DNA of 64,000 nucleotides. It comes from Sandaracinaceae bacterium. GTDB lineage: Bacteria > Myxococcota_A > Polyangia > Polyangiales > Houyiibacteriaceae. A program made the translations under genes and the position numbers. Of this stretch, positions 1-64,000 are shown piece after piece. Every line of letters starts with the position of its first letter. The first letter of the stretch is position 1. The stretch is from positions 97,092-161,091 of the forward strand of contig JACKEI010000004.1 of assembly GCA_020633075.1 (NCBI GenBank), in the 5' to 3' direction. Under the pieces are notes generated by a model that did not search any database, had not been told where the DNA came from, and saw only the letters and a list, made by a program, of their open reading frames with translations.

Positions 1-469
1 AGCGTGGGGCTGCGCGGGTACTTCGACCTGCGCGCACCGACGGCGTACTGAAAACCAAGTCCCCCACACCACGCAGGCCCGCCACTGCGATGGCGAGCGG
101 GCGTCATGCGATCGGTCGCGATGAGGCACCATCGCCCACACGGGCCAGAAGTGTGGGCGTCACCGGTGCCGCGGAACGCGCTCACCGGAAGTTCGCGGGG
201 TCCACGTCGAGCGCGTTGGTCATCTCGTCCCAGACGCGACAACGGCCGTCGGTGCTGGCTTGGTAGATGCCCGTCTTGCCGTCCCAGGGCTCACGGCCCT
301 CCTGGGGCTGCCGCCGCCCCAGGCGCCAAAGGGCGTCGCCTCCGTGTGGACCCCCGGTCGCCGCGAGCTCTCACCAACCCGAAGCTGTGCCTCGTGGATG
401 CTCAGGTAGCACGCAAGAAGGCCGAGCCGCGGTTGCCCGGCGACTCGGCCCTTGCTTGGTCTCACGCGC

Positions 470-1981
470 TCAGGGTGTGCAGCTGGCGACCAGCCGTCCG
501 TCGAAGCGCACGTCCGTGATGCGGACGCCGTCGCTGTCGAAGGCGGCGATACGCCACCACTCGGCGGCGCCGCCGTTGCTGGTGGGGACACCCAGGGACT
601 GCAGCGTGCCGCGCGAGTCGGAGTAGGTGACCGTGGCCCCCGACTGCTCGATGCCGGGCGAGCCCGTGTAGTTGTGCACGCAGTAGACGTAGGTGCCGCG
701 CTCGAGCTGCGTCACCGTGGTGATCTCGGGCCCGAAGGAGGAGGTGTCGTCGGTGTTCAGCTGCACGTAGGGCGCAGCGCCGAGCGAGCCCTTGTTGCCG
801 TAGTAGATGTGCGCGCCGCTGGGGGTCCAGAGGTGCGCGTCGAGGTCGTCCGGAGCCGAGCCCCACGAGAGCGTGAAGGTGGCGTTGACCGCCGCGCCGA
901 TGCCGCCGATGACCAGGTCGTCCAGGAGCGTGGTCTGGCCCACGCCTGGCGTCTGCGTGCGGATGGTCTGGCTGCGGAAGCCCCGGTACACGGCCCACAC
1001 GTCCACGGTGTGGTCGGGGTTCACGGGGATGCGGTAGGTGCCGTTCGCGTCGGTGGTGGTGCCGGAGCCGCCGTTGTAGGTGACGCCGCGGTGCGAGACG
1101 GCCGCGTACGCAAGCGGCTGGTTGTTGGCGTCCACGACGCGCCCGCTCAGGTAGGCCACGGCGTAGGCGAGGTCGAAGTTCCACGTGGTGAAGTGGCTGA
1201 CGCTGCCCACCAGCGCGGTGCCCTGACGGGTGGCCTGGCCCTCCTCGATCCAGACGCCGTTCTCCTCGTCGAAGTACCAGAGGGGCACCGTGTCCGGCGC
1301 GGTCGCGCTGAGCGCCGAGTCCAGCCGCAGGGCCACCTCGACACCGGGCGCGATGGCCACCTCGGCGCCACTCGCGGTGCGCAGCGTCACGTCCACGAAG
1401 CCGAGGCTCTCGAGGGCGCGCTCCGTGCCGGACAGATCACGGCCCACGAAGTCCCCCGGGAAGGCGTCGAAGTCGGTGGAGCTGCTGTAGTCGAAGGCGG
1501 AGAGGCTCACCGTGACCGGCTCCGTGATGGCCGCACCCGAGCCGGCGCTGACGAAGGCGTCGCTCGGGAAGGTCACCGTCTGCGTCCCGCTGCTGACCGT
1601 GCCGCCGGTGGCGGGGTCGATGGTGGCGGTGACCTGCACGGGCGCGACGTGGAGCTCCACCCAAGCCACGACGCCATCGCGCACCTCGATGGTCTCGAAG
1701 GCGTCGCGGTAGCCCTCCGCCGTGGCGCGCACGACCACGCGCTCACCCGCAGGCACGCCCGCCAGCGTGAACCAGCCTTGGCCGTTGGTGGCCGTCTCGC
1801 GGCCCACGATGCTCAGCTGCGCCCCGTCGATGGGCGAGTCCGCGGTGCTGAAGACAGTGCCCATGACGACGCCCCCGGTGAGGGGCTCGGACGTGCCGCC
1901 GGTGTCGCCTCCGCCACACGCGAGCCAGGTACCGGCTACGAGCGCGAGCGCCATGAGACGAAGGATTGAGTAGTTCCGCAT
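470..1981 (-). CDS. secreted lipoprotein with carboxypeptidase-regulatory-like Ig-fold domains and a C-terminal YfaP/DUF2135-like domain
   Basis: ORF 470..2008 trimmed to the internal ATG (MRNYSILRLMALALVAGTWLACGGG, lipobox LAC). GTVFS..DGAQLSIVG..TNGQGWFTLAGVPAG and GRVVDANNQPL..TTDANGTYRIPV resemble CarboxypepD_reg. C-terminal TFTLSWG..DDLDAHLW..IYYGN..LNTDDTSSFGPE resembles DUF2135. Confidence 0.7.
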   Translation of the reverse strand: MRNYSILRLMALALVAGTWLACGGGDTGGTSEPLTGGVVMGTVFSTADSPIDGAQLSIVGRETATNGQGWFTLAGVPAGERVVVRATAEGYRDAFETIEVRDGVVAWVELHVAPVQVTATIDPATGGTVSSGTQTVTFPSDAFVSAGSGAAITEPVTVSLSAFDYSSSTDFDAFPGDFVGRDLSGTERALESLGFVDVTLRTASGAEVAIAPGVEVALRLDSALSATAPDTVPLWYFDEENGVWIEEGQATRQGTALVGSVSHFTTWNFDLAYAVAYLSGRVVDANNQPLAYAAVSHRGVTYNGGSGTTTDANGTYRIPVNPDHTVDVWAVYRGFRSQTIRTQTPGVGQTTLLDDLVIGGIGAAVNATFTLSWGSAPDDLDAHLWTPSGAHIYYGNKGSLGAAPYVQLNTDDTSSFGPEITTVTQLERGTYVYCVHNYTGSPGIEQSGATVTYSDSRGTLQSLGVPTSNGGAAEWWRIAAFDSDGVRITDVRFDGRLVASCTP

Positions 1982-2251
1982 GCATTGCTCCTGTCTTCGA
2001 GTGCGCACGCGGAGCGGTCCACGCGCGCAGGTTGTTTTCAGTCAGGACACAAAGCAACAACTGTTCCGTATCAAAAAGCGCTTATAAACGGGGGGTAGGC
2101 ACAGGCCGGGGCGCATGGAGGACACCATCCCGCGCGCGTGCGCAGACGCTGCGCGAGACGCGCGGGCCGCCCTGTCCCGGCGGCGCGGGGGGCGCGACAA
2201 CCGGCACCACGGACTCGAGCGGCACTCAGCCAGAGCGCTGGACCGCGGGTC

Positions 2252-3520
2252 TCACGAGACGTGCTGCGGAGACATGGACGCGGCCCTGCGCCGTCGCCGG
2301 ACGAGCCACACACCCACGAGCAGCAGCGCGCCGCCGAGAGGCGCCGCCCAGCGCAGAGACTCGCGCAGCCTCCCGAAGCGGAACTGCGACTGCCGCGGCG
2401 GCAGCACCACCGTGCCGCTCGGCGCGCTGACCGGGGCGTCCAGCACGCTCGCCGTGGACGCCGTGATGGGCAGGGGCTCTGGCGCGACCACGCCCAGGTG
2501 GTTCATGACCTCGCGCTCCACGCCGCGGACGTACACGCGCCGGTCCCCGTCGGAGCCGCCCCGGGTGACCTCGTCGGAGCCGAAGCCCAGCCGAGCCTCC
2601 CAGCGCCCCCCGCTGGGCGCGTTGATGATCCCGCCCGCGCGACGCAAGAACATGGCGCTCGAGCCGCCGCCGTCCAGGTTCATGGCGTCGTGCGCGCCGA
2701 TGTCGCGCATGAAGTCCGCGAGCTCGTACAGGTTGAGCCCGCGGCTGCCGTTGCGGCGCCCGTCCACCACCACCAGAAACACGGTGTAGCCGTCACGCGA
2801 GACGCCCACCGCCGTGCGCGGGTGCCGCCCGTAGGCCGCGCCGATGCGGTCGATCTCGGAGTCCGCCACGCTGCCGGCGCGCACCAGCGTCGGGATGCCG
2901 CTGACCGCCGCGCGGTAGTGGTTGTTGGTGGGGGTGCGCCCCGTGCGGTGCGTGATGCGCGCGCGGCCGTCGGCGCGGATGGCAAAGAGCGTGGTCTCGC
3001 CGTCGTCCTCGAGCGAGGGCCAGGCCTCGCCGCCCCCCACCTGCAGCCCGTACGGGTCCGCGAAGCTGGACCAGAAGCCCCCGTTGATGGCCGCCGCGTA
3101 GCCGGGCCCGGTCTCCGCGAACTCGCTCACGGTGGACCAGCGGTCCTCGTGCCGGGTGGCCTCCACGCGTACGCCGGGCGTGTGCAGGTCCACCACGATG
3201 GCGTGGATCACGGCGGGGCGCGTGGTGGTGCGGCGCAGGTAGCGCACGCCGGGGTTGGGTTGGCTCCAGACGTCCTCGTGGGTGACCGGGCGCCCACGCC
3301 GGGCGTCCATCTCGCCGGTGTCCTCGTCGGCCCACGCGGAGGAGGCGCCCAGCAGCGGGCCCACGAGCGCCCCCGCACAGGCCAGGGCGACCAGCATGCG
3401 GGGCAGCGCCGTCACGGCGGTCGCGGCGGTCGCGGGGCTGACGGCGGTCACGGCCAAGAGCGAGGGCGCCGGGCCGGAAGGGCGGGTGGGGGGCGTGGTC
3501 AGCGACATTCGAGCGGTCAT
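2252..3520 (-). CDS. phosphodiester glycosidase (NAGPA/DUF2233) family protein with C-terminal membrane anchor
   Basis: ORF 2252..3598. Motifs AAINGGFW, TAVGVSRDGYTVFLVVVDGR..SRGLNLYELADFM..GAHDAMNLDGGGSSAM are typical of the family. C-terminal hydrophobic helix is followed by RRRRR. Start uncertain (ATG at 3520, 3508 or 3397). Confidence 0.72.
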   Translation of the reverse strand: MTARMSLTTPPTRPSGPAPSLLAVTAVSPATAATAVTALPRMLVALACAGALVGPLLGASSAWADEDTGEMDARRGRPVTHEDVWSQPNPGVRYLRRTTTRPAVIHAIVVDLHTPGVRVEATRHEDRWSTVSEFAETGPGYAAAINGGFWSSFADPYGLQVGGGEAWPSLEDDGETTLFAIRADGRARITHRTGRTPTNNHYRAAVSGIPTLVRAGSVADSEIDRIGAAYGRHPRTAVGVSRDGYTVFLVVVDGRRNGSRGLNLYELADFMRDIGAHDAMNLDGGGSSAMFLRRAGGIINAPSGGRWEARLGFGSDEVTRGGSDGDRRVYVRGVEREVMNHLGVVAPEPLPITASTASVLDAPVSAPSGTVVLPPRQSQFRFGRLRESLRWAAPLGGALLLVGVWLVRRRRRAASMSPQHVS

Positions 3521-3750
3521 GGCTCCCGGGCCGGTGCAAGCATGGTTCCACCGCGAAGGGCGCGCCACGACCGGTGGAATTCGCAACGATCTCAGCAATC
3601 AAGGCCGTGTTGGCGCGCCCGATCGCGGTCCCCTGCACGCGGCGGCGTGGGCCCCCTGCCACGTACTCCCGGACCCCACCCGGCCGCGTCTTGGCCCGCG
3701 CGCTGCAGTCTGAGTGAAACGCTTCTTGCGCTTCGGCATACCAACGCCCC

Positions 3751-4284
3751 ATGAGACTCGCCATCGGCACCCCCGCGCCCGCGTTCCGCGGCACCACCTG
3801 GGACGGCCAGCCCGTCGCCCTCTCCGACTACCAAGGCAAGAAGCTGTGGCTGGCCTTCTTCCGCTACGCCTCGTGCCCGCTCTGCAACGTGCGCGTGCGC
3901 GCCATCTACCGAAAGGTGGACGAGCTCAGCGCGGCGGGCGTGTCGGTGGTGGCCGTGTTCCAGTCGCCGGGCGAGAAGGTGCGCGAGTACGTGCTGGAGG
4001 GCGACGAGCCCCCCATGCCCATCATCGCGGACCCGGCCATGAAGCTCTACGAGCAGTACGCCCTCGAGCGCTCGGTCATGGGCTTCCTCAACCCCCGCAA
4101 CCTGGGTGGGCTGCTCGAGGCGCGCGCGCAGAAGGTCGGCGGCATGTCGCCGGACGGACCCATGGACCGCATCCCGGGGGACTTCCTGATCGGCCCCGAC
4201 GGGAAGCTGGTGGACGTGTTCTACGGCTCGGCCATCGGGGACCACATCCCCTTCGAGCGCGTGGACGCGTTCATGGCCCGCTGA
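3751..4284 (+). CDS. peroxiredoxin-like (AhpC/TSA/redoxin, thioredoxin-fold) protein
   Basis: ATG start. GTPAPAF..G..V.LSDYQGKKLWLAFFRYASCPLCN (CxxC) and PGDFLIGPDGKLV are thioredoxin-fold peroxiredoxin-like signatures. Confidence 0.85.
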   Translation: MRLAIGTPAPAFRGTTWDGQPVALSDYQGKKLWLAFFRYASCPLCNVRVRAIYRKVDELSAAGVSVVAVFQSPGEKVREYVLEGDEPPMPIIADPAMKLYEQYALERSVMGFLNPRNLGGLLEARAQKVGGMSPDGPMDRIPGDFLIGPDGKLVDVFYGSAIGDHIPFERVDAFMAR

Positions 4285-4308
4285 GGCCAGCACACCGCTA
4301 GCGCGTGT

Positions 4309-4329
4309 CGTGCCCTCGCGGAGGGCACG
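4309..4329. terminator. perfect 9-bp stem / 3-nt loop hairpin between convergent genes (possible bidirectional terminator)
   Basis: CGTGCCCTC-gcg-GAGGGCACG read directly. It lies between the stop at 4282-4284 (+) and the stop at 4337-4339 (-). No U-tract, so intrinsic-terminator function is uncertain. Confidence 0.35.
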
Positions 4330-4336
4330 CAGGCTG

Positions 4337-5593
4337 TCACTCGTACTCGCCGATCAGCTCGACGTCGTCGATCAACCACGAGTCGGTCGAGCTGCTGGAG
4401 CGGGCCGTCAGGCGAATGCCCACCTGCCCAACATCCGCGGGGAAGACGACCTCGACCGTGCTGTAGCCGTCGGCCAGGTAGCCCGTGGGTGTCCTCTGGA
4501 ACAACGCCTCGACCATCGGGAGCGAGTCCACCAGCGCCACCCCCGTGCCCTCGTAGCCCCAGAAGCTGTTGTTGTTCACAGAACCTCGGAGACGTACGCG
4601 GCTGTAGTAGGTCATGCCGCCGTCGGTGCTCAGCTCCACCAACACGTAGTCCAGGTCGTCGGGACCGCCCGAGGCGGAAGTCAAGCTCATGGCCGCCAGT
4701 CGGAAGCGGAGACGCACACGCACGAAGCCGGCTGGCACGGTCACGTTGCTGAACGTGAGCACCTGACCCCCAGAGACGCTGACCGTGTGCCATGCGCGCG
4801 AGCCGCCAATTCCCAACGGGCTGTCGGGTGGAGCGGCCATGGAGCCGGAGAAGCCCTCCTGAAAGTCAGCCGTGCCCGAGTACGACCACGCGGGCGCCGC
4901 CGGCGACACCTCGAAGTCCTGCCGGGCCAGCACCAAGGGCGGAAAGACGCACGTGCCCATCGTGCAGACGCCTGTCGTCATGCAGGTTGTCCCGTCGTCC
5001 GCGACCGGGTCTGGACACACGCCCGTGCCTGGGTCGCAGATGCCCACGTCGTGGCACTCGTCGAGCGCCACGCACACCACCGGGTCGGCGCCCGTGCACA
5101 CCCCCAGCTGGCACGTGTCGGCTTGCGTGCACGCGTTGCCGTCGTCGCAGCTGCTGTCGTCGTCACGCGCCGGGTCGCTGCACACGCCCGTGCCCGGGTC
5201 GCAGGTGCCCACGTCGTGGCACTGGTCCAGCGCCGTGCACACCACCGGGTCGGCGCCCGTGCACACCCCCAGCTGGCACGTGTCGGCTTGCGTGCACGCG
5301 TTGCCATCGTCGCAGCTGCTGTCGTCGTCCAGCGAGCTGTGCTGGCACTGCCCCTCGGCGTTGCACGAGTCCGTGGTGCAGGCCTCGCCGTCGTCGCACT
5401 CGTCCGCCGACGTGCACCGCGTCCCTGCGTCGTCCGTCAGGCCCTCGTCGTTGGCTGCATCGGTGGCGCCGCCGTCTGGCGTGAGCATGGCGTCCGTGGA
5501 CGCATCCGGGGATGCACCGCCACCTCCAGAGCACGCGGGAAGTGCCAGCGTGGCGCCCAAGAGGAGCAGCGTGGGGATGCGGAGCATGTTCAT
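4337..5593 (-). CDS. lipoprotein with myxobacterial-type cysteine-rich repeats and a C-terminal beta-rich domain
   Basis: ORF 4337..5833 trimmed to MNMLRIPTLLLLGATLALPACSGGGG (lipobox). It has repeated DDDSSCDDGNACTQADTCQLGVCTGADPVVC..CHDVG.CDPGTGVC modules. Confidence 0.8.
   Translation of the reverse strand: MNMLRIPTLLLLGATLALPACSGGGGASPDASTDAMLTPDGGATDAANDEGLTDDAGTRCTSADECDDGEACTTDSCNAEGQCQHSSLDDDSSCDDGNACTQADTCQLGVCTGADPVVCTALDQCHDVGTCDPGTGVCSDPARDDDSSCDDGNACTQADTCQLGVCTGADPVVCVALDECHDVGICDPGTGVCPDPVADDGTTCMTTGVCTMGTCVFPPLVLARQDFEVSPAAPAWSYSGTADFQEGFSGSMAAPPDSPLGIGGSRAWHTVSVSGGQVLTFSNVTVPAGFVRVRLRFRLAAMSLTSASGGPDDLDYVLVELSTDGGMTYYSRVRLRGSVNNNSFWGYEGTGVALVDSLPMVEALFQRTPTGYLADGYSTVEVVFPADVGQVGIRLTARSSSSTDSWLIDDVELIGEYE
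5016..5329 (-). repeat. two tandem copies of a 165-bp period (55 codons) inside the Cys-rich lipoprotein gene
   Basis: Core 149 nt at 5016-5164 and 5181-5329 differ at 7 positions by manual alignment. The flanking 16-nt linkers are also related. Confidence 0.9.
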
Positions 5594-5671
5594 GGCGGCA
5601 TAGTTACACAAATACGGAAGAATCCGTATCCGCAACGGTCGCGCGGCGGGGGCAGCTGGTAGCGTGGCTTC

Positions 5672-6760
5672 GTGATTCATCGCGATCTGTGGGTTGATCG
5701 TACGCCTCGTACGCTGTTGTTCGTTCTCGTCCTGAGCGTGGTCGCCAGCGGCTGCGGCGGTGGCGGGGGCGGCTCCGACGACGCGGGCCACGGCGGCAGC
5801 GACGGGGGCGCGCAGGACGGCAGCACCCCGCACGACGGCAGCGTGCGCGACGGTGACGTACCGGACGGTGCGGCCCGCGACGGTGACCTGCTGGCCGACG
5901 GTGACGTGCTAGCTGACGGCGCCACCGCGGACAGCAGCTCTGCGGGCGACGCTGGCGGCACGGATGGTGGCTCGACCCCCGACGCGGGCGGGAGCTCGGA
6001 CGCGGGCATGGGCGGCTCCGACGGGGGGGCGGCGGGCGACGCGGGAGTGACCGACGCGGGAGTGACCGACGCGGGACCCCTCGTCTGTTACGACGCGACC
6101 TTCTCCAATACGGGCCGCGTGGAGGCGCCCACCAGCCCCCTCTTCAACCCGGCGGGCTCGTTCACGCTCGAGGCCTGGATCGCGCCCGCCACCGTCACCT
6201 CCAGCCTCTCGCGCCGGGTCATCGCGGCGCACTACGGGCGCGCACAGGACCAGAACCTCGCGTACCGCATCGCGCTCGACAGCAACGGGCAGCTGGTGGC
6301 CACGGCCTCGCGCTTCGGGGCGTCTTACTCCGACTACGTACACCCCACGGTGCTGACGGCGGGCACGTTTCACCACGTGGCCATGGTGGTCGACACCACC
6401 GCGCAGACCCTCACCATGTACGTGGACGGCGTCCCGGGTCAGGCGTGGTTCGCGGGCCTCTCCGCCATCAACGCCACCACGCAGCCCTTCACCATCGGCG
6501 ACTACGACGCCAGCCTGACGGCCCTGGCCAGCAGCCCCTTCTCGGGCGTCATCTCCGATGTGCGCCTCTCGAACGGCACCCGCTACACGGCCACGTTCAC
6601 CCCCGCCGTGCGCCTAGCCGCGGACGCCATGACCGTCGCCCTCTACCCGCTGGACGAGGCCCCCGGCGTCAGCGTCCGGCGCGACATCTCCGGCAACGGC
6701 CTGCACGCGAGCGTCACCAGCGCCGACGTGACCGCCACCCCCGCCGCCAGCTGCCGCTAG
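5672..6760 (+). CDS. LamG (concanavalin-A-like lectin/glucanase fold) domain lipoprotein
   Basis: GTG start. Signal plus lipobox VVASGC, then a D/G-rich linker. FTLEAWI..., FHHVAMVVD..TLTMYVDG..., FTIGD..FSGVISDVRLSN are typical Laminin_G_3 strings. Confidence 0.72.
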   Translation: MIHRDLWVDRTPRTLLFVLVLSVVASGCGGGGGGSDDAGHGGSDGGAQDGSTPHDGSVRDGDVPDGAARDGDLLADGDVLADGATADSSSAGDAGGTDGGSTPDAGGSSDAGMGGSDGGAAGDAGVTDAGVTDAGPLVCYDATFSNTGRVEAPTSPLFNPAGSFTLEAWIAPATVTSSLSRRVIAAHYGRAQDQNLAYRIALDSNGQLVATASRFGASYSDYVHPTVLTAGTFHHVAMVVDTTAQTLTMYVDGVPGQAWFAGLSAINATTQPFTIGDYDASLTALASSPFSGVISDVRLSNGTRYTATFTPAVRLAADAMTVALYPLDEAPGVSVRRDISGNGLHASVTSADVTATPAASCR

Positions 6761-6812
6761 CTGGAAGCGTCGCCGTTTGATGTGACGGCCCGTCCGTGGG
6801 AAGCCTCGGGCC

Positions 6813-7846
6813 ATGACGACCATGATGCCCCCCGAGTGGGCCCCGCACGACGCGTGCTGGCTCGCGTTTCCTCACCTCGCCGTCGAGTGGCAGGGGCACC
6901 TCGAGCAGGCCCAGGCCGACATCGCCGCGTTCGCGCGCGCGCTGGTGGCCGCCGGCGAGAGGGTGGAGCTGCTGGTGCACACGGAGGCCGTGGAGCAGGC
7001 CGCTCGCGCGCTGGTCGGAGACGTGGCCGAGGTGCGGTACCACCGCGTGCCCTACGGCGACTGCTGGGTGCGCGACACCGGCTGCGTGTTCGTCACGGAG
7101 CCCGACCCGCAGGCTCCCGGTCAGCAGCGGCTCGCGGCGCGCTCCTTCGTGTTCGACAGCTGGGGTGGCAAGTTCGACATGCCCGGGGACCCCGAGGTCT
7201 CCATGAAGATGGCCGAGCTAGCGGAGGTCCCGGCGCAGCGCGCGGAGTTCGTGCTGGAGGGGGGCGGCATCGAGACCGATGGCCTCGGCACCTTCCTGGT
7301 GACCGACTGCGTGGTGGACCGCAACCGCGGCTGGACGCGCGAGACCGCCGCGCAGGAGCTGATGCGCACGCTGGGCGCGAAGGTGGTCCACTTCGCGGAC
7401 GGGCTGCTGCAGAACGACCACACCGACGGGCACATCGACACGCTGGCGCGCTTCATCGCGCCCGGGAAGGTGGTGTGCATGGCGCCGCGTGACGACCGCG
7501 ACCCGAACGGTGGCGTCCTGCTGGAGGTCATCGCCTCGCTCGAGGGCAAGCGCGACGCGCGCGGCGAGCCGCTCGAGGTGGTGACCATCCCGTCGCCGGG
7601 CGCCGTGATCATCGACGACTTCCTGACCCCGGCCAGCTACTGCAACTTCTACATCGCGAACCGCGCCGTGCTGCTGCCGGCCTACGGCGTGCCCGGTGAC
7701 GAGCTGGCGCGCGCGGCCCTCGCGCCACACTTCCCGGACCACGAGGTGGTGCTGGTCCCCGCTCGCGGCTTGATCGTGGGCGGCGGTGGGCTGCATTGTG
7801 CCTCTCAGCAACAACCGAGCGCGCCACGCGCGGAAGGAGCCCGAGG

Positions 7847-7850
<4 letters not shown>
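6813..7850 (+). CDS. aguA: agmatine deiminase
   Basis: MPPEWAPHDACWLAFPH..W, CWVRDTG, HTDGHIDTLARF and C-terminal GGGGLHCASQQQP (catalytic Cys) match the PAD_porph/agmatine deiminase family. Confidence 0.9.
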
Positions 7851-8710
<860 letters not shown>

Positions 8711-8846
8711 TCGCGCGCGCGCGTGCTTCCGTGCGCGGGCGGCACACTGAGTTGCCGATTCGATACGGTCCCGGCGGTCGAGCTGGCCGCACTGGCTACA
8801 AACGCGCGTGATCCGGTTGGCACGTGTCGTGCTGTACTTCAGGGGC

Positions 8847-9779
8847 ATGAGGTCGACGCGTGTCCCACCGGGTTGGTTGCTTTCCGGGCTGACGGCGCTG
8901 CTGTGCGCGGCGGCTGCCGGGTGTGCGGAGGAGCGCATCCTGTTTCCCCCGGACCTGGGCCACGAGCCCTTCCCATCGAACCCGGACGCGCGGCTGCAGC
9001 GGCACTCGCTCTACGTGTATCCAGGTGCCTGCTACGACATCGAAATCGACAGCGTCGAGAGCCCGTGGGACCTGCGCGCGCGCGGCGACGAGATCGCGAG
9101 CGCCACCACGGTGGTGAACTCGGGCATCTTTGCGGGTGCTTGGCTGCGGGTGTGCGGAGAGTCCGTGGGCACGACGCAAGTGGCGCTGCTCGACGCCTAC
9201 CTGCCCCTCGACCAGGTCGAGGTCGAGGTCGCGGCCTGGGAGTCGCTGGTCTTCATGCCCGTGCAGAACGTGTTCCCTGACACCTACGCGCCCGTGCGCG
9301 GGGCCATCGGATTGCTCGCGGGTCGCGGCGCCTTCCTGTACGTGGTCCCCGCGTCGGCCGACGGGCGCGTCTTCGACGCTTTCTACCAGGACTACACGCA
9401 CATCGCCGTGGATGCGGCGGTCGCCGTCACCAACGACACCGGCAACGCCTTTCAGCTCGAGTCCGCTGCCGCGGGTACGTACGCCGTCACGCTCGTGGGG
9501 GAACCAAGCGGAAGAACCGTGGACCTGGTCGTGGTGGACCCGAGCGCGATCGAGAGCCTCGAGATCACCTCCCTCGTACGCCGCACAGGCTCGGTTGCGT
9601 ACTCGGTGGTGGGCCTCACCGCGACGGGGCTGCGCATCCTCGGCCTCGACGTGGAGCTGACCGTCGACGGGGTGGTGGTCCCACCGCGCGACGGACGCTG
9701 GCTCTTCCAGAGCAGCGCCGAGGGAGCCGCAGGCGCCGTGGTGCGCGCGACCTGGAACGGGCTCGAAGCGACTCTCTGA
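8847..9779 (+). CDS. hypothetical lipoprotein
   Basis: ORF 8808..9779 trimmed to MRSTRVPPGWLLSGLTALLCAAAAGC (lipobox). GC3-rich coding frame. No recognisable domain. Confidence 0.62.
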   Translation: MRSTRVPPGWLLSGLTALLCAAAAGCAEERILFPPDLGHEPFPSNPDARLQRHSLYVYPGACYDIEIDSVESPWDLRARGDEIASATTVVNSGIFAGAWLRVCGESVGTTQVALLDAYLPLDQVEVEVAAWESLVFMPVQNVFPDTYAPVRGAIGLLAGRGAFLYVVPASADGRVFDAFYQDYTHIAVDAAVAVTNDTGNAFQLESAAAGTYAVTLVGEPSGRTVDLVVVDPSAIESLEITSLVRRTGSVAYSVVGLTATGLRILGLDVELTVDGVVVPPRDGRWLFQSSAEGAAGAVVRATWNGLEATL

Positions 9780-9847
9780 CCGCGCGAGAGCTGCGTCACG
9801 GGCCTCTTGCGCACGACGGGCTTGACGCGGCTCTTCCTTCGGCTACT

Positions 9848-11089
9848 TTGTTGAAAGTGAAAGTCAAAGTCATTATCGACAGGTTCCAAGGGCGGCTGCG
9901 GCAAGGGGTCGCGGCGCATCGCAAGGCCGCGTACCGCGCGCACCGGGTGCTGGGCGTTGGGCTGGCGCTGTGGCTGGCGTTGCTGGCGCTGACGGGCGCG
10001 CTGCTGGTGTTTCGCGCGGAGCTGGACTGGCTGAGCACCCCGGCGCTGCGCGTGGAGCCGGCTGCGGCCAGCGAGCCCGCCTGGCGCCCAGAGCGCGTGA
10101 CGGCCGCCGTGGACGCGCACGCCCCGGGGGCGCGGCTGCTGCGCGTGGACCGGCCGGCTACGTCGCGCTCCGCAAGCCTGGTGCGCATCGCGGAGGGCGC
10201 GCACACGCGCGAGCTCTTCGTGCACCCGCGGACCGGTGTGGTCTTGGGAGGGCGCAGCCTCGATGACGGGCAGCACTCGCTCGCGGACCTGGTCCGTCAG
10301 CTGCACGTGCGTGTGTTGTTGGGAGCCTGGGGCCGCACGCTGGTGGGGCTGCTGGGCCTGCTGTGGGTCGCGGCGCTGGTGACCGGCTGGTGGGTGCACG
10401 GGCGCCGCCGGCCCTCGCGCACGTGGCGGGCACGGCTGCACGCGGGGCTGGCGCGGGTGACGCTGCCGTACGCGGTGATGATGGGCGTGTCGGGCGCGTG
10501 GCTGGGCCTCGAGACGCTGCCGTACTTGCTCTCGCGCGTGGATCTCCGCGCCGCGTTCGGGGCGCCGCACGAAGCGCCGCACGACGCGCCGCACGAAGCA
10601 CCGCACGAAGCACCGGTGCCCGAGACACAGGCGCATGGGGACGTGCTCGCGCACGCGGAGGAGCACGCCAACCGCGCGCTGCCCGGCGCGCGCGTGCAGA
10701 CGCTCTGGCCCCCGGAGCATCCGGACCAAGCTTGGCTCGCCGGGCTGGAGCACACCTCGGCGTGGCTGCCACCGGGCGCGGTCGAGCTCGACCTGCCCCG
10801 CGCAGCGCAGCCGGGACAGTCGGGACAGCCTGCTCGCCCGGCGCGTCTGTACGCACCCACCACCGCAGAGCACGTCACGGGGGCCCTCGAGGCGCTGCAT
10901 GTCGGCTCCTTCGCGCAGCACGCCGGCCCCTTCGCGTGGCCTCTGCGCCTGCTGTGGGCGCTGCTGGGCGCCACCCCGGTGGTGGTCGCGCTGGCCGGCC
11001 TCTACGGCACGCTCCGCCGCTACCGAGCACGCGCCAAGCAGCGCCCACCCCTCCCTCTCACCCCACGACCCCTGCGAGAACTCACATGA
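9848..11089 (+). CDS. PepSY-associated transmembrane (PiuB-like) protein
   Basis: N-terminal AYRAHRVLGVGLALWLALLALTGALLVF and later LVRQLHVRVLLG..GRTLVGLLGLLWVAALVTGWWVH are the characteristic PepSY_TM helices. TTG/GTG start. Confidence 0.75.
   Translation: MLKVKVKVIIDRFQGRLRQGVAAHRKAAYRAHRVLGVGLALWLALLALTGALLVFRAELDWLSTPALRVEPAAASEPAWRPERVTAAVDAHAPGARLLRVDRPATSRSASLVRIAEGAHTRELFVHPRTGVVLGGRSLDDGQHSLADLVRQLHVRVLLGAWGRTLVGLLGLLWVAALVTGWWVHGRRRPSRTWRARLHAGLARVTLPYAVMMGVSGAWLGLETLPYLLSRVDLRAAFGAPHEAPHDAPHEAPHEAPVPETQAHGDVLAHAEEHANRALPGARVQTLWPPEHPDQAWLAGLEHTSAWLPPGAVELDLPRAAQPGQSGQPARPARLYAPTTAEHVTGALEALHVGSFAQHAGPFAWPLRLLWALLGATPVVVALAGLYGTLRRYRARAKQRPPLPLTPRPLRELT
9853..9877 (+). promoter_or_regulatory. 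AT-rich hexamer array GAAAGT-GAAAGT-CAAAGT-CATTAT-C (Fur-box-like, 14/19 to GATAATGATAATCATTATC) at the 5-prime end of the PepSY gene
   Basis: Read directly. Positions 9859-9877 match the classical Fur box at 14 of 19 positions, with the last 8 of 8. It is an unusual AT-rich island in a GC-rich genome. It overlaps the only plausible starts (TTG 9848 / GTG 9854). Confidence 0.25.
10562..10615 (+). repeat. 12-bp in-frame tandem repeat, 4.5 copies, encoding (APH[ED])n
   Basis: GCGCCGCACGAA / GCGCCGCACGAC / GCGCCGCACGAA / GCACCGCACGAA / GCACCG read directly, inside the PepSY gene. Confidence 0.9.
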
Positions 11090-11358
11090 CACCCAGCTCC
11101 AAGTCCCCGTCGTCCACGTCCACTGCACACGAGTGCGTGAAGACCCGTCTGGCCGAGAGCGCCGTCGCCGCCGTCGACCTCTCCGACTGCGGCGTCATGT
11201 ACCTGCACCTGGGCGCGCTCACGCTGCGCCTCGCACCCAGCGTGCTGTCGGAGCTGCTGGCCACGCTGGGCGAGGCCGTGGCCATGCACGCCTGCCAGCA
11301 AGCCGCGGGCGAAGAGCCGCTGGCCTGGATCACGCGCCTGCAGTACGGCGACTCGTAG
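11086..11358 (+). CDS. hypothetical small protein (90 aa), translationally coupled to the PepSY gene
   Basis: Internal ATG of ORF 10363..11358. The ATG overlaps the PepSY stop as ATGA. Balanced, non-shadow-like composition (..DLSDCGVMYLHLGALTLRLAPSVLSELLATLGEAV..). No recognisable family. Confidence 0.45.
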   Translation: MTPSSKSPSSTSTAHECVKTRLAESAVAAVDLSDCGVMYLHLGALTLRLAPSVLSELLATLGEAVAMHACQQAAGEEPLAWITRLQYGDS

Positions 11359-11407
11359 CGTGACGCCGTGGGGTCCACGCGGGGCGACGTCTGCTACGCT
11401 GTGGCGC

Positions 11408-12397
11408 ATGGTCGCCTGCTCATCCCGTCGCTCCGCGTGTGCGCTGTTCGGTGCCGCCTGGCTCACGCTCGCCTCACTCACCACGGGCTGCGGAAGCACA
11501 GCTGGCGCCTTGGACCAAGGCGCCGGCAGCGACCTCGGCGGCGCACAGGACGCAGGGCCCGACCAGAGCCTCTCGGGGGACGCGAGCGTCACAGGGGACC
11601 TGGGCCGCGTGGCCGACCTCGGTCGCGTCGACGCGAACGTGGCGGACCTGAGCACCGGCCCCACCGACATGGGGACGGTCCCGGCCGACATGGGCACCGT
11701 CCCCACCGACATGGGCCGGCCCGATCAGGGTCCGCCGTGCGGTCCCGCCACCTGCTCGGGGTGCTGCGACTTTCTGGGCGTGTGCCGCGCTGGAGACACC
11801 TTCGCCGTGTGCGGCGGCGGCGGCGGCGCGTGCAGTCGCTGTACGTGGCCAGAGACCTGCGAAGCGGGCAGCTGCGAGCCACGGGCCTGCTCGGCCACGG
11901 CGCCCAGCCGCGGGGTGAACGGGAGCGACACCTGCGGACCGGCAGGTCGCGAGTACATCTGCGACTGCCCCGACAACGCCGCAGGCTGCAGCGGCACGGG
12001 CGTGTGCACCTCGCAGTACCAGACCCGCTGGCGCTTCCGAGTCGCCACGGTGCAGTTCGACCCGACGGTGGTGTACGACCCGGGTCCGCCCGGCAACGGC
12101 GACTTCACCATCGCGCCGGACCCCATCGTGGAGCTGCAGTTCGGCAACACGCCGGCTTACACCACCCCCCTCGTCGAGGGTGCCTACTACCACGAGTACA
12201 TGCCCATCGTGGGAGCGCTGCGGGGACCGACGGGTCTACCCCTGCTGCGCGTGACGCTCTATGACGCGGACTACCCCGGTCTGTCGCAGCGGCTGCACTG
12301 CGATCTTGCCTTGGACGAGGCCGAGGACGTGCGCGCGCGGCGCCTCGTGTGCCAGCAGGGCACGACCTACGTCGAGCTCTTCGTAGAGCCCATGTAG
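11408..12397 (+). CDS. hypothetical Cys-rich lipoprotein
   Basis: ORF 11360..12397 trimmed to MVACSSRRSACALFGAAWLTLASLTTGC (lipobox). D/G-rich linker, Cys-rich segment (CGPATCSGCCDFLGVCR..), then a beta-rich C-terminal domain. Confidence 0.62.
   Translation: MVACSSRRSACALFGAAWLTLASLTTGCGSTAGALDQGAGSDLGGAQDAGPDQSLSGDASVTGDLGRVADLGRVDANVADLSTGPTDMGTVPADMGTVPTDMGRPDQGPPCGPATCSGCCDFLGVCRAGDTFAVCGGGGGACSRCTWPETCEAGSCEPRACSATAPSRGVNGSDTCGPAGREYICDCPDNAAGCSGTGVCTSQYQTRWRFRVATVQFDPTVVYDPGPPGNGDFTIAPDPIVELQFGNTPAYTTPLVEGAYYHEYMPIVGALRGPTGLPLLRVTLYDADYPGLSQRLHCDLALDEAEDVRARRLVCQQGTTYVELFVEPM
11661..11723 (+). repeat. imperfect 21-bp in-frame tandem repeat, 3 copies (PTDMGTV / PADMGTV / PTDMGRP)
   Basis: Read directly within the lipoprotein linker. 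Confidence 0.8.
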
Positions 12398-12439
12398 CGC
12401 GGAGCGCCGCGGGGGACCCGAGCGCCGCTCGCTGCGGCG

Positions 12440-13270
12440 TCAGCGCCGATCACGGCGACGACCCTCGCGCGCGCCCCGCACGCGGACGCTGGCGCTGGGC
12501 GCGGACGCGCGGCCGTAGACGTCCACCAGGACGACCTGGACCTCGCTGCCCGCCGACACCCTGCCGCGGCCGGGGACGTTCGGGGAGCCGCAGCGGCCGC
12601 CGCTCGACCCCTCGCCTGACACCTCGGTGACGTCTACGTGGGTCTGCAAGAGCTGCGCGTCGCCTGCGCCGACCGGCGTCAGCACCAGCAGCGCGTTGGG
12701 GTAGGACAGCACGCGGTCGAAGCTCACCGTGGTGGTCCAGTGCTGAGTGCGCACGCGACCGCGACCGCCGCCGTCGTACACCTCCTCGCGCTCAGCGTGC
12801 GTGATGCCCGTCACGCGCGGCAGCGTGGGGGCCGGCGGCAGCGCGCCGCCGATGGTGATCGGCATGGGCCCCGCGCCTTGGGCCGAGAGGCCCTCGAGCA
12901 GGTAGCGCCCCGGCGCGGGAGGGCGCTGGAAGTCGAGGCGCACGAGGCCACCCGGCAGGCGGGTGGGCACGAGGGGGATGCGCTCGCTCCCGCCCACCAG
13001 GGTTGCGGCAGGCAGCACGAAGTCCCCGTTCACGTTGGTCTGGACGGGCACGCCGGCCGTGACGTAGCCGTACTCCAGCTGCACCAGCAGCGACCCGGCT
13101 GCGGGCAGCGGCGCGCTCAGTGGGGTCAGGATGCGGGCCGAAGGCTGCGGCATGGCGCACAGGGCGGAGGCGTCATGCACCGGAGCCAGGCCGACGCCGA
13201 GCATCACCAGGAGAGCGAACCGGACGACGACGGGGACGGAGAGCGGGGACAGCGCGCGAGCATTGAGCAT
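12440..13270 (-). CDS. hypothetical secreted protein
   Basis: ATG start and N-terminal hydrophobic signal-like helix. Same strand as, and downstream of, the DUF2079 gene. No recognisable domain. Confidence 0.58.
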   Translation of the reverse strand: MLNARALSPLSVPVVVRFALLVMLGVGLAPVHDASALCAMPQPSARILTPLSAPLPAAGSLLVQLEYGYVTAGVPVQTNVNGDFVLPAATLVGGSERIPLVPTRLPGGLVRLDFQRPPAPGRYLLEGLSAQGAGPMPITIGGALPPAPTLPRVTGITHAEREEVYDGGGRGRVRTQHWTTTVSFDRVLSYPNALLVLTPVGAGDAQLLQTHVDVTEVSGEGSSGGRCGSPNVPGRGRVSAGSEVQVVLVDVYGRASAPSASVRVRGAREGRRRDRR

Positions 13271-13377
13271 GGTGCCTCATCGTACCCCAGCCAACGCTGG
13301 ATACTTGGCTGGGCAGCCACCAACGACCACCAGCCGCCACCAACGACCCACCAGAGAGCGCTCGGCGCCACGGATGG

Positions 13378-15330
13378 TCAGTGAGCGAGCAGCGACACCG
13401 GCAGGGTGATGGGGTCCCCTGGCTCCGGCCGGGCGCCGCTCGAGCGGAGCGCGCCCACGTACACCTGCGTCCCAGGCGCAGCGCCCGCTGGGAGCAGGTC
13501 CGCGACGTCCGTGAAGACGTGGTCGCCGGCCCGCAGCAGGGCGGGCGACACGGCCCCACCGAAGAGCAGCTCCACGCGCCGCGGACGCTGGTGCGTACCC
13601 ACGCGCAACGCAAGATCCGTGGGGCAGGGACCGTGCACGACGAAGTGCAAGCGCACGGGGGCAGCCGCCACGGACCCCTCGGGCCGACCGGGTTCCGGCG
13701 ACGCGGGCGCGCGGCTCGACGCGCTCAGAGGTGTGGCGCCGGGAGGACGGCTCGCGTGGGTGACGCTCAGGCACGCGGTGAGCTGCTGCGCGGGCGCCTC
13801 CGCTTCCGGCGCGGTCCGCTCACCCGCCGGGCCGATGTCTTCGCGAAACGCCGCGAGCGCGGCGCGCGGATCATACCCCCGCTCCAGCAGCACGTAGGGC
13901 GGGGCGTAGACGCGCACGCCACGGTCTTCGCGCGCCATGAACGCACGCACGAAGGGCTCCTCGGCGGTGCGCAGCAGCGTGCCCTGCCCCGCGTAGCGCG
14001 CGCGGTGCGACACATCCAACACCCAGTAGTCCACGTGCCTCTCCGGGGGCGGCGCTCGGTGCAGGGTGGCGCGCTCGGCCAGGTGCGGCAGCAGCGCGTC
14101 GGGCGCTTGCACGGTGGCGTCTCGGGGGATCGGCGCGAGCACCTCGCGGGCGGCCAGGGTGTCGTCCCCCGCTACGTAGTACGGCAGGTAGAAGCGCAGC
14201 GAGAGAGGCCCGCAGCCGCCCGCCACGTAGCCCGCCAGCACGGCCGTGAGCACCAGCGCGGCGAGCGGCCGCTCCGAGCGCGCCGACAGCTTCTGGCGCA
14301 GCCAGGCGAGCCCATGCACGGCCGACCACACCAGCACCGGCAGCGCCGGCGTGAGGTAGTGCGTGCGCAGCTCGCTGGTGGTGGGGAACTGGCTCAGCAG
14401 CAGCATGGCGAACACGGGCAGCGCCGGCAGCAAGCGCCGTGGGGCCAGCAGCGAGAGCCCCAGCAGCGGCGCCAGCACGCGCGGCAGCAGGCTGAGTTTT
14501 TCCGGCTGGGTGATGTGCGCGGCCACGGCCAGCGGCTGCGTGAACACGGACAAGATGGCGCTGACGAAGCCGCCCCCCAGGTGCCCGAAGTGGAGGTCCA
14601 GCGAGCCGCCGCGCGGCGTGTAGGCCGGGATGATGAACCCTATCCAGAGGCCCAACCAGAGCAGCGAGCCAAGGGCCACGCCGGCCGCCACCCTGCGCGC
14701 GCGCCGCGCCGGCTGCGCTCCCACCAGCCCGCTGTCGGCGGGCGCGTCCGTGGGCGTCCACACGAGCCAGGCCACCACCCCCGTGAGCGCCGTGATGGCG
14801 GCCAGGTCCTCACGGCACAGCAGCACCGCCACGGTGGCCCACAGCAGGCCGCGCGCGTCGCGCCGGTCGAGCGCGTCCAGCGTCCAGACCAGCGGCCCGA
14901 GCGCCAGCGTGCCCGGGTGGAACTCGTAGCTCAGCACGTGGCTCAGGTTGGGATGCAGCGCGAAGGCCAGCCCGGCGAGGGCGCCCCAGGGCCCCAGCGT
15001 GCGCGCGCCCATCTGCGCGAGGCGCTGCGCCGCCAGCCCCGCGCTGAGCGTCTGCGCCAGCAGCAGCACCGGCACCGTGCCCACCAGCATCCCCAGCCAG
15101 CCGAGCGGCACCAGCACGGGCGACGCGTGCAGGCCCAGCACGTGCGCGCCCATGATGGGGTCGTAGAAGTCCCCGCGGGCAAGGCCGTACGCCATGCGCG
15201 CGTAGAAGGCGAGGTCGAAGGTCTGGTTGTGGACGCTGCGGTAGCGCAGGTACCCCATGGCCCCGAAGACCAGCACCGGCGGCCACGCTGCCCAGAGCAG
15301 ACGACGTGTGCGCGGCTCTTCGCTCGTCAC
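13378..15330 (-). CDS. DUF2079-family polytopic membrane protein
   Basis: GTG start 17 nt after the dnaN stop. N-terminal ..NQTFDLAFYARMAYGLARGDF..GAHVLGLHASPVLVPLGWL.. and about 12 predicted helices fit DUF2079. C-terminal soluble domain of about 250 aa. Confidence 0.68.
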   Translation of the reverse strand: MTSEEPRTRRLLWAAWPPVLVFGAMGYLRYRSVHNQTFDLAFYARMAYGLARGDFYDPIMGAHVLGLHASPVLVPLGWLGMLVGTVPVLLLAQTLSAGLAAQRLAQMGARTLGPWGALAGLAFALHPNLSHVLSYEFHPGTLALGPLVWTLDALDRRDARGLLWATVAVLLCREDLAAITALTGVVAWLVWTPTDAPADSGLVGAQPARRARRVAAGVALGSLLWLGLWIGFIIPAYTPRGGSLDLHFGHLGGGFVSAILSVFTQPLAVAAHITQPEKLSLLPRVLAPLLGLSLLAPRRLLPALPVFAMLLLSQFPTTSELRTHYLTPALPVLVWSAVHGLAWLRQKLSARSERPLAALVLTAVLAGYVAGGCGPLSLRFYLPYYVAGDDTLAAREVLAPIPRDATVQAPDALLPHLAERATLHRAPPPERHVDYWVLDVSHRARYAGQGTLLRTAEEPFVRAFMAREDRGVRVYAPPYVLLERGYDPRAALAAFREDIGPAGERTAPEAEAPAQQLTACLSVTHASRPPGATPLSASSRAPASPEPGRPEGSVAAAPVRLHFVVHGPCPTDLALRVGTHQRPRRVELLFGGAVSPALLRAGDHVFTDVADLLPAGAAPGTQVYVGALRSSGARPEPGDPITLPVSLLAH

Positions 15331-15347
15331 TGGGACCGCGCGCGCGA

Positions 15348-16475
15348 CTAGATGCGCATGGGCATGACCACGCCCACGAAGTCGGCGCCGTCACCCACGG
15401 GCTTGATCACGCCCGGGTCCACCTCGCCGTTGAGCTCCAGCGCCACCTCGTCGTGCGAGAGCGCGTTGAGCGCCTCCAGCAGGTACTTGGCGTTGAAGCC
15501 GATGGAGAGCGGGTCGCCCGCGTAGTCCACCTCGAGCTCCTCCACGCCCTCACCCACGTCGGGGTTCTGGCTCTGGACGCGCAGCAGGCCGGGCGAGAGG
15601 TGCAGCTGGACGCCGCCGCTCTTGTCGTTGGCCACCAGGTTGATGCGCCGCAGGGACTCCACCAGGCGCGCCCGCGAGGCGACCACCCGCTTGCTCTGCT
15701 GCTTGGGGATGACCTTGTTGTACGGAGGGAACTGCTCGTCCGCGAGCTTGACGCTCAGGCTGAGCCCCTCGCGCACGAAGAACGCGTGGCCCTTGGTCTT
15801 GGCGACGGCGACCGTGGCGACGGCCTCGCCCCCCTTCAGGTCCGCGCGGGCCTCCTCGATCATGCGCTTGAGCTCGGCGATGCCCTTGTGCGGCACCAGC
15901 ATGGTGAACTCCAGCGTGACGCCCGTGCTGTGCTCGGCCTTGGACAGGCGGTGCCCGTCCGTGGTCACCAGGCGCAGCTTGCCGCCGTCGATCTCCAGCA
16001 GGGTGCCCGACAGGTGCGGGCGCGTGTCGTCGTGCGACATGCTGTACTGCGTGAGGCCGATGAGCTCACCCAGGCGCGTGGCGTCCAGCTCCGCGAAGGT
16101 GGCGTTCTCGGGCACGGGCAGCGGCGGGAAGTCGTCGTCCGCCATGCCGGGGATCTTGTAGCGCACCTTGCCGCAGCGGATCTCGCACGCGTGGTTGGGC
16201 CCCACGCTGAAGCTGACCTCTCCCTCCGGCAGGTTCTTCACGATGTCGAACAGCGTGCGCGCCGAGATGGCCACGCTGCCCGCGCGCTTGACGTCCGCGA
16301 CGGAGAGCGACGTGACCCCGAGGTAGAGGTCCGTGGCAGACAGCCGAACGCGATCCGTGCCCTCGGTCGCGAGCAGGATGTTGGACAGGATGGGCATCGA
16401 GCTCTTCCGATCGGCGACCGCGTGCGTGCGGGCCAGACATCGGAGGAAGTCGCGTTTGCTGATGCTGAACTCCAT
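15348..16475 (-). CDS. dnaN: DNA polymerase III beta sliding clamp
   Basis: MEFSISKRDFLRCLARTHAVADRKSSMPILSNILL...LSATDLYLG...TDGHRLS...PMRI: full-length canonical DnaN. Confidence 0.95.
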   Translation of the reverse strand: MEFSISKRDFLRCLARTHAVADRKSSMPILSNILLATEGTDRVRLSATDLYLGVTSLSVADVKRAGSVAISARTLFDIVKNLPEGEVSFSVGPNHACEIRCGKVRYKIPGMADDDFPPLPVPENATFAELDATRLGELIGLTQYSMSHDDTRPHLSGTLLEIDGGKLRLVTTDGHRLSKAEHSTGVTLEFTMLVPHKGIAELKRMIEEARADLKGGEAVATVAVAKTKGHAFFVREGLSLSVKLADEQFPPYNKVIPKQQSKRVVASRARLVESLRRINLVANDKSGGVQLHLSPGLLRVQSQNPDVGEGVEELEVDYAGDPLSIGFNAKYLLEALNALSHDEVALELNGEVDPGVIKPVGDGADFVGVVMPMRI

Positions 16476-16806
16476 GGGAGACGCTCTCTACTACGAAACG
16501 GGCCAGAGGCGAAAGGCTTGACGATGCGTTGGGAGCTGAGGGGGGGCGGGGCCTGCTAGGAGATCATGAAAGGTAATTTAAAGATCTCGTCGTCTTAACA
16601 GAACCTGTGGATAGTGCGATCAGCGGCGCAACGTCATGAAATGAAACGACAAAGACGCACACGCAGGCTGTGTGTGAAAAAGTGGATGCGCTGTGGGGAA
16701 CGCCGTCCACCGGATACCCACAGGGCTTGTCCCCCGTGATTCACAGGGCTTGTCCACAGGCTCAGGGGCGGCATTTTTTTTCGTCTGGCCTGCTATACCT
16801 CCCGCC
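16476..16806. other. candidate chromosomal replication origin (oriC): DnaA-box cluster plus AT-rich element in the dnaN upstream intergenic region
   Basis: DnaA-box-like 9-mers: 16606-16614 (rc CTATCCACA, 8/9 to TTATCCACA), 16692-16700 (rc TTCCCCACA), 16714-16722 (ATACCCACA), 16737-16745 (TGATTCACA), 16750-16758 (TTGTCCACA, the high-GC consensus form), and 16835-16843 (rc TGATCCACA) just inside the SDR gene. AT-rich 16561-16600 has 27/40 A+T. A 14-nt direct repeat CACAGGGCTTGTCC sits at 16719-16732 and 16742-16755. Confidence 0.5.
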
Positions 16807-17595
16807 ATGGCGCAGCTCTTTCAGGACAAGGTCGTGTGGATCACGGGTGGCGGTACGGGCATTGGCAAGGCCCTGGCCGTCGAGTTCGCGCGGGAGGGAG
16901 CCAAGCTAGCGCTGTCCGGGCGGCGGCGCGACCGGCTGGACGAGGCGGCCGGCGAGCTGCGCACCACCGGGGCCCAGGTGTTGGTGGTGCCCTGCGACGT
17001 GACGGATGAGGACAGCGTCGAGGAGGCCGTGGCGGCCGTCATCGCGGAGTACGGGCAGCTGGACGTGTGCGTGGCCAACGCGGGCTTCTCCGTGGCCGGG
17101 CGCATCAAGAAGCTGCGCGCCGAGGACTGGCGGCGGCAGTTCGACGTGAACGTGATCGGCCTGGCCTCCACGTGTCGGGCGGTCATCCCCCACCTCGAGA
17201 AGACCAAGGGGCGCATCGCGCTCATCGGCAGCGTCTCGGCGCTCTTTCCGGCGCCGGGTCTGGCCCCCTACTCGGCCAGCAAGGCGGCCGTGCGCGTCAT
17301 CGGGGCGTCGCTCAGCGCGGAGCTGCACGGCAGCGGCGTGAGCTGCACCACCATCCACCCGGGCTTCGTGGAGAGCGAGATCGCGCAGGTGGACAACCAG
17401 GGCCGCTTCGACGCCGAGCGCGAAGACAGGCGCCCCGCCAAGCTCATGTGGCCGGCCGACAAGGCGGCGCGCGTGATGGTGCGGGGCATCTACAAGCGCA
17501 AGCGCGAGTTCGTGTTCACGGGGCACGGCAAGGTGGGTGCGTTCTTCGGCCAGCACTTCCCGGGCCTGAGCTACGTGGCCACCCGCGGGCGCTGA
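16807..17595 (+). CDS. short-chain dehydrogenase/reductase (SDR) family oxidoreductase
   Basis: ORF 16693..17595 trimmed to ATG 16807. ITGGGTGIGKA (TGxxxGxG), NAG, and YSASK (YxxxK) motifs. Confidence 0.9.
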   Translation: MAQLFQDKVVWITGGGTGIGKALAVEFAREGAKLALSGRRRDRLDEAAGELRTTGAQVLVVPCDVTDEDSVEEAVAAVIAEYGQLDVCVANAGFSVAGRIKKLRAEDWRRQFDVNVIGLASTCRAVIPHLEKTKGRIALIGSVSALFPAPGLAPYSASKAAVRVIGASLSAELHGSGVSCTTIHPGFVESEIAQVDNQGRFDAEREDRRPAKLMWPADKAARVMVRGIYKRKREFVFTGHGKVGAFFGQHFPGLSYVATRGR

Positions 17596-17792
17596 CGCAG
17601 GAATTGTCCCAAGTCCTTGGAATGTGAGCGCTTCTGGACGCGAAGTGGACGCGTTCTGAGCCGCATATGCGGGTGGGTGCGGACGTACCCCGTGACAGCT
17701 TCGGACGTGTGGTCGCGCTTGGCGTGGTCGCGCACGGAGCTGCTCGCCCGCGGGGCGATGCGTCACACCGCACTCACAAGGACGAAGACGAC

Positions 17793-19130
17793 ATGAACAG
17801 GACGACACAGGGGTTGACCCGCGCCGCCACGCAGGGCTTGGCGGGGGTCGTGATGCTGGGGGCCGCGCTGCTGGGGACCGCGACGCCGGCCGCCGCGCAG
17901 GCGCGCACGTTCGGGCTTGCGCCGGCCGCGGCCACTTCCGGTCCGCCGCCACGCTTCTTGGACGAGGCGTCGCTGCGCGTGGACCTCAACACGGGCGGCA
18001 GCAGCGAGGGCTACAAGTTCCGCGTGACCGTGACGGGGCAGGTGCACGGCCGCGCGCTGCAGCAGGCCGACGCCATGCGCCTCGAGTACAAGGTGGGGAG
18101 CCGCGTGCTCGCCACGGTGCGCTGCAGCATCGAGGGCTGGGACGGCTTCCAGTGGCCCAACCGCGACGGGTACTCCGTGGGCAGCTTCAACTGCGGGAGC
18201 GAGCAGGTCATCGACACGGCCGAGGACGCCACCATCCAGCTCACGTACCTGGATGACGAGGACGACCGCCAGATCGCGTTCCGCCCGCTGCAGATCACCG
18301 TGGGCGCCTCCGGGAACTTCACCTACGGCACGGAGCACGACCTGCAGAACTACGTGAACAACCACGGGCTGGTGGGCGCGTCCACCATCTGGCTGCGCGA
18401 AGAGCCCTTCGGGAGCGGACCCAAGGTCCTGTTCACCTTCTGGGCGAACCCCCTCGACGCCGCGCGCCGTCCGGACGACGTGTCGCTGCGCTGCACCCTC
18501 AACGGCGAGCGCATCCGCGAGAACATCACCGTGGCCGGCACCATGATGCACGGTCGCGGCGGCAACACGGCGAGCTACCTGGGTCAGGACCGCACCAACG
18601 ACAACTTCGGCTACACCTACTACGAGCTCGCCACGGGCTTCACCTACGCCGGCCGCGGCGGGCAGGGCGACCGCTACGACCTGGCCGCGCACCCGGGCAA
18701 CTACGCCTGTCAGGTGCGCGTCGCGGGCACGCCCGTGCGCGAGTTCCTGTTCACCGTCGCCGCCAACGGCAGCGTGGCGCCGCACCCCGAGCAGCTGGGT
18801 GAGGGGGCCCTCTACCTCACGCCCGGTCGCGTCCTGGTGGACACCCGCTTGCCCACGCCGGACCAGTGGGACCGTGGCTTCGACCCCGCCGCCATCCGCG
18901 CGGGCAGCTTCTTCGGGCGCCCCTGGCGCGACGTGAGCTCGCTCTCGGCCATGATGGCCGCGCTGCCCGCCGCCGTGGTGGGCACCCTCGACCCCACCCC
19001 GCCGCCCGCAGGCGCCACCATCCACGGCTTCTCGCGGCCGACGGCGGGCGCTGGGCGCGCCGGCAGCTCGCGCGGCGGGAGCGCGGGTGGCGGTGGGAGC
19101 AGCATGAGCAGCATGAGCCGCATGCGCTGA
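17793..19130 (+). CDS. hypothetical secreted protein (paralog of 46807-48093)
   Basis: ORF 17667..19130 trimmed to MNRTTQGLTRAATQGLAGVVMLGAALLGTATPAAAQA (signal). The C-terminal half aligns by eye with the 46807-48093 product. Confidence 0.65.
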   Translation: MNRTTQGLTRAATQGLAGVVMLGAALLGTATPAAAQARTFGLAPAAATSGPPPRFLDEASLRVDLNTGGSSEGYKFRVTVTGQVHGRALQQADAMRLEYKVGSRVLATVRCSIEGWDGFQWPNRDGYSVGSFNCGSEQVIDTAEDATIQLTYLDDEDDRQIAFRPLQITVGASGNFTYGTEHDLQNYVNNHGLVGASTIWLREEPFGSGPKVLFTFWANPLDAARRPDDVSLRCTLNGERIRENITVAGTMMHGRGGNTASYLGQDRTNDNFGYTYYELATGFTYAGRGGQGDRYDLAAHPGNYACQVRVAGTPVREFLFTVAANGSVAPHPEQLGEGALYLTPGRVLVDTRLPTPDQWDRGFDPAAIRAGSFFGRPWRDVSSLSAMMAALPAAVVGTLDPTPPPAGATIHGFSRPTAGAGRAGSSRGGSAGGGGSSMSSMSRMR

Positions 19131-19226
19131 CTCGCGGACCGACGGACACGGGCCAGCGCGACCCCATGGCGGCGCGCGCCGGCCCTGCCGCCGGGGGGTA
19201 GGCACACGCCGGCAACAAGGCTACGG

Positions 19227-21314
19227 TTGCCGCTCCCCGTGTCCACTCAGCGCGCCACCGTCGGTGATCTCGCGCGTACGCTCGAGCGTCGCGTCTACGT
19301 CGACCGGCCCGGCGCCCAGGAGCTGTTCGATCAGCTGCTGGCGTCGGCGGACGGTCGCCCCAGCGTGCTCTTCGTGACGGCTCCGGGAGGCTCGGGCAAG
19401 AGCGTGTGTCTGCGGCTCTTCGAGGCGCAGGCCGAGCAGCGCGGGGTGCGCACCTGTTTTCTGGACGCGCGTGACGTGCCGGCCGACGCGCGGGCGGCCG
19501 AGCTGGCGATCCTCCAGGCCGTGAGCGTGGTCGCCGGGGCCGCGCGAGGCGTGGTCTTCGTGGACACCTTCGAGGCGCATCAGGCCTTGGAGCGCGTCTA
19601 CCGCGAGCGCATCCTGCTGAAGACGCCGCACCACGTGCGCGTCGTGCTCGCTGGGCGGCAGTCGCCCGACGGGGCCTGGGCCACGGACCCGGTGTGGTCG
19701 CAGCTGATGCGCACCTACCGGCTGCCGCTCTTGAGCGACGACGAAGCGCGCGCCCTGCTGCGGGCCCGTGACGTGCCCCAGGCCGAGCAGGCGGAGCTGA
19801 TCCTGCTGGGGCGCGGACACGCGCTGACGCTGGCCTGTCTGGCGACCGAGGGCTTCGACCGCGGGCGCCCGTTTCGCGCCGGCAGCAACCAGCTGGCCGA
19901 GCTGGGCGCGCCCCTGCCCGAGGACGAGAAGCTCGCCATCCTCACGCTGTGCTTGGGCCACTGGGTCCACGAGGCCGACCTCGTGCGGGTGGCGGGCACC
20001 GCGTCGTTCCTGCCGCAGCTCGAGCGCCACGCCTTCGTGGAGCGCGCCGGCACGCGCTGGCGCATCCACGAGCTCTACCGCGACGGCTTCCTCGTGCGCT
20101 TGCGCACGGAACTCCGTGACGCGCTGCCCGGCGTGCTGCGGCGCGGCATCTGGAACGTCATGGCGCGCGTGCGCGAGGAGACCGACTTCGACAAGCGCGT
20201 GCAGCTGCAGTTCGAGGTGGGGTTCTTGCTGCGGGCGGTGCCTCCGGGGGACGGCATCTACGACCTGTTCCACGCAGACCCCTATTACCGCGACGGGCTC
20301 CGCGCCGAGGACGTGCCGCTCATCGTGGCGGCGCTCGAGCGCTTCGAGGGAGCCACCAGCGCGGCGCTCGCCGAGGAGCACCTGCGGCGCTTCCCGGACC
20401 TGTGCCTGGTGCTGCGGGACGCGTTCGGGGCGCCCATCGCCGTGGTCATCTGGATGGAGGCGGCGCGGCTCAGCGAAGAAGACGTGCGCCGGGACCCCGC
20501 CGCCGCTCGGCTGCAGGCCGTCTCCGGTGCCGGGGCGTCCCACCTGGTGCGCTGGTGGTTCACGCTTCACGACTACCAGGCGCCCTCGGCCGCCTTCTCG
20601 CACATCACGGCCTACGCGTCGTCCACGGGCTTCGCGCGGCTGGGGCCTTCGGTGCACGGGCACGTCATCCACACGCTCACGCCCGCCTCGGGCGCGGCCT
20701 GGTACGAGCTGGGGCTCTTGGACCGCATCCCCGAGCTGGAGTTCGAGCTCGAGGGTCACGCGTACACGGTGCTGGGCTACGACTTCCGCGGCGAGACGCA
20801 GCACGAGCGCATGGTGCGCGACATCGAGCGCATGCTGGAGATCGCGGCCAACATGCATGGTGCGCACGCGGCTGCGCCCAGGACGGGGGCGGGCCCGTCG
20901 TCGTCCCCGCCCGAGCCCGCCCTCCAGCGCGTCTGCGCGGTGGCGCCCCGGCCAGCGGGTCTCGACCAGCTTGGGGAGGCCGTGTCCGAGGCCCTGCGCT
21001 GGTACCGCTACGACGACCGCCTGAGCCGCGCTCGGCTGGCGGCGGGCATGCAGACCGAGTCGCCGCTGGACCGTGCCGCGCGGGTGCGGGCCCTGCTCGA
21101 CCAGGCCCACGCGCGCATGCGGCCCACCGGGCGCACCCCCGAGCCGGCCACGCTGATCGCCCGCTCGTACTTCGAGCGCGAGGACAAGCAGCTGGCCATC
21201 GCGCACGACCTCGGCCTCGCCCACGGGACCTACCGCCGGCGCCTGCGCGAGGCCGTGCAGCAGCTGACCGCGTGCGTGGAGAGCGTCTGGGCCGAGGACG
21301 GGGGCACGCTGTGA
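19227..21314 (+). CDS. STAND-type (NB-ARC/AAA_16-like) NTPase with C-terminal sigma70-r4/LuxR-like HTH
   Basis: Walker A VTAPGGSGKS, Walker B VVFVDTFE, RLPLLSDDEARALL and GRGHALTLACLA (GxP-like motif). About 400 aa of unassigned middle region. The C-terminal ..KQLAIAHDLGLAHGTYRRRLREAVQQL.. looks like an HTH. Start is TTG 19227 or GTG 19239. Confidence 0.72.
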   Translation: MPLPVSTQRATVGDLARTLERRVYVDRPGAQELFDQLLASADGRPSVLFVTAPGGSGKSVCLRLFEAQAEQRGVRTCFLDARDVPADARAAELAILQAVSVVAGAARGVVFVDTFEAHQALERVYRERILLKTPHHVRVVLAGRQSPDGAWATDPVWSQLMRTYRLPLLSDDEARALLRARDVPQAEQAELILLGRGHALTLACLATEGFDRGRPFRAGSNQLAELGAPLPEDEKLAILTLCLGHWVHEADLVRVAGTASFLPQLERHAFVERAGTRWRIHELYRDGFLVRLRTELRDALPGVLRRGIWNVMARVREETDFDKRVQLQFEVGFLLRAVPPGDGIYDLFHADPYYRDGLRAEDVPLIVAALERFEGATSAALAEEHLRRFPDLCLVLRDAFGAPIAVVIWMEAARLSEEDVRRDPAAARLQAVSGAGASHLVRWWFTLHDYQAPSAAFSHITAYASSTGFARLGPSVHGHVIHTLTPASGAAWYELGLLDRIPELEFELEGHAYTVLGYDFRGETQHERMVRDIERMLEIAANMHGAHAAAPRTGAGPSSSPPEPALQRVCAVAPRPAGLDQLGEAVSEALRWYRYDDRLSRARLAAGMQTESPLDRAARVRALLDQAHARMRPTGRTPEPATLIARSYFEREDKQLAIAHDLGLAHGTYRRRLREAVQQLTACVESVWAEDGGTL

Positions 21315-21321
21315 TCGCGTC
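21295..21321 (+). repeat. left copy of a 27-nt direct repeat (25/27 identical) spanning a stop/GTG-start junction
   Basis: AGGACGGGGGCACGCTGTGATCGCGTC versus AGGAAGGGGGCACGCCGTGATCGCGTC at 21910-21936, spaced 615 bp apart. Confidence 0.9.
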
Positions 21322-21335
21322 CACACGAGCGTGCG

Positions 21336-21929
21336 GTGTCCAACGCGGCCGACGAACGCTGCAGCGCCTTCGCGCTGGGCTACACTCCATGCGTGCGACG
21401 TCCCGTTGATCCCCCTGCGGTCTTGCGCCTCCTCGAGGCGCTGGGCCGCCGTGCTCGCGGGCCTGGTGGGGTGTACCTCACGGGAGGTGCCACCGCGCTG
21501 CTGCTCGGCTGGCGCACGTCGACCAACGACGTGGACATCAAGCTGGACCCGGAGCCCGACGGGGTGTTCGAGGCCATCGCCTCGCTCAAGAACGAGCTGG
21601 ACGTCAACGTGGAGTTGGCCTCGCCAGACCTGTTCATCCCGGAGCTGCCCGGGTGGCGCGAGCGCTCGCGCTTCGTGGGCGAGTTCGGGAAGCTGCAGGT
21701 CTTCCACTACGACCTGCGGGCCCAGGCGCTGGCCAAGCTCGCGCGCGGCGTGGACCGAGACCTGCTGGACGTGCGCGCCATGCTCGACCTGGGCTTGGTG
21801 TCGCGACAGGACCTACGCGACGCCTTCGAGGCCATCCGTACGCGGCTCATTCGCTTCCCGCGCTTGGACGAGGCGAGCTTTGCGGCTGCGGTCGCACACG
21901 TGTGCGATCAGGAAGGGGGCACGCCGTGA
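21336..21929 (+). CDS. minimal nucleotidyltransferase-fold protein (AbiEii / DUF6036-like)
   Basis: GGVYLTGGATALLLGWRTSTNDVDIKLD fits the NTase hG[GS]-x(9-13)-DhD signature and resembles the AbiEii N-terminal motif. GTG start at 21336 (alternative GTG 21393). Confidence 0.68.
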   Translation: MSNAADERCSAFALGYTPCVRRPVDPPAVLRLLEALGRRARGPGGVYLTGGATALLLGWRTSTNDVDIKLDPEPDGVFEAIASLKNELDVNVELASPDLFIPELPGWRERSRFVGEFGKLQVFHYDLRAQALAKLARGVDRDLLDVRAMLDLGLVSRQDLRDAFEAIRTRLIRFPRLDEASFAAAVAHVCDQEGGTP

Positions 21930-21936
21930 TCGCGTC
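21910..21936 (+). repeat. right copy of the 27-nt direct repeat
   Basis: See 21295-21321. It contains the NTase stop (21927-21929) overlapped by GTG 21926. Confidence 0.9.
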
Positions 21937-22264
21937 GCTGGCCGAGCTCGAGCCCCTCACCGAACTCCCGGGAGCCGAGGTCGTGCTGCAGGGGCTGCGC
22001 GACGTCACCGCGCTTGCACCCACGCCCGAGGCGGCGCTGGTGCAGGCCGCGACGGAGCGCTTCGCGCAGCACGGGGTGCGCATCCCGCGCCTGCCCGAGG
22101 ACGCCGAGCTGGTGCTCTACCGCCGACTGGGCGAGCGCATGGGCCCGGGAGCCGACGTGTACGGCCGCTACAACGCCTGGTTGGATGACTTGGTGAGCTT
22201 CTTGTGCGCGCTGGACCGACGGCGGGCGCTGCGGGGCAAGCTCCCGTCCGACGCGCGCTCCTGA
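21926..22264 (+). CDS. hypothetical small protein (112 aa), GTGA-coupled to the NTase gene
   Basis: GTG at 21926 inside ORF 21653..22264. The sequence from VIASLAELEPL... has plausible helical composition. The upstream part of the track ORF overlaps the NTase gene out of frame and is R/G/A-rich shadow. Confidence 0.45.
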   Translation: MIASLAELEPLTELPGAEVVLQGLRDVTALAPTPEAALVQAATERFAQHGVRIPRLPEDAELVLYRRLGERMGPGADVYGRYNAWLDDLVSFLCALDRRRALRGKLPSDARS

Positions 22265-22342
22265 CGGCCTCCTGGTCCCACGCGCTCGCGCGGGGCTCGA
22301 CGTGCGCGTGCTGGGCGTCTAGCACCCCGGGCTGCTGGCGAC

Positions 22343-23221
22343 TCAGCGCAGGTTGGGGGGCACCACGGGCTCGATCCGGTGGCAGGTGGCCTCCGTGAGC
22401 GCGCCCGGCGCGCCCAGCTCGCCCACGGCGGTGATGGCCTTCTCGGCGGCGTCGCCCCACAGCACGCACACGTCCGCGGGCGTGGGCTCGGTCAGACGAA
22501 ACGCGCCGGGCACGCGCACGCGGTTGCCGCAGTCCACCGTGTCGTCCGCCGGCAGCGGCAGGCTCCACTCGCCGGCTTGGTAGACGGCCACGCGCTGCTG
22601 CCCCTCGAGCCCCGGGCGGCAGGTGAGCTGCACGGCGAAGCGGTCGCCCAGGAGGAAGCTGCTGGGGTCCTCCACCACGGCGCCGTCGCGCTCACGTAGC
22701 AGCGTCAGGCTGAGGTCGCTGCGGCTCGGGGTGGCGGCGTCGGTCGCGCCGATGCGCTCCGTGGGCAGGTCGCTGGGGACCACGCGCGTGATGCCACGCT
22801 CCGGGTCCTGCGGGGTGCCGGGCCGGAGGACGACGAGCGCCACGGCCGCCGCCGCCGCGAGCCCGAGCGTGGCGGGCAGCACCCAGCGCGCGCGGGACTG
22901 AAAGCGCGCGGGGCGCACCACCGTCGCGAGCACGGGCTCCGCAGGAGCGGCGTGCGGGGCACGGCGCGCGGGATCGTCCAGTGCAGGCTCGCGCAGCGCA
23001 GGCTCGCGCGGCGCAAGCTCGGCTGACCGTGAGTCTGCGCTCACGTCCAGCGTGGGCAGCGCCACGGGCGCAGCGCACTCCTCTGCGCACGCACGGCAGG
23101 CCGCGCACTCGCGCAGGTGCGCTTCCACGGTGCGCGCTTCATCACCCGTGAGCTCGCCCAGGGCCAGGCGCTCCAGGCGCAGCCAGGAGACCGGGGTGCC
23201 GGTGCAGACGAGCTCACGCAT
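22343..23221 (-). CDS. anti-sigma factor (zf-HC2 type) with one TM helix and a periplasmic domain
   Basis: N-terminal ..AHLRECAACRAC.. (H-x3-C-x2-C), TM WVLPATLGLAAAAAVALVVL, and an 8-nt overlap with the upstream ECF sigma gene. Confidence 0.8.
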   Translation of the reverse strand: MRELVCTGTPVSWLRLERLALGELTGDEARTVEAHLRECAACRACAEECAAPVALPTLDVSADSRSAELAPREPALREPALDDPARRAPHAAPAEPVLATVVRPARFQSRARWVLPATLGLAAAAAVALVVLRPGTPQDPERGITRVVPSDLPTERIGATDAATPSRSDLSLTLLRERDGAVVEDPSSFLLGDRFAVQLTCRPGLEGQQRVAVYQAGEWSLPLPADDTVDCGNRVRVPGAFRLTEPTPADVCVLWGDAAEKAITAVGELGAPGALTEATCHRIEPVVPPNLR

Positions 23222-23729
23222 GAGGCGGCTCCTCTGCGTCTTGCGCGGCGTCGCGGCGCGCGGCCTCGGCGGACATGGCGCCCAGGGCCACCAGCTCGCT
23301 GCGCAGCGTGGCCATGCGGCGCACCACCGTCTTGCGGCTCACGCCCATCACGCTCGCGATCTCGGTCTGGTCCAGGTCGTCCCAGTAGCGGTAGACCAGC
23401 ACCTCGAGCGTGCCCTCGTCCAGCCGGTCCATGAGCTTCAGCAGCAGGTCCTGCCCCAGCGCCTGCTCGTCGCAGCGGGTGCGCACCACGCCGCGCAGCG
23501 CGGGGGTCTCGCGCTCGAGCAGTCGGGTGTGAGTGTTGCGGTCGCGGATCATGGTCAAGCAGCGGTTGGTGAGGGCGCGGTAGAGATAGGGGAGCTCGAC
23601 GTCCAGCGCGGAGCGCGCGTAGAGGTCCGTGAACAGGCCTTGCACCACGTCGAGGGCATCGTCCCGGTTGCCCAGGAGGCGCGTGGCCTTGCGCAGCAGC
23701 GCGGGGCCGTAGCGGCGGTAGATGTCCAT
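23214..23729 (-). CDS. ECF-type RNA polymerase sigma factor
   Basis: ORF 23214..23984 trimmed to MDIYRRYGPALLRKA.. Region 2 (DALDVVQGLFTDLY) and region 4 (LVYRYWDDLDQTEIASVMGVSRKTVVRRM) are recognisable. Confidence 0.9.
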   Translation of the reverse strand: MDIYRRYGPALLRKATRLLGNRDDALDVVQGLFTDLYARSALDVELPYLYRALTNRCLTMIRDRNTHTRLLERETPALRGVVRTRCDEQALGQDLLLKLMDRLDEGTLEVLVYRYWDDLDQTEIASVMGVSRKTVVRRMATLRSELVALGAMSAEAARRDAAQDAEEPPHA

Positions 23730-23748
23730 CGTGAGGAGTGTGGTGCCA

Positions 23749-24609
23749 CTAAGGGGTGGTCCTGCAAGCGCGGTAGGCGCCGTTGGGGTGCGCGTCGTCC
23801 AGCAGCACCTGGCAGGTCTCGCCCGCGCCGCAGCTCGCGTCGTCGGCGCACTCGCTGCAGGCCTGCCAGCCCGCGATGGGCGCGCACACGCCGCTGCCGC
23901 ACTCTGCGGCGGCCTCGCAGGCCACGCCCAGCGGACGGTTCTCCACGGTGACCGGGTCCACGCAGCCGCTCGCCACGCGGACACCGAAGTGCGCGATGAC
24001 GGCGCGCCCCTCGCCGCGCTTGTGGATGCGGAAGCGCATGCGGCCAGGCCAGGTGGGCACGCTGGTGAGAAAGGACACGGGCTCCCAGTCGCTAGCGGCC
24101 ATGGGCTGCGTGTGGTCCACGGTGCCGTCCGCGCCGTAGTCCACCTCGATCTGCACCTGCGCGCCGGGCTCCACGTCGGCCGTCACGTCGAACTGCAAGC
24201 AGCCGCCCGTTCCGGAGCTCACCTGCCAGATGCAGTCGTTGGTGTCCGGGACATAGAGCCCATCCAGCGAGGCGCAGACGCTCTCTACGTCCTCCGGGGG
24301 TACCTCGAGCCCCTCGGCGTCCATTCGCTCGCTGGTGGGCTTGCCCGTGACCTGCGACAGGACCGTGGGGGTCTCCACCAGGTCCACGCCATAGTCACTG
24401 GGGTGCCAGGTGCCCACGCGGGCGATGCGTCCGGCTTCGAGGTCCCAGCTGCACAGGGTGTCCCCGCACCAGGCTTGGAACGACGGGTCTTCGACCTCTT
24501 CTTCGCAGCCCGAGAAGAGCAGGGTGACGAGGGCCAGGCCGGCGAGTGCGCGGCGGCGCGCAGGGAGCGACACGGGATGGAGCGAGATGGTGTGCAGAGT
24601 CTTGGTCAT
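23749..24609 (-). CDS. hypothetical Cys-rich lipoprotein
   Basis: MTKTLH..LALVTLLFSGCEEE lipobox. Lies 12 nt after the caspase gene and 19 nt before the sigma gene. Confidence 0.65.
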   Translation of the reverse strand: MTKTLHTISLHPVSLPARRRALAGLALVTLLFSGCEEEVEDPSFQAWCGDTLCSWDLEAGRIARVGTWHPSDYGVDLVETPTVLSQVTGKPTSERMDAEGLEVPPEDVESVCASLDGLYVPDTNDCIWQVSSGTGGCLQFDVTADVEPGAQVQIEVDYGADGTVDHTQPMAASDWEPVSFLTSVPTWPGRMRFRIHKRGEGRAVIAHFGVRVASGCVDPVTVENRPLGVACEAAAECGSGVCAPIAGWQACSECADDASCGAGETCQVLLDDAHPNGAYRACRTTP

Positions 24610-24621
24610 GAGCGCCTCGAT

Positions 24622-26355
24622 TCAGAACTGAGCCTGGAAGCCCGTGAGGATGGTCGGGCCGCCGCTGTCGTGGCGGTCGCCCAGGTTGTTGCGGAGGATG
24701 GGGGCGTAGCTGTAGCCCCCCTGTAGGTAGAACCCCGCGCGGCGGCCGGGCATGACGCGCAGGCCCAGCGCGGCCGACAGCGTGACCCCGTAGTCCGTGA
24801 GGACGTTGGTGGGCTCCTGCTCCCGGCCCGGGTTGAAGCGGGTGCGCGCGATGCCCAGCCCGAGGCCGCCTTGGGCGTAGCCGTACAGCCAGTGCCCCGC
24901 GAGCGGCACGGTGCCGCGCAGCTGCGCGCCCACGGACCAGGCTCGCCAGGAGTAGTCGTCGTCCGAGTCGTCGAAGAAGACCCGGTCGAACCGCTGCACC
25001 TCCAGCTGGTCGAAGGTGAGCAACACGCTGAAGTGCCGAGAGACCGTGCGCTCCACCGCGAGCGCCATGCGTGGCGTCCAGTCCGCCGAGAACAGCCCGC
25101 GCGTGAAGCCGAAGTCGTTCAGCCGTTGGGTGTAGTCGCTTGCGCGTCCTCGGCGGCCGAAGCCGAAGCCGAGCTCGAAGGCCCAGGTCCGGGTGGGACC
25201 CGTGCGCGCCTCGCGGGCGGTGGCTTGTTCGGCGGTGATCTCTTGGCAGCTGCTGGCGCTGAGGGTGTGCACGCCGCGCGCCGGAAGCGTGATGTCGCAG
25301 CTGCGGATGACGCGCTGGCCGCGCCACAGCACGTGGTAGCGCCCCGGCGGTAGGGCCAGCCGCAGCGCAGCGCCCGAGGCCTTGGTGAGCTCCGCCATGA
25401 CGGCGTCGCCGCGCGCGCGGGTGATGAGCAGCTGCCCCTCGAGCGCGGCGGGCAGCTCCAGCTGGGCCGAGGCGCGTGCCGGGTAGGTGAGCGCCACCGC
25501 GCCGTGGCCCGTGAGGTTGGTGACCAGCGTCACGTGCTGTCCGCCCACGGCCGTGCGCGAGGTGTCCAGCAGGGTCTGCGCGTAGGCGTAGCGGTAGGCC
25601 TCGTCCAGCGCGACGCGGCCGTCGCGGTCTTCGTCGGCGCCGCCGCGCAGGGCCACCAGCAGGTGGTGCGTGAAGTAGCCGGCCGACAGGCGCTCGGACT
25701 CTTGGCTGAGCTCGTCGCCGCTGCTGCTGGCCATCACGGCCACGCCGCGCGTCTGCAGCTGCGTGATGGAGTTGTGCGAGAAGTCCGCCGTGGCGTCGGC
25801 GCCGCGCACGCGGGAGTAGGCGCCGCTCTGGCACGCGTCCAGCACCACCAGCGTGAGCGTGGTGGGCAGCGCGTCGATGGCGGCGCGCAGCTCGCTCAGC
25901 GGGAACTCCTCGCCGCCCAGGCGCAGGGCTTGGGCTTGGGCGTGGCCCGAGTAGTAGAAGAACACCACGCTCTGCTCGTCGCGCGCGGCGTGCGTGGCCA
26001 GGCGCTGACGCAGGCGGCGCAGGGCGCCGGCCAGCTGGGCGCGCGTGGGGGAGCGCAGGAGGTCCACGCTTCCCGCCGGGTAGTGCCCCAGCTCCACCAG
26101 CACCTCGGCCATGCGCTGCGCGTCGCGCTCGGCGAAGGCCAGCGGCTCCTGACCGGGGCCGCCCGGGTTGCTGCCCACCACCAGCGCGTAGGCGTGCGCG
26201 TCCGGGGCGAGGTCCAGGCGCTGCGGGCGTGCGTCCGCCGGCGCGGGCTGGGCCTGGGCGGGGGCCGGGGTGGCGCCGGTGTGCAGCAGGAGCAGCAGGG
26301 CGAGCGGGGCTAGCCGGGCTAGCGAAGTCGCGATGGAGGTGTGCGTTCGAGGCAT
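24622..26355 (-). CDS. caspase-family (peptidase C14) domain protein fused to a C-terminal outer-membrane-type beta-barrel
   Basis: Signal peptide. C14 catalytic dyad contexts VVFFYYSGHA (His) and LVVLDACQSG (Cys). The C-terminal ~200 aa have alternating-hydrophobic strands and end ..TILTGFQAQF (terminal Phe, OMP-like). Confidence 0.82.
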   Translation of the reverse strand: MPRTHTSIATSLARLAPLALLLLLHTGATPAPAQAQPAPADARPQRLDLAPDAHAYALVVGSNPGGPGQEPLAFAERDAQRMAEVLVELGHYPAGSVDLLRSPTRAQLAGALRRLRQRLATHAARDEQSVVFFYYSGHAQAQALRLGGEEFPLSELRAAIDALPTTLTLVVLDACQSGAYSRVRGADATADFSHNSITQLQTRGVAVMASSSGDELSQESERLSAGYFTHHLLVALRGGADEDRDGRVALDEAYRYAYAQTLLDTSRTAVGGQHVTLVTNLTGHGAVALTYPARASAQLELPAALEGQLLITRARGDAVMAELTKASGAALRLALPPGRYHVLWRGQRVIRSCDITLPARGVHTLSASSCQEITAEQATAREARTGPTRTWAFELGFGFGRRGRASDYTQRLNDFGFTRGLFSADWTPRMALAVERTVSRHFSVLLTFDQLEVQRFDRVFFDDSDDDYSWRAWSVGAQLRGTVPLAGHWLYGYAQGGLGLGIARTRFNPGREQEPTNVLTDYGVTLSAALGLRVMPGRRAGFYLQGGYSYAPILRNNLGDRHDSGGPTILTGFQAQF

Positions 26356-26515
26356 CTTGTCTGTGCTAACTCGCGAAGGGTCTCGGGTGGGACAGGGGCG
26401 GGTGTTTTTTCTGCGGGCGCTTCGCGGCGGGGCGCAGGCGGCCGGTTGGGAGAGCGTGTGGCAAGTGTGGGCCGTGCACCGCTATGCTGCGGGCTCGATG
26501 CACCAGGAGGGCTTC

Positions 26516-27478
26516 ATGGATCGCAACCCGCACGGGCCCAGGCCTGACTTTCGCCGTGTCTCTCCGGATGTCTTGCCGCGCGGTGCGTGGCTGGCGTGCG
26601 CGCTGGCGCTCGTGGGCTGTGAGGGGCCGCGTCCGGCCTACCGCTTCCTCGGAGACACCGCGCTGCTGGCGGCCGACGAGCCCGGCGACCTGCGCTACGA
26701 GCGCACTGGGTCGCGCACCAGTCGCCACTTGCGCGTCGAGGTCGTTTCAGGCGACGTCGGCGCGCGTCTCGGCTTGCGGCGGCTCGATGACACCATTTGG
26801 CCGACGAACACGCCCGTGGTGGAGGTGGACGGCGCGCCCGCGGGTCACCAGGCCGTGCTCGAGCTGCTCGACGGTGCGCGTCCGCTCCAGCGCGTGCGCA
26901 TCGACTACGTGGAGGAGGGCACCCCCGGCCTACGCGGGGCGAGCTACGAGGACGTCCTGGGGTCGCTCGACCCGCTGGGCGCCGTGTGCCTGCTGGAGGA
27001 GCAGGAGTCCTTCGTCTTCGTCGCCCGTCGCGCCGTCGACGGCCGGCTGTTGGACGCGCCCTTTCCGTTTGGGACCGAGGTTCACGACGCTGTATTTGAC
27101 GCCGACTGGGCCCCGTCCAGCGGGCTCGGGGGTGTGGTGTACGCGCCGCTGAGGGCACCCGTGGCAGGCGTGTACGAGCTCGACGTGGTGGTGCGCGACA
27201 GCGACCGCAGCTGGGTGGCGGAGGTGCGCGTGGTGCGGGCCGACGAGCTGGTGACCTTGGATGTCCGCACGCCAACGGAAGACGGCATCTCGGCGGGATT
27301 GGTGGTCGCCGTGCCCCGGACCGCCGACGGCTGCGCGGTGCTGGGCGCTCCCGTCACCATCGACGTGGCAGGGGTGCGCACCTCGTGGACCTACGGGGCG
27401 GGCTACTTCAGCGTCGCCGAGCCGGGGGCCACCCTGCGTGTGGAGCTGGGCGACCTGGTGGCGACGGCCGTCTATTGA
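26516..27478 (+). CDS. hypothetical lipoprotein
   Basis: ORF 26270..27478 trimmed to MDRNPHG..GAWLACALALVGCEGP (lipobox). Alternative ATG at 26498. Confidence 0.6.
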   Translation: MDRNPHGPRPDFRRVSPDVLPRGAWLACALALVGCEGPRPAYRFLGDTALLAADEPGDLRYERTGSRTSRHLRVEVVSGDVGARLGLRRLDDTIWPTNTPVVEVDGAPAGHQAVLELLDGARPLQRVRIDYVEEGTPGLRGASYEDVLGSLDPLGAVCLLEEQESFVFVARRAVDGRLLDAPFPFGTEVHDAVFDADWAPSSGLGGVVYAPLRAPVAGVYELDVVVRDSDRSWVAEVRVVRADELVTLDVRTPTEDGISAGLVVAVPRTADGCAVLGAPVTIDVAGVRTSWTYGAGYFSVAEPGATLRVELGDLVATAVY

Positions 27479-27723
27479 GCGGAGCTCTACGAGCGCGCCG
27501 CCGAGCTTGGCGCCGATGCGTTCGCGCGCGACCGCCTCACCGAGAAGCACGGCCTGACGTGGTACGCCCGGAGCGCGCGGGAGAAGGCCAAGGACACGAA
27601 GGCGCAGCCAAGCGCGCAGAGTCCCGGAAAGCGGCCAAGCGCCACTCCGGGGCCGAAGCCGCCCCGGAAGCCAGCTCCATCAAGGTGAGGGGATTCCACG
27701 ACGGCTGGTGAGCCTCGCCGGTC

Positions 27724-28893
27724 TCAGCTGACGCCGCTCAGCAGCGCCAGGGTGCGCGCCGCCTCCTTTCGCACGCGCGGGCGGGCGTCGGTGGCAAAGC
27801 GGTGCACCAGCTCCACGTCGTGACGCGTGCCCACGTCCGACAGCGCGCCGAGAGCGCCCACGACGGCACGGGTGGAGGCCCGGCTGGGCGGAGGGGCGTG
27901 CACGCCTGCATGCGACCGGGTCAGCGCGGTGGCGCCGCTCAGCGTGCGCAGCGCCAGCGCCCGCGTGGCCTCGAAGCTGCGCGCCGGGTGGCGCGCCCGC
28001 AGCAGCTGGCGGGCGGTCAGGCGCACGGCGGCGTGGTGGTCCATCAGCCCGGCCTCCAGGGGGGCGTCGCTCGGGTCCAGCTTGCTTGTCCGCCGCAGCG
28101 CCAGGCTGCGCACCCACGCGGAGTGCGACTGGGAGAGGGTGGGCAACAGCGCCCGCTGGTCGCTCTCGCTGGTGGCTCCCGAGATGGCCGTGCGCGCGGC
28201 CCACGTGTGCACCCCGATGGCGGGGTCCCCCAGCGCGGCGCTCAACACCTCGAGCGGGCTCTCCCCGACCGGTTGCGCGAGGCGAAGCGCATAGGCCAGG
28301 CGGCGCACACGTGGGTCGGCGTCGTGGCTGGCGCGCAGGAGCGCGGGCCGCTGCGGGGGTTCCGCCAGAAAGCTCCGCACGCTGGGGACCACGCTGCCGC
28401 CCCCTCCCCGCTGCCGCTCGGCCAGCTGAGCCAGCAGGCCCAGCGAGCTGGCCAAAGCGTCCGCGTAGCGCGGGTGCAGGCTGCGCTGGACGGCGGCGGT
28501 GGCGCTCGCGCGTAGGGAGGCCACGATGTCGTCACAGCGCAGCAGCATGAAGGGCAGCACCCAGGGCTGACCGCTGTCCGTGAGGACGTGCAGCGCCACC
28601 TCACGCACGTACCCGTTGCGGTGCGTGCTCAGCAGCGCGGCCACCGCCAGGCGCTGCGGCGCGGGGAACGCGTCCAGCAGCGCAGGGTCCATGTGCCGGT
28701 GGGAACCGACGGATTGAGGAAAGACGATCTGCGCAAACGACACGCGCGCCTGGGCGGCGAGCTCGGCGATGTCCCGAGGCGAGGCCGACCGCAGCAGCCC
28801 GTCAATCGCCACGGCCGCCGCTTCGCGCGTGGGGTCGTCGCGCGAGGGCAGGTCGCGGGCGGCCAGCAGGACCTGACGGGAGAGGGAGAGCAC
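27724..28893 (-). CDS. HEAT-repeat protein
   Basis: Recurrent D.D..VR..A...L helical-repeat strings (HDADPRVRRLAYALRL, MDHHAAVRLTARQLL, TDARPRVRKEAARTLA, RNGYVREVALHVL). GTG start 18 nt after the Rpn gene stop. Confidence 0.6.
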   Translation of the reverse strand: MLSLSRQVLLAARDLPSRDDPTREAAAVAIDGLLRSASPRDIAELAAQARVSFAQIVFPQSVGSHRHMDPALLDAFPAPQRLAVAALLSTHRNGYVREVALHVLTDSGQPWVLPFMLLRCDDIVASLRASATAAVQRSLHPRYADALASSLGLLAQLAERQRGGGGSVVPSVRSFLAEPPQRPALLRASHDADPRVRRLAYALRLAQPVGESPLEVLSAALGDPAIGVHTWAARTAISGATSESDQRALLPTLSQSHSAWVRSLALRRTSKLDPSDAPLEAGLMDHHAAVRLTARQLLRARHPARSFEATRALALRTLSGATALTRSHAGVHAPPPSRASTRAVVGALGALSDVGTRHDVELVHRFATDARPRVRKEAARTLALLSGVS

Positions 28894-28911
28894 GAGGAGA
28901 GTGTGCGCCTG

Positions 28912-29892
28912 CTAGTGCGGCTCGAACACCTCGCCCAGGCTCGCGGCGCTCAACACGCGCCCAATCAGGCGCTGCAGCTGGTCCGCGTCGGCCGCGTCGA
29001 TGCGCGCGCTGGTCGTGCCGTCGAGGGCACCAAAGCGCTGGCCGAGCAGGCTGCGCAACGTGTCCCGAAGCGCGCGTGCCCGACCTTGCTCGGTACCTTG
29101 CCGCAAGCCCTCGAGGACACCTTCTTGCCTGAGTTGATCTGCGATGGATGCCAAGGGAGCCTCCGCGGCGGGGACGTTTTCGAGGATGGTGCGACGCAGC
29201 TCGTCGAAGGAGGGCGGACCCGTCCGCTGCAGAATGTAGCGCAGAAAGACGCGGGCATCATCGGGGGCGTGGAGCAAGACATGGTGGAGCTCGGCGCTCA
29301 AAGCCGGGAGGTGCGCCAACAGCGCGTCCGCCTTGCGTCCGTCGCGGAGCAACCAGATGGCCACACGCGGCACCGGAGTGAGTGGGCGCGCCAACAGCTG
29401 GCTGTCCGAGACGTGTGCCAAGTCGTCGATCAGCAGCTCGAGGTTGGGGACGAACGGTCGCAGCTGAGGGAACTCGTCGAGACCCTCGACCATCTCGTGG
29501 AGGCTGCGAGGTGCGGTCCATCCCCCGGGGCCGTGGTGCACGATCAGCGTCAGCACCGGTGGCAGCGTCTTCCGGCCACGCTCATTCCTCAAGAGCTTGG
29601 ACCACACGCGTTGGAGGTATTCCAGCACGCGGAGCGGCATGAGCGGATCGGGCCGGCTCTGATGCTCCATGAGGAGGTACAGGTAGACCAGTCTGCCCCC
29701 CAACGGCACGCGGAAGAGTAGGTCGGTGTGGCGGTGCGCCATGTCGGGGCCGACGAAGGTGCCCGGGATGTGTTCGAGGCGACTCAGGTCCAGCGCTGCG
29801 AGCAGCACGGCTGGCAGGACGCAGCGCAGCTCCGCCGCGGCGTTGGCAGGCACCGCGAAGATGCGCTTGAACAGGGTGTCGTAGTCACCCAT
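28912..29892 (-). CDS. Rpn-family recombination-promoting nuclease / putative transposase (PD-(D/E)XK, YhgA-like) with DUF4351-like C-terminus
   Basis: YDTLFKRIF.., TDLLFRVPLGGRLVYLYLLMEHQSRPDPLMPLRVLEY.. and C-terminal ..LGQRFGALDGTTSARIDAADADQLQRLIGRVLSAASLGEVF match the family pattern. GC visibly lower than neighbours. Confidence 0.8.
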   Translation of the reverse strand: MGDYDTLFKRIFAVPANAAAELRCVLPAVLLAALDLSRLEHIPGTFVGPDMAHRHTDLLFRVPLGGRLVYLYLLMEHQSRPDPLMPLRVLEYLQRVWSKLLRNERGRKTLPPVLTLIVHHGPGGWTAPRSLHEMVEGLDEFPQLRPFVPNLELLIDDLAHVSDSQLLARPLTPVPRVAIWLLRDGRKADALLAHLPALSAELHHVLLHAPDDARVFLRYILQRTGPPSFDELRRTILENVPAAEAPLASIADQLRQEGVLEGLRQGTEQGRARALRDTLRSLLGQRFGALDGTTSARIDAADADQLQRLIGRVLSAASLGEVFEPH

Positions 29893-30058
29893 ACGAATGC
29901 CTGACTGAGGGAGTTGGGTGACCGTGCAACGTGCGCTCCGCAGCGGCGACCGGCGGAGCTGCCGGCGCGCGTGGGTCGCTTGTCGGGCGGGCGCGCCTCA
30001 GGTTGCGTGCCTTCTTCAGCCTGGCGCTGCCCTCCGCCGCGCCCGCAGGAGCTGCCCC

Positions 30059-31648
30059 TCACCCCAGGCTGGCGATCAAGCGCTCCGCTGCGCGCTCCGC
30101 CATGGCGGTGATGGTCAGGCTGGGGTTCACGCCCACGTTGGAGGACACCGCGGAGCCGTCCACCACGTAGAGGCCGGGGTAGCCAAAGACCTCGTGGTCG
30201 GCGCTGATGACGCCGTGCTGCGCGTCGCGGCCCATGTTGCAGCCGCCCAGGATGTGCGCCGTGGCGGCCATGTTGCCCAGTGACGCCAGCGCCGTGTCAA
30301 AGGCCTGCCCGCCGGTCTGGGTGGCGATCACCTGCGCGGTGCGTGAGGCCACGGGCAGGTGCGAGGGGGGCGCCTGGTGCCCCGGGGCTAGCTGCGAGCG
30401 GAGCGCGCCTCCGCCCGCGCGCAGGCGGCTCGCGCCGTAGCCAAACTGAAGCTCGCTGTCGCTGTGCTGCATGACGGTCAGCACCGTCACGTGCTCGTTC
30501 CAGCGCGGGTCGCGCAGCGGCTCGAGCGCGCGCCGTGGGTGGCGCAGGGCCTGCCAGGCCGTCTTGCCCAGCCGCCGCGCAAAGCCGGGACCCTCGGCCA
30601 GCGGCGTGGCCAGCGCCCGCATGAAGCGGTAGGCGGGGGGGAAGCGGTTCTGCGTGATGTGCGTGTGCGCGTCCGGGTAGAAGTGCGACGAGATGGCCGT
30701 GCCGTCCAAGAGGTCGTCCGGCGGGTCCTGGTGGTGCACCCCCACGATGGCCTCGCTGTTGGTGCGCACGCGCTTGCCCAGCTGCGCCGACAGCTGCGGC
30801 AGCGTGCGGTGCACGTCACGGCAGCGGAAGAGCAGCTCGAGCGTGCCCACCACGCCGGCCGCCACCACCACGCGCTGCGCCGTGATGGGCGCGTGCGGCT
30901 GCTCCGTGCGCGGGTCCACGCTGCTCACGCGGTAGCCGCCGGGCACGGGCTCGATCTTGCGCGCCGCGTGCCACGGCCACACCTCCGCCCCGTGCGCGCG
31001 CGCCAGGTGCAGGTAGTTCATGTCCAGCGAGTTCTTGGCCCCCGTGGGGCAGCCCGCGATGCAGCGCCCGCAGAAGCTGCAGCCCGTGCGCGCCGGCCCC
31101 GCGCCGCCAAAGTACGGGTCCGCGTGTGGCTGGTCCGGCGCGCCGAAGAAGATGCCGTTGGGGGTGGGCCCGTAGGTGTGCGCCGCGCCCGCCTCCTGCG
31201 CCGCGTGCTCCAGCCAGTGGTCCATGCTGGTCTTGCGGGGGTTCTGGGCCACGCCCAGCATGCGCTCCGCCGTGGCGTAGTGCGGCTCCAGCTCCGCGCG
31301 GAAGTCCACGCCCAGCCCGGCCCAGCCCTCGTGCGCAAACACCTCCGGCGGGGGCCGCAGCAACACGGCGCCGTACACCAGGCTGCCGCCGCCCACGCCC
31401 ACGCCGCCGACAATGCTCACGTGCCGGAACACGTGCTGCACGAAGAAGCCAAACATCTTGGCCTCGGGCAGCCACGCGAAGCGCCGGAGCGCGCTGTCCG
31501 CCGCCAGCATCTCGGCCCGCCCCACGGGGCCACCTTGCTCCAGCACGCGCACACGCAGCCCGGCCGCCGCCAGCCGCAGCGCCATCACGCTGCCGCCAAA
31601 GCCGCTGCCCAGGATGAGCACGTCGGTGTCGAGAGCGGGGTCGGTCAT
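30059..31648 (-). CDS. GMC-family FAD oxidoreductase (cholesterol-oxidase-like)
   Basis: ORF 30059..31882 trimmed to MTDPALDTDVLILGSGFGGSVMALRLAAAGLRVRVLEQG (GxGxxG). C-terminal HILGGCNMG..VVDGSAVSSNVGVNPSLTITAMAERAAE. Confidence 0.85.
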   Translation of the reverse strand: MTDPALDTDVLILGSGFGGSVMALRLAAAGLRVRVLEQGGPVGRAEMLAADSALRRFAWLPEAKMFGFFVQHVFRHVSIVGGVGVGGGSLVYGAVLLRPPPEVFAHEGWAGLGVDFRAELEPHYATAERMLGVAQNPRKTSMDHWLEHAAQEAGAAHTYGPTPNGIFFGAPDQPHADPYFGGAGPARTGCSFCGRCIAGCPTGAKNSLDMNYLHLARAHGAEVWPWHAARKIEPVPGGYRVSSVDPRTEQPHAPITAQRVVVAAGVVGTLELLFRCRDVHRTLPQLSAQLGKRVRTNSEAIVGVHHQDPPDDLLDGTAISSHFYPDAHTHITQNRFPPAYRFMRALATPLAEGPGFARRLGKTAWQALRHPRRALEPLRDPRWNEHVTVLTVMQHSDSELQFGYGASRLRAGGGALRSQLAPGHQAPPSHLPVASRTAQVIATQTGGQAFDTALASLGNMAATAHILGGCNMGRDAQHGVISADHEVFGYPGLYVVDGSAVSSNVGVNPSLTITAMAERAAERLIASLG

Positions 31649-31703
31649 AGGGTCTCGTGCGCGGACGTCATCGCGGCAGTGTGCAGCGGGTCGGGCCCGC
31701 GAT

Positions 31704-32573
31704 CTACCTGAGCTCCAGCTGGACGTCCGGCGCGGCTGAGAGTGCAGGCGCGGCGTGCGGCGCGTCTTCGTCGCTGCGGAGGCGCACCAGGGGCCACAGC
31801 AGCTCCACCTGCCACGGCTGCGGGGCCAGGTTCTCGATGCCGTAGCTCGGCGGGTAGCGGCGCGTGATGCGCGCGGTGCCAAAGAGCACGTCCCAGAAGA
31901 ACAGCAGGTTGCCGTAGTTGCCGGCGTAGTGGGTCACGCCGTCGTGCGTGTGCCGGCCGTGGTGCATGTGGTGCGTGGACGGCGTGGAGATGACGCGCTC
32001 CATCACCCACATGAGCGGCCGCAGCACACGCACGCGGTACAACTGCTCGTCCCAGCGGGAGCTGGAGTGGGCGCCCGCGATGACGCTGAGCTTCACCAGC
32101 AGGTACACCGGGTAGACCGCGCCCAGCCCCAGGTGCACCAGCACGCCGCTGACCCACAGGCTGGGCATCAGCGAGTAGTAGAACAGGTTGTTGCGGTACA
32201 TCATCTGCACGCTCATGTAGCGCGCGGAGTGGTGGGCGCGGTGCAGCGTGTAGAGCAGCGGCACGCTGTGGGACGCGCGGTGCCACCAGTACTGCAGCAG
32301 GTCGTCTCCCACCAGGAAGAGCAGGACCATGCTCCAGACGGGCAGGTCCGCCCACGCGCCGGCGCTGCCCGGAGAGATCACGCTGGCGAGCCCGGCGGCG
32401 CAGAGCACGATGGCCGGGCTGGCCGCTGCGAGGGTGCCCGTGGCGAGCAGGTCGAGGCGCCAGTCCGAGGGCGTGATCTCACGCGTGGCCAGGTGGCCGC
32501 GCAGCCACTCGACGGTGAAGAAGCAGAGGGAGACAGCGAGGATGGCGAGCTTGTGTTCCACGCCTCTCAGCAT
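31704..32573 (-). CDS. fatty-acid hydroxylase / sterol desaturase superfamily membrane protein
   Basis: ORF 31704..33536 trimmed to MLRGVEHK.. Histidine boxes HRASH, HRAHH, HHMHH and 4 TM helices. Stop lies 55 nt upstream of the GMC gene start. Confidence 0.85.
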   Translation of the reverse strand: MLRGVEHKLAILAVSLCFFTVEWLRGHLATREITPSDWRLDLLATGTLAAASPAIVLCAAGLASVISPGSAGAWADLPVWSMVLLFLVGDDLLQYWWHRASHSVPLLYTLHRAHHSARYMSVQMMYRNNLFYYSLMPSLWVSGVLVHLGLGAVYPVYLLVKLSVIAGAHSSSRWDEQLYRVRVLRPLMWVMERVISTPSTHHMHHGRHTHDGVTHYAGNYGNLLFFWDVLFGTARITRRYPPSYGIENLAPQPWQVELLWPLVRLRSDEDAPHAAPALSAAPDVQLELR

Positions 32574-32618
32574 GAGCACGCCGTTACATGAGTGATAGTG
32601 GTATGTTTTCACATAAAC
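32574..32618. promoter_or_regulatory. 45-bp AT-rich divergent promoter/operator region between the LysR gene and the desaturase gene
   Basis: TTACATGAGTGATAGTGGTATGTTTTCACATAA with an imperfect dyad TTACATG...CACATAA. Typical position for a LysR operator. No specific box verified. Confidence 0.3.
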
Positions 32619-33554
32619 ATGAGCAACAGGAATAAGAGAGCGCTGCGGCCCGTGGAGGCGCAGTACGAGCTGCGGCACCTGCGGCACCTCGTCGCGGTCC
32701 ACGAGCACGGCACGCTCGCGGGTGCGGCCGAGCACCTGGCCATCAGCCAGTCGGCGCTGACCAAGTCCATCCAGCGCCTGGAGTCCGCGCTGGGGGCGGA
32801 GCTCTTCGACCGGAGCGGCCGGCGCCTGCTGCTCAACACGCTGGGGCACCTGGTGCTGGCGCGCGCCGAGACGCTGCTGCGCGTGGCCGACGACGTGCAG
32901 CGTGAGGCGCACATGCACGCGGCCGGCGAGGCCGGGGAGGTGCTGCTGGGCGTGGGGCCGGTGGTGGCGCTGAGCCGGCTCCCGGCTGCCCTGGGGCGCT
33001 TCTGCGCGCGCTCTCCGGGGGTCACCGTGCGCGTGGAGAGCGGCTCCACCGAGAGCCTGGTGCCGCGCCTGCTGACCGGGGCGCTGCACTTCGTGGTCGC
33101 AGACTACGGCCACCGCGACGCGCACCCGGAGGTGCAGGTCACGCCCCTCGAGGCAGACCCCATCGGCGTGGGCGCGGCCACCACGCACCCGCTTCAGCGC
33201 GCAAAGCGGCCGCTGACCCTCGAGCAAGCGCTCCGCTACCCCGTCTGCGCGGCCACCGCGCCGCCGCGCATTCGGGAGTGGCTGCGCACGCGGGAAGACG
33301 GCGCGCGTCTCGAAGCGACGCTCACCTGCGACAACTACGAGGTGCTGGTCAGCGTGGTGGAGCAGACCGACACGGTGGTGCTCGGGCCGCTGTCCATGTT
33401 GCGCCGCTACGCCGCAGCCGGGCGCTTGGCCGTGCTGCCCGTCACGTACCCGAGCCCGCCGAGCGAGCCCGCCGTGCTGTCCGTGCGGGGTCGCCCGCTG
33501 GGGCTGGCCGCTCAGGGGCTCATGCGCGAGCTCCAAGCGCCGCGGGCGGGGTAG
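32619..33554 (+). CDS. LysR-family transcriptional regulator
   Basis: ORF 32592..33554 trimmed to MSNRNK.. The HTH LRHLVAVHEHGTLAGAAEHLAISQSALTKSIQRLESALGAELFDR is canonical LysR. Confidence 0.9.
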   Translation: MSNRNKRALRPVEAQYELRHLRHLVAVHEHGTLAGAAEHLAISQSALTKSIQRLESALGAELFDRSGRRLLLNTLGHLVLARAETLLRVADDVQREAHMHAAGEAGEVLLGVGPVVALSRLPAALGRFCARSPGVTVRVESGSTESLVPRLLTGALHFVVADYGHRDAHPEVQVTPLEADPIGVGAATTHPLQRAKRPLTLEQALRYPVCAATAPPRIREWLRTREDGARLEATLTCDNYEVLVSVVEQTDTVVLGPLSMLRRYAAAGRLAVLPVTYPSPPSEPAVLSVRGRPLGLAAQGLMRELQAPRAG

Positions 33555-33604
33555 CGGCCGGGCGGTGGCTCGCGCTGGAGTGCCGTCAGCGGGGTGAGGG
33601 TGCG

Positions 33605-34198
33605 CTAGTTCGTGGCGCGCGCCCTGTGGAAGGCGTACGCGGGTGGCTGACCCGCGGTGGACCCGGCGTACGCGTGGGCGATGGCCGGGGTCAGCATCAG
33701 GACCTGCTGGGGGCCGCTCCAGGCGAAGCTCTCGCGCTCACGCGCGGCGTCGTCGCTGCGGTAGACCGACACGCGGTACTCGCCGGGGGGCACGTGCACG
33801 CGGCCAGGCGGCGGCTGGGTGCTGGCGCGGCTGGCGATCACCTGCTCGCGGCTCTCGATGCACAGGTTCCCGGACGGGGCGTCCAGGCGCCCGGTCTCCG
33901 GCGCGAGCCAGTGGCCGTGGTGGAGCTCGCTCAGCTGCTCGGCCGTGAGCGGCGCGCCCACCTCCACGGTGACGGTGACGGGGTGGGCCACGGTCAGCCC
34001 GTAGCCCAGCACCAGGCCCTGCTTGGCGAGCGCCCGGTACTTGGTCAGCAAGAGCGGGTCGCTGGGGTCCAAGACGCCTGACTCGCGCAGCACCGGCCAG
34101 TGAGCCTCGTCGTAGATCCAGAGCTCCGTCCCGGTCGTTGGCAGGTATGCGGTCTGGGGCCTCGGAGAGTAGGGCTTGCGCAAGATGGTCGAGTCCAA
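33605..34198 (-). CDS. hypothetical protein
   Basis: Intact 197-codon frame with balanced composition. TTG start uncertain. No recognisable domain or signal peptide. Confidence 0.5.
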   Translation of the reverse strand: MDSTILRKPYSPRPQTAYLPTTGTELWIYDEAHWPVLRESGVLDPSDPLLLTKYRALAKQGLVLGYGLTVAHPVTVTVEVGAPLTAEQLSELHHGHWLAPETGRLDAPSGNLCIESREQVIASRASTQPPPGRVHVPPGEYRVSVYRSDDAARERESFAWSGPQQVLMLTPAIAHAYAGSTAGQPPAYAFHRARATN

Positions 34199-34261
34199 GA
34201 GGGGTCCTTCGGTGAGGTCGTTGCGAAGTCGTCGCGACGCTGCTGAGAGAGTGGTCCGCGC

Positions 34262-35311
34262 TCAGTCGAGGAAGCTGAGCACGCCGCCCGCCTCGCCCAG
34301 GTCGCTCTTGGCGCTCTCCACGCGCGCGCGCATGGCCGGGTTGATGGGCTGGCCCTGGATGCACGTGTGAAAGCGGATCAAGAGCATGGTCAGGCTGATG
34401 GGCTCGAGCACGGCCGTGCGCAGGAACCACGAGACCAGCATGCCCAGCGGCACGCCCACCAGCAGCCCCAGGAAGCCCGCGGCGAAGGCCCCCACCACGG
34501 CCGCGCCCTCGTCGGGGATGCCGGAGCTGGCGGCCGCGTCACCCGCCAGCGCGTTGACCAGCGCGCCCACCACCACGAAGCCAATGGTCATGAAGACGAA
34601 GCCCACCGTGCCGCCCAGGAACTTCTCCGTGAAGTGCGCGCGGATGGCGGTGCCCAGCAGGGGCTTGGGGTTCTGGGCCACGTAGGTGATGGCGTCCTTC
34701 GAGGCCTGCTCCAGGTTCCCGTCGCCGCGCCCGATGGCGAACGACAGCGCCAGGTCCGCGATGCGCGGCGCCACGCGGTCGGTGAGCCAGGCCAGCGCCT
34801 TGCGCAGCGGCTCGACGTCGATGGGCAGCAGCTCGCTGACCTTGTCGAACTCGCGGAAGAACTTGGACACCAGGCGCTGCACCTCGTTGTGCGCGTCGGC
34901 GATGGGGCCCAGGTTGCCAAACTGCGTCTCCAGGAACTGCTTGGCGCTGTCGGCCGCGTTGGCGCTGGGCCCGTCCTGGCCCGTCATGAGCTGCTTGGTG
35001 GCCAGGTAGGTCAGCGCGGCGCGCATCGCCCACAGGCGCCGGTCGATGTACGGCATGAGCCCGAAGGCGATGCCCAGCACCAGCGCCAGGAACACCACCG
35101 CGCCCGCACCCTTGTGCACGTACATGGTGAGCACGGCGGTGAGCAGGATGCCCACCGTGAGGGTGCCTGCCAGCAGCGCCATCTGCGCGAGCACGGCCAT
35201 AGCGCGCTCGAAGGGGTAGCTGCCGGTCTTGCGCACCAACGCGGCGGCAGCGAAGAAGGTCGCGCGCTGCTCGGACACGCGGTAGTTGGGGACAGGGGAG
35301 TTGGTGGACAT
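34262..35311 (-). CDS. hypothetical polytopic membrane protein
   Basis: ATG start. At least 5 hydrophobic helices flank a ~120-aa soluble helical insert. No recognisable family. Confidence 0.65.
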   Translation of the reverse strand: MSTNSPVPNYRVSEQRATFFAAAALVRKTGSYPFERAMAVLAQMALLAGTLTVGILLTAVLTMYVHKGAGAVVFLALVLGIAFGLMPYIDRRLWAMRAALTYLATKQLMTGQDGPSANAADSAKQFLETQFGNLGPIADAHNEVQRLVSKFFREFDKVSELLPIDVEPLRKALAWLTDRVAPRIADLALSFAIGRGDGNLEQASKDAITYVAQNPKPLLGTAIRAHFTEKFLGGTVGFVFMTIGFVVVGALVNALAGDAAASSGIPDEGAAVVGAFAAGFLGLLVGVPLGMLVSWFLRTAVLEPISLTMLLIRFHTCIQGQPINPAMRARVESAKSDLGEAGGVLSFLD

Positions 35312-35438
35312 GAGACCTCGGTAAGTGGCCGGGTGGTGGGCCGTTCGTTACTAGGTCGGCGGCAGAGGGGGAGATCCGTCACGGGACTTTGCGATGTCGC
35401 CTCGGGCTGGGGTCGCGCGGCCTGCCGCCCACACGCGC

Positions 35439-35533
35439 GAACCCCTCCGGTCGAGAGACGACCCGAGGGGTTCGGTACGCGTACGCCGCGGGAGGGGGGG
35501 GGCTCGGGGGCCTCTCGATCGGGGCCCCCGAGC
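35439..35533 (-). terminator. two strong GC hairpins immediately downstream of the 1530-aa gene
   Basis: GAACCCCTC...GAGGGGTTC (35439-35473) and GCTCGGGGGCC-10nt-GGCCCCCGAGC (35502-35533, 11-bp perfect stem, 12 nt from the stop). No clear U-tract. Confidence 0.4.
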
Positions 35534-35544
35534 AGTCCGTCGAG

Positions 35545-38500
35545 CTAGCGCTTGCGGCGCCGCACTCGGTGGCCGAGCGCCAGCAGCGCGAGGACGCCGA
35601 GTGGCAGCATGGGGTGCGCGCCAGGCGCGCCGTCGCCCACCACCACGCAGCTGCAGCCGCCGCCACCGTCGGGCCTCGGGGTCACGCCCATGTCACCGGC
35701 CGCGCCGCCGTCGGGGGTCATGCCGCCGTCGGGGTTCGCGCCGGCGTCGTCGTTGCCGGCGTCGTCGCCGCCTCCGTCGGTTGTCACGCCCGCGTCGTCG
35801 CCGCCGCCTAGTCCGGCGTCCGTGGGGACGCCCGCGTCGGTGCTGGTGCCGGCGTCGGTGGGGACGCCCGCGTCGGTGCTGGTGCCGGCGTCGGTGGGGA
35901 CACCGGCGTCCATCATGTTGCACGCGGGGTTGGCCTCGTGCGAGCACGCGCTGGCGACGCACGCGTCTAGCGTGCACGGGTCGCTGTCGTCGCAGTCGCT
36001 CGCGGAGCTGCAGCAGCCGGCCGCCGGAGCGCCGAAGACGCACACGTGGTTCACCGTGTCGCAGCTGTCGGCGGTGCAGCTGTTGCCGTCGTTGCAGTCG
36101 CTCGCGGAGCTGCAGCAGCCAGCCATTGGGGGTCCGGCTTGGCAGTAGCCGCGCGCTAGGTTGCAGGTGTCCACCGTGCACACGTTGCCGTCGTTGCAGT
36201 CCGCGTCGCTCATGCAGCAGCTGTTCACGTCACTGGGGCACTGCGTGCTCGACCCCGTGCACAGCTCCTCCACGTCACAGGAGTTGGTGGACGCGCGGCA
36301 CAGCGTGGTGGCCGGCGCGTACCTCGACACGCAGCTGCCCGCCATGCAGGTGTCCTGCGCGTCGCACGGGCCACTCGGGTCGCCCCCGCAGCCCACGCCG
36401 TTCTTGGCGTTGACGTCATCCGGCGGGCAGCTCGCGCTGCTGCCCGTGCACGTCTCGGCCACGTCACACTCGCCGCTCGCCGGGCGACAGGGGGTCCCCA
36501 TGGCGACCCAGCGCGCGACGCAGGTGTTGGCCATGCACAGGTCCTGCGCGTCGCACAGACCGCTGGGCGCGCCCCCGCAGGGCGTCCCGTTCAGCGCGCT
36601 GAGGTTGTCGGCCGGGCAGCTGGCCGAGCTCCCCGTGCAGGTCTCAGCGGCGTCGCAGGGACCCACGGAGCTGCGGCAGACGGTGCCGCTGCTGGCGTAC
36701 CGCGCGACACAGCTGCCCGCCATGCACTGGTTCTGGGCGTCGCACACGCCCGAGGGCGCACCGCCACAGGACGTTCCGTCGGGCGCCGAGGCGTTGGCGG
36801 GGCAGGCCATGTTGCCCACGGCGCACGTCTCCGCCACGTCGCAGGCGTTGCCCGGGGTGGCGGCGCGGCACACCACCGTGGGCGCTGCCGCCGCGCTCAG
36901 GCCGGTGCAGGTGCCATCCGTGGTTCCACCGGCCGCCACGCTGCAGGCCATGCAGTCGTTCGCGTTGCCCCCGCCGCAGCTCGACCCGCAGCAGACGCCG
37001 TCCACGCACACCGTGCTCGAGCACTGGTCGCTCGTGTCGCAGGCCTCCCCCAGGCCGCGCAGCACGCTGAAGACGTAGGCCGCCCCGGCGTCGCTGGCGT
37101 CCACGTCGCTGAGCGGCGCGCCCACGATGACGGTGTGTCCGTGGGCTGCCACCGCGCGGCCGAAGTCGTCGGCGTCGGAGTCATCCACGCCAGGTGCGGC
37201 CAGCACCGCGTTGGGCGTCCAGGCGCCCGCCTGGCGATGGTAGGGCACCACCACCCCCACGTCCGTTCGCCCCGCGTTCTCGCGGCCGGGCGCGCCCACC
37301 ATGAGCGTGTCGTTGGAGAGCGCCAGCGTCGCGCCGAACTCGTCGCCCATGACGGCGCCCGCCAGGGTCACCACGCTCTCCGTGTTCCACGCCACGCCGT
37401 TGCGCGTGAAGGTCCGGAAGCTGCCGGCGCCCATGGCCGTGCCCCCCACGGGCACAGCGGGGGCGCCCACCGCCACGCGCGCGCCGAAGATCGCCACGGC
37501 CTTGCCGAAGGCGGAGCCCGCGGTGGGTGGGCCCGCGAGGATGCCCTGCTGAGTCCAGGTGACGCCGCTGCGCGCGAACACGTAGCCAATGCCGATGTCC
37601 TGCGCGCCGCCGCCACCGTCGCGACCGGGCGCACCCACCACCAGCGTGTCGCCCTCCACCGCCACGGCGTAGCCGAAGCCGTCCAGGTCGCTGCCGTTGG
37701 ACGCGCTGAGCACGGCCTGCTGCGCGAACGTGCCGGCCTGATCGACGAACACGTACACCGCGCCGCGTCCGTTGCCCGCGCCGTCGGCGCCATACGCGCC
37801 CACCGCGAGGGTGCCAGCGTCCAGGCTGAGGGAGACGCCGAAGGCGTCACCGGCGACGACGCCCACAGGCGCGAGCGCGGTGAGTGAGGACCAGGTGGTC
37901 CCGGTGCGGCGCGCCACGTACACGGTGTTGGCTCCGCCGTTGAGGCTCCCGATGGCCAGCACGTCTCCGTCGAGCGCGAGCGCGCCGCCCATCAGCTGGT
38001 GGCCGGGCACCTCGATGCGCGCTTGCGTCGACCACGTGGTGCCGCTGCGCACGAAGATGGTGACGGCGCCCGCGTTCGGGCCGATCCCGTCGTCGTGGGT
38101 CGCTCCGACCGCTGCCGTGTCGCCGTCGATCACCACCATGCGACCGAAGCGGTCCGTGTTGACCGAGTCTGGCGTGAGGTAGGTCTCGGTGGTGTTCGTG
38201 GCGACGTTCTGGCTGCGCACGCGCCCCGCGTCGAGCCCGTGAGTGTCGTCGCCGGGGATGCCGAAGAGGGCCACCTGAGCGGTGGTGGACGCGGCGACCC
38301 CGGGCATGGCGCAGGCGCCGCCCGCGGCGTCACCCGTGACCGCACCGGTGAAGCGCTCCACGAAGGTGGTCGCGAAGGCGGCGCTGAGCGTGTAGCGATA
38401 GAGGGCGCCCTGCCCACCGAGGAGGGCCGCCGTGTCCACGCCCGGCGCACCGATGATGACGTGGTCCGTGGTCCCGGCCTCGGAGAACGACACGCAGGTG

Positions 38501-40137
38501 CCGAAGCCGTCGCCCGCCGCGCCGTCCGCAGCCGTGATCGTCGCGCTCGACACCAGGCCTCCCGCCTGGACCGTGATGCGGTGCGCGGCGCCGTTCACGC
38601 GGCCCGGCTCACCCACCAGGTACTGACCGTTGCCGATGCGCACCATGGACGCGCCCAGGCGCGCGTTGGCGAGCGGTGACGCGTGCGAGAACTTGGCTTG
38701 CTCGTTCCACGTCACGGGAGGCCCCACGTTGCGCAGGAAGCGGTACACGGACCCGGAGTTCTGCACGGCCGCCGAGGCGTCGTCGTCCGGGGCGCCGATC
38801 ACGAGGCCGTCCGCGTCCGAGTACACCGGCAGCATGGCCGCCCCGAAGTGGTCGCCCGCGGCAGCGTCCGACGCGCTCAGCGTGGCCTCGAAGGCGTTGT
38901 TGCGGTACGTGTGCACCACGCCCGCCTCCGCGTTGGCGCCCGGGGAACCGACCGCGAATGCGGTGAGCCCCACGGTGTAGTTGACGGCGAGGGCGGCGCC
39001 GAACCGGTCCCCAGCAGCAGGCGCGGGCGCCGTGTAGGTCTGCGTGGCGGCGAGCGCGAGCGTCGCGCTGGTGTACGTGTACGCGTAGACGCGCCCCCCC
39101 GCGCTGACGTCCGGTGCGCCGACCAGCACGCGCACCTGCGTGCCGGAGGTGGCGCCCACGGCGACGGCGGCGCCGAAGTGCGCACCGGGGCTCGCGTCGC
39201 TGGCCGTCAGCGTGGCGACCAAGTCCCAGCCCGTGTTCGCGGCGTTCCGGCGGTAGACGTACGCGACGCCCGCGTCCAGCCCCGCGCGGTCGTCATTGGG
39301 AGCGCCGACGACGGCCCAGTCCCCCTGCACGGACGTGGTCGACGCGGCGACGCTGGCGCCGTAGCGCCCCGTGCGCGGGATGGCGGGCGAGAGCCGCGCC
39401 TCCTGCGTCGAGAGCAGCGGGTCCACCACGATGGGGTACTGCGCGTGTGCGTCGTCCACCTCGAGCACGATGCGCCCCGCCTGCACGAGCATGCGCGCCG
39501 GCAGCTCGTCTCCGAGCGCGTCCAGCGCGTAGAGGTCCGAGTAGTGCGCGCGCGCGGCGCCCGCGTCGTCCAGCAGGGCCACGTAGGTGGGGTGCGGCTC
39601 CGCGTGGAGGCCCTCCACCGACAGCTCGAAGCGCAGCGGTCCCTCTCCTGCGGGGCGCTCACGGAGCTCGAAGCCCTGTTCGAGGCCGAGGGGGCCGTTC
39701 AGGTACCACTCCAGCACGTCGCCACGGGGGACCTCGATGCGGTTGCTCTCTGCGGTGACCGCGCCGGGCTCGGTGCCCAACGTCGCACCCTCGCGACCCG
39801 CGGACACGAGCGCGAGCGCCAGCTCGAAGCCCGCCTCGTGGGCCACCACCTGCGCGCGACCGCTCGCGATGCGCACGCCAAACGCCTGCTCGGGGTTGCG
39901 CGCGACGACTCCGTCGTCGACGACCTCGGCCGCGTAGCGCTCGTCGGCCTCGCGTGCGCTGGCCTGCAGCGCGAGCTGCCGCGCCGTCGGCACGCGGGGT
40001 CCCGTCACGCCGGGCGTCTCCGTCGCGCGGGTGGGCGCCTCGGACGAAGTGGGCTGGTGGAGCCACGCGGCGCCGAGGGCGACCGCGCCCAAGGCCCCGA
40101 GGAGCAAGGAGTAACGAGCAAAGCGAGCCATGTTCAT
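35545..40137 (-). CDS. giant secreted FG-GAP-repeat / cysteine-rich-repeat protein with MYXO-CTERM-type sorting signal
   Basis: Signal peptide. More than 10 FG-GAP-like units (..GD.FG.A[VL]A..GDTL.VGAP..), then Cys-rich modules (DCNDGN.CT.D.C). The C-terminus ..GGGGCSCVVVG..PLGVLALLALGHRVRRRKR has a Gly/Cys motif, a TM helix and a basic tail. Confidence 0.85.
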   Translation of the reverse strand: MNMARFARYSLLLGALGAVALGAAWLHQPTSSEAPTRATETPGVTGPRVPTARQLALQASAREADERYAAEVVDDGVVARNPEQAFGVRIASGRAQVVAHEAGFELALALVSAGREGATLGTEPGAVTAESNRIEVPRGDVLEWYLNGPLGLEQGFELRERPAGEGPLRFELSVEGLHAEPHPTYVALLDDAGAARAHYSDLYALDALGDELPARMLVQAGRIVLEVDDAHAQYPIVVDPLLSTQEARLSPAIPRTGRYGASVAASTTSVQGDWAVVGAPNDDRAGLDAGVAYVYRRNAANTGWDLVATLTASDASPGAHFGAAVAVGATSGTQVRVLVGAPDVSAGGRVYAYTYTSATLALAATQTYTAPAPAAGDRFGAALAVNYTVGLTAFAVGSPGANAEAGVVHTYRNNAFEATLSASDAAAGDHFGAAMLPVYSDADGLVIGAPDDDASAAVQNSGSVYRFLRNVGPPVTWNEQAKFSHASPLANARLGASMVRIGNGQYLVGEPGRVNGAAHRITVQAGGLVSSATITAADGAAGDGFGTCVSFSEAGTTDHVIIGAPGVDTAALLGGQGALYRYTLSAAFATTFVERFTGAVTGDAAGGACAMPGVAASTTAQVALFGIPGDDTHGLDAGRVRSQNVATNTTETYLTPDSVNTDRFGRMVVIDGDTAAVGATHDDGIGPNAGAVTIFVRSGTTWSTQARIEVPGHQLMGGALALDGDVLAIGSLNGGANTVYVARRTGTTWSSLTALAPVGVVAGDAFGVSLSLDAGTLAVGAYGADGAGNGRGAVYVFVDQAGTFAQQAVLSASNGSDLDGFGYAVAVEGDTLVVGAPGRDGGGGAQDIGIGYVFARSGVTWTQQGILAGPPTAGSAFGKAVAIFGARVAVGAPAVPVGGTAMGAGSFRTFTRNGVAWNTESVVTLAGAVMGDEFGATLALSNDTLMVGAPGRENAGRTDVGVVVPYHRQAGAWTPNAVLAAPGVDDSDADDFGRAVAAHGHTVIVGAPLSDVDASDAGAAYVFSVLRGLGEACDTSDQCSSTVCVDGVCCGSSCGGGNANDCMACSVAAGGTTDGTCTGLSAAAAPTVVCRAATPGNACDVAETCAVGNMACPANASAPDGTSCGGAPSGVCDAQNQCMAGSCVARYASSGTVCRSSVGPCDAAETCTGSSASCPADNLSALNGTPCGGAPSGLCDAQDLCMANTCVARWVAMGTPCRPASGECDVAETCTGSSASCPPDDVNAKNGVGCGGDPSGPCDAQDTCMAGSCVSRYAPATTLCRASTNSCDVEELCTGSSTQCPSDVNSCCMSDADCNDGNVCTVDTCNLARGYCQAGPPMAGCCSSASDCNDGNSCTADSCDTVNHVCVFGAPAAGCCSSASDCDDSDPCTLDACVASACSHEANPACNMMDAGVPTDAGTSTDAGVPTDAGTSTDAGVPTDAGLGGGDDAGVTTDGGGDDAGNDDAGANPDGGMTPDGGAAGDMGVTPRPDGGGGCSCVVVGDGAPGAHPMLPLGVLALLALGHRVRRRKR
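35815..35910 (-). repeat. 36-bp in-frame tandem repeat, 2.7 copies (DAGVPTDAGTST)n near the 3-prime end of the giant gene
   Basis: Units 35815-35850 and 35851-35886 differ at 1 nt. Partial third unit at 35887-35910. Confidence 0.9.
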
Positions 40138-40268
40138 GAGCGCCTCCGCGCACCCAGAGAAAAGGGGGTGACGCAGAGGGCTCGGGGGGACGCATCCGAT
40201 TCCGTCACGAGAAGTGTGACGGCGAGTGCAGCGTCAGCGCGCCGCGTCCATGCGTGGGCTCGCGGAGC

Positions 40269-41582
40269 CTACGGCGAGATGCCGTAGACGGTGCCCGGCC
40301 AGGGGATGACGTCCGCGGTCGCGTTGCTGCACTCGCGAAAGACGTTGCTGCCGAAGGCCATGGGTGTCCCGTCCGTGGTGACGAGCACGGTGTGGTTTCC
40401 GCTCGCGACGACCTGGGCCACGGCGTCGCCCTCCACGACGTCGCGGGGCGTGCGTGCGCACGGTGTCGCGCCGCAGTCGTCGAGCGCGCCGCTGCTGTTG
40501 CCCACCTGCCCGACCGTGTCGTTGCCGAAGCACCGCAGCTGGCTGTCGTCGAGCAACACGCAGGTGTGCTCGTCGCCTGCCACCACGCGGGACGCGCTGG
40601 CCAGGTCCGTCACACGCAGCGGCGTCCACGCGCAGGGCTGGCCCGCGCAGGTGTCCGGCGCGGCGTTGCCCACCCCCAGCTGTCCCACGTCGTGCAGGCC
40701 GAAGCAGTGCGTGCGGCCGAGCGTGTCGAGCGCGCAGCCGTGCCTCGCGCCCAGGGCCACGTCCGTGGCGTTCGCGACCAGCAGGGCCGTGGGCGTACTG
40801 ACGGCCTCGCTGGCGCTCATGCCGACGCCCAGTGAGCCACCCACGTTGCGTCCGAAGCACAGTGGCGCTCCGCCCGCGCGCAACACGCAGGTGCCGAAGG
40901 GTCCCGTGCGCAGCCCGCGCGCGTCGGTGATGCCGGGCACCTCCACGGCGTCGAGCGCGCAGCGTCGCGTCTCGCCTGCGGTCAGCCCGAGCCTGGCCTC
41001 TTGCGCGGCGTCCACGAGGCCGCAGTCGCTCAGCGTCGCCGGGTCCACCCCCAGCGCGCCGTGGTTGCCCAGGCCCCAACAAGCGACGGTTCCGTCGTCG
41101 CGTCGCGCACACACGTGCTCGCGCCCCGCGGCCAGCTCCACGATGACGCCGCTGACGTCGCTCTCGAGCGGCTGCACGTGCGGATCTGGGTCACGCGTGC
41201 CGCGCGCGAGCGCGCCGAAGGCGTTGCTGCCTGCACACCACACGGCGCCCTCGAGGACCACGCAGGTGAACGCATCGCCCAGCGCGACGGAGCTCGCGTT
41301 GCGCAGCGCGAAGGTGCTGGGGAAGAACTCGCAGGGCTCTCCGTTGCAGACCGCGTGCAGGCTGGCGGGCTCGAGGGAGAGCTGCCCCGCGCCTCCCGCC
41401 CCAAAGCACTGCAGGCGCCCGCTGTCCGACAGGATGCAGCTGCTGCGCGGCCCCGCGAAGGGTACGAGCGAGGCACCCTCACCCCCGTCGCCCCCCAGGT
41501 CGACGGCCATGGTGCAGCCGAGGGACGCGAGCGCGAGCAGCGCGCCACAGGCGGAGGTGAGGGTCCCGCGCGTGCGCGTCAC
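40269..41582 (-). CDS. RCC1-repeat (beta-propeller) lipoprotein, cassette 1
   Basis: GTG start overlapping the upstream stop (GTGA). Lipobox LASLGC. Seven C[FW]G.N..G[QA]LG-type repeats (LQCFGAGGAGQLS, VACWGLGNHGALG, THCFGLHDVGQLG, LRCFGNDTVGQVG...). Confidence 0.8.
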   Translation of the reverse strand: MTRTRGTLTSACGALLALASLGCTMAVDLGGDGGEGASLVPFAGPRSSCILSDSGRLQCFGAGGAGQLSLEPASLHAVCNGEPCEFFPSTFALRNASSVALGDAFTCVVLEGAVWCAGSNAFGALARGTRDPDPHVQPLESDVSGVIVELAAGREHVCARRDDGTVACWGLGNHGALGVDPATLSDCGLVDAAQEARLGLTAGETRRCALDAVEVPGITDARGLRTGPFGTCVLRAGGAPLCFGRNVGGSLGVGMSASEAVSTPTALLVANATDVALGARHGCALDTLGRTHCFGLHDVGQLGVGNAAPDTCAGQPCAWTPLRVTDLASASRVVAGDEHTCVLLDDSQLRCFGNDTVGQVGNSSGALDDCGATPCARTPRDVVEGDAVAQVVASGNHTVLVTTDGTPMAFGSNVFRECSNATADVIPWPGTVYGISP

Positions 41583-42517
41583 GGGGCGCTCTCCGTCGGG
41601 GCCGGCGGCGGGCTCCCGCTGCCACCGACGGCGGCGTTCACGGCGCGCAGCAGCATGGAGCGTGGATAGCGCGCGCGGAAGCGCTCGGCGCGAGCGGCTG
41701 CTGCGGCGGTGTTGCCGGAGCGCGCCAGCGCTTGAATCGCGAGCGCCTCACGCTCCTCCACGAACTCGCCGCGCGGGAAGCGCCGCTGATGCTCTGCGGC
41801 GGCCGCCAAGGCCTCCGAGGTGCGACCGCGAGCGAGCGCGGCCTGCGCGCGGGAGACGAGGGCGTTCTCGTCGGCCAGGTCGCGGTCGCGCGAGCCCGCC
41901 GAGTCACCTGCCGTTCCCGCTCCCGCGTCGGCTGCGTGTGTGGTGCCGGTGCTGCGTGCCTCCACGGCTCCGCTCGCAGCGGTGGGCGCGGCGGTGCCCA
42001 GCGGTGACGTGGGCGCGCCCGTGACCCCCGCGTCGTCGTGCACGTAGACCGTCTCCACCACGCGCACGGGCACCTCCACCACCCGCTCCACGATGCGCTC
42101 TTCCACGCGCACGGTGGGTTCGGGCTCGGGCCCGAGCGCGCGCATGCCCACTGCGCCCGCGCCCAACCCCAACGCGAACGCCAGCGCCGCGACCGTCGGG
42201 AGGGACAGGGTCGCGGTGCTGGTCGCGAGGGTGGTGGCGCCCTGCGTGGCCGGCGTCGCAGCGCTCCCGCTGCCCGTCTGCGCGGCGGCGCTCGGGGTGG
42301 GGTCGCTGCCGCTCGGCGTGTCGTGGCTCGGCGGGCCGCCGCTCCCGTCGCCGCCATCGCCGTCGCCACCCCCGTCCGGCGGCGGCTCCAGCAGGGTGTG
42401 GCTCATGCGCTCGAACACGCGCTCGAACGCGCCCTCGGGCGGCTCGAGCAGCTCGCTCTCCGCGTCCAGCAGCGCGCGCAGGTCCGCGTCGAGCTCGGGG
42501 AGGTCGTGCTCGCTCAT
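41579..42517 (-). CDS. single-pass membrane protein with C-terminal TPR-like helical domain (anti-sigma-like by position), cassette 1
   Basis: ATG 13 nt after the sigma stop. Acidic N-terminus, G/D/P-rich linker, TM LPTVAALAFALGLGAGAVGM, and C-terminal ..AQAALARGRTSEALAAAAEHQRRFPRGEFVEEREALAIQALARSG.. No canonical zf-HC2/RskA motif. Confidence 0.6.
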   Translation of the reverse strand: MSEHDLPELDADLRALLDAESELLEPPEGAFERVFERMSHTLLEPPPDGGGDGDGGDGSGGPPSHDTPSGSDPTPSAAAQTGSGSAATPATQGATTLATSTATLSLPTVAALAFALGLGAGAVGMRALGPEPEPTVRVEERIVERVVEVPVRVVETVYVHDDAGVTGAPTSPLGTAAPTAASGAVEARSTGTTHAADAGAGTAGDSAGSRDRDLADENALVSRAQAALARGRTSEALAAAAEHQRRFPRGEFVEEREALAIQALARSGNTAAAAARAERFRARYPRSMLLRAVNAAVGGSGSPPPAPTESAP

Positions 42518-42530
42518 GGTGCCCTCCGCG

Positions 42531-43079
42531 TCATGGGGTGCCTCGCTTCGGGCGCAGCCGCTGTACGGCGGCCGTGAACTCCCCGCGCGCCAGGCGCAGG
42601 CGGGAGTAGCCGGTGTTGAGTGGGATCTCGAGGGCTTGCGCGATGTCCGGCATCGAGATGCCGTCCAGCTCGTGCATCACGAAGACCGCCCGGCGAGACT
42701 CGTCGACGGCAGCCAGCGCGCGCAGGACCAGGTCGCGGTCTTGCTGGGCCTCCAGCCGGTCATGCGCGTTGGCGCTCTCGTCCGTGCCCTCGGTGTCGTC
42801 CCGCAGCTGCTCACGCCGATTGCTCGCCTTGCGGCGGTAGTCGGACGCGCAGTTCGCGGCGATGCCGAAGAGCCAGGGCTTCAGGGGCCGCGCGGGGTCG
42901 TAGTGATGGGCTTTGCGATGCACGATGATGAAGACGTCGTGGGTGAGATCCTCGAGGTCGGCTGTGCGCACGTCCAGACGCCGGAGGGTGTTCCAGACGT
43001 ACTTGAAGTGCGTACGGAAGACCTCGTCGACGACGAGGCCGTTCTCAGGAGGTCGGGGCGGCGGTGACGAATCCGTCAT
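42531..43079 (-). CDS. ECF-type RNA polymerase sigma factor, cassette 1
   Basis: ORF 42531..43136 trimmed to MTDSSPPP.. (ATG overlapping the upstream stop as ATGA). Region 2 DLEDLTHDVFIIVHRK..PWLFGIAAN and region 4 AVFVMHELDGISMPDIAQALEIPLNTGYSRLRLAR. Confidence 0.9.
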   Translation of the reverse strand: MTDSSPPPRPPENGLVVDEVFRTHFKYVWNTLRRLDVRTADLEDLTHDVFIIVHRKAHHYDPARPLKPWLFGIAANCASDYRRKASNRREQLRDDTEGTDESANAHDRLEAQQDRDLVLRALAAVDESRRAVFVMHELDGISMPDIAQALEIPLNTGYSRLRLARGEFTAAVQRLRPKRGTP

Positions 43080-44311
43080 CGAAGTCTCACACCCACGCCG
43101 ATCGAGGCCAAGACCGACACCGGCGCACCCTGCCATACCTCGGCGCCATTCAGCTGCAGGCTCGGGCGCAGGAGGGGCACATCGGCCGCCACGCGCAGCC
43201 CCAGCGAGACCCGCTCGCCCAGCGCGCGATCGTAGCCGAGCGCGAGCGCCAAGCCCGCTGCGACACCCACGCCACGCTTGGCGTTGGTGACCCCTTCACC
43301 CCGCGCCGGCATCACCCCGGCGAACGCACCCAGGCACCCACGCAGCCCAGCCCCCACGGCGCAGCCCAGCGCGCGCACATCTAGCTGGTAGCCACGCACC
43401 CGTCCGCCACCCGCCGCCGCCGCCTCTGCAGGCAGCCACGCACGCACCCCAAGCTCCGACCCCAGCCAGCCCCGGTCCACGTTCAGCCGCAGCCCAGCCC
43501 CGGGCCGCACCCGAGGCACCACTTCCCACCCCACCAGCAGGTCGAGCCCAACCACCACGACCCGCCCCCGCCCCCCCAATTCCGCCCCGGCCCCCAACTC
43601 CGCCCCCGACTCCGCCCCCGACTCCGACTCCGCCCCCGACTCCGCCCCCGACTCCGCCCCCGCCCCCGACTCCGACCTCCGACCCCGACTCCGACTCCGA
43701 CTCCGACCCCGACTCCGACTCCGACTCCGCCCCGACTCCGACTCCGACCTCCGACTCCGACTCCGACTCCGACTCCGCTCCCCCCCCCGCCCCCGCCCCC
43801 GCCCCCCCCCCCGCCCCGCCCCGCCCCCCCCCCCCGCCCCCGCCCCCGGCGGCCCCAACAGGCTCACCGGGTCAATCGCGACGCTGATCGCCAGCGCAAC
43901 ACCGCGCGCCAGCTCCTCGCAGTCGCGTGTCCGCGACCGGATCTCACGCTGCCCCACCTGTTCCCCGGCGGCGTCGAACACGTCCACGGTCGCCATCAGC
44001 CCGCCGCGCTCGCCTCGAATGACGGTTCGCACGTGCTGTGGGGCGGCATCCCGAAAGGGCACGTAGCCCAGCCGCGCGGACACGGCGTCCCGCAGCTCGG
44101 CCTCGTCGGGGCACTGCTCGGCGCCGCGCTGGCGCTCGTAGGTCAGGCTCGAGGTGGGGTGCTCATCCTGGTCGGCCCCGGTGGTCGCAGCTTCCTCGCG
44201 GCCTTGCGCGTGCACCGCGTCGGCTACCCCCGCCTGCCCCAGCGCGAGCGCCAGCACGAACAGCGGAGCTGCGGCGGAGCGGGTGACGCGGTGGCTCATG
44301 GGCGCTCGCAT
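43076..44311 (-). CDS. secreted protein with an N-terminal two-Cys domain, a G/R/S/E low-complexity insert and a C-terminal beta-rich (barrel-like) half, cassette 1
   Basis: ORF 43076..44533 trimmed to MRAPMSHRVTRSAAAPLFVLALALGQAGVADAVHA (signal). The flanking domains align by eye with the 54350-55435 product. Alternative ATG at 44299. Confidence 0.62.
   Translation of the reverse strand: MRAPMSHRVTRSAAAPLFVLALALGQAGVADAVHAQGREEAATTGADQDEHPTSSLTYERQRGAEQCPDEAELRDAVSARLGYVPFRDAAPQHVRTVIRGERGGLMATVDVFDAAGEQVGQREIRSRTRDCEELARGVALAISVAIDPVSLLGPPGAGAGGGGGAGRGGGRGRGRGGERSRSRSRSRRSESESGRSRSRSRGRSRSRSRGRRSESGAGAESGAESGAESESGAESGAELGAGAELGGRGRVVVVGLDLLVGWEVVPRVRPGAGLRLNVDRGWLGSELGVRAWLPAEAAAAGGGRVRGYQLDVRALGCAVGAGLRGCLGAFAGVMPARGEGVTNAKRGVGVAAGLALALGYDRALGERVSLGLRVAADVPLLRPSLQLNGAEVWQGAPVSVLASIGVGVRLR
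43561..43860 (-). repeat. ~300-bp hexanucleotide microsatellite (CCGACT and CCCCCG units on the + strand) with poly-C runs of 9, 11 and 12 nt
   Basis: Read directly. CCGACT-type units run ~43607-43778. C-runs sit at 43780-43788, 43802-43812 and 43824-43835. This is the G-rich sense strand of gene 43076-44311 and encodes ..GGGGGAGRGGGRGRGRGGERSRSRSRSRRSESESGRSRSRSRGRSRSRSRGRRSESGAGAESGAESGAESESGAESGAELGAGAELGG.. Confidence 0.95.
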
Positions 44312-44427
44312 GATGGCGCCCTCATAGCAGATCGGCGAAGCGAATTCGTGGCGCTGGAGCGCGAGGGCACCCCAAGCATATGCGCGCGCAGCGGAGCTTC
44401 TTCCCTGCGGCGGGCGGCGGACTAGGG

Positions 44428-44453
44428 GACGCTCGCCCTCCGCACACGGTTCC
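44428..44453 (-). promoter_or_regulatory. candidate ECF-type promoter GGAAC-N17-CGTC upstream of cassette 1
   Basis: Minus-strand reading acGGAACcgtgtgcggagggcgagCGTC (GGAAC = 44453..44449, CGTC = 44431..44428), about 115 nt upstream of ATG 44311. Motif match only. Confidence 0.25.
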
Positions 44454-44477
44454 GTGGCGATTCCGGTGACGGAACCG
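44447..44477. other. 9-bp inverted repeat CGGTTCCGT-N13-ACGGAACCG overlapping the candidate -35 element
   Basis: Read directly. It could be the terminator of the upstream Cys-rich lipoprotein gene or an operator. Confidence 0.4.
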
Positions 44478-44617
44478 GGCGCGCTGCCACCCCGCGTGGT
44501 CGGGCTCGTGGGTGTGGCCGCCCCGGTGTCCAAGCCTCCCTCGCGGACGGTGGCGCGGTGTCGCTTCCGGGCGTCTGCGCGGCGACCCTTGTCGCTGCGC
44601 CCGCCGCGCGTCTCGGC

Positions 44618-45781
44618 TCAGGGACCGCCGCAGCCGCCGCAGTCCCAGATGCCGTCGCCCGCACAGTACATGCACAGCGGCTCACCGAAGTACTCGCAGG
44701 CCGGCCGGCAGCTCCCGCTCAGGCAGCGGGAGGTGCCGCAGTTGCCGCTGCCGCAGGTGTTGCCGTCGGCGGCGCGCACGCAGCTGCCCGTGCCACTGCA
44801 CACGCCCGTGTTGCAGGACGCCGCGGTGCCCGAGCAGTAGTTGTTGGGGTCCGTGTTGGCGGGCACCGCGCGGCAGCCGCCGCTGCCGTTGCACATACCG
44901 TCGTTGGAGCACGTCGCCGGAGTGCAGGCGTTGTTGGGGTCCGTGCCCGCCGCCACGGGGCGGCAGCCGCCCGCGCCGTTGCAGGTGCCGTCGTTGCTGC
45001 AGCCGCTGGGCGCGCAGGTGTTGTGCGGGTCGCTGCCGCTGCTCACAAAGGCGCAGATGCTCAAGCTGCCGGGCAGGTTGCAGGCGCTGCAGCCTCCGCA
45101 CGCGGCGGAGTTGCAGCAGTAGCCGTCCACGCAGCCGGTGTTGCCCGCGCACATGCTGTCGCGCGTGCAGGTGTTTGCCGCGCCCGCGGCCAGGTCCGTG
45201 ACGCAGTTGCCGGCCAGCGAGCAGTGCCCCGAGGCCTTGCACGCGCTCGCCTCGTTGACGGTCGTGCACGCGTCGAAGCACTTGCGCGCGCCCGTGTCGC
45301 AGCGGTACTGGCCCGCGCACTCGCTGTCCGTGTCGCAGCAGTCCTGGCCCTGCGTGCAACAGATCCCGTCGGGGTCGCAGTACCCCGACAGGCACTGGTC
45401 CGAGCCGCCGCAGTCCTGGGCGTTGGGCCGCTGGGGCTCGCAGGTGCCTGCTCCGCTGCAGTACTCGAGCGCGCCACACTGCGCGCCCGTCACGCACTCG
45501 GGGGCGCCCTGGTCGGGGCCCGCGTCGGAGGGGCCTTGGTCCGAGCCCTGGTCTGCGGCGCCCTGATCGGGGTCGTGGCCGGCGTCGTCTTGGCCGGCGT
45601 CCACCTGAGCGTCGGGGGTCTCGGCGTCGCCACCGCCATCCAGGTGGCCACCGTCGGCGTGCTGCGCGTCCACGGACTGGTCCAGAGCGACCGAGAAGCC
45701 GTCGAAGTTGGTGCAGGCGGGCGTGCCGAGGCCCAGCGCGAGGGCCAGCCAGAGCGGCAGGTGTGAGCGTGGCGTCAGCAT
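44618..45781 (-). CDS. cysteine-rich secreted lipoprotein
   Basis: MLTPRSHLPLWLALALGLGTPAC lipobox, D/G/Q-rich linker, then ~60 Cys in repeated C..G.C / TDPNN.C...C.N.G.CNG.GGC units. Confidence 0.7.
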   Translation of the reverse strand: MLTPRSHLPLWLALALGLGTPACTNFDGFSVALDQSVDAQHADGGHLDGGGDAETPDAQVDAGQDDAGHDPDQGAADQGSDQGPSDAGPDQGAPECVTGAQCGALEYCSGAGTCEPQRPNAQDCGGSDQCLSGYCDPDGICCTQGQDCCDTDSECAGQYRCDTGARKCFDACTTVNEASACKASGHCSLAGNCVTDLAAGAANTCTRDSMCAGNTGCVDGYCCNSAACGGCSACNLPGSLSICAFVSSGSDPHNTCAPSGCSNDGTCNGAGGCRPVAAGTDPNNACTPATCSNDGMCNGSGGCRAVPANTDPNNYCSGTAASCNTGVCSGTGSCVRAADGNTCGSGNCGTSRCLSGSCRPACEYFGEPLCMYCAGDGIWDCGGCGGP

Positions 45782-45784
45782 GAG

Positions 45785-46714
45785 TCAGAAGCTCCCCGTC
45801 ACGCGCAGGTAGACCCCTTGGCGCGTGACATCCAGCGTGGCGGTCGTGTCGGGCTCGCTCTCTTGGGGGTCGGCGTTCGGGTCGTCGGCGTGACGGCCCC
45901 GGCCCAGCAGCGCCAGGGTCACGCCCAGGGCGGCGCTCACGCCGGCCCCTGCCACCATGGCTCCGGCGGCGCGTGAGAGGCGCGGGCCACGAGCGATGTC
46001 GTCGGCCCGGTCGGGTGGGCACTGGTCGCCGCTGGGCCCGCACACGGCCCGGAGGTCACGGTGAACGGCGCGCGCGCGCAGGTGCAACACCAGGGACGTG
46101 ATGCCCGTGGCCACGCCCGCCCCCGCCACGCCCACGCCCGCGTAGAGGAGGCCGCGCGAGGCGCCTCCGGATGTGTCTCCTGCCGTGTCTTCTTCCGCGC
46201 CTTCCTGCGCAGCGCGCTCGGCCGCGTCTACCGTCGGGTCCGCGCCTTCCTCGCGCTGGCCAGCCGTGGCGGGCTCCGTGCTGGTGCGCTGCTGCTCCAC
46301 CGCCAGTCGCGCGCGCAGCCCCGCCAGCCGGTCCTGGGACGTCATGTAGCCGCCCGCGGGCGGCCCGCTGTGCGCGGCGAAGTAAGCCTCCAGGCGCTCG
46401 ATGGCCAGGGCCAGGTTGCCGGCCCGCTCGTAGGCGAGCGACGCGTTCGCCAGCAGGGTGGCGCGCTGCGAGAGGCGGTAGGCCTCGTCGAACTCCGCGG
46501 CCGACTCGGCGAAGCGTCCGTCGTCGAAGTACGAGGTCCCCGCGTGGAAGTGCGCCTGTGCGCGCTCGTCGTCACTCGGCTGCGCGGCTGCGCGCAGAGG
46601 TGCGGTTGCCGTGATGGTGAGCGAGCCCAGCGTGGCCAGCGCACAGACGAGCGCGGCGCGCGCCGTAGCGGCGGCCACCGGGGCCGAGGGACTGAGAGGT
46701 GGGCGGGTGCGCAT
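45785..46714 (-). CDS. secreted/membrane protein with N-terminal TPR-like region and C-terminal hydrophobic segments
   Basis: ORF 45785..47545 trimmed to MRTRPPLSPSAPVAAATARAALVCALATLG.. It has AQAHFHAGTSYFDDGRFAESAAEFDEAYRLS..LLANASLAYERAGNLALAIERLEAYF (TPR-like) and two Gly/Ala-rich hydrophobic helices. The upstream part of the track ORF overlaps the next gene. Confidence 0.6.
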   Translation of the reverse strand: MRTRPPLSPSAPVAAATARAALVCALATLGSLTITATAPLRAAAQPSDDERAQAHFHAGTSYFDDGRFAESAAEFDEAYRLSQRATLLANASLAYERAGNLALAIERLEAYFAAHSGPPAGGYMTSQDRLAGLRARLAVEQQRTSTEPATAGQREEGADPTVDAAERAAQEGAEEDTAGDTSGGASRGLLYAGVGVAGAGVATGITSLVLHLRARAVHRDLRAVCGPSGDQCPPDRADDIARGPRLSRAAGAMVAGAGVSAALGVTLALLGRGRHADDPNADPQESEPDTTATLDVTRQGVYLRVTGSF

Positions 46715-46806
46715 GGGGGGGCTCCGGTTCGAGACGGACGAGACGTGCGGGACGCGGACGAAGGCGCCGTGCGGGGCCGGGCGTGGGCTCCGGCCCCGGA
46801 GGCGCA

Positions 46807-48093
46807 CTAGCGGCCTCGACCGCGACCGCGGGGGGCCGGTGTGGCGCGCCCGGCAGGTGCGCCGCGCGGCATGGTGAAGGCGGGGTTGGCGGCGCGCGCG
46901 GGCAGCGCGCTCAGCACGGGCGCCGTGACCGAGCCGGTGAGGGCGCGGCCCGCGATGGTGGCGCGCACGAGCGCGGGGTCGAAGACCGCGGGCATCGCGG
47001 CGGGGTTGAAGCCGATGGACGCCATCACGCTGGCGCGGCCCGCGGGCAGCTGGGCCTCGACGGCGTGGCGCCCCACGTAGCCGTTCTGCACGGTGAAGCG
47101 GAACTCGCGCGTCACGACGCGTGTGCCGGCCGAGCCGACGCGCATCTCGCAGGTCCAGTTGCCGTCCATGGAGCTGCCCGCAGACGGCGGCGAGCTCGAG
47201 CCCTGCACGGCGATGGGCATGCGCGCCGAGAAGCGGTAGAGGCGCGTGGTCAGGGTCTCGACGCCGTCCTCGTGGACGTTTCCGTCCAACCACACGCGGT
47301 TGCGGGAGTTCTGCTCGAAGGGCGAGTAGAGCGTGCCGTTGTAGAGGGCCCACTCCCCTTCGCCGACCTTGCAGCGGAAGGACGTGTCGCTCGGCACGCT
47401 GCCGCCGTTGGACGAGTCCACGTACGTGAACATGATCTCGGTCGCGATGTACTGGTGCAGGAAGGCGGCGCCGTAGAACGAGTCCAGGCGCAGGCCGCGG
47501 TGCTCGATGTGGATGGCGCGGTCGCCGTCGTTGCGGTCCCACCACGAGTACGCGTAGACGGGGAACTCACCGCGGTACACCTCCGTGCGCGCGTCGGTGG
47601 CGTCGTTCACCAGGGCCAGCACCACGTTGACGGGGGCGTTGGTGCGGATGGACGCGTTCAAGACGTTGCTGGTCTCGCACTCGCGCAGCGTGCGCAGGCG
47701 GTCCTGCTCCTCACCGGAGTAGATCACGGCGTTGGTCTCGCAGCTGCCAGACGCGAGCACCGCGCCGCCCTGCTCCAGGCTCAGCAGGTAGGGGCCCGGC
47801 TGGTCCGTGTCGAGGGTGGCGTTGAGGATCAGGCGGGACTGCCCTGCCCCCGCTCCGCCGTCGTAGTTGGTGGAGTTCTCGAGGCGCATGCCCACGCCGA
47901 AGCCGAAGTTGACGGCCGGCGCCTGAGCGCTCGCGGAGGCGGCGGAGGCGGCCACCAGGCTCACGAGCGCGAGGGCGCGCAGCCGGCGCGAGCGGCGCGC
48001 GAGGGGGAGGGACGAGGTGCGGGGTTGGGTCACGGTGGTGTTCCTTCGTTGTCGACGTGGCGTCGAAGCGAGAGGTAGGTGGCCGCCCGACAC
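46807..48093 (-). CDS. hypothetical secreted protein (paralog of 17793-19130)
   Basis: GTG start (alternative GTG 48033). ..RRSRRLRALALVSLVAASAASASAQA signal (possibly Tat-like RR). Shares GN[YW].C[QE][VM]RV..T..REF.FTV.. and FDPA..RA.. strings with the 17793-19130 product. Confidence 0.65.
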   Translation of the reverse strand: MSGGHLPLASTPRRQRRNTTVTQPRTSSLPLARRSRRLRALALVSLVAASAASASAQAPAVNFGFGVGMRLENSTNYDGGAGAGQSRLILNATLDTDQPGPYLLSLEQGGAVLASGSCETNAVIYSGEEQDRLRTLRECETSNVLNASIRTNAPVNVVLALVNDATDARTEVYRGEFPVYAYSWWDRNDGDRAIHIEHRGLRLDSFYGAAFLHQYIATEIMFTYVDSSNGGSVPSDTSFRCKVGEGEWALYNGTLYSPFEQNSRNRVWLDGNVHEDGVETLTTRLYRFSARMPIAVQGSSSPPSAGSSMDGNWTCEMRVGSAGTRVVTREFRFTVQNGYVGRHAVEAQLPAGRASVMASIGFNPAAMPAVFDPALVRATIAGRALTGSVTAPVLSALPARAANPAFTMPRGAPAGRATPAPRGRGRGR

Positions 48094-48236
48094 GCGGCTC
48101 GTGTCGGCTCGCCGAACTTTCTGCTCGGCGTGTGTCCCGGCGTGCTCGGACCCGGCCCGGCTCTGGGCCCGGTCGCGCTCCCACGCGCCGCGCCACGCAG
48201 CGGGGCCGAGGCAGCCGCTAGCGCTCGGGGCGGCCG

Positions 48237-50720
48237 CTAGCGCTCAGGGCGGCCGCTCCCGACCCTGCGCGCGCGCCGGCGACGCTGACGCCAAGCGAGC
48301 CCCACGAGCCCCGCGACCACCGCCAAGGCGTTGGGACCTTCCCTTCCGTCCCCGTGCCCGCGCCCCTGCGCGCTGACGAGCGAGCAGCCGCCCCCGCCGC
48401 CGCCGCCACCCATGCCGCCGTCCCTGCCTCCGCCCACGCCGCCGTCTCCCGGTGGGGGCGGCGGCGGGGGCGTGCCCCGCGGCGGCTGCGTCGAGTCCTC
48501 CGTCGCGCCGCAGTCGTCACCGAGCGCGAACACCAGCGGCGGGGAGGCAAAGCCGTCGCCGGCCGCAACCAGGGTGAGGTCGCAGCGGTCCCCGTTGGCA
48601 GTGCCCACCACGCGCACGTTCGGGCCCGCCGGGGGGTTCAGGACCACGTGCGTGCTGGGCGTCGCGGGCGCGCTGTACGCGCTCACCGCGCTCCCGTCCA
48701 CGCTGAGGGTCACCAGGTAGGGCCGCGTCTCGCGCGCGATGCGCAGGGTGCGGCGCGCGCCCTCGCTGTCGACGTCGATGGACGCGGGTGTGCCGCCCGT
48801 GGCGTCGGCGTCGAGCGCGTGCACCGCAAAGGGGTTGGGGCCGGCCACCTCGGCCACCAGCTCCGACGCCGGGAAGCGGCCCGCGCGGCACGACCCCCGT
48901 GGTCCGTCGCAGTCACCCACGGGCACGCTGGCCACGCTCGTGCTGGCGTCCCCCACCACGCGCCGCAGCAGCAGCGTGGACCCGCCCGCCGCCGTGCTCG
49001 CGCTCGCGCCGCTCTCGCTCCAGCTGTCGAGCGCCCGGAAGCGCAGCAGCAGCGGGCTGGGCGTGCTCGCGTACGCGCCCGTGGTGGCCACGCGATCCAC
49101 CACGAGCGTCGTCGCGCCCGTGTCGCCGGGGAGCAGCAGCACGTCGCGCACGCTGGCGCTCAGGATGGGCGAGGGCACGTCGCGGAAGCGGAACTGCCCG
49201 GTGTAGTCACAGCGCGTGGCGTGCACGCCGGACGCGGTGGAGCGCGCGAAGAGGAAGCGTGTCGCTTGGTTGGCGGGGACCTGCTCGCCGCCCCACCACT
49301 CGCCGAACGCTCCCTGGCTGGGCTGGTAGTTGTCGTTGAAGTGGGGCTGCAGCATGGTCGGCGCGTTGCCCGTCAGCGTGGAGAGCGAGCCATAGGGACC
49401 GGGGTCGACCAGCAAGTCGTCGGCGCCGCGCGAGACCACCAGGTTGCCCGCGTTCTGGTGCTGGTGGTCCACGATGCTGCCGCGACACTGGCTCACCGCC
49501 CAGGTCGCGCCGGGGTCGTGGGCCGTCCGTGCGTAGTAGTTGCCCGCGCCCGCCGCCAGGTAGCCCGTGGGCAAGGTCGCGCGTTCCACCGGACTCGCGC
49601 TACCCGGCTGGGCTGCCGCGAGCGCCTCGTAGAAGAGCATGAAGTCGCGCGCCGCCGGCAAGTCCAAGCGCGCCAGCTCCCCGCGTGCCTCCGCGCGCAC
49701 CGCGTCCGCCACGTGACCCGCGATGACGCCGTTCAGCACCAGCGCGCTCGCCGCCAGGTAGGGCGCGTCGTCCCCGGTGTCCCCACCGACGAACATGCGA
49801 TCGTCGGGCGTCAGGCCGTGCACGTAGCGCTCCAGCACCTGCGCCAGGTAGTCCGCCATGAAGGGCACGGCCTCGCCCTGCTCCACCATCGCGCGACCAG
49901 CCAGCGCGTAGGACGCCACGCTCAGGGGGCCGTACTGCCAGCCCTCGAGCCAGTCGCCGCCACCGAGCGGGCCCCGCGGCGCGACGCCGCCCGCCATGAC
50001 CTCGCCCCACATCTCGTCGCGGACATAGGCGTAGAGGGCGCTGCCCGTGCCCGCGCTGGCTGCGTTCATCTCGTCCGCGTGTCCGATGGCGATCAGCGTC
50101 AGCGCCAGCAGGTGACCGGCGTGGTAGTTCGCGCCCGGCTGCGCGCGCTGGTAGGTGTCGGGCTGCTGGTGAAACGCCACCCACTGCGCGAAGCGCGTGC
50201 GTGCCTTCTGACGCTCGGCGGCGGAGAGGGCGTCGTGCAACCAGTCGTAGCCCAGCGCCGCGAACACGCCGTGCGTGCGCATGGAGTAGCCCGTGTCCTG
50301 CGACACGATGCCCACGCCGCCGTTGTAGGCGGGGCCGAGTCCGTCGCCCACCGTGCTCCGGTCGTCGAAGAGCGCGTTCAAGTACACCTTGGCGGCGTCC
50401 GTGTGTGCCGCCGACTCCGTGATGGCGCGCGCGACCAGGCACGCGCTGAGCGCTTCCACCCAGCGAAAGCCCTGGTACTGCCCGTCGGCGTAGTCCTCGG
50501 GGTTCGCGATGGCGTCGTCACAGCGCGCGATGGAGCGCGCGGCGGGCGACGCCGGGTCGCTGCGCTGGGCGCGCCAGGCGGTCACCATGTCCGCGTTCAA
50601 GAGCGCGCGCGGGTGCGGGCCCGTGGGCTGCGCGAGGGCGGGCTGCGCGCTCAGCAGGCTCGTGAGCGCAAGACAGGAGAGAGAGACGATCGAGACGGCG
50701 GTCCCGCGCTTGGAGGTCAT
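48237..50720 (-). CDS. alginate-lyase/heparinase II/III-like polysaccharide lyase family protein with MYXO-CTERM-type tail
   Basis: ORF 48237..50726 trimmed to ATG MTSKRGTAVSIVSLSCLALTSLLSAQPALA. The alpha/alpha-toroid-like N-half and IVDHQHQNAGNLVVSRGADDLLVDPG resemble Hepar_II_III. C-terminus ..GGGGGGGCSLVS...ALAVVAGLVGLAWRQRRRRARR. Confidence 0.7.
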   Translation of the reverse strand: MTSKRGTAVSIVSLSCLALTSLLSAQPALAQPTGPHPRALLNADMVTAWRAQRSDPASPAARSIARCDDAIANPEDYADGQYQGFRWVEALSACLVARAITESAAHTDAAKVYLNALFDDRSTVGDGLGPAYNGGVGIVSQDTGYSMRTHGVFAALGYDWLHDALSAAERQKARTRFAQWVAFHQQPDTYQRAQPGANYHAGHLLALTLIAIGHADEMNAASAGTGSALYAYVRDEMWGEVMAGGVAPRGPLGGGDWLEGWQYGPLSVASYALAGRAMVEQGEAVPFMADYLAQVLERYVHGLTPDDRMFVGGDTGDDAPYLAASALVLNGVIAGHVADAVRAEARGELARLDLPAARDFMLFYEALAAAQPGSASPVERATLPTGYLAAGAGNYYARTAHDPGATWAVSQCRGSIVDHQHQNAGNLVVSRGADDLLVDPGPYGSLSTLTGNAPTMLQPHFNDNYQPSQGAFGEWWGGEQVPANQATRFLFARSTASGVHATRCDYTGQFRFRDVPSPILSASVRDVLLLPGDTGATTLVVDRVATTGAYASTPSPLLLRFRALDSWSESGASASTAAGGSTLLLRRVVGDASTSVASVPVGDCDGPRGSCRAGRFPASELVAEVAGPNPFAVHALDADATGGTPASIDVDSEGARRTLRIARETRPYLVTLSVDGSAVSAYSAPATPSTHVVLNPPAGPNVRVVGTANGDRCDLTLVAAGDGFASPPLVFALGDDCGATEDSTQPPRGTPPPPPPPGDGGVGGGRDGGMGGGGGGGGCSLVSAQGRGHGDGREGPNALAVVAGLVGLAWRQRRRRARRVGSGRPER

Positions 50721-50832
50721 GAACACCCGCTTTGTGAGAGTCAGCTACGGGTGAGTGGCCAGCTCGGGGGTGGTTCGTGATCGGGTGAATGGGAGTGGTC
50801 GCGGGTCCGGCGGGTGCGCTATGACGTGAGTC

Positions 50833-51456
50833 GTGCGCGCACGGGTCGCTCTTGTTGCAGGTCTGGTGGTGGCCACGCTCGCCGCCCTTGGTTGCGGCCC
50901 ACCGCCGCCCGCGCGCGCGGGCGACGTGCGCGCTCGCGTGGAGGGGCACGTGCGCAACGCCACGTGGGTGGAGTACGTCCACGAGGGGCCGGCGTACTGC
51001 CTCGGGGACTGCGGGGCGTGCGTGGACGCAGCGCGCGACGGCGTGCTGGTGCGTTCGGGGTGGGTCGTTCCCGCCTGCGACGCGGGCGAGGTCTTCGGGC
51101 TGACGCTGAGCGCGCGCGGGCGCGAGCACTTCGCGTCGTCCACGTCCGTGGAGCTCGTCGCCGGTGGCGAGCTGCTCGACCTGGTCGTGACCGAAGAGCA
51201 GCTCGAGACCGAAGCGCCCGAGCTGCCGCACGCCTCGCTGCGCGCGTCCTATCGTCAGCACATCACCGACGCCGGCCGCGCGCTGTTCGCGGATCTGGGC
51301 TGCGCTGCGCCAAGCCCGCCGGAGGTGTGTCAGCGCCTCGCGGACGTCCGGTCGATGGACTTCTACGCCAGCTACCACGGCGGACCGGCCGGCTGGTCCG
51401 TCGTGCGCGCCGACGAGGGCGCTGGTCACGCCGCGGGCGGGCTGCACTGGAACTGA
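50833..51456 (+). CDS. hypothetical lipoprotein
   Basis: GTG start. MRARVALVAGLVVATLAALGCGPP lipobox. Convergent with the cassette-2 RCC1 gene. Confidence 0.55.
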   Translation: MRARVALVAGLVVATLAALGCGPPPPARAGDVRARVEGHVRNATWVEYVHEGPAYCLGDCGACVDAARDGVLVRSGWVVPACDAGEVFGLTLSARGREHFASSTSVELVAGGELLDLVVTEEQLETEAPELPHASLRASYRQHITDAGRALFADLGCAAPSPPEVCQRLADVRSMDFYASYHGGPAGWSVVRADEGAGHAAGGLHWN

Positions 51457-51468
51457 GGGCCGAGCCCC

Positions 51469-52770
51469 TCAGCCATCGAGGCACACGGCCTGCGGTCCAG
51501 GCCCGCTGCGTCCCGCGGTCTGTCCCACCGAGTCGTCGCCGAAGCACACCACCACGGAGTCCACCGCGCGAATGGCGCAGGTGAAGTCGGGCCCCGCGCG
51601 CACCTCGCGGTAGCTCACGCCTGGGGTGACCTCGGTGGGGGCGTCCGCGCTCACGGCCGTGAAGCCCAGCTTGCCGTACTCCCCGCTGCCCCAGCAGAAG
51701 AGGCGCCCCCCGCCGCGCAGCGCGCACACGTGATCGAAGCCCACGCTCACGCTCTCGTAGTCGCTGGCCGCGCCCACGCGCGTGGGCATCTCTACGAAGC
51801 CGACCGTGCCCGTCACCATGGTGGGCTCGTTGGTGCCCCAGCAGAACAGCTCGTCCGCCGTGCTGAGGGCGCAGCTCAGGCGACGCCCCGCGCTCACGCT
51901 GCGGAAGGTGGTGGGCGTCGGGACGGCCGTGAACACGTCGCGGTCCGGGCTGAGGGGGATGCCCAGCTCGCCCCCGGCGTTGGTGCCGGCGCAGCGCAGC
52001 GCGCCCGCCGCGGTGACGCCGCAGGCGTGCTGCGTGTTCGCGGAGATCTGCGTGAAGCTCTCGGTGGGCAGCGCCGTCACGCTGCGCACCGCCGTGCCGA
52101 CGGTGGCCGGCCCCAGCCCCAGCTGCCCGTACTCGTTGTCGCCCCACACGTCGTGGCCGCCCCCCGCGCGCGTGGCGTACGCGTTGCTGAAGCCGATCAC
52201 CAGGTCGCTGACGCTTGCGCTGACGGTGACGGGGCGGCTGCTGCCTTGGCTGGTGCCGTCCGCGAGCGTGCCCGAGAAGTTGTCGCCGCAGCAGCGCAGC
52301 GCGCCGTCGCTGCGCGTCATGCAGGTGTTCTGCCCCCCCACGTAGAGCGCGGTGTAGGTGTCCAGGCCCACGGGCGCGACGGGGCGGGGCATGTCCTGGG
52401 TGTCCCCGTTGCACAGCTGTCCCGACACGCCGCCACCCCAGCAGCGCACGGCGCCGGCGCGCAGCGCGCAGGCGTGCCAGGTGCCCACACCCAGGCTGTC
52501 GGCGACCAGCGGGGTGGCGCAGCCCGTGCCGCCGTCCGCGGCCCCGCTGTCATCCCCGGCGTCCTGGTCCGCGTCCTGGCTGGCATCGCGCGCCCGGCCG
52601 CCGTCCGTGCCCATGCGCCCCACGACCACGGTCTGATCGCAGCCGACCGCGGAGAGGACACCCAGGCCGCACAGCGCGCAGAGCAGGTGGGCCCAGTGGC
52701 CGCAGCGCGCGTCGCGGATGCGTGTTGGCCGGCAGCGCGCGCCCTCGCTCGGACCTCTGTGGGGTCTCAT
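51469..52770 (-). CDS. RCC1-repeat (beta-propeller) lipoprotein, cassette 2
   Basis: ORF 51469..52881 trimmed to the ATG overlapping the upstream stop (ATGA). ..LCALCGLGVLSAVGC lipobox. Repeats VRCWGGGVSGQLC, HDVWGDNEYGQLG, LRCAGTNAGGELG, LFCWGSGEYGKLG, VVCFGDDSVGQTA. Confidence 0.8.
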   Translation of the reverse strand: MRPHRGPSEGARCRPTRIRDARCGHWAHLLCALCGLGVLSAVGCDQTVVVGRMGTDGGRARDASQDADQDAGDDSGAADGGTGCATPLVADSLGVGTWHACALRAGAVRCWGGGVSGQLCNGDTQDMPRPVAPVGLDTYTALYVGGQNTCMTRSDGALRCCGDNFSGTLADGTSQGSSRPVTVSASVSDLVIGFSNAYATRAGGGHDVWGDNEYGQLGLGPATVGTAVRSVTALPTESFTQISANTQHACGVTAAGALRCAGTNAGGELGIPLSPDRDVFTAVPTPTTFRSVSAGRRLSCALSTADELFCWGTNEPTMVTGTVGFVEMPTRVGAASDYESVSVGFDHVCALRGGGRLFCWGSGEYGKLGFTAVSADAPTEVTPGVSYREVRAGPDFTCAIRAVDSVVVCFGDDSVGQTAGRSGPGPQAVCLDG

Positions 52771-53777
52771 GGCTCCACCTGGCAGGCGGCGCGAATGCGT
52801 GGGGCGCTGGGCGAGCGCGGGTAGCTCGTCAGGAAGCGCTCGGCCTCCAGCTGGCCAGCGTCCATGCGCCCCGCCCGACACAGGGCCAGCGCCCGACCGG
52901 CGAGGGCCTCCACGCGCAGCGCGCCGCGTGGATGCCGCGCGAGGGCGCGGTCGAAGAGGGTGAGCGCCTCCGCGGCGTGCCCGGCGCGCAGCTGCGCTTC
53001 GCCCGCCGCTACCAGCATGGACTCCTCCGACATGGGGTCGGCCGCTGCAGCGGGGTCCTCCGGCGGCGCGGTCGGCGCGACCACCACAGCGGGCTCCGGC
53101 GTCGTGAGCGGGGGCACGCTGGGCACCATTGTGTCTTGGGTGTCCTCGCTCGGGCGGGCCGCGCCCTCCCGCCGCAGCGCGGCGGGGCCGGGCGCGGAGC
53201 CAGGGGGCGTGGGGTCGGCGCCGTCTGGGCTCGCGGGCTCGTGACCCGCGCTGGCGTCTGTTGCGGCCGTGGGGTCCACGGCGTCCGGGGCGTCGGCGGG
53301 CGCCTCCAACGCGGGAGTGGTCTCGCTCCCTTGCGCGGTGTCGGTCGGCTCGGGCTGCCCCGGCCGGGGGGCCAGCAGCGTCACGGCGGCGACCAGCGCG
53401 CCCGTGGCCACCAGCGCGAGCAACACCTTGGTCCCCACGGGTGTCCCTGCGCCCAGCGCCGCCGGTGAAGCTGGCGCCGTGGGGGCAGCGGGGGCGGCAG
53501 GCGCTCCAGGGGCGGCAGGCGTTCCGGGTGCGGTGCCGGCAGGCGCAGCCGGTGTTCCGGGCGCCGCAGGCGCAGCGGGCGCGTCTGTGCCGAGGGGCGC
53601 GTCCGCGCCAGAGGGCTGGGGGGCGTCTAGCCCTGGTCCGGGCGCGCTCGGGGGCGCGGGCACGCCCAGCGCCTGGAACACGGCCAGCCGCCGCACGTCC
53701 AGCTCGGCCGCGGTGGGCTCGTCCAGCTCGGCTTCCAGCGCCAAGAGGGCGCGTGACTCATCGGAGAGGTCGCTCAT
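52767..53777 (-). CDS. single-pass membrane protein with C-terminal TPR-like helical domain (anti-sigma-like by position), cassette 2
   Basis: ATG overlaps the sigma stop (ATGA). Acidic N-terminus MSDLSDESRALLALEAELDEP, P/A/G-rich linker, TM VLLALVATGALVAAVTLL, and C-terminal ..AGEAQLRAGHAAEALTLFDRALARHPRGALRVEALAGRALALCRAG.. Aligns with 41579-42517. Confidence 0.6.
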   Translation of the reverse strand: MSDLSDESRALLALEAELDEPTAAELDVRRLAVFQALGVPAPPSAPGPGLDAPQPSGADAPLGTDAPAAPAAPGTPAAPAGTAPGTPAAPGAPAAPAAPTAPASPAALGAGTPVGTKVLLALVATGALVAAVTLLAPRPGQPEPTDTAQGSETTPALEAPADAPDAVDPTAATDASAGHEPASPDGADPTPPGSAPGPAALRREGAARPSEDTQDTMVPSVPPLTTPEPAVVVAPTAPPEDPAAAADPMSEESMLVAAGEAQLRAGHAAEALTLFDRALARHPRGALRVEALAGRALALCRAGRMDAGQLEAERFLTSYPRSPSAPRIRAACQVEP

Positions 53778-54334
53778 GCGGCTCCTTCCGTGAGCTGTAC
53801 GCGTAGCTCGTCGAAGCGCGCGCGCGCGGCGCGCAGGCGGCTGTGCATGGTGTTGGGGTTGAGCTCCAGCAGGGTGGCCACCTCCGGGCCGGGCACCTGC
53901 TCGAGCTCCACCAGCACGAAGACCTCACGCAGCGGGTCCTCCATGGCGTCCAGGATGCGGTGCAAGAGCCTCCGGCCTTCGGCCATGCGGGCGGCGTGCT
54001 CCGGGGACGCGGGGGCCTCGGGCGCGGGCTCCTGGGCCACGGCGGACATGCGCCGCGCGCGGCGTGCGTGGGCGCGGCGGTGGTCTGCGGCCACGCGCAG
54101 AACGATTCCGTACACCCACGTGGTGAGCTTGGCCCGGCCCTCGAACTCGCCCAAGCGTCGGGCCACCACCAGGTAGACGTCCTGGAACGCGTCGTCCACG
54201 GAGTCCGACGCGACCAGCCGGCGCAAGGAGCGCAAGACGAACGCGGACGTCTCCCGGTACACCGCGTCGAAGCGCGAGGCGTCGAAGTCCGGGGGTGGCT
54301 TCTGCGACGGGTCACTATCTGGGTCAGTGTCCAT
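53774..54334 (-). CDS. ECF-type RNA polymerase sigma factor, cassette 2
   Basis: ORF 53774..54337 (first codon TTG) trimmed to ATG 54334. Region 2 VDDAFQDVYLVVARR..TWVYGIVLRVAADHRR and region 4 EVFVLVELEQVPGPEVATLLELNPNTMHSRLRAAR. Confidence 0.87.
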   Translation of the reverse strand: MDTDPDSDPSQKPPPDFDASRFDAVYRETSAFVLRSLRRLVASDSVDDAFQDVYLVVARRLGEFEGRAKLTTWVYGIVLRVAADHRRAHARRARRMSAVAQEPAPEAPASPEHAARMAEGRRLLHRILDAMEDPLREVFVLVELEQVPGPEVATLLELNPNTMHSRLRAARARFDELRVQLTEGAA

Positions 54335-54349
54335 CAAAGCGGGCGTTCG

Positions 54350-55435
54350 TTACCGTGCGAAAAATAAAACACCGCAGGTCCCCCCAAAGCCTACGCTGCG
54401 GAAGCGCCCAACCTGCCCCAGCCCTGCCACGACGAAGTCGGGCTGCGTGATGCGCAGCTCGGCCTCCACGCCGCAGCGCAGCGTGCCCCGGCCGGGCTCG
54501 CGGCGGCCCACGACGAGGGTGGGCGCGAGCGACACGGCGCTGTAGACGCGCGCCCGGTGCAGGTTGGTCTCCAGCCCGAGTCCGCGCGAAAGGCTCGCGC
54601 CCACCTGCAGCGCCGCACACGCTCCCACTCGCACGCGCTCACTGACGGCGGGCAGCGCGCACAGCATGGGAGCCAGGGTCACGGTCGCGGCGCGGGCCAC
54701 CCGCTCCCCGGCGTGCCGGAGCGGAGCGTAAGGCGTCGCGCCCAGCTGCAGCCCCAGCGCGAGCCAGGCGTGCCCCACGAAGAGCGCGCTCAGCGCCAGC
54801 TGCGGCACCAGCGGGGCGTCCCCCAGGCCCGACACCACCCTGGCGCCCACGTCGAAGGCCCAGCGTGACGTCTGCGGACCCGTGCCGGCGTCCGTGGTGA
54901 GCACGCCGCTCCCGGGGGCCGCGTCCGCCTCGCTGCCTGCCGCCGTGGCCTCTTGCGCGTCGGCCAGCGCGACGCTCACCACGATGATGGCCGAGCGCGC
55001 CACCTCCGCGCAGCTGCTGCCCTCGACGACGCGCTCCCCCTCGTAGCCGGCGCGGGCCACGCGGATGGTGGCCTGGTACCCGCCCCCGCGCTCCTCGATC
55101 ACGACGCTCACCTGCGTCTCGGCTAGCGCCTCGCGCAGCTCGTCGGGCACCACGGCGTCGAAGATCGGGCGCACGGCGTCCAAGGTCGGGCACGCGTCGG
55201 GCGCGCTCCAGCGCAGGGCGGCGTCCACGTTGCGAGCGCCGGCCGCCGCCCGTGCGGCTCCGCCGGCGGTGCCGGCCCCGTCGGTCTGCGCGGAGCCCGC
55301 CGGGGGGTCCTGCGCGGCAGCCCCAGGCGGCGCGGTCGCGCTCAGCCCGGCGCAGGCCCACAGCAGCACCAGGGCCCGCCCCAGCCGGGGTCGCCCCCAT
55401 CCGTCGCGAACCCCTGCGACTGCGTGTTGGAACAT
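54350..55435 (-). CDS. secreted protein with an N-terminal two-Cys domain and a C-terminal beta-rich (barrel-like) half, cassette 2
   Basis: ATG start. Signal ..LVLLWACAGLSATAPPGAAAQ. ..CPTLDAVRPIFDAV..VSVVIEERGGGYQATIRV..SSCAEVARSAIIVVSVALAD.. then alternating-hydrophobic strands ending ..GGTCGVLFFAR. Aligns with 43076-44311 but lacks its low-complexity insert. Confidence 0.65.
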   Translation of the reverse strand: MFQHAVAGVRDGWGRPRLGRALVLLWACAGLSATAPPGAAAQDPPAGSAQTDGAGTAGGAARAAAGARNVDAALRWSAPDACPTLDAVRPIFDAVVPDELREALAETQVSVVIEERGGGYQATIRVARAGYEGERVVEGSSCAEVARSAIIVVSVALADAQEATAAGSEADAAPGSGVLTTDAGTGPQTSRWAFDVGARVVSGLGDAPLVPQLALSALFVGHAWLALGLQLGATPYAPLRHAGERVARAATVTLAPMLCALPAVSERVRVGACAALQVGASLSRGLGLETNLHRARVYSAVSLAPTLVVGRREPGRGTLRCGVEAELRITQPDFVVAGLGQVGRFRSVGFGGTCGVLFFAR

Positions 55436-55490
55436 CCGCGCAGACGATACTCGGCCCGCCTGGGACCGTCCACACGCCGCGGAGAGGCCC

Positions 55491-56966
55491 CTACGCGTCC
55501 ACGGGGCGCTGCGTGGCCAAGAGCAGCTCGGCCACGCTCTCGGTGCTGCCTGCGGGCCTGGCCCGGTGACGCGACCAGGCTCGCAGCGCCTTGATGCGCT
55601 CTTCGTAGGTGCGGTAGAGGGGCACCAGGTCCGACGCGGCGCGCACCAGGTCGGCCTGCGTCAGCTCGCGCTGCTCCGTGAAGGCCCGCAGCAGCGCCGT
55701 GAGCACCACCTGCTCCAGCTCCGCGCCCGAGAAGTGCGCCGTCAGCTGGCCCAGCGGCTCGAGCTCGAAGTCCTGCGCGTTGCGCCCGTGACGCCGCAGG
55801 TGCACGCGCAGGATGTCCACGCGCGCGGCGGGGTCCGGCAGGTCCAGGAAGAAGATCTCGTCGAAGCGGCCCCGGCGCAGCAGCTCGGGCGGCAGCGAGC
55901 GCACCTCGTTGGCGGTGGCCACCACGAAGACGGGCGCCTTCTTCTCCTGCATCCACGTCACGAACGAGCCCAGGATGCGCGCCGACGTGGTGGACACCAC
56001 CTGCCCCTCGCTGTCGGCCCCCGCGAAGCCCTTCTCGATCTCGTCGATCCACAGCACCACGGGGGCAAAGCGCTCCGCCGTTCGCAGCGCCCGGCGCATG
56101 GCCGCCTCCGGCGCGGCCTCGCCTCCGAACACGCTCGACAGGTCCAGCCGCAGCAAGGGCACGCCGAACTCGTGCGCGATGACCTTGGCGGACATGCTCT
56201 TGCCACAGCCCTGCACGCCCAGCAGGAGCACCCCGCGCGGCGGCGGCAGCCCGTAGTCGCGCGCGCGGTCGCCAAAGGCCTCGGCGCGCTCGCGCAGCCA
56301 GCGCTTGAGGCTGTGCAGGCCACCGACGTCCGAGAGCGTGAAGCTGCCGTCGATCAGCTCGAGGCTGCCGCCCTCGCCCATGCGCCGCCGCTTCTCGCGC
56401 AGCACGCGGCTGAGCGCTTGCTCGTCGTCCGGCGCGTCCTGAGCCGCCCGCAGCGCGCGCAGGGCGTGGGGCTCCGAGAGGCCCAGCGCGGCGCCTGCCA
56501 CCCGTCGCTTGCGCTCGTCCGTCATGGGACCCACGCGCTCCGCCAGCGCCCGCAGCGCGCGCAGGTCGGGGGGCGGGACGTCCACCGTCACCACCACCTC
56601 GCGCAGCACGGCCGGCAGCTCACGGCTCGCGCGCAGGAACACCACCATGCGCCGCTCGCGCTCCAGCCGCGCCGCCAGGTCCAGGAGCGCCCGCTGCGTG
56701 GGCGCTTGCTCCAGCTCGTCGTGCAGGTCCAGCACCAGCAGCACGGCAGATCCGTGCCCCTCGGCGAACTGCCGCAGCGCCCGCTGCGGGTCCGTGGCGG
56801 CCAGCTCGTTGCGCGCGCCCCGCGACCAGACCTGCAAGGGGACGGCCCACGCGTCGGTGGCCTCGCGCAGCAGGCGCAGCACGCGCTCCTCGTCCACGGA
56901 GTGGAGCTGCACGTAGGGCCAGCCGGCGGACCACAGCTGGCGCAGCTCGTCGATCAGCGAGTCCAT
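55491..56966 (-). CDS. AAA+ ATPase (single classic AAA module, CDC48/FtsH-like clade) with a ~210-aa unassigned N-domain
   Basis: Walker A GVLLLGVQGCGKS, Walker B PVVLWIDEIEK, second region of homology ..VVATANEVRSLPPELLRRGRFDEIFFLDLP.. ATG 13 nt after the GspE-like stop. Confidence 0.85.
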   Translation of the reverse strand: MDSLIDELRQLWSAGWPYVQLHSVDEERVLRLLREATDAWAVPLQVWSRGARNELAATDPQRALRQFAEGHGSAVLLVLDLHDELEQAPTQRALLDLAARLERERRMVVFLRASRELPAVLREVVVTVDVPPPDLRALRALAERVGPMTDERKRRVAGAALGLSEPHALRALRAAQDAPDDEQALSRVLREKRRRMGEGGSLELIDGSFTLSDVGGLHSLKRWLRERAEAFGDRARDYGLPPPRGVLLLGVQGCGKSMSAKVIAHEFGVPLLRLDLSSVFGGEAAPEAAMRRALRTAERFAPVVLWIDEIEKGFAGADSEGQVVSTTSARILGSFVTWMQEKKAPVFVVATANEVRSLPPELLRRGRFDEIFFLDLPDPAARVDILRVHLRRHGRNAQDFELEPLGQLTAHFSGAELEQVVLTALLRAFTEQRELTQADLVRAASDLVPLYRTYEERIKALRAWSRHRARPAGSTESVAELLLATQRPVDA

Positions 56967-56979
56967 GTCGTGGCCTCCT

Positions 56980-58827
56980 TCACGTCGCGTCCTCGGTCGT
57001 CACGCGGATGATCTCGTCGTAGGACGTCACCCCCAGCGCCAGCTTGCGCAGCGCGTGCTCGCGCAGTGAGCGCATGCCGTCGCCGCGCGCCAGCTCCGAG
57101 ATGGCGGCCGTGTCGGCGCCGGCCGTGACCGCCGCCGCGATGCGGGGCGTGACCTCCAGCATCTCGAACATGCCGGAGCGGCCGCGGTAGCCCGTGTTGC
57201 GGCACTGGCTGCAGCCCACGGGGCGCGCCGTCTCGATGCGGCCGTGATAGTCCTCTGGGTGGGTCACGCCCAGCGTCGCGAGCTCGCGCTCGGTCAGCGG
57301 CGACTTGGTGCTGCAGTGCGGGCACACGCGCCGCACCAGGCGCTGCGCCATCGCGCCCAGCAGCGTGGAGCCGATCAAGAAGGGGGGCACCCCCAGGTCA
57401 CGCAGGCGCACCACGGCCGCCGCGGCGTCGTTGGTGTGCAGCGTGCTCAACACGAGGTGACCGGTGAGCGCGGCCTGTACCGCGTGCCGTGCGGTGTCGG
57501 CGTCACGGATCTCGCCCAGCATGATGATGTCCGGGTCCTGGCGCAGCACGTGCCGCAGCGCGGTGGAGAAGGTCAGGTCGATGGCCGGCTGGATGGCGAT
57601 CTGGTTGAAGCGCTCGTGCACCAGCTCGATGGGGTCCTCGATGGTGACCACGTTCAGCTCCGGGCGCGCGATGGCGCTGAGCGCGGAGTAGAGGGTGGTG
57701 GTCTTGCCGCTGCCCGTCGGCCCCGTCACCAGCACCAGGCCGGTGGGGCGCGCGAGCCAGCGCTCGAACTGCGCGCGCTCGTCGTCGAAGAAGCCGAGGT
57801 CCGACACGCTCTGCAGCAGCGAGCCGGGGTCGAAGATGCGTAAGACCACCTTCTCGCCGTGGGCCACGGGCACGGTGGAGACGCGCAGCTCGACCTCGCC
57901 CGAGGGGCTCTGCGTGCGGATGCGGCCGTCCTGCGGGCGTCGCTTCTCCGCCACGTCCAGGCGGCCCAGCAGCTTGATGCGGGACACCATGGGCGCGTGG
58001 ATCACGCGCGGGAACGAGATGACCTCGTGCAGCACGCCGTCGATGCGCATGCGCACCACCGCGCGGTCACGCTTGGGCTCGAAGTGGATGTCCGAGGCGC
58101 GCTGGTCGTAGGCGTAGAACAGCAGCCGCTCCACCGCCTGCACCACCGGCTGGTCGCTGGCCTCGATGCCCTGCGACTCGCCCAGGCGCACCAGCTGCTC
58201 GAGGTTGCCGATGTCCACGCGCAGCTCGCTGCTCTGCTCCATGGCGGCGCTGAGGCTGCGGTCGAAGCCGTAGACGGCGTCGATGGCGGTCAGCAGCGTG
58301 GAGCGCGGCACCAGCACGGGCTTCACCTCGCAGCCCAGCGCGCCGCGCAGCGTGACCAGCAGCTCGTGGTCGAAGGGGTTCGCGATGGCGAGCTCCAAGC
58401 GCCCGTCGCGCTGCAGCAGCGGCAGGCAGAAGTGGTAGCGCGCGAAGGAGCGCGTCATGGCGCGCTGCACCAGCTCGGGGTCGATGGCGAAGGCGTCGAT
58501 GGGGCGCGTCTCGATGCCCAGCGGCTCGGCGATGGCGGCCACCAGGCGGTGCTCGTCCAGGCGCGCGTCCGTGCGCTCGTCCCGCAGCTGCAGGCGCGCG
58601 ATCAGCGCGATGGGGTCCTCCATGGAGGCGCCGTTGGCCACGCCCTCGGGCGGCGGGGGTGTCTCGGCGGCGAGCTTGCGTGCCCGCGCGCGCAGCTCGG
58701 GCAGGCGCTCCGGGGCGAGCGCACCTTGGCCGACCAGCAGCTCCAGCACCTCGTCGGTCTTCCAGTCGAGGGCGGTGCGGTGGGCGTTGGGGGGCAGCGG
58801 GGGGATGCTGGGGGTGCGGGCGCTCAC
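56980..58827 (-). CDS. GspE/PilB-family type II/IV secretion ATPase with N-terminal T2SSE_N (MshEN-like) domains
   Basis: Walker A VLVTGPTGSGKTTTLYS, Asp box, His box LVLSTLHTNDAA, and a tetracysteine CPHC...CSQC motif. GTG start overlapping the PilT-like stop (GTGA). Confidence 0.9.
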   Translation of the reverse strand: MSARTPSIPPLPPNAHRTALDWKTDEVLELLVGQGALAPERLPELRARARKLAAETPPPPEGVANGASMEDPIALIARLQLRDERTDARLDEHRLVAAIAEPLGIETRPIDAFAIDPELVQRAMTRSFARYHFCLPLLQRDGRLELAIANPFDHELLVTLRGALGCEVKPVLVPRSTLLTAIDAVYGFDRSLSAAMEQSSELRVDIGNLEQLVRLGESQGIEASDQPVVQAVERLLFYAYDQRASDIHFEPKRDRAVVRMRIDGVLHEVISFPRVIHAPMVSRIKLLGRLDVAEKRRPQDGRIRTQSPSGEVELRVSTVPVAHGEKVVLRIFDPGSLLQSVSDLGFFDDERAQFERWLARPTGLVLVTGPTGSGKTTTLYSALSAIARPELNVVTIEDPIELVHERFNQIAIQPAIDLTFSTALRHVLRQDPDIIMLGEIRDADTARHAVQAALTGHLVLSTLHTNDAAAAVVRLRDLGVPPFLIGSTLLGAMAQRLVRRVCPHCSTKSPLTERELATLGVTHPEDYHGRIETARPVGCSQCRNTGYRGRSGMFEMLEVTPRIAAAVTAGADTAAISELARGDGMRSLREHALRKLALGVTSYDEIIRVTTEDAT

Positions 58828-59876
58828 GGCAGTCCGGGGGTCCTACGGCCTTGAAAGAGTCGCGGTCGGGCGCGGTCGGCCTCGGCCGCGTCGAGCATCC
58901 CGCGCGCCACCAGGGCGTCCAGCGAGCGCGTCAGCGTCACCATGCCGCTCTCGGCGTCGAGCTCCATGGCGTTGTGCAGCTGGTCGGTGCGGCCCTCGCG
59001 GATGAGGTTGCCCACCGCGAAGGTGTTGAGCAGCAGCTCCGCGGCGAGCACGCGGCCGCCCCCGCGCGACGGCAGCAGGCGCTGGTTCACCACGCCCAGC
59101 AGCGCGAGGCTTAGCTGCATCCGCACGGCCTCTTGGGCCTCGCTCGGGAACACGCCCACCATGCGGTCCACGGCCTGCGCCGCGTCGTTGGTGTGCAGGG
59201 TGGACATCAGCAGGTGCCCCGTCTCGGCCAGCTGGAGGGCCGCCGTCACGGTCTCGGCGTCGCGCATCTCGCCCAGCAGGATCACGTCCGGGTTCTCGCG
59301 CACGGTCTGGCGCAGGGCGTCCGGGAACGAAGCCACGTGCTCCCCCACCTCGCGCTGCTCGATCAGGCACTGCTCGCCATCGTGCACGAACTCGATGGGG
59401 TCCTCGATGGTGATGATGTGCTTGCGGGTGTTGTGGTTGAGCCACTGCAGGAGCGACGCCTGCGACGTGCTCTTGCCCTGACCCGTGGCGCCCGTGAAGA
59501 GCAGCAGCCCCTGCGGGCGCTGCACCAGGTCGATGAGGGCGCTCGGCAGCCCCAGCTGCTCGGGCGAGCCCACCACCGTGGGCAGCAGGCGCAGCGCCAG
59601 CGCGATGCCCCGGCGGGTGCTGTAGGCCTGCGCGCGGTAGCGCTGGGAGTCGAACTCGAGCGCGAAGTCCACGGCGAAGTCGCGGCGCAGCCGCTCGCGC
59701 TGGGCCTCGGGGACCATGCGACGCACGATCTCTTCGGTGAGCGCGCGGTCGAGGGGGGGTGTCTGCAGCGGGTGCAGCTGGCCGTGCACACGCACTGCCG
59801 GGGGCGCACCGGGGGTCAGCAGGATGTCGGATGCGCGGCGTTCGGCGGCCGTGCTCAGCAGCTCTTCGAGTTTCAT
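58824..59876 (-). CDS. PilT/PilU-family retraction-type ATPase
   Basis: ORF 58824..60236 trimmed to MKLEELLSTAAERRASDILLTPGAPPAVRVHG.. Walker A LLLFTGATGQGKSTS, ITIEDPIEF, LLGEMRD, LLMSTLHTNDAA, AVGNLIREGRTDQL. Confidence 0.9.
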   Translation of the reverse strand: MKLEELLSTAAERRASDILLTPGAPPAVRVHGQLHPLQTPPLDRALTEEIVRRMVPEAQRERLRRDFAVDFALEFDSQRYRAQAYSTRRGIALALRLLPTVVGSPEQLGLPSALIDLVQRPQGLLLFTGATGQGKSTSQASLLQWLNHNTRKHIITIEDPIEFVHDGEQCLIEQREVGEHVASFPDALRQTVRENPDVILLGEMRDAETVTAALQLAETGHLLMSTLHTNDAAQAVDRMVGVFPSEAQEAVRMQLSLALLGVVNQRLLPSRGGGRVLAAELLLNTFAVGNLIREGRTDQLHNAMELDAESGMVTLTRSLDALVARGMLDAAEADRARPRLFQGRRTPGLP

Positions 59877-60016
59877 GGGGGGCTCCAGGTGCGCTTGCGG
59901 TGGCAACGTAAAGCAACGCCTGTGCCACCGTGATCCGCGGGGACTTCCGAGCGGTGTGCGGCGGCAGCGGATCTTTCGCGCAAGATTTGCGATCCCGCGC
60001 AACGCACACGCCGCGC

Positions 60017-60610
60017 TCAGTGAGCGCGCGTCATGGCGCGCACCAGCGCCTGGTGCTCCGGGAACTGCGCCAGCAGCGCGTCGCGCTGGGCCAGCTCGAA
60101 GTCGCGGAAGTCGAAGCCGGGGGCCACGGTGCAGCCGACCAGCACGAAGTCGGTGTCGGCGTCGCCGTACGCCCGGTCCGCGTCGCGCGCGTTCGTCGCG
60201 CGGCCTTCCGTCGGCTCGAGCCGCGCCCCGAACCACGACCCCGCGGGCACCACCGCCTGCGGGCGCTCACCGGCGGCCAGGTCCTTGCCCAGGCGCAGGG
60301 CCTCGTAGCGCGCCGGGGCGTGCTCGCTCGCGGGGTGCAGCACGTGCACCGTCAGCGTGGCGCCCAGGTAGTGGTGCCAGACCTCGTCGCTGTGGATGCG
60401 GTGGAGCGCGCTCATGTCCCCGCGCTCCAGCAGGTAGTAGATGGCCGTGCTCGCGCTGCGCGGTCCGCTGAAGCGCTGTGGCAGCGCGCTCAGCGCGAGG
60501 GCGTCGCGGTAGGTCTCCCGGAAGTAGCCCCCCTCGGGGTGCGGCTCGAGGCCCAGCTGGGTCACCAGCTCTTGCGCGCTCGGCGCGCGGCGGGTCGCTG
60601 CGTCAGTCAC
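60017..60610 (-). CDS. cupin-fold protein (DUF985 family)
   Basis: ..[17 protein letters not shown].., AIYYLLE.., [13 protein letters not shown].., [17 protein letters not shown] are DUF985 signatures. GTG 60610 is preferred over ATG 60673, which would overlap the divergent YebC start. Confidence 0.75.
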
Positions 60611-60671
60611 ACCGGCATCCTGCCTAGCGTGGGCGGGCGCGTCTACGCGAGATCGGCTATGCCGTGCCCCC

Positions 60672-61370
60672 ATGGGCGCACAATGGAAAGCCAAGGGCCG
60701 CGCGGCAGGCGCTGACGCGAAGGGCCGTCTCTTCACCAAGCTCTCGAAAGAGATCATGATCGCCGCGCGCGGAGGAGCCGACCCGGCCAGCAACCCGCGC
60801 CTGCGCATGGCGGTGGAGGCCGCTCGCAAGGCGTCCATGACGCGCGACACGCTGGAGCGCGCCATCAAGAAGGGCGCGGGCCTGTTGGACGACGCCGCCC
60901 AGTACGAGACGGTCACCTACGAGGGCTACGCGCCGCACCAGGTGCCCGTCATCGTGGAGTGCCTGACCGACAACAAGAACCGCACGGCGCCCAACATGCG
61001 CGTGCTCTTCCGCAAAGGGCAGCTGGGCTCCACGGGCTCGGTCAGCTGGGACTTCGACCGCCGCGGCGCGATCGAGGCCGCGCCCCCGGCCGGCGGTGAA
61101 GACCCTGAAGAGGCCGCCATCGAGGCCGGCGCCCAGGACGTGGAAGAGGGCGAAGAGGGCTCCACCCGCTTCATCACGGAGCCCACCGAGGTGGACGCCG
61201 TGGGCCGCGAGCTCACCGCGCGTGGCTGGACGGTGGAGAGCCAGAAGCTGGTCTGGATCGCCAAGAACCCGGTCACGCTGGACGACGACGCCCGCGCCGA
61301 GGTGGAGGCCTTCCTGGCGGCCATCGACGACGACGACGACGTGCACGAGCTCTTCGTGGGCCTGGCCTGA
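60672..61370 (+). CDS. YebC/PmpR-family DNA-binding transcriptional regulator
   Basis: [91 protein letters not shown] is canonical for the family. Confidence 0.9.
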
Positions 61371-61433
61371 CGTCTGCCGGCTCGGCGCGCTCAGGCCCGC
61401 GGGTAGAGCTGGCCGAGCGCGCCGAGGAGCGGG

Positions 61434-62372
61434 CTAACGCTCGTAGCCCTCGTCGCCCGCGGCCTTGTCCTCTTCGTCTTTGCGCTTGCGGCGCGACTTC
61501 TCGATGAGGAAGGCGATGCCCACGGCGAAGAAGTAGAGCACCACCAGCGGGATGAGCATCATCATCTGCGAGATGACGTCGGGTGGGGTGAGGAAGGCCG
61601 CGATGATGGAGGCCACCAGCAGCCACCAGCGCCCGAAGCCCAAGAGGCCGCGCCAGGTGACCATCTCGATGGCGGCTAGGAACGACACCACGACGGGGAC
61701 CTCGAAGACCACGCCGAAGCCGAGCAGCAGCTTGGTGCTGAAGCTCATGTACTCCGTGATCATGACCGTGGGGACGATCTGGATCTCGTCGCTGGGCAGC
61801 TGCTCCGCGTACTCGAGAAAGGTGCGGAAGCCCTCCGGGAACACGATCAAGTAGCCGAAGGTGACGCCCCCCACGAAGCAGATGGTGGACGCCAGCACGA
61901 AGGGGATGGCCATGCGCCGCTCGCGTCGGTAGAGCCCTGGCGAGATGAAGCCCCAGACCTGCCAGAAGACCCAGGGCGAGGCGAGGATGAGCCCCGCGAT
62001 GACGCTGTTCTTCAGGTAGATGACGAACATGTCCACGGGGCCGGAGAAGTGGATGGTCGGCCGGCCGAGGCCCAGCTGGGCCCACGCCTCGATCCACGGC
62101 TTCAGCAGCAGCTCGAGGATCTCTTGCTTCCACACCCAGGCCAGGAAGATGGTGGGGATGGCGCCCAACACAGCGCGCACGAGCCGCGTGCGCAGCTCGC
62201 CCACGTGCTCGAAGAAGCCCATCTCGAGGTCGTCTTCGGGGCGCGGTGCGGGTGTGGCGGGCGCGGCGGCGGCGGCGATCTTGGCCGCCTTGATGGCCTC
62301 GGCCTCCTTCGCGGCCTTGATGGCCGCCTCCTTCGCTGCTCTTGCCGCGTCGGCGGCCGCCTCGTCGCTCAT
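61434..62372 (-). CDS. tatC: twin-arginine translocase subunit TatC with a ~50-aa A/K/E-rich N-terminal extension
   Basis: ..FFEHVGELRTRL.., ..SPWVFWQVWGFISPGLYRRERR.., six TM helices. The ATG overlaps the upstream tatA/B-family stop (ATGA). Alternative internal ATG at MGFFEH. Confidence 0.9.
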   Translation of the reverse strand: MSDEAAADAARAAKEAAIKAAKEAEAIKAAKIAAAAAPATPAPRPEDDLEMGFFEHVGELRTRLVRAVLGAIPTIFLAWVWKQEILELLLKPWIEAWAQLGLGRPTIHFSGPVDMFVIYLKNSVIAGLILASPWVFWQVWGFISPGLYRRERRMAIPFVLASTICFVGGVTFGYLIVFPEGFRTFLEYAEQLPSDEIQIVPTVMITEYMSFSTKLLLGFGVVFEVPVVVSFLAAIEMVTWRGLLGFGRWWLLVASIIAAFLTPPDVISQMMMLIPLVVLYFFAVGIAFLIEKSRRKRKDEEDKAAGDEGYER

Positions 62373-62821
62373 GCCTGCGGTTCCACCGTCACGGCGCGGG
62401 TGCTTGCGTGGGCCACGTCCACACCCAGCGCGGGTTGCTCGGCCGCGAGCTCCTGCTCGGTCATGATGCGCACGGCGTCCGCGTCGGCGATGCCGGCGTT
62501 GGCGCTGGCCACGCCCGGCTTGGTCATGCTCGCGCCCACCTGGGCGACGTCGCTCTGCAGGCCCCGGCCCACGTCTCGGATGTCCGACAGCGGCTTGGTC
62601 AGCTCCGCCTTCATCTTCTTCATGCCGAGCGGGTCGCGGATGTCCTCCTCACCCAGGATGGCGTCGATGCCCACCTGCTTGCGGAGGTCCTGCGTGGTCG
62701 CCCGGAACTGGCGGATGCCCTTGCTGATGGCGCGCGCAAACGTCGGCATCTTGTCGGGCCCCACCGCGAAGAGGAGCACGAGGAAGATGATCACCATCTC
62801 GCCGCCGCCAATACCGAACAT
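62369..62821 (-). CDS. TatA/TatB-family Sec-independent translocase component (TatB-like length)
   Basis: MFGIGGGEMVIIFLVLLFAVGPDKMPTFARAISKGIRQFR has a TM helix, the hinge Gly-Pro and an amphipathic helix. 150 aa. Confidence 0.8.
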   Translation of the reverse strand: MFGIGGGEMVIIFLVLLFAVGPDKMPTFARAISKGIRQFRATTQDLRKQVGIDAILGEEDIRDPLGMKKMKAELTKPLSDIRDVGRGLQSDVAQVGASMTKPGVASANAGIADADAVRIMTEQELAAEQPALGVDVAHASTRAVTVEPQA

Positions 62822-62892
62822 CTAGGTCGTCTCTATCGCACGCCGAGGGCCACTGCGCGAGCGCTCGGCGGCCGTCATGGGCTGGAAAAGGG

Positions 62893-64000
62893 TCAGCTGC
62901 CCTCGCGCAGACGCCGCAGCGACACAGCCGCCTGGCTCATGCCACGCACGTGACGGTCGTACTCGCGGGTGAGCTCCTGGATGCGGGTCGCCGCCTGCAG
63001 CGTCTGCTCGCTGCCCTTGGCCTGGGCGCGGTGGCTCTGGTGCAGGTGATTGACCATGGTGCTGATGCTCTCGATGGCCTGGCTGATCTGCCGTCCGCCG
63101 CGCGCCTGCTCCTGAGAGCTGCGCTCCACGTGCTGGGTGATGAGGCGCATCTTTTCCGCGCTCTTCATGATGAGCTCGGAGCCGCGCGCCTGCTCGGCGG
63201 TGGCCGCTGCGATCTGCTGCACGGTCTCGGCGATGCGGCCGATGGCGTCGGTGACCTGCTTGCTGCCCTTGGCCTGCTCCACCGTGGCGCGGGCGATGGC
63301 GCGCACCATGGCGGTGCTCTTCTGCGAGGACTCGAGGATCTTCTTGAGCGCGCGCTCCGCTTCGGCGGACACCGTGACGCCGCGGTCGACCGTGTTGGCG
63401 CCGCGCTCCACGGCCCCGATGGCGTTCTTGGACTCCGCCTGGATGGTCTTGATCAGCTCGGCGATCTCCTTGGTGGAGGCGCCCGCGCGCTCCGCCAGGT
63501 CCTTGATCTCGTCGGCCACCACGGCGAAGCCCTTGCCGTGCTCCCCGGCCTGCGCGGCGATGATGGCGGCGTTCAGGGCCAGCAGGTTGGTCTGCTCGGC
63601 CACGTCGTCGATGACGTTGAGGATGTCGCCGATGGCCTCGATGCGGCTGCCCAGGTTGGAGATGACGGCCACGGCCTCGGACGAGGTCTCTTTGATGCGG
63701 TTGATCTCGGTGATGATCTTGAGGATGGACTCGGCGCCCTTCTCGGCGTCGCCGGCCACCTCTTCGGACAGGCGCGCCGTCTCGTTGGCGTTGCTCTGCA
63801 CCTGGTCGATGGAGACGTCCATCTCGTTCATGGAGGACGAGGTCTCCTCGGCCGTGAGCGAGAGGGCGTCGACGTTGCGAGCGACCTCCTTGATGGAGTA
63901 GGCCATCTCCTCGATGGAGGAGACCGTCTCGCGCACGCTGGACGCGAGGTTGGCCATGTTCTCGGCGACCTCGTCGTTGGTGGCGGTCATCTCGAGGATG
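62893..64000 (-). CDS. methyl-accepting chemotaxis protein, C-terminal signalling domain (5-prime end beyond the window)
   Basis: Highly conserved MCP hairpin tip ..[44 protein letters not shown].. The frame stays open to the window edge. Confidence 0.88.

Follow-up and report, generated by a model that had tools for sequence, protein, structure and literature searches.

A probable oriC beside dnaN and apart from dnaA in a Sandaracinaceae bacterium

We analysed 64 kb of a Sandaracinaceae genome (the window) and conclude that the 331-bp divergent spacer upstream of dnaN (16476–16806) is likely the dnaN-proximal, unwinding part of the chromosomal oriC, derived from an ancestral dnaA–dnaN spacer from which dnaA has since been separated. 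This judgement comes from comparing sequences. The spacer combines what is expected of an oriC: a cluster of DnaA boxes that exceeds chance, an easily melted AT-rich element, linkage to dnaN, and homology to the presumed origins of relatives. A first-pass annotation had suggested a dnaN-linked, dnaA-unlinked origin at this site, and the reading is supported by the absence of dnaA, the homology of the spacer, the conservation of its boxes and of a module, and the presence of the window's weakest duplex. That annotation also mentioned, correctly, that an origin of this kind had been predicted in Sorangium (PMC2650636, PMC8538405).

The dnaN locus

On one side of the spacer is dnaN (15348–16475, minus strand), encoding a 375-aa DNA polymerase III beta clamp with all three Pfam beta-clamp domains (E = 1e-22 to 1e-31). 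On the other is a gene for a short-chain dehydrogenase (SDR; 16807–17595, plus strand; Pfam adh_short, E = 4e-52), so the gene upstream of dnaN is a divergent SDR and not dnaA, as first described, and the two gene calls give the spacer the same 331 bp. Past dnaN lies a DUF2079 gene, in the place usually held by recF. The spacer has a G+C content of 57%, versus ~72% across the window.

With tblastn we found neither dnaA nor recF in the full 64 kb, a search reaching 47 kb to one side and 15 kb to the other. Pfam detected no replication genes besides dnaN among the 26 window proteins, the 64 kb hold no gyrB or other origin-proximal marker genes, and no parS site was found in the window at ≤3 mismatches. 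In canonical relatives (those with dnaA directly upstream of dnaN, see below), SDR orthologues (60–69% identity) share the strand of dnaA and lie ~3.5 kb upstream of it. This gene order identifies the SDR gene as an old neighbour of the origin region which has since been inverted and now abuts the spacer.

Homology with dnaA–dnaN spacers

We call a locus “canonical” if dnaA is located directly upstream of dnaN, as it is in ~40 related Polyangiales genomes. The window's DnaN shares 65–71% identity with the DnaN of other Polyangiales in which the gene is linked to dnaA, and its branch is not unusually long. Every relative at that level of identity has dnaA and dnaN linked; the window and its 97% relative (L001) do not. 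A nhmmer profile built only from 36 canonical dnaA–dnaN spacers, which are themselves only presumed origins, gave a single match in the 128 kb searched: positions 16574–16763 of the window (minus strand, E = 7.9e-12), aligned with MAFFT (alignment A1). After an offset of ~45 bp, the positions of the window's boxes match the canonical ones. The box closest to dnaN in canonical relatives (at −42) is not in the window, where a G+C-rich linker (16503–16559, delimited by alignments A1 and A2 and the box map) occupies its place and is unconserved even in comparison with L001. Between the linker and dnaN is a leader block (16476–16502, minus strand) with CGTTTCGTAGTAGAGAGCGTCTCCC ahead of the ATG; it is conserved within the clade in alignment A2 and is probably the 5′ UTR and ribosome-binding region, not an origin element.

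In canonical relatives, DnaA boxes cluster both upstream (8.2 boxes/kb) and downstream (8.8) of dnaA, compared with 1.0 boxes/kb elsewhere; this is the two-part arrangement in which clusters flank dnaA. The window has the downstream cluster only and lacks dnaA, so it does not share that arrangement; its homology marks the spacer as the descendant of one half of a two-part origin, the half on the dnaN side. The upstream cluster is retained at “orphan” dnaA loci, i.e., those on three contigs from “Sandaracinus sp.” MAGs (L090, L091 and L093) which have no dnaN within 10 kb of dnaA. Two observations are suggestive of these contigs coming from the window's own genome, though neither is proof: at its right end the window has an MCP-like gene with 89% identity, in the conserved signalling domain only, to a gene 2.3 kb upstream of an orphan dnaA, and the NCBI accession of the identical DnaN (MCB9629496.1) falls between those of two orphan-type DnaA proteins from the same batch of MAGs.

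A conserved Polyangiales module

Part of the spacer belongs to a module with a fixed order: a DnaA box, a short spacer, GTTAAGACGAcGA and AT-rich TTTAAATTA. Each of 56 Polyangiales loci has a single copy of this module (box, then GTTAAGACGA, then AT-rich tract), invariably 90–135 bp upstream of dnaN. Its period-3 purine repeat, GTTAAGACGACGAG (16586–16599, minus strand, in the window), is near-invariant across Polyangiales, with one copy at each of the 56 loci and always between the box and the AT-rich tract.

All lineages that have lost the dnaA–dnaN linkage keep the module beside dnaN. For example, one locus (L092) has six genes (~4 kb) between dnaA and dnaN, and its module is beside dnaN. 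The module is absent from the orphan dnaA loci L090, L091 and L093. Within the unlinked clade, both boxes and module are kept at 97%, 90% and 82% DnaN identity and the neighbouring linker has fully diverged (alignment A2), a pattern which indicates that boxes and module are under purifying selection in this clade. Structured RNA does not explain the conservation, as there was no Rfam match over 15–18 kb.

DnaA boxes and repeats

The module's anchor is the DnaA box CTATCCACA (16606–16614, minus strand), which matches the consensus at 8/9 positions and aligns to the tandem boxes at −95/−102 in relatives. Further from dnaN come TTTTTCACA (16673–16681, minus strand, 7/9), which the first-pass annotation did not list, and a convergent pair: TTCCCCACA (16692–16700, minus strand, 7/9), aligning to the −180 box of relatives, and ATACCCACA (16714–16722, plus strand, 7/9), aligning to their −202 box. 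These are followed by TGATTCACA (16737–16745, plus strand, 7/9) and TTGTCCACA (16750–16758, plus strand, 8/9), the CCTGTGGA core of which is kept in all aligned lineages. The five box-like 9-mers reported earlier were all recovered at the same positions and with the same 7–8 matches.

Two more sites resemble boxes by other measures. The GTCCACC core at 16705–16711 (plus strand; GGTGGA on the dnaN-sense strand) matches the consensus at only 5/9 positions, yet its columns in alignment A2 are invariant in all five aligned lineages. TTGTCCCCC at 16727–16735 is an 8/9 match to TTATCCCCC, the box motif reported for Sorangium (PMC2650636). The same part of the spacer contains a 14-nt direct repeat, already recognised in the first reading: two copies of CACAGGGCTTGTCC on the plus strand (16719–16755), starting 23 bp apart at 16719 and 16742, each of which bridges the end of one box and the start of the next.

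The spacer holds six boxes where 0.6 are expected, and none of 2000 dinucleotide shuffles of the spacer reached six. Since these shuffles are matched to the spacer and still give 0.6 boxes, its lower G+C content does not explain the cluster. Across the 64 kb there are 31 boxes at ≤2 mismatches, seven of them within 16606–16843, and no other 400-bp bin has more than two. The seventh of these is TGATCCACA (16835–16843, minus strand), within the SDR coding sequence. It had been put forward as a sixth box, and it does exist (8/9), but a functional role is unlikely: its bases overlap Rossmann-motif codons (Val-Trp-Ile-Thr), it has two mismatches in L001, and it is probably a coding coincidence.

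The AT-rich core

The candidate DNA unwinding element is an AT-rich core within the inverted repeat GAGATCATGAAA / TTTAAAGATCTC (16560–16588; inverted repeat I6). Of all 25-mers in the 64 kb, the least stable is here (16562–16586), as are the most AT-rich 100-mer (16554–16653) and 300-mer (16556–16855) of the window. The 40-bp element singled out initially (16561–16600) does have 27/40 A+T, joint highest among the window's 40-mers, and the inverted flanks attributed to it are real, with the repeat spanning 16560–16588. The spacer was also described as the only long, non-coding, AT-enriched stretch, which overstates its uniqueness; short AT-rich patches also occur at 32584, 9837 and 2049.

Relatives have their weak point in the same place. 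At none of the 36 canonical loci is any part of the 700 bp upstream of dnaA as weak as the spacer element, and at 31–32 of them that element is the stability minimum of the 21-kb locus, fixed at −71 from the dnaN ATG. At orphan dnaA loci, the weakest duplex upstream of dnaA is −32.6 kcal/mol, no weaker than the rest of the locus.

A basal unwinding system (BUS) consists of a DnaA box, DnaA-trios and an AT-rich tract (PMC8287927). The module has its parts in the matching order: the box, which is tandem in relatives, precedes a short G+C-rich spacer, followed by a tract with trinucleotide periodicity and then an AT-rich tract toward dnaN. It differs in the strand of the periodic tract: the window has (GAC)n on the dnaN-sense strand, so the conserved middle adenine is opposite to the strand expected for the adjacent box. 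We also applied the rule that a box (≤2 mismatches) must be followed within 16 bp by at least three consecutive 3′-NAN-5′ trios on the lower strand (PMC8287927). The window fits this loose rule with CTATCCACA, then G, then GTT CTG TTA, and L001 and the canonical relatives fail on that side. Canonical relatives fit the rule only from their −42 box, which the window lacks. We found no conserved canonical DnaA-trio arrangement, and the three NAN trios that the window has on the expected strand are not kept in the 97% relative.

Replication-direction signals

The genes on either side point away from the candidate origin for ~5 kb each way. Further right, more than ~5 kb from the site (22–64 kb), the minus strand carries 20 of 24 called genes, which a fork coming from the site would meet head-on. 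Across the window, raw GC skew rises from ~0 on the left to positive values on the right, where negative to positive is expected; at third codon positions, the strand-corrected skew (left approximately −0.005, right +0.04) is not significant. We made the same left/right comparison of raw skew in canonical relatives, and in six unlinked loci as well; the right exceeded the left in only 8 of the 36 canonical loci. Because canonical loci do not display the expected pattern, local raw skew is uninformative rather than negative. We therefore dropped local GC skew as evidence either way, both its raw and codon-corrected versions being dominated by coding effects. Strand-skewed k-mers and KOPS-like words were likewise uninformative, as they reflect gene orientation and one repeat-rich gene.

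Alternative explanations

The strongest rival, which we consider unlikely but worth taking seriously, is that the spacer is a relic: its boxes and AT-rich tract would now serve only as a DnaA-regulated promoter of dnaN (and SDR), and initiation would have moved with dnaA to the upstream cluster or elsewhere. The spacer must indeed also carry the dnaN and SDR promoters, and because these share it, conservation alone is no proof of origin function. The breakpoints hug the unit of spacer plus dnaN, as they would for a gene that moved with its promoter, and the window site has no mark in skew or gene orientation. The box cluster upstream of canonical dnaA (8.2 boxes/kb) is still present at orphan loci and could be the active site. 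However, those orphan loci have no outstanding easily melted element (−32.6 kcal/mol), whereas the dnaN-linked element is the minimum of its locus and of the window. In addition, 7–9 box-like sites and an invariant 30-bp AT-rich module far exceed the needs of known DnaA-dependent promoter control. A sigma-70 consensus scan detected no promoter-like site in the module, which counts against a relic promoter there and gives no position for the promoters of dnaN and SDR.

Alternatively, the spacer and dnaN could be a duplicated, paralogous copy, serving as a silent or accessory origin, with a classical dnaA–oriC–dnaN–recF locus elsewhere in the genome. Both flanks of the unit do depart from canonical order, and the genomes are incomplete MAGs in which a second locus is possible. 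We nevertheless think this very improbable: the 65–71% identity between the window's DnaN and canonical DnaN compares with 63–73% among deep lineages themselves, so there is no acceleration of the paralogue type; the nearest MAG (L001) has one dnaN locus among the matches listed, which go down to 34% identity; and the dnaA genes of related “Sandaracinus sp.” (L090, L091, L093) are orphans, free of dnaN within 10 kb.

About as improbable, or slightly more so, is a cluster that titrates or inactivates DnaA (like datA or the Bacillus DnaA-box clusters), lies beside dnaN by chance and initiates nothing. Dense boxes away from the neighbourhood of dnaA would suit such a cluster, but the homology of the region to the dnaA–dnaN spacer means that it is no new cluster, and it keeps an invariant, easily melted AT-rich module for which a titration site has no need. 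Finally, the boxes might be CCACA-containing words clustered by chance in a promoter region enriched in A+T, as the 7/9 matches of four of them could suggest; this has a negligible likelihood and is refuted by the shuffles (0/2000 at the observed count), the profile homology (E = 8e-12) and box positions conserved across more than 50 genomes.

Comparison with known origins

A close parallel to an origin in the spacer is Sorangium cellulosum So ce56, for which oriC was predicted between the sce8163 kinase gene and dnaN (Gao & Zhang 2008, PMC2650636), with dnaA ~2 Mb away (PMC8538405). That prediction used whole-genome disparity curves and the dif site (PMC2650636), whereas ours covers a 64-kb window. 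Both organisms are Polyangiales-type myxobacteria of ~71–72% G+C with an origin placed in the spacer upstream of dnaN, a distant dnaA, variable or island-like DNA adjoining the site, and C-rich box variants (TTATCCCCC in Sorangium, TTGTCCCCC and TTCCCCACA in the window). They differ in the neighbouring gene (kinase versus SDR), the length of the spacer (629 versus 331 bp) and the number of boxes (three reported versus 7–9 box-like sites). We infer that dnaA and dnaN probably separated independently in Sorangium and in the window's clade, because closer relatives of the window (L089) keep the two together.

Two-part origins flanking dnaA are known from Bacillus subtilis (incA/B and incC) and Helicobacter pylori (oriC1 and oriC2) (PMC8287927, PMC6669920). 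Canonical relatives resemble these in having the melting element in the dnaA–dnaN spacer, as incC and oriC2 do (PMC8287927, PMC6669920). The window differs in that the halves are apart and only the dnaN-side half is present, and the DnaA-trio grammar of Bacillus is not clearly present.

Origins linked to dnaN have been confirmed experimentally in the cyanobacteria Anabaena PCC 7120 and Synechococcus elongatus PCC 7942 and predicted in Microcystis (PMC4009838). The scenario published for them, an ancestral origin in the dnaA–dnaN spacer followed by translocation of dnaA (PMC4009838), matches our alignments, and there too the origin is beside dnaN with dnaA elsewhere. Cyanobacteria are a different phylum whose box consensus is TTTTCCACA, and their origins are not expected to be related to this one in sequence.

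Proposed mechanism and implications

With the spacer read as an origin, the ancestral order would have been DnaA-box cluster 1, dnaA, cluster 2 with the AT-rich element, dnaN and recF, a two-part origin of the Bacillus / Helicobacter type. Rearrangements in the window's clade would then have taken away dnaA (presumably along with cluster 1) and recF, leaving the inverted SDR gene, cluster 2, dnaN and the DUF2079 gene. DnaA made from a distant gene is predicted to bind the 7–9 box-like sites at 16606–16758 and to oligomerise from the anchor box CTATCCACA (16606–16614) across the invariant GTTAAGACGACGAG repeat. It would then melt the AT-rich core (16560–16588), the weakest duplex of the 64 kb, allowing the replicative helicase to load and the origin to fire.

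A bolder version, to which we give slightly less than even credence, is that this is a naturally split two-part origin. Its unwinding half would fire beside dnaN, with dnaA and its own box cluster far away on the chromosome, and the linkage would have been broken at least twice independently within the group (by the 4-kb insertion at L092 and in the window's clade), with the orphan loci L090 and L093 as further cases. On this reading, the GTTAAGACGAcGA tract, invariant across the order, would be an origin element specific to the lineage and would act as a non-canonical tract for single-strand binding by DnaA or as the site of an unknown factor.

The layout itself is already known, having been predicted in Sorangium and demonstrated experimentally in cyanobacteria. 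The evolutionary twist is modest, and our understanding of bacterial initiation is unchanged by this origin call. What it adds is sequence-level support for a scenario that had previously only been proposed, in which an ancestral spacer origin stays with dnaN when dnaA moves. It also provides a well-supported origin call for an uncultured, high-G+C myxobacterial lineage with weak GC skew, which aids MAG orientation, replichore analysis and peak-to-trough growth estimates. The Polyangiales module could help to find the origins of further myxobacterial assemblies, and perhaps to re-examine the prediction in Sorangium.

The dnaN-SDR spacer

The minus-strand ORF at 15348-16475 is dnaN, because its 375-aa product carries all three beta-clamp domains. 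A 331-bp gap (16476-16806) separates it from a divergent short-chain dehydrogenase (SDR) gene (16807-17595, plus strand), and the gene 3′ of dnaN encodes a DUF2079 membrane protein, not recF. An identical DnaN sequence occurs in metagenome contigs and MAGs that bear a Myxococcales or Sandaracinaceae label, and the closest species-level genome is an uncultured Sandaracinaceae MAG (locus L001, DnaN 97% identical). Using tblastn with two myxobacterial DnaA sequences and an E. coli DnaA (used only as a probe), we found no dnaA match in the window. dnaA is therefore absent within 15 kb on the dnaN side and 47 kb on the SDR side, in agreement with the first-pass annotation, which had described a dnaN-linked site without dnaA. 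Searches of the 64 kb found neither recF nor parS.

That annotation had also placed five DnaA-box-like 9-mers in the spacer, at 16606, 16692, 16714, 16737 and 16750 (7-8 of 9 matches to TTATCCACA), and a sixth at 16835, within the SDR gene. All of its coordinates, including those of the gap, proved correct, and a seventh box that it overlooked lies at 16673. Allowing up to two mismatches, 31 boxes occur in the whole 64 kb, seven of which fall in 16606-16843, while every other 400-bp bin holds two or fewer. The spacer was shuffled separately because its G+C content is only 57%: it contains six boxes where 0.6 are expected, and none of 2000 dinucleotide-preserving shuffles of the spacer alone reached six. 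The SDR-internal box was overstated: it is weaker in the 97% relative L001 and its position falls on conserved codons, which makes a coding coincidence the probable explanation.

A 14-nt direct repeat and an inverted repeat (GAGATC...GATCTC), both reported previously, are present in the spacer. So is the proposed 40-bp element at 16561-16600, whose 27 A+T make it the joint highest 40-mer in the window, and 16562-16586 is the window's least stable 25-mer by nearest-neighbour energy. The window's A+T maxima at the 100-bp and 300-bp scales fall here as well, but describing the spacer as the only long non-coding, AT-enriched stretch went too far, given other short AT-rich patches in the window. 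A second such patch (9837-9881, 26/40 A+T) overlaps a lone 8/9 DnaA box, TTATCGACA, at 9873-9881.

Homology to canonical dnaA-dnaN spacers

A species-level scan (one genome per species) gave 48 Polyangiales loci. In all those with DnaN 65-67% identical and sufficient upstream sequence, dnaA is the next gene upstream of dnaN, in the same orientation (“canonical” loci), with a spacer of ~400 bp and recF immediately 3′ of dnaN. Boxes in the canonical spacers keep constant positions relative to the dnaN start: -42, -95, -102, -180, -202 and -227. Aligning the window with these spacers (alignment A1) revealed clear homology, comprising an anchor DnaA box (16606-16614 in the window), a near-invariant tract GTTAAGACGAcGA and an AT-rich tract TTTAAATTA, which together we call the module, plus a convergent box pair farther upstream. 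The relatives' dnaA stop codon aligns roughly with the window's SDR start. The dnaN-proximal -42 box is missing from the window, which instead has ~42 extra G+C-rich bases there.

For an unbiased test, a nucleotide profile derived solely from 36 canonical spacers was run against both strands of the entire window. It produced a single match, at 16574-16763 on the dnaN-sense strand (E = 7.9e-12). A simple module pattern matches each of 56 Polyangiales loci a single time, and every match lies 90-135 bp upstream of dnaN. Three GATC sites lie within 60 bp around the window's AT-rich core (16562, 16583, 16618), two of them being the inverted-repeat arms, and a GATC (AGATCT) is kept at the same module position in most relatives.

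SDR orthologues (60-69% identity) sit ~3.5 kb upstream of dnaA in canonical loci. Judging by this gene order, the SDR gene is an old neighbour of the origin region, and the present arrangement looks like a local rearrangement around the origin, not a jump to a new place.

Under the published DnaA-trio rule, a box is followed, after a spacer of ≤16 bp, by three or more 3′-NAN-5′ triplets on the lower strand (PMC8287927). Formally, the window contains such an arrangement (CTATCCACA, G, then GTT CTG TTA). We do not claim membership of the trio system, because this pattern is not conserved in L001 or canonical relatives, the middle adenines of the conserved periodic (GAC)n tract are on the other strand, and relatives conform only when the rule is applied from the -42 box, absent from the window.

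Linkage breaks and the two-part ancestral region

Two further relatives, L088 (DnaN 90%) and L087 (82%), share the window's core order of SDR, spacer, dnaN and DUF2079, while the next relative, L089 (71%), has dnaA-dnaN-recF. Within this unlinked clade (alignment A2), the boxes and 40-bp module are kept and the linker between module and dnaN leader has diverged beyond recognition, a signature of purifying selection on the boxes and module. The window's DnaN branch is not unusually long, a point in favour of an orthologue and against a drifting paralogue.

Linkage is also broken elsewhere. Six genes (~4 kb) separate dnaA from dnaN in L092 (a 9.07-Mb circular contig), where the module (AATCCACAG GTCTTAAGACGGAGAAG TTAATTTAAATTT) remains with dnaN. 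L090, L091 and L093 (‘Sandaracinus sp.’ MAG contigs) carry an orphan dnaA, i.e., one without dnaN within 10 kb, and have no module. Among NCBI accession numbers, that of a DnaN matching the window's exactly (MCB9629496.1) falls between those of two orphan-type DnaA proteins, MCB9620728.1 and MCB9633529.1 (GCA_020633115.1), which come from a single ‘Sandaracinus sp.’ MAG batch. This interleaving suggests that the window's organism may carry the orphan dnaA locus seen in L093.

In canonical loci, box density is high both in the dnaA-dnaN spacer (8.8 per kb) and over the 600 bp preceding dnaA (8.2 per kb), against 1.0 per kb outside these two regions. The dnaA-upstream cluster is conserved and stays with dnaA at orphan loci (alignment A3). 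On this box distribution, the ancestral region was two-part; with the second cluster remaining with dnaA, the window holds only one of the two. The conserved region upstream of orphan dnaA (9300-10000 in L090, L091 and L093; 9380-10000 in L092) has DnaA boxes (in L092, e.g., TTATCAACA, TGTGGATTG, TGTGGATAG and TGTGGATCA) and invariant blocks in common with canonical relatives (GAATC..CGCGATC..GTTAGAAA..CGTAGACG..GCTGCTAGCTTCG). It probably serves as the dnaA promoter and autoregulatory sequence, or else as the other half of a two-part origin.

The main rival explanation is that initiation occurs at the dnaA locus and that the spacer, a relic origin, persists as a dnaN promoter under DnaA control. 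We consider this unlikely. A box cluster does accompany dnaA, but the weakest 25-mer and 40-mer of the spacer are weaker than all of the 700 bp upstream of dnaA in 36/36 canonical loci, and in 31-32 of the 36 nothing in the full 21-kb locus is weaker than the spacer element. This element is always at -71 from the dnaN start, inside the conserved module, which is also the locus-wide stability minimum in L092. The same comparison found no outstanding weak spot upstream of dnaA at orphan loci. The location of the weak element fits Bacillus, Helicobacter, Mycobacterium and Streptomyces, which unwind between dnaA and dnaN (PMC8287927, PMC6669920).

Replication-direction signals and variable DNA

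Plus-strand GC skew is ~0 left of the site and positive to its right, but in this raw comparison even canonical loci lack the expected origin pattern, and local skew is uninformative. After correction for gene strand, skew at third codon positions within the 64 kb is -0.005 on the left and +0.04 on the right. Flanking genes diverge from the site for ~5 kb; farther right, most genes have minus-strand orientation, which lends no support to a fork moving out from here, although this stretch is variable DNA. k-mer skews, an Rfam search and a promoter consensus scan added nothing. A C-rich tandem repeat (43561-43848, ~290 bp, 6/12/18-nt units, CCGACT/CCCGCC) inside a minus-strand ORF (43076-44533) accounts for the strongly negative GC skew at 42-45 kb (-0.17).

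TatA-TatC directly adjoin the SDR gene in L087, and their window homologues are at 61.4-62.8 kb, so ~44 kb (17600-61400) separates SDR from TatC beside the candidate origin. Its accessory-looking genes encode an nSTAND NTPase, a caspase-like peptidase, an ECF sigma/anti-sigma pair, a YhgA-like transposase, a 1530-aa FG-GAP/disintegrin protein and an RCC1-repeat protein, reminiscent of the island-rich surroundings of the Sorangium origin (PMC8538405). An MCP-like gene (62893-64000, minus strand) runs past the window end. Over the C-terminal 364-368 residues it shares 93% identity with the gene lying upstream of TatA in L087 and 89% with a gene 2.3 kb upstream of orphan dnaA in L090/L093. Since this similarity is confined to a conserved signalling domain, it hints only weakly at shared neighbours for the two halves of the old origin region.

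Relation to known origins

The first-pass annotation was right that a dnaN-linked, dnaA-unlinked origin had been predicted for Sorangium: rather than at dnaA, Gao and Zhang placed that of Sorangium cellulosum in the interval flanked by a kinase gene and dnaN (PMC2650636), and a later review puts it nearly 2 Mb from dnaA (PMC8538405). In two cyanobacteria, dnaN-linked origins are experimentally confirmed, and the proposed scenario is an ancestral dnaA-dnaN spacer origin followed by dnaA translocation (PMC4009838). The window's candidate origin belongs with this kind. Homology, conservation and duplex stability support the original reading of the site as an origin, and make it likely that the spacer is the active unwinding part. 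What this case adds is that the ancestral and derived states can be aligned base by base, together with the definition of a module conserved across the order.

Follow-up and report, generated by a model that had tools for sequence, protein, structure and literature searches.

A conserved four-gene cassette of Myxococcota encoding an ECF sigma factor, an anti-sigma factor, a lipoprotein and a caspase-like protease predicted to be anchored in the outer membrane

Introduction

Operons joining metacaspase genes to ECF sigma factor genes were described in Myxococcus, Anaeromyxobacter, Haliangium and Sorangium (Asplund-Samuelsson et al., 2012, PLoS One 7:e49888; PMC3501461). Four of them occur in M. 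xanthus, for which operons of the type sigma factor / transmembrane (TM) protein / caspase / lipoprotein were tabulated (PMC3501461, supplement). The caspase-sigma factor operon link was catalogued in 2012 and is therefore not new; the association was listed there and no mechanism was proposed. The anti-sigma factor DdvA of M. xanthus is fused to a periplasmic TPR-CHAT module, which was proposed in 2024 to perform site-1 autoproteolysis before RseP (PMC11506125), and craspases (TPR-CHAT protease complexes) were reported to target putative anti-sigma factors (PMC11506125).

The sigmaE system of E. coli, where RseA is cut by DegS and then by RseP, has, like the mechanism proposed below, a single-pass anti-sigma factor with a periplasmic domain, and a dedicated periplasmic protease as the trigger together with an envelope signal. 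Other site-1 proteases are PrsW, acting on RsiW, and Prc/CtpA in cell-surface signalling. The known site-1 enzymes are serine proteases or metalloproteases in or near the inner membrane and are usually encoded outside the sigma factor operon. To our knowledge none of them is a C14 protease tethered to the outer membrane, and in this they differ from the putative protease described here.

The DNA analyzed here is a stretch of 64 kb from a Sandaracinaceae bacterium (the window). Four genes and a promoter-like motif on its minus strand are the subject of this study:

24622..26355, minus strand: caspase-barrel gene, 577 aa; signal peptide, C14 domain, beta-sandwich and predicted 8-strand outer-membrane barrel
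23749..24609, minus strand: lipoprotein gene, 286 aa; lipobox Cys, N-terminal motif, beta-rich middle and Cys-rich tail
23214..23729, minus strand: ECF sigma factor gene, 171 aa; Pfam and TIGR02937 matches
22343..23221, minus strand: anti-sigma factor gene, 292 aa; zinc-binding anti-sigma (ZAS) domain, one transmembrane helix, linker and periplasmic domain
26364..26394, minus strand: two-part promoter-like motif, position weight matrix (PWM) match 5' of the caspase ATG

The operons listed in 2012 share with this cassette a C14 gene, an ECF sigma factor gene and a TM protein gene in one predicted operon, often with a lipoprotein gene (PMC3501461). The Sorangium So ce56 entry (caspase / hypothetical / ECF sigma factor) has the order of the window, whereas the M. 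xanthus, Anaeromyxobacter and Haliangium copies display the order sigma factor / TM protein / caspase and are likened to it by their listed gene content (PMC3501461). A barrel anchor, a promoter and a ZAS anti-sigma factor with a cassette-specific periplasmic domain were not described in that paper (PMC3501461). DdvS-DdvA is likewise a myxobacterial ECF pair with a ZAS anti-sigma factor and a caspase-fold His/Cys module in the periplasm (PMC11506125). However, the DdvA module is CHAT and not C14, is fused to the anti-sigma factor, lacks a complete active site and, as a dimer, acts on itself in trans (PMC11506125), while the window protease is separate, putatively anchored in the outer membrane and accompanied by a lipoprotein. 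A CBASS/CRISPR island is under DdvS control (PMC11506125); the surroundings of the window cassette contain nothing comparable. Craspase (type III-E Cas7-11 with the TPR-CHAT Csx29) also contains a caspase-fold protease, reported to cleave a putative anti-sigma-like protein (PMC11506125), but it is a cytoplasmic, RNA-guided CRISPR defence complex whose components are unrelated in sequence to the cassette. FecA-FecR-FecI has the same three tiers (outer-membrane protein, inner-membrane anti-sigma factor and ECF sigma factor), and in both systems the outer-membrane part may be sensor as well as product of the regulated operon. In contrast to Fec, the window cassette has no TonB-dependent 22-strand receptor, signalling domain or FecR domain; its barrel has 8 predicted strands and carries a protease.

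Our best explanation, to which we assign a probability of about 0.4, is that the cassette is transcribed as a unit, that the protease makes the site-1 cut in the anti-sigma factor, and that the released sigma factor drives its own promoter.

Organization and conservation of the cassette

The first-pass annotation had regarded the four genes as one tight operon with spacings of 12, 19 and -8 nt. Direct reading of the minus strand gave the same values, and conservation across species agreed with an operon. The caspase stop codon (TGA, 24622-24624) is followed by 12 nt (atcgaggcgctc, containing GAGG) and the lipoprotein ATG at 24609; the lipoprotein stop codon (TAG, 23749-23751) is followed by 19 nt and the sigma factor ATG at 23729; the sigma factor stop and the anti-sigma factor start overlap by 8 nt (ATGCGTGA, 23214-23221). 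No sigma-70-type promoter and no terminator were found inside the unit, whose neighbours are a divergent gene on the upstream side and a convergent one downstream. Such spacing is by itself ordinary for an operon.

The order and strand of all four genes were the same in 64 of the 66 Polyangia loci with enough sequence, which came from different species and had median gaps of -1, +6.5 and -4 nt. The flanking genes all differed, and neither these nor any fifth gene was conserved around the set. The operon is beyond chance because of this conserved order, and adjacency of four unrelated genes by accident, for which only the short gaps common in compact genomes speak, is ruled out with practically no probability left to it. 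The first-pass annotation had proposed to look for recurrent linkage of C14-barrel genes and ECF pairs in other genomes, and these counts demonstrate it. The sigma factor gene was found in 76 of 80 loci, and the lipoprotein gene lay directly 3' of the caspase gene in 76/80. A paralogous cassette (L029) kept the sigma factor and homologues of the anti-sigma factor and the caspase (hhalign probabilities 98% and 100%) in a different gene order. The four-gene set is found in hundreds of relatives, and this recurrence suggests that the protease probably belongs to the signalling circuit of the sigma factor.

The caspase-barrel protein

Three domains follow the signal peptide:

25561..26196, minus strand: C14 (metacaspase-like) catalytic domain, aa 54-265; H138, C175, D78, S136, D173
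25237..25494, minus strand: beta-sandwich linker domain, aa 288-373; AF2 strands, pLDDT ~90
24625..25185, minus strand: predicted OmpA/OmpX-like outer-membrane beta-barrel, 8 strands, aa 391-577, C-terminal Phe

A Sandaracinaceae MAG protein has the identical sequence (100%), and homologues of about 550-580 aa number more than 1000. The AF2 model of the caspase-barrel protein reached a mean pLDDT of 81.7. Pfam Peptidase_C14 scored 56.4 bits (cut-off 21.4; E = 4.5e-15), the catalytic domain matched metacaspases 4 and 9 in Foldseek, and AEDDA and YSGHA in the family profile aligned to the LRGCxND and YSGH motifs of metacaspases 1, 4 and 9. Residues D78, S136, H138, D173 and C175 were invariant in 80/80 full-length family members, all of which kept the His/Cys dyad and the metacaspase-type acidic S1 pocket. 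Judged from its sequence, the protein is a secreted C14 protease in which both are intact.

The beta-sandwich linker had no match in Pfam, and its C353 and C370 were present in 81/81 sequences. The barrel was modelled by AF2 as eight strands, mostly with pLDDT >90. Its top Foldseek PDB matches were the OmpA transmembrane domain, Ail, OmpX, OmpW and NspA (E = 4e-9 to 1e-6; target TM-scores 0.56-0.76), and Pfam OMP_b-brl matched the barrel in 14 of 29 family members (best E = 6e-7). The last barrel loop carries a near-invariant motif, AP..N.GD.HDSGG. From the structural model we are confident that the C-terminus forms an 8-strand OmpA/OmpX-like barrel. Together with the intact C14 residues, this supports the earlier proposal of a caspase-like protease tethered to the outer membrane. 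Because both ends of an outer-membrane barrel lie in the periplasm, the protease domain would hang from the inner face of this membrane.

An N-terminal passenger followed by a helix (aa 375-384) and a C-terminal barrel superficially resembles type V secretion. The caspase might accordingly be displayed in autotransporter style, or be an executioner in programmed cell death, predation or defence, a context in which bacterial metacaspases are often discussed (PMC3501461), with the ECF pair merely timing its production. Among NCBIfam models a conflict-system caspase type scored best, although its 61.5 bits are far under the 140-bit cut-off. However, the modelled barrel has 8 strands and matches OmpA/OmpX/Ail, not the 12-strand autotransporter barrels. 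We know of no 8-strand barrel with a pore wide enough to export a folded domain, which we counted against surface display, and the neighbourhood shows no conservation of further defence or toxin genes. We consider such roles very unlikely.

The lipoprotein, the sigma factor and the anti-sigma factor

The lipoprotein has the lipobox LFSG-C, whose Cys is invariant in 38 homologues, and a conserved N-terminal motif (WCG..LC.W...TWH..D.GV). Its core is conserved among homologues and matched no Pfam family, while the Cys-rich tail is variable and gave weak Dickkopf_N and Myxo_Cys_RPT matches. Two loci, L016 and L070, have the cassette without the lipoprotein gene, which was counted against the proteolytic mechanism.

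In the sigma factor, Sigma70_r2, Sigma70_r4_2 and Sigma70_ECF all exceeded the Pfam cut-offs, and TIGR02937 scored 52.9 (cut-off 42.9). The anti-sigma factor has a zf-HC2 match (28 bits; Pfam cut-off 22.2), the ZAS residues H35, C39 and C42, one transmembrane helix (~aa 113-132) and a periplasmic domain:

22346-22729, minus strand: anti-sigma factor periplasmic domain with four Cys, ~aa 165-292

The ZAS profile of the family matched RslA, DdvA, ChrR and RsiW in the PDB. The periplasmic domain matched no Pfam family in 42 + 118 homologues. It was found almost only in ~230 aa proteins of the same architecture (468 clusters), and thus appears essentially confined to the four-gene cassette. A K/R-G pair at its N-terminal edge was present in 40 of 42 homologues, and the Lys was at least 90% conserved in 118. 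The anti-sigma factor of the window has P-S-R-S here in the MAFFT alignment, with Arg two positions later; its lack of an exact K-G at this candidate cut site also counted against the proteolytic mechanism.

The barrel protein and the lipoprotein could instead form an outer-membrane sensor that binds the periplasmic domain of the anti-sigma factor and relays a signal by conformational change, in the way of FecA-FecR or RcsF-OMP, and the caspase domain would then process the Cys-rich tail of the lipoprotein, itself or another target. An outer-membrane protein, an inner-membrane anti-sigma factor and an ECF sigma factor together resemble cell-surface signalling, the barrel loop motif suggests a binding site, and the pattern of a conserved lipoprotein core with a varying tail fits as well. 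However, the invariance of dyad and S1 pocket argues that proteolysis itself is under selection, neither a TonB-dependent receptor nor a FecR-type domain was found, and the lipoprotein is dispensable in the two loci named above. Transduction without proteolysis is therefore regarded as unlikely.

A promoter-like motif upstream of the caspase gene

The window motif, TGTCCCA-N13-GCGAGTTAGCA, ends 8 nt before the caspase ATG; the family consensus is GTTCCCA-N11-CTxGCGxGTTAAC. A PWM built from the regions upstream of the caspase gene was used to scan 2.08 Mb (both strands) from 80 loci. Among 67 matches of at least 20 bits, 63 were located just upstream of the caspase gene on the same strand, one per locus (63/80 loci), and the 64 kb of the window contained a single match of at least 12 bits. 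The motif is position-specific, lying just upstream of the caspase gene and almost nowhere else in the DNA scanned. We infer that the sigma factor of the cassette recognises it. The usual ECF -35 element is GGAAC, and the different -35 half of the motif (TTCCCA) counts against this recognition.

A conserved promoter at this position fits the protease as an output of the sigma factor equally well, and co-transcription from what appears to be the sigma factor's own promoter was counted against the proteolytic mechanism for the same reason. The anti-sigma factor would then sense through its own periplasmic domain, and the caspase-barrel protein and the lipoprotein would be regulated effectors that do not act on it, with roles such as turning over envelope proteins, remodelling, or the processing of proteins that are secreted or lie at the surface. 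With the promoter located ahead of the caspase gene, the transcription unit yields protease and lipoprotein first, and because ~1 Mb of neighbouring DNA contains hardly any further copies of the motif, the main regulon may be the operon itself. Effectors co-transcribed with ECF/anti-sigma factor pairs are common, such as in sigV-rsiV-oatA and carQRS. However, the confinement of the anti-sigma factor periplasmic domain to the cassette is left unexplained, as is the togetherness of sigma factor, anti-sigma factor and caspase through permutations of gene order, and the regulon scan covered a small part of each genome. A purely effector role is possible but somewhat doubtful.

Other ECF loci in the window

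Three ECF sigma factor genes, and no more, were detectable in the 64 kb, starting at 23729, 43079 and 54334 as annotated before. The second and third are preceded by genes for secreted proteins:

43076..44311, minus strand: locus 2 secreted protein, two-Cys domain, R/S/G/E-rich linker and beta-rich C-terminus; upstream of sigma factor 42531-43079
54350..55435, minus strand: locus 3 secreted protein, two-Cys alpha/beta domain and predicted 8-strand barrel; upstream of sigma factor 53774-54334

At locus 3 the stop of the upstream gene and the sigma factor start are 15 nt apart, and this gene order also occurs in L081 and L082. The AF2 model of the secreted protein (pLDDT 65; barrel blocks 49-84) has 8 strands at aa 192-359, with OmpW, OmpA, NspA and Ail as top Foldseek matches of the barrel (target TM-scores 0.6-0.7). 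At locus 2 the sigma factor starts 0 nt after the upstream stop. The N-terminal domain of the locus 2 protein is similar to that of locus 3 (E = 0.001), the two being paralogous, and its C-terminal half gave a weak co-linear hhalign match only. The earlier statement that a barrel-like gene precedes every ECF sigma factor gene is therefore supported by the structural model at locus 3, while at locus 2 the secreted protein, from this match, probably ends in a barrel. The further idea of interchangeable modules on a common barrel was overstated: aligning the barrel-like halves, as had been suggested, detected no sequence similarity of the caspase barrel to those of loci 2 and 3, where the anti-sigma-like protein is also of another type (TPR/YfiO-like, without zf-HC2).

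Proposed mechanism

In the proteolytic mechanism, the conserved promoter would give the whole four-gene cassette as a single transcript, and the protease domain would lie in the periplasm beside the lipoprotein and the anti-sigma factor periplasmic domain. An envelope or external cue may be sensed by the barrel loops and/or the lipoprotein, upon which the protease, a plausible candidate for the site-1 enzyme, would cut the anti-sigma factor after a basic residue, possibly at the conserved K/R-G. Intramembrane proteolysis would follow and release the sigma factor. The promoter, the linkage, the invariant active site, the barrel topology, the specificity of the anti-sigma factor domain, the survival of the core trio through reordering and the precedent proposed for DdvA were counted in its favour. 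From its outer-membrane tether the enzyme would have to reach a domain whose anchor is in the inner membrane, and the cassette encodes no site-2 protease; both were counted against it.

The freed sigma factor would drive its own promoter, so that protease, lipoprotein, sigma factor and anti-sigma factor rise together, and the outer-membrane protein would therefore be sensor and output at once, like FecA in Fec. At the probability given above for the explanation as a whole, the four genes may represent a conserved envelope-signalling cassette of the Myxococcota, of which the window holds one copy.

The four-gene cassette and its conservation

Four genes on the minus strand of the window follow each other head to tail and are listed here in their transcriptional order:

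24622-26355, minus strand, caspase-barrel gene (577 aa)
23749-24609, minus strand, lipoprotein gene (286 aa)
23214-23729, minus strand, ECF sigma gene, sigma 1 (171 aa)
22343-23221, minus strand, anti-sigma gene (292 aa)

Direct reading of the sequence gave spacings of 12 nt and 19 nt, followed by an 8-nt overlap (ATGCGTGA). A convergent plus-strand gene ends at 22264 on the anti-sigma side, and on the caspase side the divergent gene that starts at about 26516 is separated from the caspase gene by an intergenic region of 160 nt. Neither sigma-70-type promoters nor intrinsic terminators were seen inside the four-gene unit, which is weak evidence in DNA with the 72% GC of the window. With a C14 gene and an ECF sigma gene in one operon of a myxobacterium, the cassette belongs to the metacaspase-sigma operon class (Asplund-Samuelsson et al., 2012). 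The flanking genes include those for a YhgA-like transposase (28912-29892, minus strand; PF04754, E = 6e-34), a protein with a weak, sub-threshold STAND NTPase family match (19227-21314, plus strand; 30 bits against 34) and a DUF6036 nucleotidyltransferase (21336-21929, plus strand). None of these three genes was kept beside the cassette in other genomes.

The conservation of the cassette was analyzed by a pattern scan with one genome per species, in which the loci of the best 80 of 427 caspase relatives, from Polyangia MAGs and Labilithrix luteola, were kept. With phmmer, 76 of these best 80 loci were found to contain the lipoprotein, 76 the sigma and 70 the anti-sigma. The partner genes always followed the caspase gene on the same strand and in constant order, and where one or more partners were missing it was mostly a contig end that cut the locus short. 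Sequence extended 2.6 kb or more downstream in 66 loci, and 64 of them contained all four genes (median gaps -1, +6.5 and -4 nt). In the compared loci L016 and L070, the sigma and anti-sigma genes directly follow the caspase gene and only the lipoprotein gene is absent. No neighbour of the cassette in the window had a homologue in the compared loci, and neither a conserved flank nor a fifth gene was found. Nothing beyond the four genes is conserved and, therefore, they constitute the unit. The tight operon described in the first-pass annotation is confirmed by the spacing read directly and by the gene order kept in 64/66 loci, and the linkage in other genomes, which it had put forward as a check, is strongly positive. 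It is thus nearly certain that the four genes form one operon.

Both gene orders occur side by side in L029, a locus from the same comparison. There, a paralogous ECF sigma / zf-HC2 anti-sigma / C14 caspase cassette (2173-5098) is located directly upstream of a caspase / lipoprotein / sigma / anti-sigma cassette. This paralogous cassette is related to the window family with hhalign probabilities of 98% for the anti-sigma and 100% for the caspase. Among the operons tabulated in 2012, those of M. xanthus display the order sigma / TM protein / caspase / lipoprotein, including the 577-aa caspase MXAN_6683, and Sorangium So ce56 displays caspase / hypothetical / ECF sigma, as in the window cassette (PMC3501461). 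Since homologous parts stay together in a permuted order in L029, the invariant core consists of sigma, anti-sigma and caspase.

The caspase-barrel protein

The caspase-barrel protein shares 100% sequence identity with a "caspase family protein" of a Sandaracinaceae MAG (Polyangia, Myxococcota). Its match to PF00656 (56.4 bits against a cut-off of 21.4, E = 4.5e-15), shared by 29/29 aligned homologues, places it in the Peptidase C14 family. The dyad H138 (SGHA) and C175 (DACQSG) was invariant in 80/80 full-length members, and so were D78, S136 and D173, giving the motifs S136-G-H138 and D173-A-C175. An AF2 model built from 29 homologues (mean pLDDT 81.7) displayed a caspase fold at aa 54-265 (pLDDT mostly 83-96) and then a beta-sandwich (aa 288-373); the long strands that follow (aa 391-576, pLDDT mostly >90) are antiparallel and form an eight-strand barrel.

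In a Foldseek search of the PDB, the N-terminal domain resembled Arabidopsis metacaspases 4 and 9 (probability 1.0). The caspase domain as a single sequence gave 0 matches against the PDB and a family profile was needed, in which AEDDA and YSGHA align with LRGCxND and YSGH of metacaspases 1, 4 and 9, D78 being the Asp of LRGCxND. We take D78 and D173 to form an S1 pocket selecting Arg/Lys, as in the TbMCA2 structure. Because the dyad and these putative S1 Asp residues are invariant, the enzyme appears from its sequence to be an active, basic-specific, metacaspase-like protease.

The top Foldseek PDB matches of the barrel were the OmpA transmembrane domain, Ail, OmpX, OmpW and NspA (E = 4e-9 to 1e-6, target TM-scores 0.56-0.76), which places it among the small OmpA/OmpX/OmpW-like barrels of the outer membrane. 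The window protein scored 19 bits against OMP_b-brl (PF13505; cut-off 28.7), a family that matched 14/29 homologues (best E = 6e-7) and carries a precomputed assignment on many database homologues. A signal peptide is present (N-terminus ...LLLLLHTGATPAPAQAQ) and the C-terminus, ...GFQAQF, has the aromatic last residue of a beta-signal. The last residue is F, Y or W in 35/81 members, with short extensions in the others. A type V autotransporter was rejected, as there are eight and not 12 strands and the best structural matches are OmpA/OmpX/Ail rather than autotransporter barrels. FecA/FecR/FecI-type signalling was likewise rejected, given the eight-strand barrel and the absence of Pfam matches to TonB-dependent receptor, plug or FecR.

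In small outer-membrane barrels, the N- and the C-terminus both face the periplasm, and the modelled protease domain is therefore most likely located there, attached to the outer membrane. The last two barrel strands enclose the near-invariant motif AP..N.GD.HDSGG (window 24625-24690, aa 556-577), with H562 conserved in 71/81, G565 in 79/81 and G566 in 77/81 members. Since the model predicts this motif in an external loop, the barrel may be more than an anchor.

The lipoprotein, sigma factor and anti-sigma factor

The lipoprotein displayed an invariant lipobox Cys, a conserved N-terminal motif and a beta-rich middle; its core matched no Pfam family. Its tail was variable and Cys-rich, with weak matches to Dickkopf_N and Myxo_Cys_RPT. 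Sigma 1, with 171 aa and regions 2 and 4 only, was identified as an ECF (group 4) sigma factor by its scores against Sigma70_r2 (35.8, cut-off 24), r4_2 (35.7, cut-off 25.7), Sigma70_ECF (24, cut-off 21.1) and TIGR02937 (52.9, cut-off 42.9). No caspase-linked ECF group is mentioned in the main text of Casas-Pastor 2021. The anti-sigma is a class I ZAS protein (zf-HC2, 28 bits against 22.2), in which H35, C39 and C42 of the H-x3-C-x2-C motif were each at least 90% conserved. The ZAS profile of the family matched RslA, DdvA, ChrR and RsiW. The overlap between anti-sigma and sigma genes, 8 nt in the window, is 4 nt in most loci.

Beyond its single transmembrane helix, the anti-sigma has a periplasmic domain (about 125 aa, four conserved Cys), which had no Pfam match among 160 relatives (42 + 118). 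DUF4384 (PF14326) was considered for this domain and rejected, as no match was found at E <= 0.1 in the 42 + 118 members; the sole trace was a sub-threshold hit in the paralogous anti-sigma of L029 (18.9 bits against 27, E = 0.0016). An exhaustive HMMER search detected the domain in 468 clusters at 50% identity, nearly all consisting of proteins of about 230 aa that carry it C-terminally. A word-indexed homologue search with the domain alone returned two matches, too few to be informative. The domain is essentially confined to the anti-sigma family of the cassette. Its N-terminal edge is marked by K/R-G in 40/42 homologues and in at least 90% of the 118.

Summed HMMER matches were also obtained to the giant eukaryotic Sushi/CCP-repeat proteins P0129, P0131 and P0184, with E down to 7e-35 over 22 repeats. 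The matching segment comprised residues 36-83 of the 135-aa query, corresponding to anti-sigma aa 193-240 (window 22502-22645). Kinship with Sushi/CCP was rejected, because the scores sum many weak repeats and Pfam Sushi did not match the anti-sigma; the similarity probably reflects convergence of the Cys pattern. Comparison of the beta-sandwich of the caspase protein with the periplasmic domain revealed no homology.

The other two ECF loci

In the 64-kb window, three ECF genes in all were detectable. Sigma 2 (42531-43079) and sigma 3 (53774-54334) are paralogues of each other, and phmmer detected no kinship of either to sigma 1. Loci 2 and 3 have a common order of secreted protein, ECF sigma, transmembrane protein and RCC1-repeat protein, and the transmembrane protein has a TPR/YfiO-like C-terminus without zf-HC2. 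The order of locus 3, with gaps of 15, -4 and -4 nt, was found again in two metagenome contigs (L081 and L082). This second cassette type is located at:

40269-44311, minus strand, locus 2 of the window
51469-55435, minus strand, locus 3 of the window
6001-9592 of L081
241-3835 of L082

The upstream protein of locus 3 was modelled by AF2 as an alpha/beta domain followed by eight strands, in a model of moderate quality (mean pLDDT 65; barrel blocks 49-84), and the top Foldseek ranks were held by OmpW, OmpA, NspA and Ail. The upstream proteins of loci 2 and 3 have an N-terminal two-Cys domain in common (E = 0.001), and the C-terminal half of the locus 2 protein gave a weak co-linear match only. 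The first-pass annotation had placed a barrel-like gene first at all three ECF loci; this holds for loci 1 and 3 and, given the weak co-linear match, is probable for locus 2. It had also suggested interchangeable periplasmic modules within a common sigma plus OM-partner logic, to be checked by aligning the barrel halves. Neither BLASTP nor hhalign (probability 19%) aligned the caspase barrel significantly with the C-terminal half of the upstream protein of locus 2 or 3, so that a fold class is shared without detectable homology. The loci are thus better described as two unrelated cassette families with a shared layout than as swapped modules on one scaffold.

Upstream of locus 3, a two-part promoter-like motif, TGTGGAC-N15-CCGAGTATCGT, was located at about 55445-55485 (minus strand) and also at the L081 homologue (about 5915-5955). 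Locus 2 displayed a classical ECF-like GGAACC-N17-CGTCC at about 44425-44452 (minus strand), some 110 nt upstream of the gene. The upstream protein of locus 2 contains a long low-complexity R/S/G/E-rich linker (RSRSRS...ESGAESGA; aa ~225-320, window 43500-43900), which lies between the N-terminal domain and the beta-rich C-terminus. The locus 2 cassette is closely followed on its downstream side by a gene at 35545-40137 (minus strand) that encodes a 1530-aa secreted protein with repeats, FG-GAP-like by eye, and a long Cys-rich tail.

A conserved promoter-like motif and the possible role of the protease

A two-part motif, GTTCCCA-N11-CTxGCGxGTTAAC, was identified upstream of the caspase start. 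Over both strands of the 80 loci (2.08 Mb), a PWM at a threshold of at least 20 bits gave 67 matches, and 63/67, each in a different locus, directly preceded the caspase gene in its own orientation. Since the same upstream regions had served to train the PWM, the meaningful result is its specificity within loci and not its presence. In the 64 kb of the window, the sole match of at least 12 bits (26394-26364) ends 8 nt before the caspase ATG. Two of the few strong matches elsewhere were at 7290 (plus strand) of locus L059 and 6871 (minus strand) of locus L031, one just after the anti-sigma gene and the other facing a divergent gene; these may represent extra regulon members.

Because the gaps are too short, or negative, to accommodate an intergenic promoter ahead of the sigma gene, one transcript from the motif site is the simplest reading. 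The motif would be recognised by the sigma of the cassette itself, resulting in autoregulation. The main rival explanation makes the protease and the lipoprotein an output of the sigma and not its input; it is supported by the location of the putative promoter ahead of the caspase gene and by the almost complete lack of the motif in the rest of the DNA examined. We regard such a pure output role as possible, though rather doubtful. The two roles are not exclusive, since FecA is both sensor and regulated product.

Our preferred reading is that the protease acts in signalling, to which we assign a probability of about 0.4. The protease domain would be periplasmic, would have Arg/Lys specificity and would cleave the anti-sigma, possibly at the near-invariant K/R-G at the N-terminal edge of the periplasmic domain; intramembrane proteolysis and autoregulation would then follow. 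The predicted shared compartment, the cassette-specific domains and the conserved K/R-G lend indirect support to regulated proteolysis. The fully specified form of this proposal seems unlikely as it stands: that the outer-membrane-anchored metacaspase is a dedicated site-1 protease of the cognate anti-sigma, acting in trans and cutting at K/R-G once the barrel loop and/or the lipoprotein has sensed a cue at the outer membrane.

Relation to known systems and significance

Four of the five M. xanthus metacaspases are encoded in operons with sigma factors, and a similar operon structure was reported in Anaeromyxobacter, Haliangium, Sorangium, Ralstonia and Fibrobacter (Asplund-Samuelsson et al., 2012; PMC3501461). 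Literature on metacaspases or orthocaspases together with anti-sigma, ECF or M. xanthus yielded no functional study of such operons. Among characterised systems, the closest is DdvA-DdvS of M. xanthus, whose ZAS anti-sigma carries a fused TPR-CHAT domain, caspase-like and periplasmic, that was proposed to perform the first cleavage, before RseP (PMC11506125). In contrast to this fusion, the caspase-like module and the anti-sigma are two separate proteins in the window cassette. Craspases also target putative anti-sigma factors, according to a remark in the DdvA paper (PMC11506125).

The caspase-sigma association has thus been in the literature since 2012, and the mechanistic idea was already raised by the fused DdvA. 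Since the association was already catalogued, the value of the present analysis lies in anatomy and testability rather than in discovery of the link. The anatomy added comprises the outer-membrane barrel anchor, the lipoprotein partner of this subfamily, the cassette-specific periplasmic domain with its conserved basic site, the conserved promoter-like motif and the permuted paralogues. The cassette couples one protease family to one anti-sigma family (about 470 clusters at 50% identity). Because this pairing is specific and recurs in 64/66 loci, it offers a clean hypothesis that is genetically testable in cultured M. xanthus, Sorangium and Labilithrix.

Myxobacteria possess ECF sigma factors by the dozen, the minority of them with a known input. 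Bacterial metacaspases are widespread and, to our knowledge, few of them have a known substrate or role. If the site-1 proposal is correct, a large family of bacterial metacaspases would gain a defined physiological substrate and role. For ECF signalling, the protease family would be new, and so would its location at the outer membrane. With the protease as trigger, the theme of a caspase cutting an anti-sigma, as in DdvA and craspase, would extend to a two-protein system across both membranes; with the protease as output, the cassette would represent an envelope protease under dedicated stress control.

Follow-up and report, generated by a model that had tools for sequence, protein, structure and literature searches.

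A metacaspase-like protease joined to a predicted outer-membrane barrel and encoded in a conserved ECF sigma factor operon of Myxococcota

We concluded, with high confidence, that a 577-aa protein encoded in a 64,000-nucleotide stretch of DNA (the window) is a Sec-exported metacaspase-like cysteine protease continued by a beta-sandwich and an eight-stranded OmpA-type outer-membrane (OM) barrel, with the protease domain in the periplasm, and that its gene lies in an operon with an ECF-type promoter conserved among Polyangia-type Myxococcota. A preliminary description of the caspase and the OM barrel is confirmed; the operon context, consisting of an ECF sigma/anti-sigma pair, a CBM-like partner and a promoter, was absent from that description and gives the caspase-barrel its likely function. 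The caspase-barrel/sigma operon suggests an undescribed route from cell-envelope signals to transcription. Our preferred reading, held tentatively and with somewhat less than even confidence, is that the OM-tethered periplasmic metacaspase-like protease is devoted to site-1 cleavage of the anti-sigma factor, within a trans-envelope signalling unit that is complete in itself. Caspase homologues are common in bacteria, and to our knowledge hardly any has been assigned a substrate or a role. ECF sigma/anti-sigma pairs rank third among the major modes of signal transduction in bacteria, and in most groups we know of neither the activating protease nor the signal. Both questions meet in this operon, whose compact arrangement is conserved in many genomes of myxobacteria.

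The gene of this protein (gene 1) and the parts of its product lie as follows, in positions of the window.

24622..26355, minus strand: gene 1, caspase-sandwich-barrel protein, 577 aa (MCB9629505.1, public label 'caspase family protein')
26248..26355, minus strand: predicted Sec-type signal peptide, residues 1-~36 (MPRTHTSIATSLARLAPLALLLLLHTGATPAPAQA/Q), with basic n-region, Leu-rich h-region and AxA-like c-region
25561..26196, minus strand: Peptidase C14 (caspase-fold) domain, residues ~54-265 (PF00656 match, invariant columns, Foldseek)
26122-26124, minus strand: invariant acidic residue D78 (alignment)
25942-25944, minus strand: codon of catalytic H138, in the context FFYYSGHA
25837-25839, minus strand: invariant acidic residue D173 (alignment)
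25831-25833, minus strand: codon of catalytic C175, in the context VLDACQSG
25750..25821, minus strand: disordered post-Cys loop, residues 179-202, with conserved V-[K/R]184-G185-A (pLDDT <50)
25801-25806, minus strand: R184-G185, candidate autoprocessing site (conservation)
25237..25497, minus strand: beta-sandwich that forms the middle domain, residues 287-373 (AlphaFold2 model, DSSP)
25204-25233, minus strand: short helix, residues 375-384, between sandwich and barrel (DSSP on the model)
24625..25185, minus strand: eight-stranded OM beta-barrel, residues 391-577, ending at F577 (model, Foldseek, hydropathy)

The open reading frame has exactly these bounds and starts with ATG, the signal peptide is visible in the sequence, and an N-terminal hydrophobic segment occurs in all aligned gene 1 homologs. 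The earlier account of a single secreted 577-aa protein in three parts therefore holds, and the motifs that it quoted (FFYYSGHA, VLDACQSG and the C-terminal GFQAQF) are all found in the translation. Pfam Peptidase_C14 (PF00656) matched residues 56-241 well above its cut-off (E=4.5e-15, 56.4 bits vs 21.4), and no loss of the proposed His/Cys dyad was seen on rigorous alignment: H138 and C175 were invariant in 52 aligned sequences, and all 119 full-length homologs from the database and 77/78 representatives carried the Cys motif. The family has diverged to ~40% identity, yet the dyad, the presumed acidic pocket residues and DxCQSG are invariant, which points to selection for catalysis.

The AlphaFold2 model of the C14 domain had a pLDDT >90 over most of its length and was matched by Foldseek to the MALT1 caspase-Ig3 structure 4i1p_C and to Sf-caspase-1 2nn3_C, each with probability 1.0. 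A PDB sequence search with the gene 1 protein alone as query gave no match, and the best relatives in a PDB profile search were metacaspases, matched weakly (E=0.004-0.07) and no further than the catalytic His. In this weak alignment D78 falls on the Asp of the metacaspase C-x-N-D motif. By comparison with metacaspase structures, D78 and D173 may be acidic S1-pocket residues, which would favour Arg or Lys at P1. The weak alignment behind this pocket argument weighs against the site-1 protease reading. Metacaspases and orthocaspases (C14B; structures of AtMC4, AtMC9 and yeast MCA1) share with gene 1 the motifs A-L-x-x-G-x-N...D, SGH and D-x-C-x-S-G, as well as a basic residue in the post-Cys loop as candidate maturation site; in contrast to gene 1, those described so far are cytosolic or soluble proteins, and we know of no metacaspase fused to an OM barrel. 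In the post-Cys loop, K184 is nearly invariant and G185 invariant among the 52 aligned sequences, and all 119 homologs carry [KR]G 4-8 residues C-terminal of the Cys motif, so that R184-G185 of the window protein may be a processing site.

Strands at residues 287-373 of the model agree with the ~100-aa beta-rich middle domain described before. No Pfam family was found for this domain, and the Foldseek match to MALT1 caspase-Ig3 extends over the caspase plus the domain that follows it. Its two cysteines, C353 and C370, are invariant in the alignment and probably form a disulfide, consistent with an oxidising compartment.

The C-terminal ~200 residues, for which an amphipathic barrel had been proposed, were predicted as a closed barrel rather than a soluble beta-sandwich by AlphaFold2 and Foldseek. 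The model has eight long strands with pLDDT >90, and Foldseek matched it, with probability 1.00 throughout, to Ail, OmpX, NspA, OmpW and the TM domain of OmpA (9fzd_A; E=1.4e-9, target TM-score 0.75). Hydrophobic and polar residues alternate in all eight strands of the family-averaged hydropathy. Of the two profiles proposed for the search, Peptidase_C14 exceeded its cut-off and OMP_b-brl remained below its own in the window protein (19.0 bits vs 28.7); precomputed PF13505 is annotated on many gene 1 homologs. The terminal aromatic residue stood for the window protein, which ends in F577, and not for the family, as F, W or L is the last residue in only 27/52 aligned members and the others are extended (e.g., ...RLGDDR or ...WSTP). 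The predicted eight-stranded fold, with amphipathic strands and TM-scores up to 0.75, is like that of OmpA-TM, OmpX, Ail and OmpW; OmpA bears a C-terminal peptidoglycan-binding domain, whereas the gene 1 barrel bears a large N-terminal periplasmic enzyme. A conserved GDxHDSGG-type motif (N..GDxHDSGG, residues 556-566) lies at the last loop and strand 8, and we know of no counterpart in eight-stranded OM barrels. The barrel module was found in 318 representative clusters, nearly always at the C-terminus of proteins of ~530-600 aa; in stand-alone homologs the barrel follows immediately on a signal peptide and shares the GDxHDSGG motif.

In the model, the turns on the side of the N- and C-terminus are short (residues 438-441, 487-489 and 535-539), and the single long barrel loop (402-425) lies opposite the termini. 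In OmpA-type barrels the termini are in the periplasm. The even number of strands, the short turns on the terminus side and the OmpA-type topology together support a location of the caspase and sandwich domains on the periplasmic side of the OM, and this predicted topology agrees with the periplasm-facing, barrel-tethered protease of the preliminary description.

Gene 1 is the first of four genes that follow a promoter-like element on the same strand.

26365..26394, minus strand: ECF-type promoter-like element, ending 9 nt upstream of the caspase ATG
26394-26388, minus strand: -35 block TGTCCCA of the two-block motif (17-nt spacer)
26370-26365, minus strand: -10 block GTTAGC of the two-block motif
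23749..24609, minus strand: gene 2, secreted Cys-rich protein, 286 aa (MCB9629504.1, 'hypothetical protein'), starting 12 nt past the caspase stop
24505-24519, minus strand: lipobox-like LFSG/C35 of gene 2 (gene 2 sequence)
23971-24480, minus strand: predicted CBM-like beta-jelly-roll, residues ~44-213 of gene 2 (AF2 model and Foldseek)
23752-23964, minus strand: Cys-rich tail, residues 216-286 of gene 2 (sequence)
23214..23729, minus strand: gene 3, ECF sigma factor, 171 aa (MCB9629503.1; Sigma70_r2 and Sigma70_r4_2)
22343..23221, minus strand: gene 4, class-I TM anti-sigma factor, 292 aa (MCB9629502.1), its start overlapping the sigma stop by 8 nt
23096-23119, minus strand: zf-HC2 H35-x3-C39-x2-C42 of the anti-sigma factor (PF13490 and alignment)
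22820-22882, minus strand: TM helix, residues ~114-134 of the anti-sigma factor (sequence)
22793-22798, minus strand: juxtamembrane R142-G143 of the anti-sigma factor (alignment)

The order is caspase-barrel, CBM-like Cys-rich (lipo)protein, ECF sigma factor and zf-HC2 TM anti-sigma factor, with gaps of 12 nt between genes 1 and 2 and 19 nt between genes 2 and 3 and an overlap of 8 nt between genes 3 and 4. The promoter scan gave no sigma-70-type promoter in 22000-26700, and no terminator was found within the operon. The same order and strand were kept in 76 loci with enough flank (sigma factor in 76/76, gene 2 in 75/76, where it lies directly 3' of the caspase, and anti-sigma factor in 75/76), down to a caspase identity of 39-44%. 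No paralogous cassette was found in the 64-kb window.

The promoter family has the consensus GGTTCCCA-N17-GTTAAC, also written GGGTTCCCA-N(~11)-CTCGCGTGTTAAC. In 59/82 unique loci the strict pattern YCCCA-N17-GTY precedes the caspase gene, where 0.011 occurrences per 400 nt would be expected. A PWM located the motif ahead of the caspase in 68/87 loci and at only three other places in 2.02 Mb, and the window held no further copy of comparable score. We infer from the sequence that this element is driven by the operon's own ECF sigma factor.

All gene 2 homologs have a signal peptide and a Cys. No Pfam family was found for the conserved domain of gene 2; Foldseek matched its model to CBM61, CBM6, CBM4, CBM16 and CBM35 (probability 1.0, TMt ~0.6), which predicts a CBM-like fold of the ligand-binding type. 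The moderate confidence of this model (pLDDT 69.6) and the canonical lipobox in only ~30/80 homologs weigh against the site-1 protease reading. Gene 3, whose 171-aa start agrees with the public record, has regions 2 and 4 only and matched TIGR02937 sigma70-ECF with 51.3 bits vs a cut-off of 42.9; the ECF re-classification paper makes no mention of caspase or C14. Gene 4 matched PF13490 with 28 bits vs 22.2, with H35, C39 and C42 conserved, and a TM helix was found in 86/87 anti-sigma relatives. Beyond the helix, [KR]G is present in 85/86 relatives and is followed by a conserved periplasmic beta domain (residues ~160-292), for which no Pfam family was found. DUF4384, considered for this domain and for the caspase middle domain, was rejected, as neither the window proteins nor 31 anti-sigma relatives gave a Pfam match to it. 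Pairwise hhalign comparison of the gene 2 domain, the middle domain of the caspase and the periplasmic domain of the anti-sigma factor gave a probability of <1% in every case.

The site-1 protease reading draws on the C14 dyad, sandwich and barrel architecture, the tight operon with its conserved order and promoter motif, the match of a basic-Gly dipeptide between caspase loop and anti-sigma linker, the CBM-like fold of gene 2 and the precedent of DdvA (PMC11506125). At rest, the sigma factor would be held at the inner membrane by the anti-sigma factor, and the OM-tethered protease would be a zymogen. The protease would be activated in response to a cue, by autoprocessing at the basic-Gly site, here between R184 and G185; the cue might be a glycan or a component of the envelope to which the gene 2 protein binds as an RseB-like factor or co-sensor. 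The protease would then make the site-1 cut in the periplasmic linker of the anti-sigma factor, between R142 and G143 here and at x-K-G-G in most relatives, and a general RseP-type site-2 protease and cytoplasmic proteases would complete the process. The freed sigma factor may transcribe its own operon via GTTCCCA-N17-GTTAAC, as positive feedback, together with a further regulon. Protease activity, localisation, a sigma-dependent promoter and anti-sigma cleavage are what we infer in this model. It predicts an anti-sigma cut after R142 (in most relatives, C-terminal to the Lys of x-K-G-G) and autoprocessing after R184, and the defined promoter motif and the candidate ligand-binding partner (gene 2) offer further handles. 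If this reading is true, a bacterial metacaspase would for the first time have a defined physiological substrate and a role in signalling. Caspase-fold proteolysis of anti-sigma factors, as proposed for DdvA, would then extend to a separate OM-tethered enzyme, and synthetic biology might make use of the module as an orthogonal protease/sigma switch.

The basic-Gly dipeptide is conserved in two flexible segments, as x-[KR]-G-A in the caspase loop and x-[KR]-G-x in the anti-sigma linker. K-type caspases occur with KG anti-sigma factors in 64/66 loci, and R-type caspases with RG-only anti-sigma factors in 4/4 loci, plus loci L087 and L088. All 14 R-type caspases belong to a single clade of the NJ tree (Fitch count 1); the K/R correspondence is therefore reduced to one evolutionary event, and L015, L087 and L088 were rejected as independent K-to-R co-variation. 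One mismatch was found, the K-type caspase of locus L034 beside a Y-R-G-G anti-sigma factor. In the window's clade the anti-sigma R-G lies ~9 residues past the TM helix, and K-type systems use another position. Among the 87 anti-sigma relatives, all of 194-307 aa and without C14/CHAT annotation, no anti-sigma/caspase (Rosetta-stone) fusion was found. The single event with its mismatch, the differing RG position in the window and the lack of fusions among the 87 relatives count against the site-1 protease reading.

In Escherichia coli, sigmaE is encoded in the autoregulated rpoE-rseA-rseB-rseC operon and works with DegS and RseP on a signal from the OM. The caspase-barrel operon likewise combines an ECF sigma factor, a single-pass anti-sigma factor and a periplasmic accessory protein that would gate the site-1 cut. 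DegS is an inner-membrane serine protease encoded elsewhere, whereas the candidate here is an OM caspase-fold cysteine protease encoded in the operon, and the predicted CBM-like fold of gene 2 is unlike that of RseB (Foldseek). FecA/FecR/FecI show the same three-compartment relay, with an OM barrel with N-terminal periplasmic domain, an inner-membrane anti-sigma factor and an ECF sigma factor; here there is no 22-stranded TonB-dependent transducer and no FecR domain, and we know of no catalytic role for the OM protein in such signalling. TonB-dependent cell-surface signalling was rejected for the window operon on its eight-stranded barrel and the lack of TonB_dep_Rec, STN or FecR matches. Beside sigmaE/DegS and TonB-dependent signalling, the operon might represent a third trans-envelope ECF architecture, in which an operon-encoded OM metacaspase cuts the anti-sigma factor at basic-Gly, gated by a glycan-binding CBM-like (lipo)protein; we consider this rather doubtful.

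In Myxococcus xanthus, DdvA has a periplasmic caspase-fold TPR-CHAT domain, for which site-1 autoproteolysis ahead of RseP is proposed (PMC11506125). DdvS/DdvA resembles the caspase-barrel operon in its Myxococcota host, in an ECF sigma factor held by a zinc-binding single-pass anti-sigma factor, and in a periplasmic caspase-fold His-Cys module with a proposed site-1 cut in a flexible juxtamembrane linker (PMC11506125). In contrast, CHAT and TPRs are fused to the anti-sigma factor in DdvA, and here a C14/metacaspase-like domain is on a separate OM-anchored protein. The CBM-like partner is an addition of the caspase-barrel operon, and the DdvS regulon is a CBASS/CRISPR island (PMC11506125), whereas PADLOC linked no defence genes to the caspase-barrel operon. 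A DdvA-type anti-sigma factor was rejected for gene 4, a 292-aa protein with a small beta domain whose 87 relatives are without C14/CHAT annotation. Caspase-fold proteases are also coupled to ECF sigma factors, with proteolysis proposed as activation, in EACC2-caspase systems with DUF1822 (Kaur et al., 2021; PMC8195603) and in ECF54 contexts with CHAT or subtilase (PMC8999054). ECF54 lacks the TM anti-sigma factor that the caspase-barrel operon has, and both systems use EACC2 or variable sensor domains that are absent from the window proteins, with no barrel mentioned (PMC8195603, PMC8999054).

The main alternative, unlikely on balance and to be taken seriously, is that the sigma/anti-sigma pair senses another envelope signal via a general site-1 protease, and that the caspase-barrel and the CBM-like protein are its principal regulon members. 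Equally unlikely on balance is the role that the caspase would then have, that of an inducible OM-anchored periplasmic protease acting on other envelope proteins in remodelling, quality control, developmental lysis or defence. Both genes lie downstream of the ECF-type promoter, so that induction with the sigma factor is expected, and conserved genomic neighbours of ECF sigma factors are often their targets; genomic context has been used for both regulators and targets (PMC7826278). No fusion or direct-interaction evidence joined caspase and anti-sigma factor (hhalign; 87 relatives), and the K/R match, as a single event with one mismatch, fits this alternative as well. However, the linkage is near-absolute and the sandwich with barrel is rare elsewhere (almost all of the 318 clusters have the same architecture), for which a dedicated partner is more natural; the same basic-Gly dipeptide is kept in two otherwise variable flexible segments, and DdvA is a precedent for a caspase-fold domain acting on an anti-sigma factor (PMC11506125). 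Genes co-transcribed with an ECF sigma factor may equally be its targets, which counts against the site-1 protease reading. Even in an effector role, a cysteine protease anchored on the periplasmic side of the OM would be unusual.

It is improbable that the periplasmic domain of the OM protein only binds and shields the anti-sigma factor, which another protease would cut once contact is lost. The topology is like that of cell-surface signalling transducers, with an OM barrel and an N-terminal periplasmic domain, and PMC11637429 reports that TonB-dependent transducers protect their cognate anti-sigma factors against proteolysis. Against this stand the conservation of the dyad, both presumed acidic pocket residues and DxCQSG at ~40% identity, which suggests selection for catalysis, and the lack of a TonB box, plug or FecR-type domain in Pfam searches.

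Still less probable is a surface passenger, in which the caspase would be displayed or released against prey or matrix proteins, with targeting by the CBM-like protein. The order of signal peptide, passenger, short helix (375-384) and C-terminal barrel is autotransporter-like, and myxobacteria are predators that secrete many proteases. However, the barrel has eight strands like OmpA, OmpX and Ail, vs 12 in autotransporters, the lumen of an eight-stranded barrel has no room for a linker, and the tight linkage to a TM anti-sigma factor with a periplasmic domain would be unaccounted for. A classical (type Va) autotransporter was rejected on this strand number, the helix of just 10 residues and the lack of an Autotransporter Pfam match. 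Two genes wrongly joined or frame-shifted by assembly or annotation, for which nothing speaks except the metagenomic origin of the sequence, are ruled out with near certainty: independent assemblies gave >100 listed homologs (543-620 aa) with the same full-length architecture, and the cultured Labilithrix luteola DSM 27648, whose genome is closed, also has it and carries the cassette.

The role in programmed cell death or defence raised in the preliminary description was not borne out: PADLOC returned a generic caspase-domain match for gene 1 and none for the three partner proteins, and a defence system with an EACC1-associated caspase (NCBIfam NF047832) was rejected at 61.5 bits vs a cut-off of 140.

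Metacaspase-ECF sigma operons were listed in M. xanthus DK1622, Haliangium, Sorangium and Anaeromyxobacter in a survey that reports no barrel, promoter or mechanism for them (Asplund-Samuelsson et al., 2012; PMC3501461). They have the same four component types (ECF sigma factor, one-TM protein, metacaspase and lipoprotein) in the order sigma, TM protein, caspase, lipoprotein, whereas the caspase comes first in the window operon (PMC3501461). Likened by these component types, both are probably the same kind of module; our literature search found no functional study of metacaspase-sigma operons, including the M. xanthus counterparts. In the M. xanthus DK1622 example, MXAN_6681-6684, the metacaspase MXAN_6683 has 577 aa, of which only the N-terminal half is annotated (PMC3501461), and M. 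xanthus appears to carry related operons.

The caspase-family gene lies on the minus strand of the window (G+C about 72%), where the preliminary description had placed it, and its neighbourhood contains the following features:
24622-26355, minus strand, caspase gene (ATG start, 577 aa)
24609-23749, minus strand, gene 2 (286 aa, no Pfam family)
23729-23214, minus strand, ECF sigma factor (Sigma70_r2/r4_2; TIGR02937 above cut-off)
23221-22343, minus strand, anti-sigma factor (zf-HC2)
26394-26388 and 26370-26365, minus strand, promoter-like element (TGTCCCA, 17-nt spacer, GTTAGC), ending 9 nt before the ATG

The gaps between the genes are 12 and 19 nt, the sigma and anti-sigma genes overlap by 8 nt, and neither a sigma-70-type promoter nor an intrinsic terminator was found inside the operon. 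The caspase protein has the same sequence as MCB9629505.1 (annotated 'caspase family protein', from a Sandaracinaceae MAG) and contains the motifs quoted earlier, with ...GFQAQF at its C-terminus. Peptidase_C14 of Pfam matched residues 56-241 (E=4.5e-15; 56.4 bits, cut-off 21.4), and the match of OMP_b-brl to residues 435-553 was sub-threshold (19.0 against 28.7). More than 1,000 relatives were recovered from 5.8 billion proteins; among the matches listed, nearly all were 543-620 aa long with an alignment covering about 90-100% of the query, and the three-part architecture is therefore a property of the family and no accident of assembly. In an alignment of 52 sequences (42-80% identity to the query), H138, C175, D78 and D173 were invariant, so the catalytic dyad (H138/C175), whose loss had been named as a possible outcome of alignment, was retained. 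The Cys pair C353/C370 of the middle region was also invariant in this alignment, and the Cys motif was found in 119/119 full-length matches and 77/78 representatives.

The AlphaFold2 model built from the 52-sequence alignment (mean pLDDT 85.1, pTM 0.69) comprises an N-terminal caspase-like alpha/beta domain with a disordered loop right behind the catalytic Cys (179-202, pLDDT <50), a beta-sandwich with strands across 287-373, a 10-residue helix (375-384), and eight long strands (391-401, 426-437, 442-459, 465-486, 490-508, 517-534, 540-555 and 561-576; pLDDT >90 throughout). Solved 8-stranded outer-membrane barrels dominated the Foldseek matches to the model in the PDB, led by the OmpA transmembrane domain (9fzd_A; E=1.4e-9, target-normalised TM-score 0.75), with Ail, OmpX, NspA and OmpW also among the top matches and a probability of 1.00 for all, OmpA included. 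The N-terminal part separately matched MALT1 caspase-Ig3 and Sf-caspase-1. All strands had alternating hydropathy in the family average. In OmpA-type topology both termini are periplasmic, and since the terminus-side turns of the model are short (3-5 residues), with a single long loop (402-425) on the opposite side, the caspase and sandwich domains probably face the periplasm. The eight predicted strands and the OmpA-type matches thus argue against a soluble sandwich in place of the barrel and support the earlier interpretation of a periplasm-facing caspase on an outer-membrane barrel. The terminal aromatic residue on which that interpretation had also drawn is present in the window protein, but in only about half of the family.

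In an exhaustive HMMER search with residues 285-577 against 1.84 billion representatives, just 318 clusters had the sandwich-barrel module at E<=1e-3; with few exceptions they were proteins of about 530-600 aa that carry it at the C-terminus. About twenty proteins of 217-250 aa consist of a signal peptide and the barrel alone, which indicates that the barrel can be exported as a module on its own; they have the family's W..E.G.G...L.DFGY start and GDxHxSGG end motif, so barrels of this subfamily also occur with no passenger attached. The metagenomic stand-alone proteins P0187, P0199, P0215 and P0249 (signal peptide plus barrel, 217-231 aa) are 30-37% identical to the barrel of the caspase. A near-invariant N..GDxHDSGG occurs in residues 556-577 (window 24625-24690, minus strand), where the last extracellular loop is predicted and strand 8 begins, and no other barrel segment is as conserved; this conservation hints that the barrel may do more than anchor the protein and might, for example, provide a contact site, lumen plug or ion site.

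The identical gene order was found around homologs of 77%, 46%, 44% and 43% identity. A scan of species-representative genomes yielded 285 matching stretches, and the best 80 of the 285 were nearly all labelled Myxococcota, including Sandaracinaceae, Polyangiaceae, Labilithrix, Kofleriaceae and Haliangium; one of them comes from a closed genome, that of Labilithrix luteola DSM 27648 (NZ_CP012333.1:4029070-4042776). In the 76 loci whose downstream flank reached 2.3 kb or more, tblastn detected the sigma factor in 76/76, gene 2 in 75/76 (not in L020) and the anti-sigma factor in 75/76 (not in L051), and all detected partners were on the caspase strand in unchanged order. In L020, an Archangium sp. 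MAG (4504-7329), the sigma gene directly follows the caspase gene (+35 nt); it is the sole locus of adequate flank with this layout, a naturally occurring form of the cassette with three genes. We regard the unit as a conserved four-gene ECF module, predicted by the structural model to be centred on an outer-membrane-anchored periplasmic caspase and thus more than a domain fusion.

K-mer enrichment identified TTCCCA in 52/80 upstream regions against 0 controls, and the aligned regions revealed a two-block element with the consensus GGGTTCCCA-N(~11)-CTCGCGTGTTAAC, in which the spacing from TCCCA to GTTA was exactly 17 nt and which lay 8-40 nt 5' of the start codon. Of 82 unique loci, 59 had the strict pattern upstream of the caspase gene (expectation 0.011 per region), and the PWM located the element there in 68/87 loci, with just three more sites on both strands of the other ~2.0 Mb. 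Because the element of the window ends so close to the ATG, the transcript is probably leaderless or near-leaderless. Two blocks, a 17-nt spacer and a CGT-containing -10 are typical of ECF promoters, and ECF sigma factors typically autoregulate; we infer that the sigma factor of the cassette reads the operon promoter. In locus L065 a second strong copy (7288-7322, plus strand; PWM 29.3) lies 15 nt past the stop codon of the anti-sigma gene, and 26 nt after it begins an ORF (7348-8946) for a 532-aa lipoprotein-like protein. By eye this protein appears to resemble von Willebrand factor type A (vWA) proteins, and it is a possible regulon member, as a single case. In L037 a copy on the opposite strand (~5839, minus strand; PWM 26.5) that precedes the caspase start by 66 nt suggests that this genome has a divergent promoter dependent on the sigma factor.

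The best PDB matches of the caspase family profile were metacaspases (MCA1 7qp0, AtMC4 6w8s, AtMC9 8a53), although these matches were weak (E=0.004-0.07) and went no further than the catalytic His. In this weak profile match, the invariant D78 was aligned to the metacaspase Asp that belongs to C-x-N-D, and D173 precedes the catalytic Cys by two residues, the arrangement of D-x-C-x-S-G in metacaspases. The S1 pocket of metacaspases is lined by these two Asp, which make the enzymes specific for Arg/Lys, and D78 and D173 may have the corresponding role here. The disordered post-Cys loop contains x-[K/R]184-G185-A in 119/119 homologs. The anti-sigma factor consists of HxxxCxxC, one transmembrane helix, a variable linker and a conserved periplasmic beta domain of about 130 aa, for which no Pfam family was found, and its linker contains x-[K/R]-G-x in 85/86 relatives. 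Caspases with Lys in the basic-Gly dipeptide (K-type) were paired with a KG anti-sigma factor in 64/66 loci, and those with Arg (R-type) with an anti-sigma factor having RG and lacking KG in 4/4 loci, the window reading E-R142-G143-I; two further contigs added for the R-type had I-R-G-G-D-V, against I-K-G-G-D-V in K-type systems. In an NJ tree of 124 caspases, 14/14 R-type sequences fell in one clade (Fitch count 1), ruling out independent K/R co-variation events and pointing to one ancient switch kept in both partners over three deep subclades. With a single switch and one mismatch (L034), the K/R correspondence is suggestive, not proof.

Every gene-2 homolog begins with a signal peptide, and an invariant Cys comes no more than a few residues after it; the lipobox is canonical in about 30 of 80, including the window's LFSG|C35. 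This Cys precedes a strongly conserved domain of about 170 aa (DPxFxxWCGDxLCxW...VPTWH..DYGVEL) and a variable Cys-rich tail (4-50 Cys). The AlphaFold model, of moderate confidence (pLDDT 69.6; shallow 12-sequence alignment), matched CBM jelly rolls (CBM61 2xom_A, E=2.2e-5; also CBM6, CBM4, CBM16 and CBM35; TM-score about 0.6 on the target). The tail, carried by alignment members such as those from loci L011, L013 and L022, is a rapidly varying module on a conserved CBM-like domain. It matched the eukaryotic Dickkopf_N cysteine-rich model in 3/31 alignment members (best E=8.7e-7), and gene 2 of the window had a weak Myxo_Cys_RPT match.

In the best-supported reading, the four-gene unit would by itself relay envelope signals to transcription. 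Its metacaspase-like protease, periplasmic and tethered to the outer membrane, would mature at its own basic-Gly site, after R184 in the window protein, and would then make the site-1 cut in the anti-sigma factor at the matching basic-Gly site, here predicted after R142, with the CBM-like protein as a putative ligand-dependent gate, and the freed sigma factor would feed back on the operon promoter. The main rival explanation, which is also plausible, makes the caspase and gene 2 the output of the sigma factor, with the caspase as an inducible envelope protease. A scaffold-only role of the caspase protein is less likely because its catalytic residues are invariant, and surface display of the caspase is less likely because the barrel is 8-stranded. 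The proposed relay has its closest precedent in M. xanthus DdvA, in which a periplasmic TPR-CHAT caspase-fold domain was proposed to act in autoproteolysis of the juxtamembrane linker before RseP (PMC11506125).

Asplund-Samuelsson et al. (2012) reported in a single paragraph that four of five metacaspases of M. xanthus DK1622 are in sigma-factor operons, as are some of Haliangium, Sorangium, Anaeromyxobacter, Ralstonia and Fibrobacter, and a row of their supplementary table lists an ECF sigma factor, the one-TM protein MXAN_6682, the 577-aa metacaspase MXAN_6683 and a lipoprotein (PMC3501461); therefore, the metacaspase-sigma association itself is not new. In the literature searched, with subscription journals outside it, the barrel, promoter, CBM-like partner, matched basic-Gly sites and mechanism were not described, no paper joined M. 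xanthus, metacaspase and ECF, and the M. xanthus locus tags appeared in no relevant study; the ECF re-classification paper did not mention caspases. ECF54 contexts contain CHAT/subtilase and no anti-sigma factor, unlike the cassette here (PMC8999054), and the components of the EACC2-caspase, ECF and DUF1822 system also differ from it (PMC8195603). The relay reading is a specific hypothesis, cheap to test, of what a bacterial metacaspase does, tempered by the 2012 note and the DdvA precedent.

Just downstream of the cassette, the plus strand encodes a STAND-type NTPase of about 695 aa (19227-21314; 30 bits for nSTAND_NTPase5, below its threshold of 34) and, at 21336-21929, a nucleotidyltransferase-like protein of DUF6036. 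In the 77%-identical Sandaracinaceae locus (L001, 12487-17120), nSTAND_NTPase5, HTH_31/MLTR_LBD and DUF6036 adjoin the cassette too, and these neighbours may be a conflict or toxin-antitoxin-like unit. A YhgA-like putative transposase/Rpn-family nuclease (28912-29892, minus strand; Transposase_31, E=6e-34) lies about 2.5 kb upstream. Neither the HEAT-repeat protein (27724-28893, minus strand; HEAT_2 sub-threshold) nor the divergent ORF at 26270-27478 (plus strand; internal lipobox-like ...ALVGC, no Pfam family) is conserved beside the cassette in other loci. The GMC-family FAD oxidoreductase (30059-31882, minus strand) and the LysR-type regulator (32592-33554, plus strand) appear to be ordinary metabolic neighbours unrelated to the cassette.
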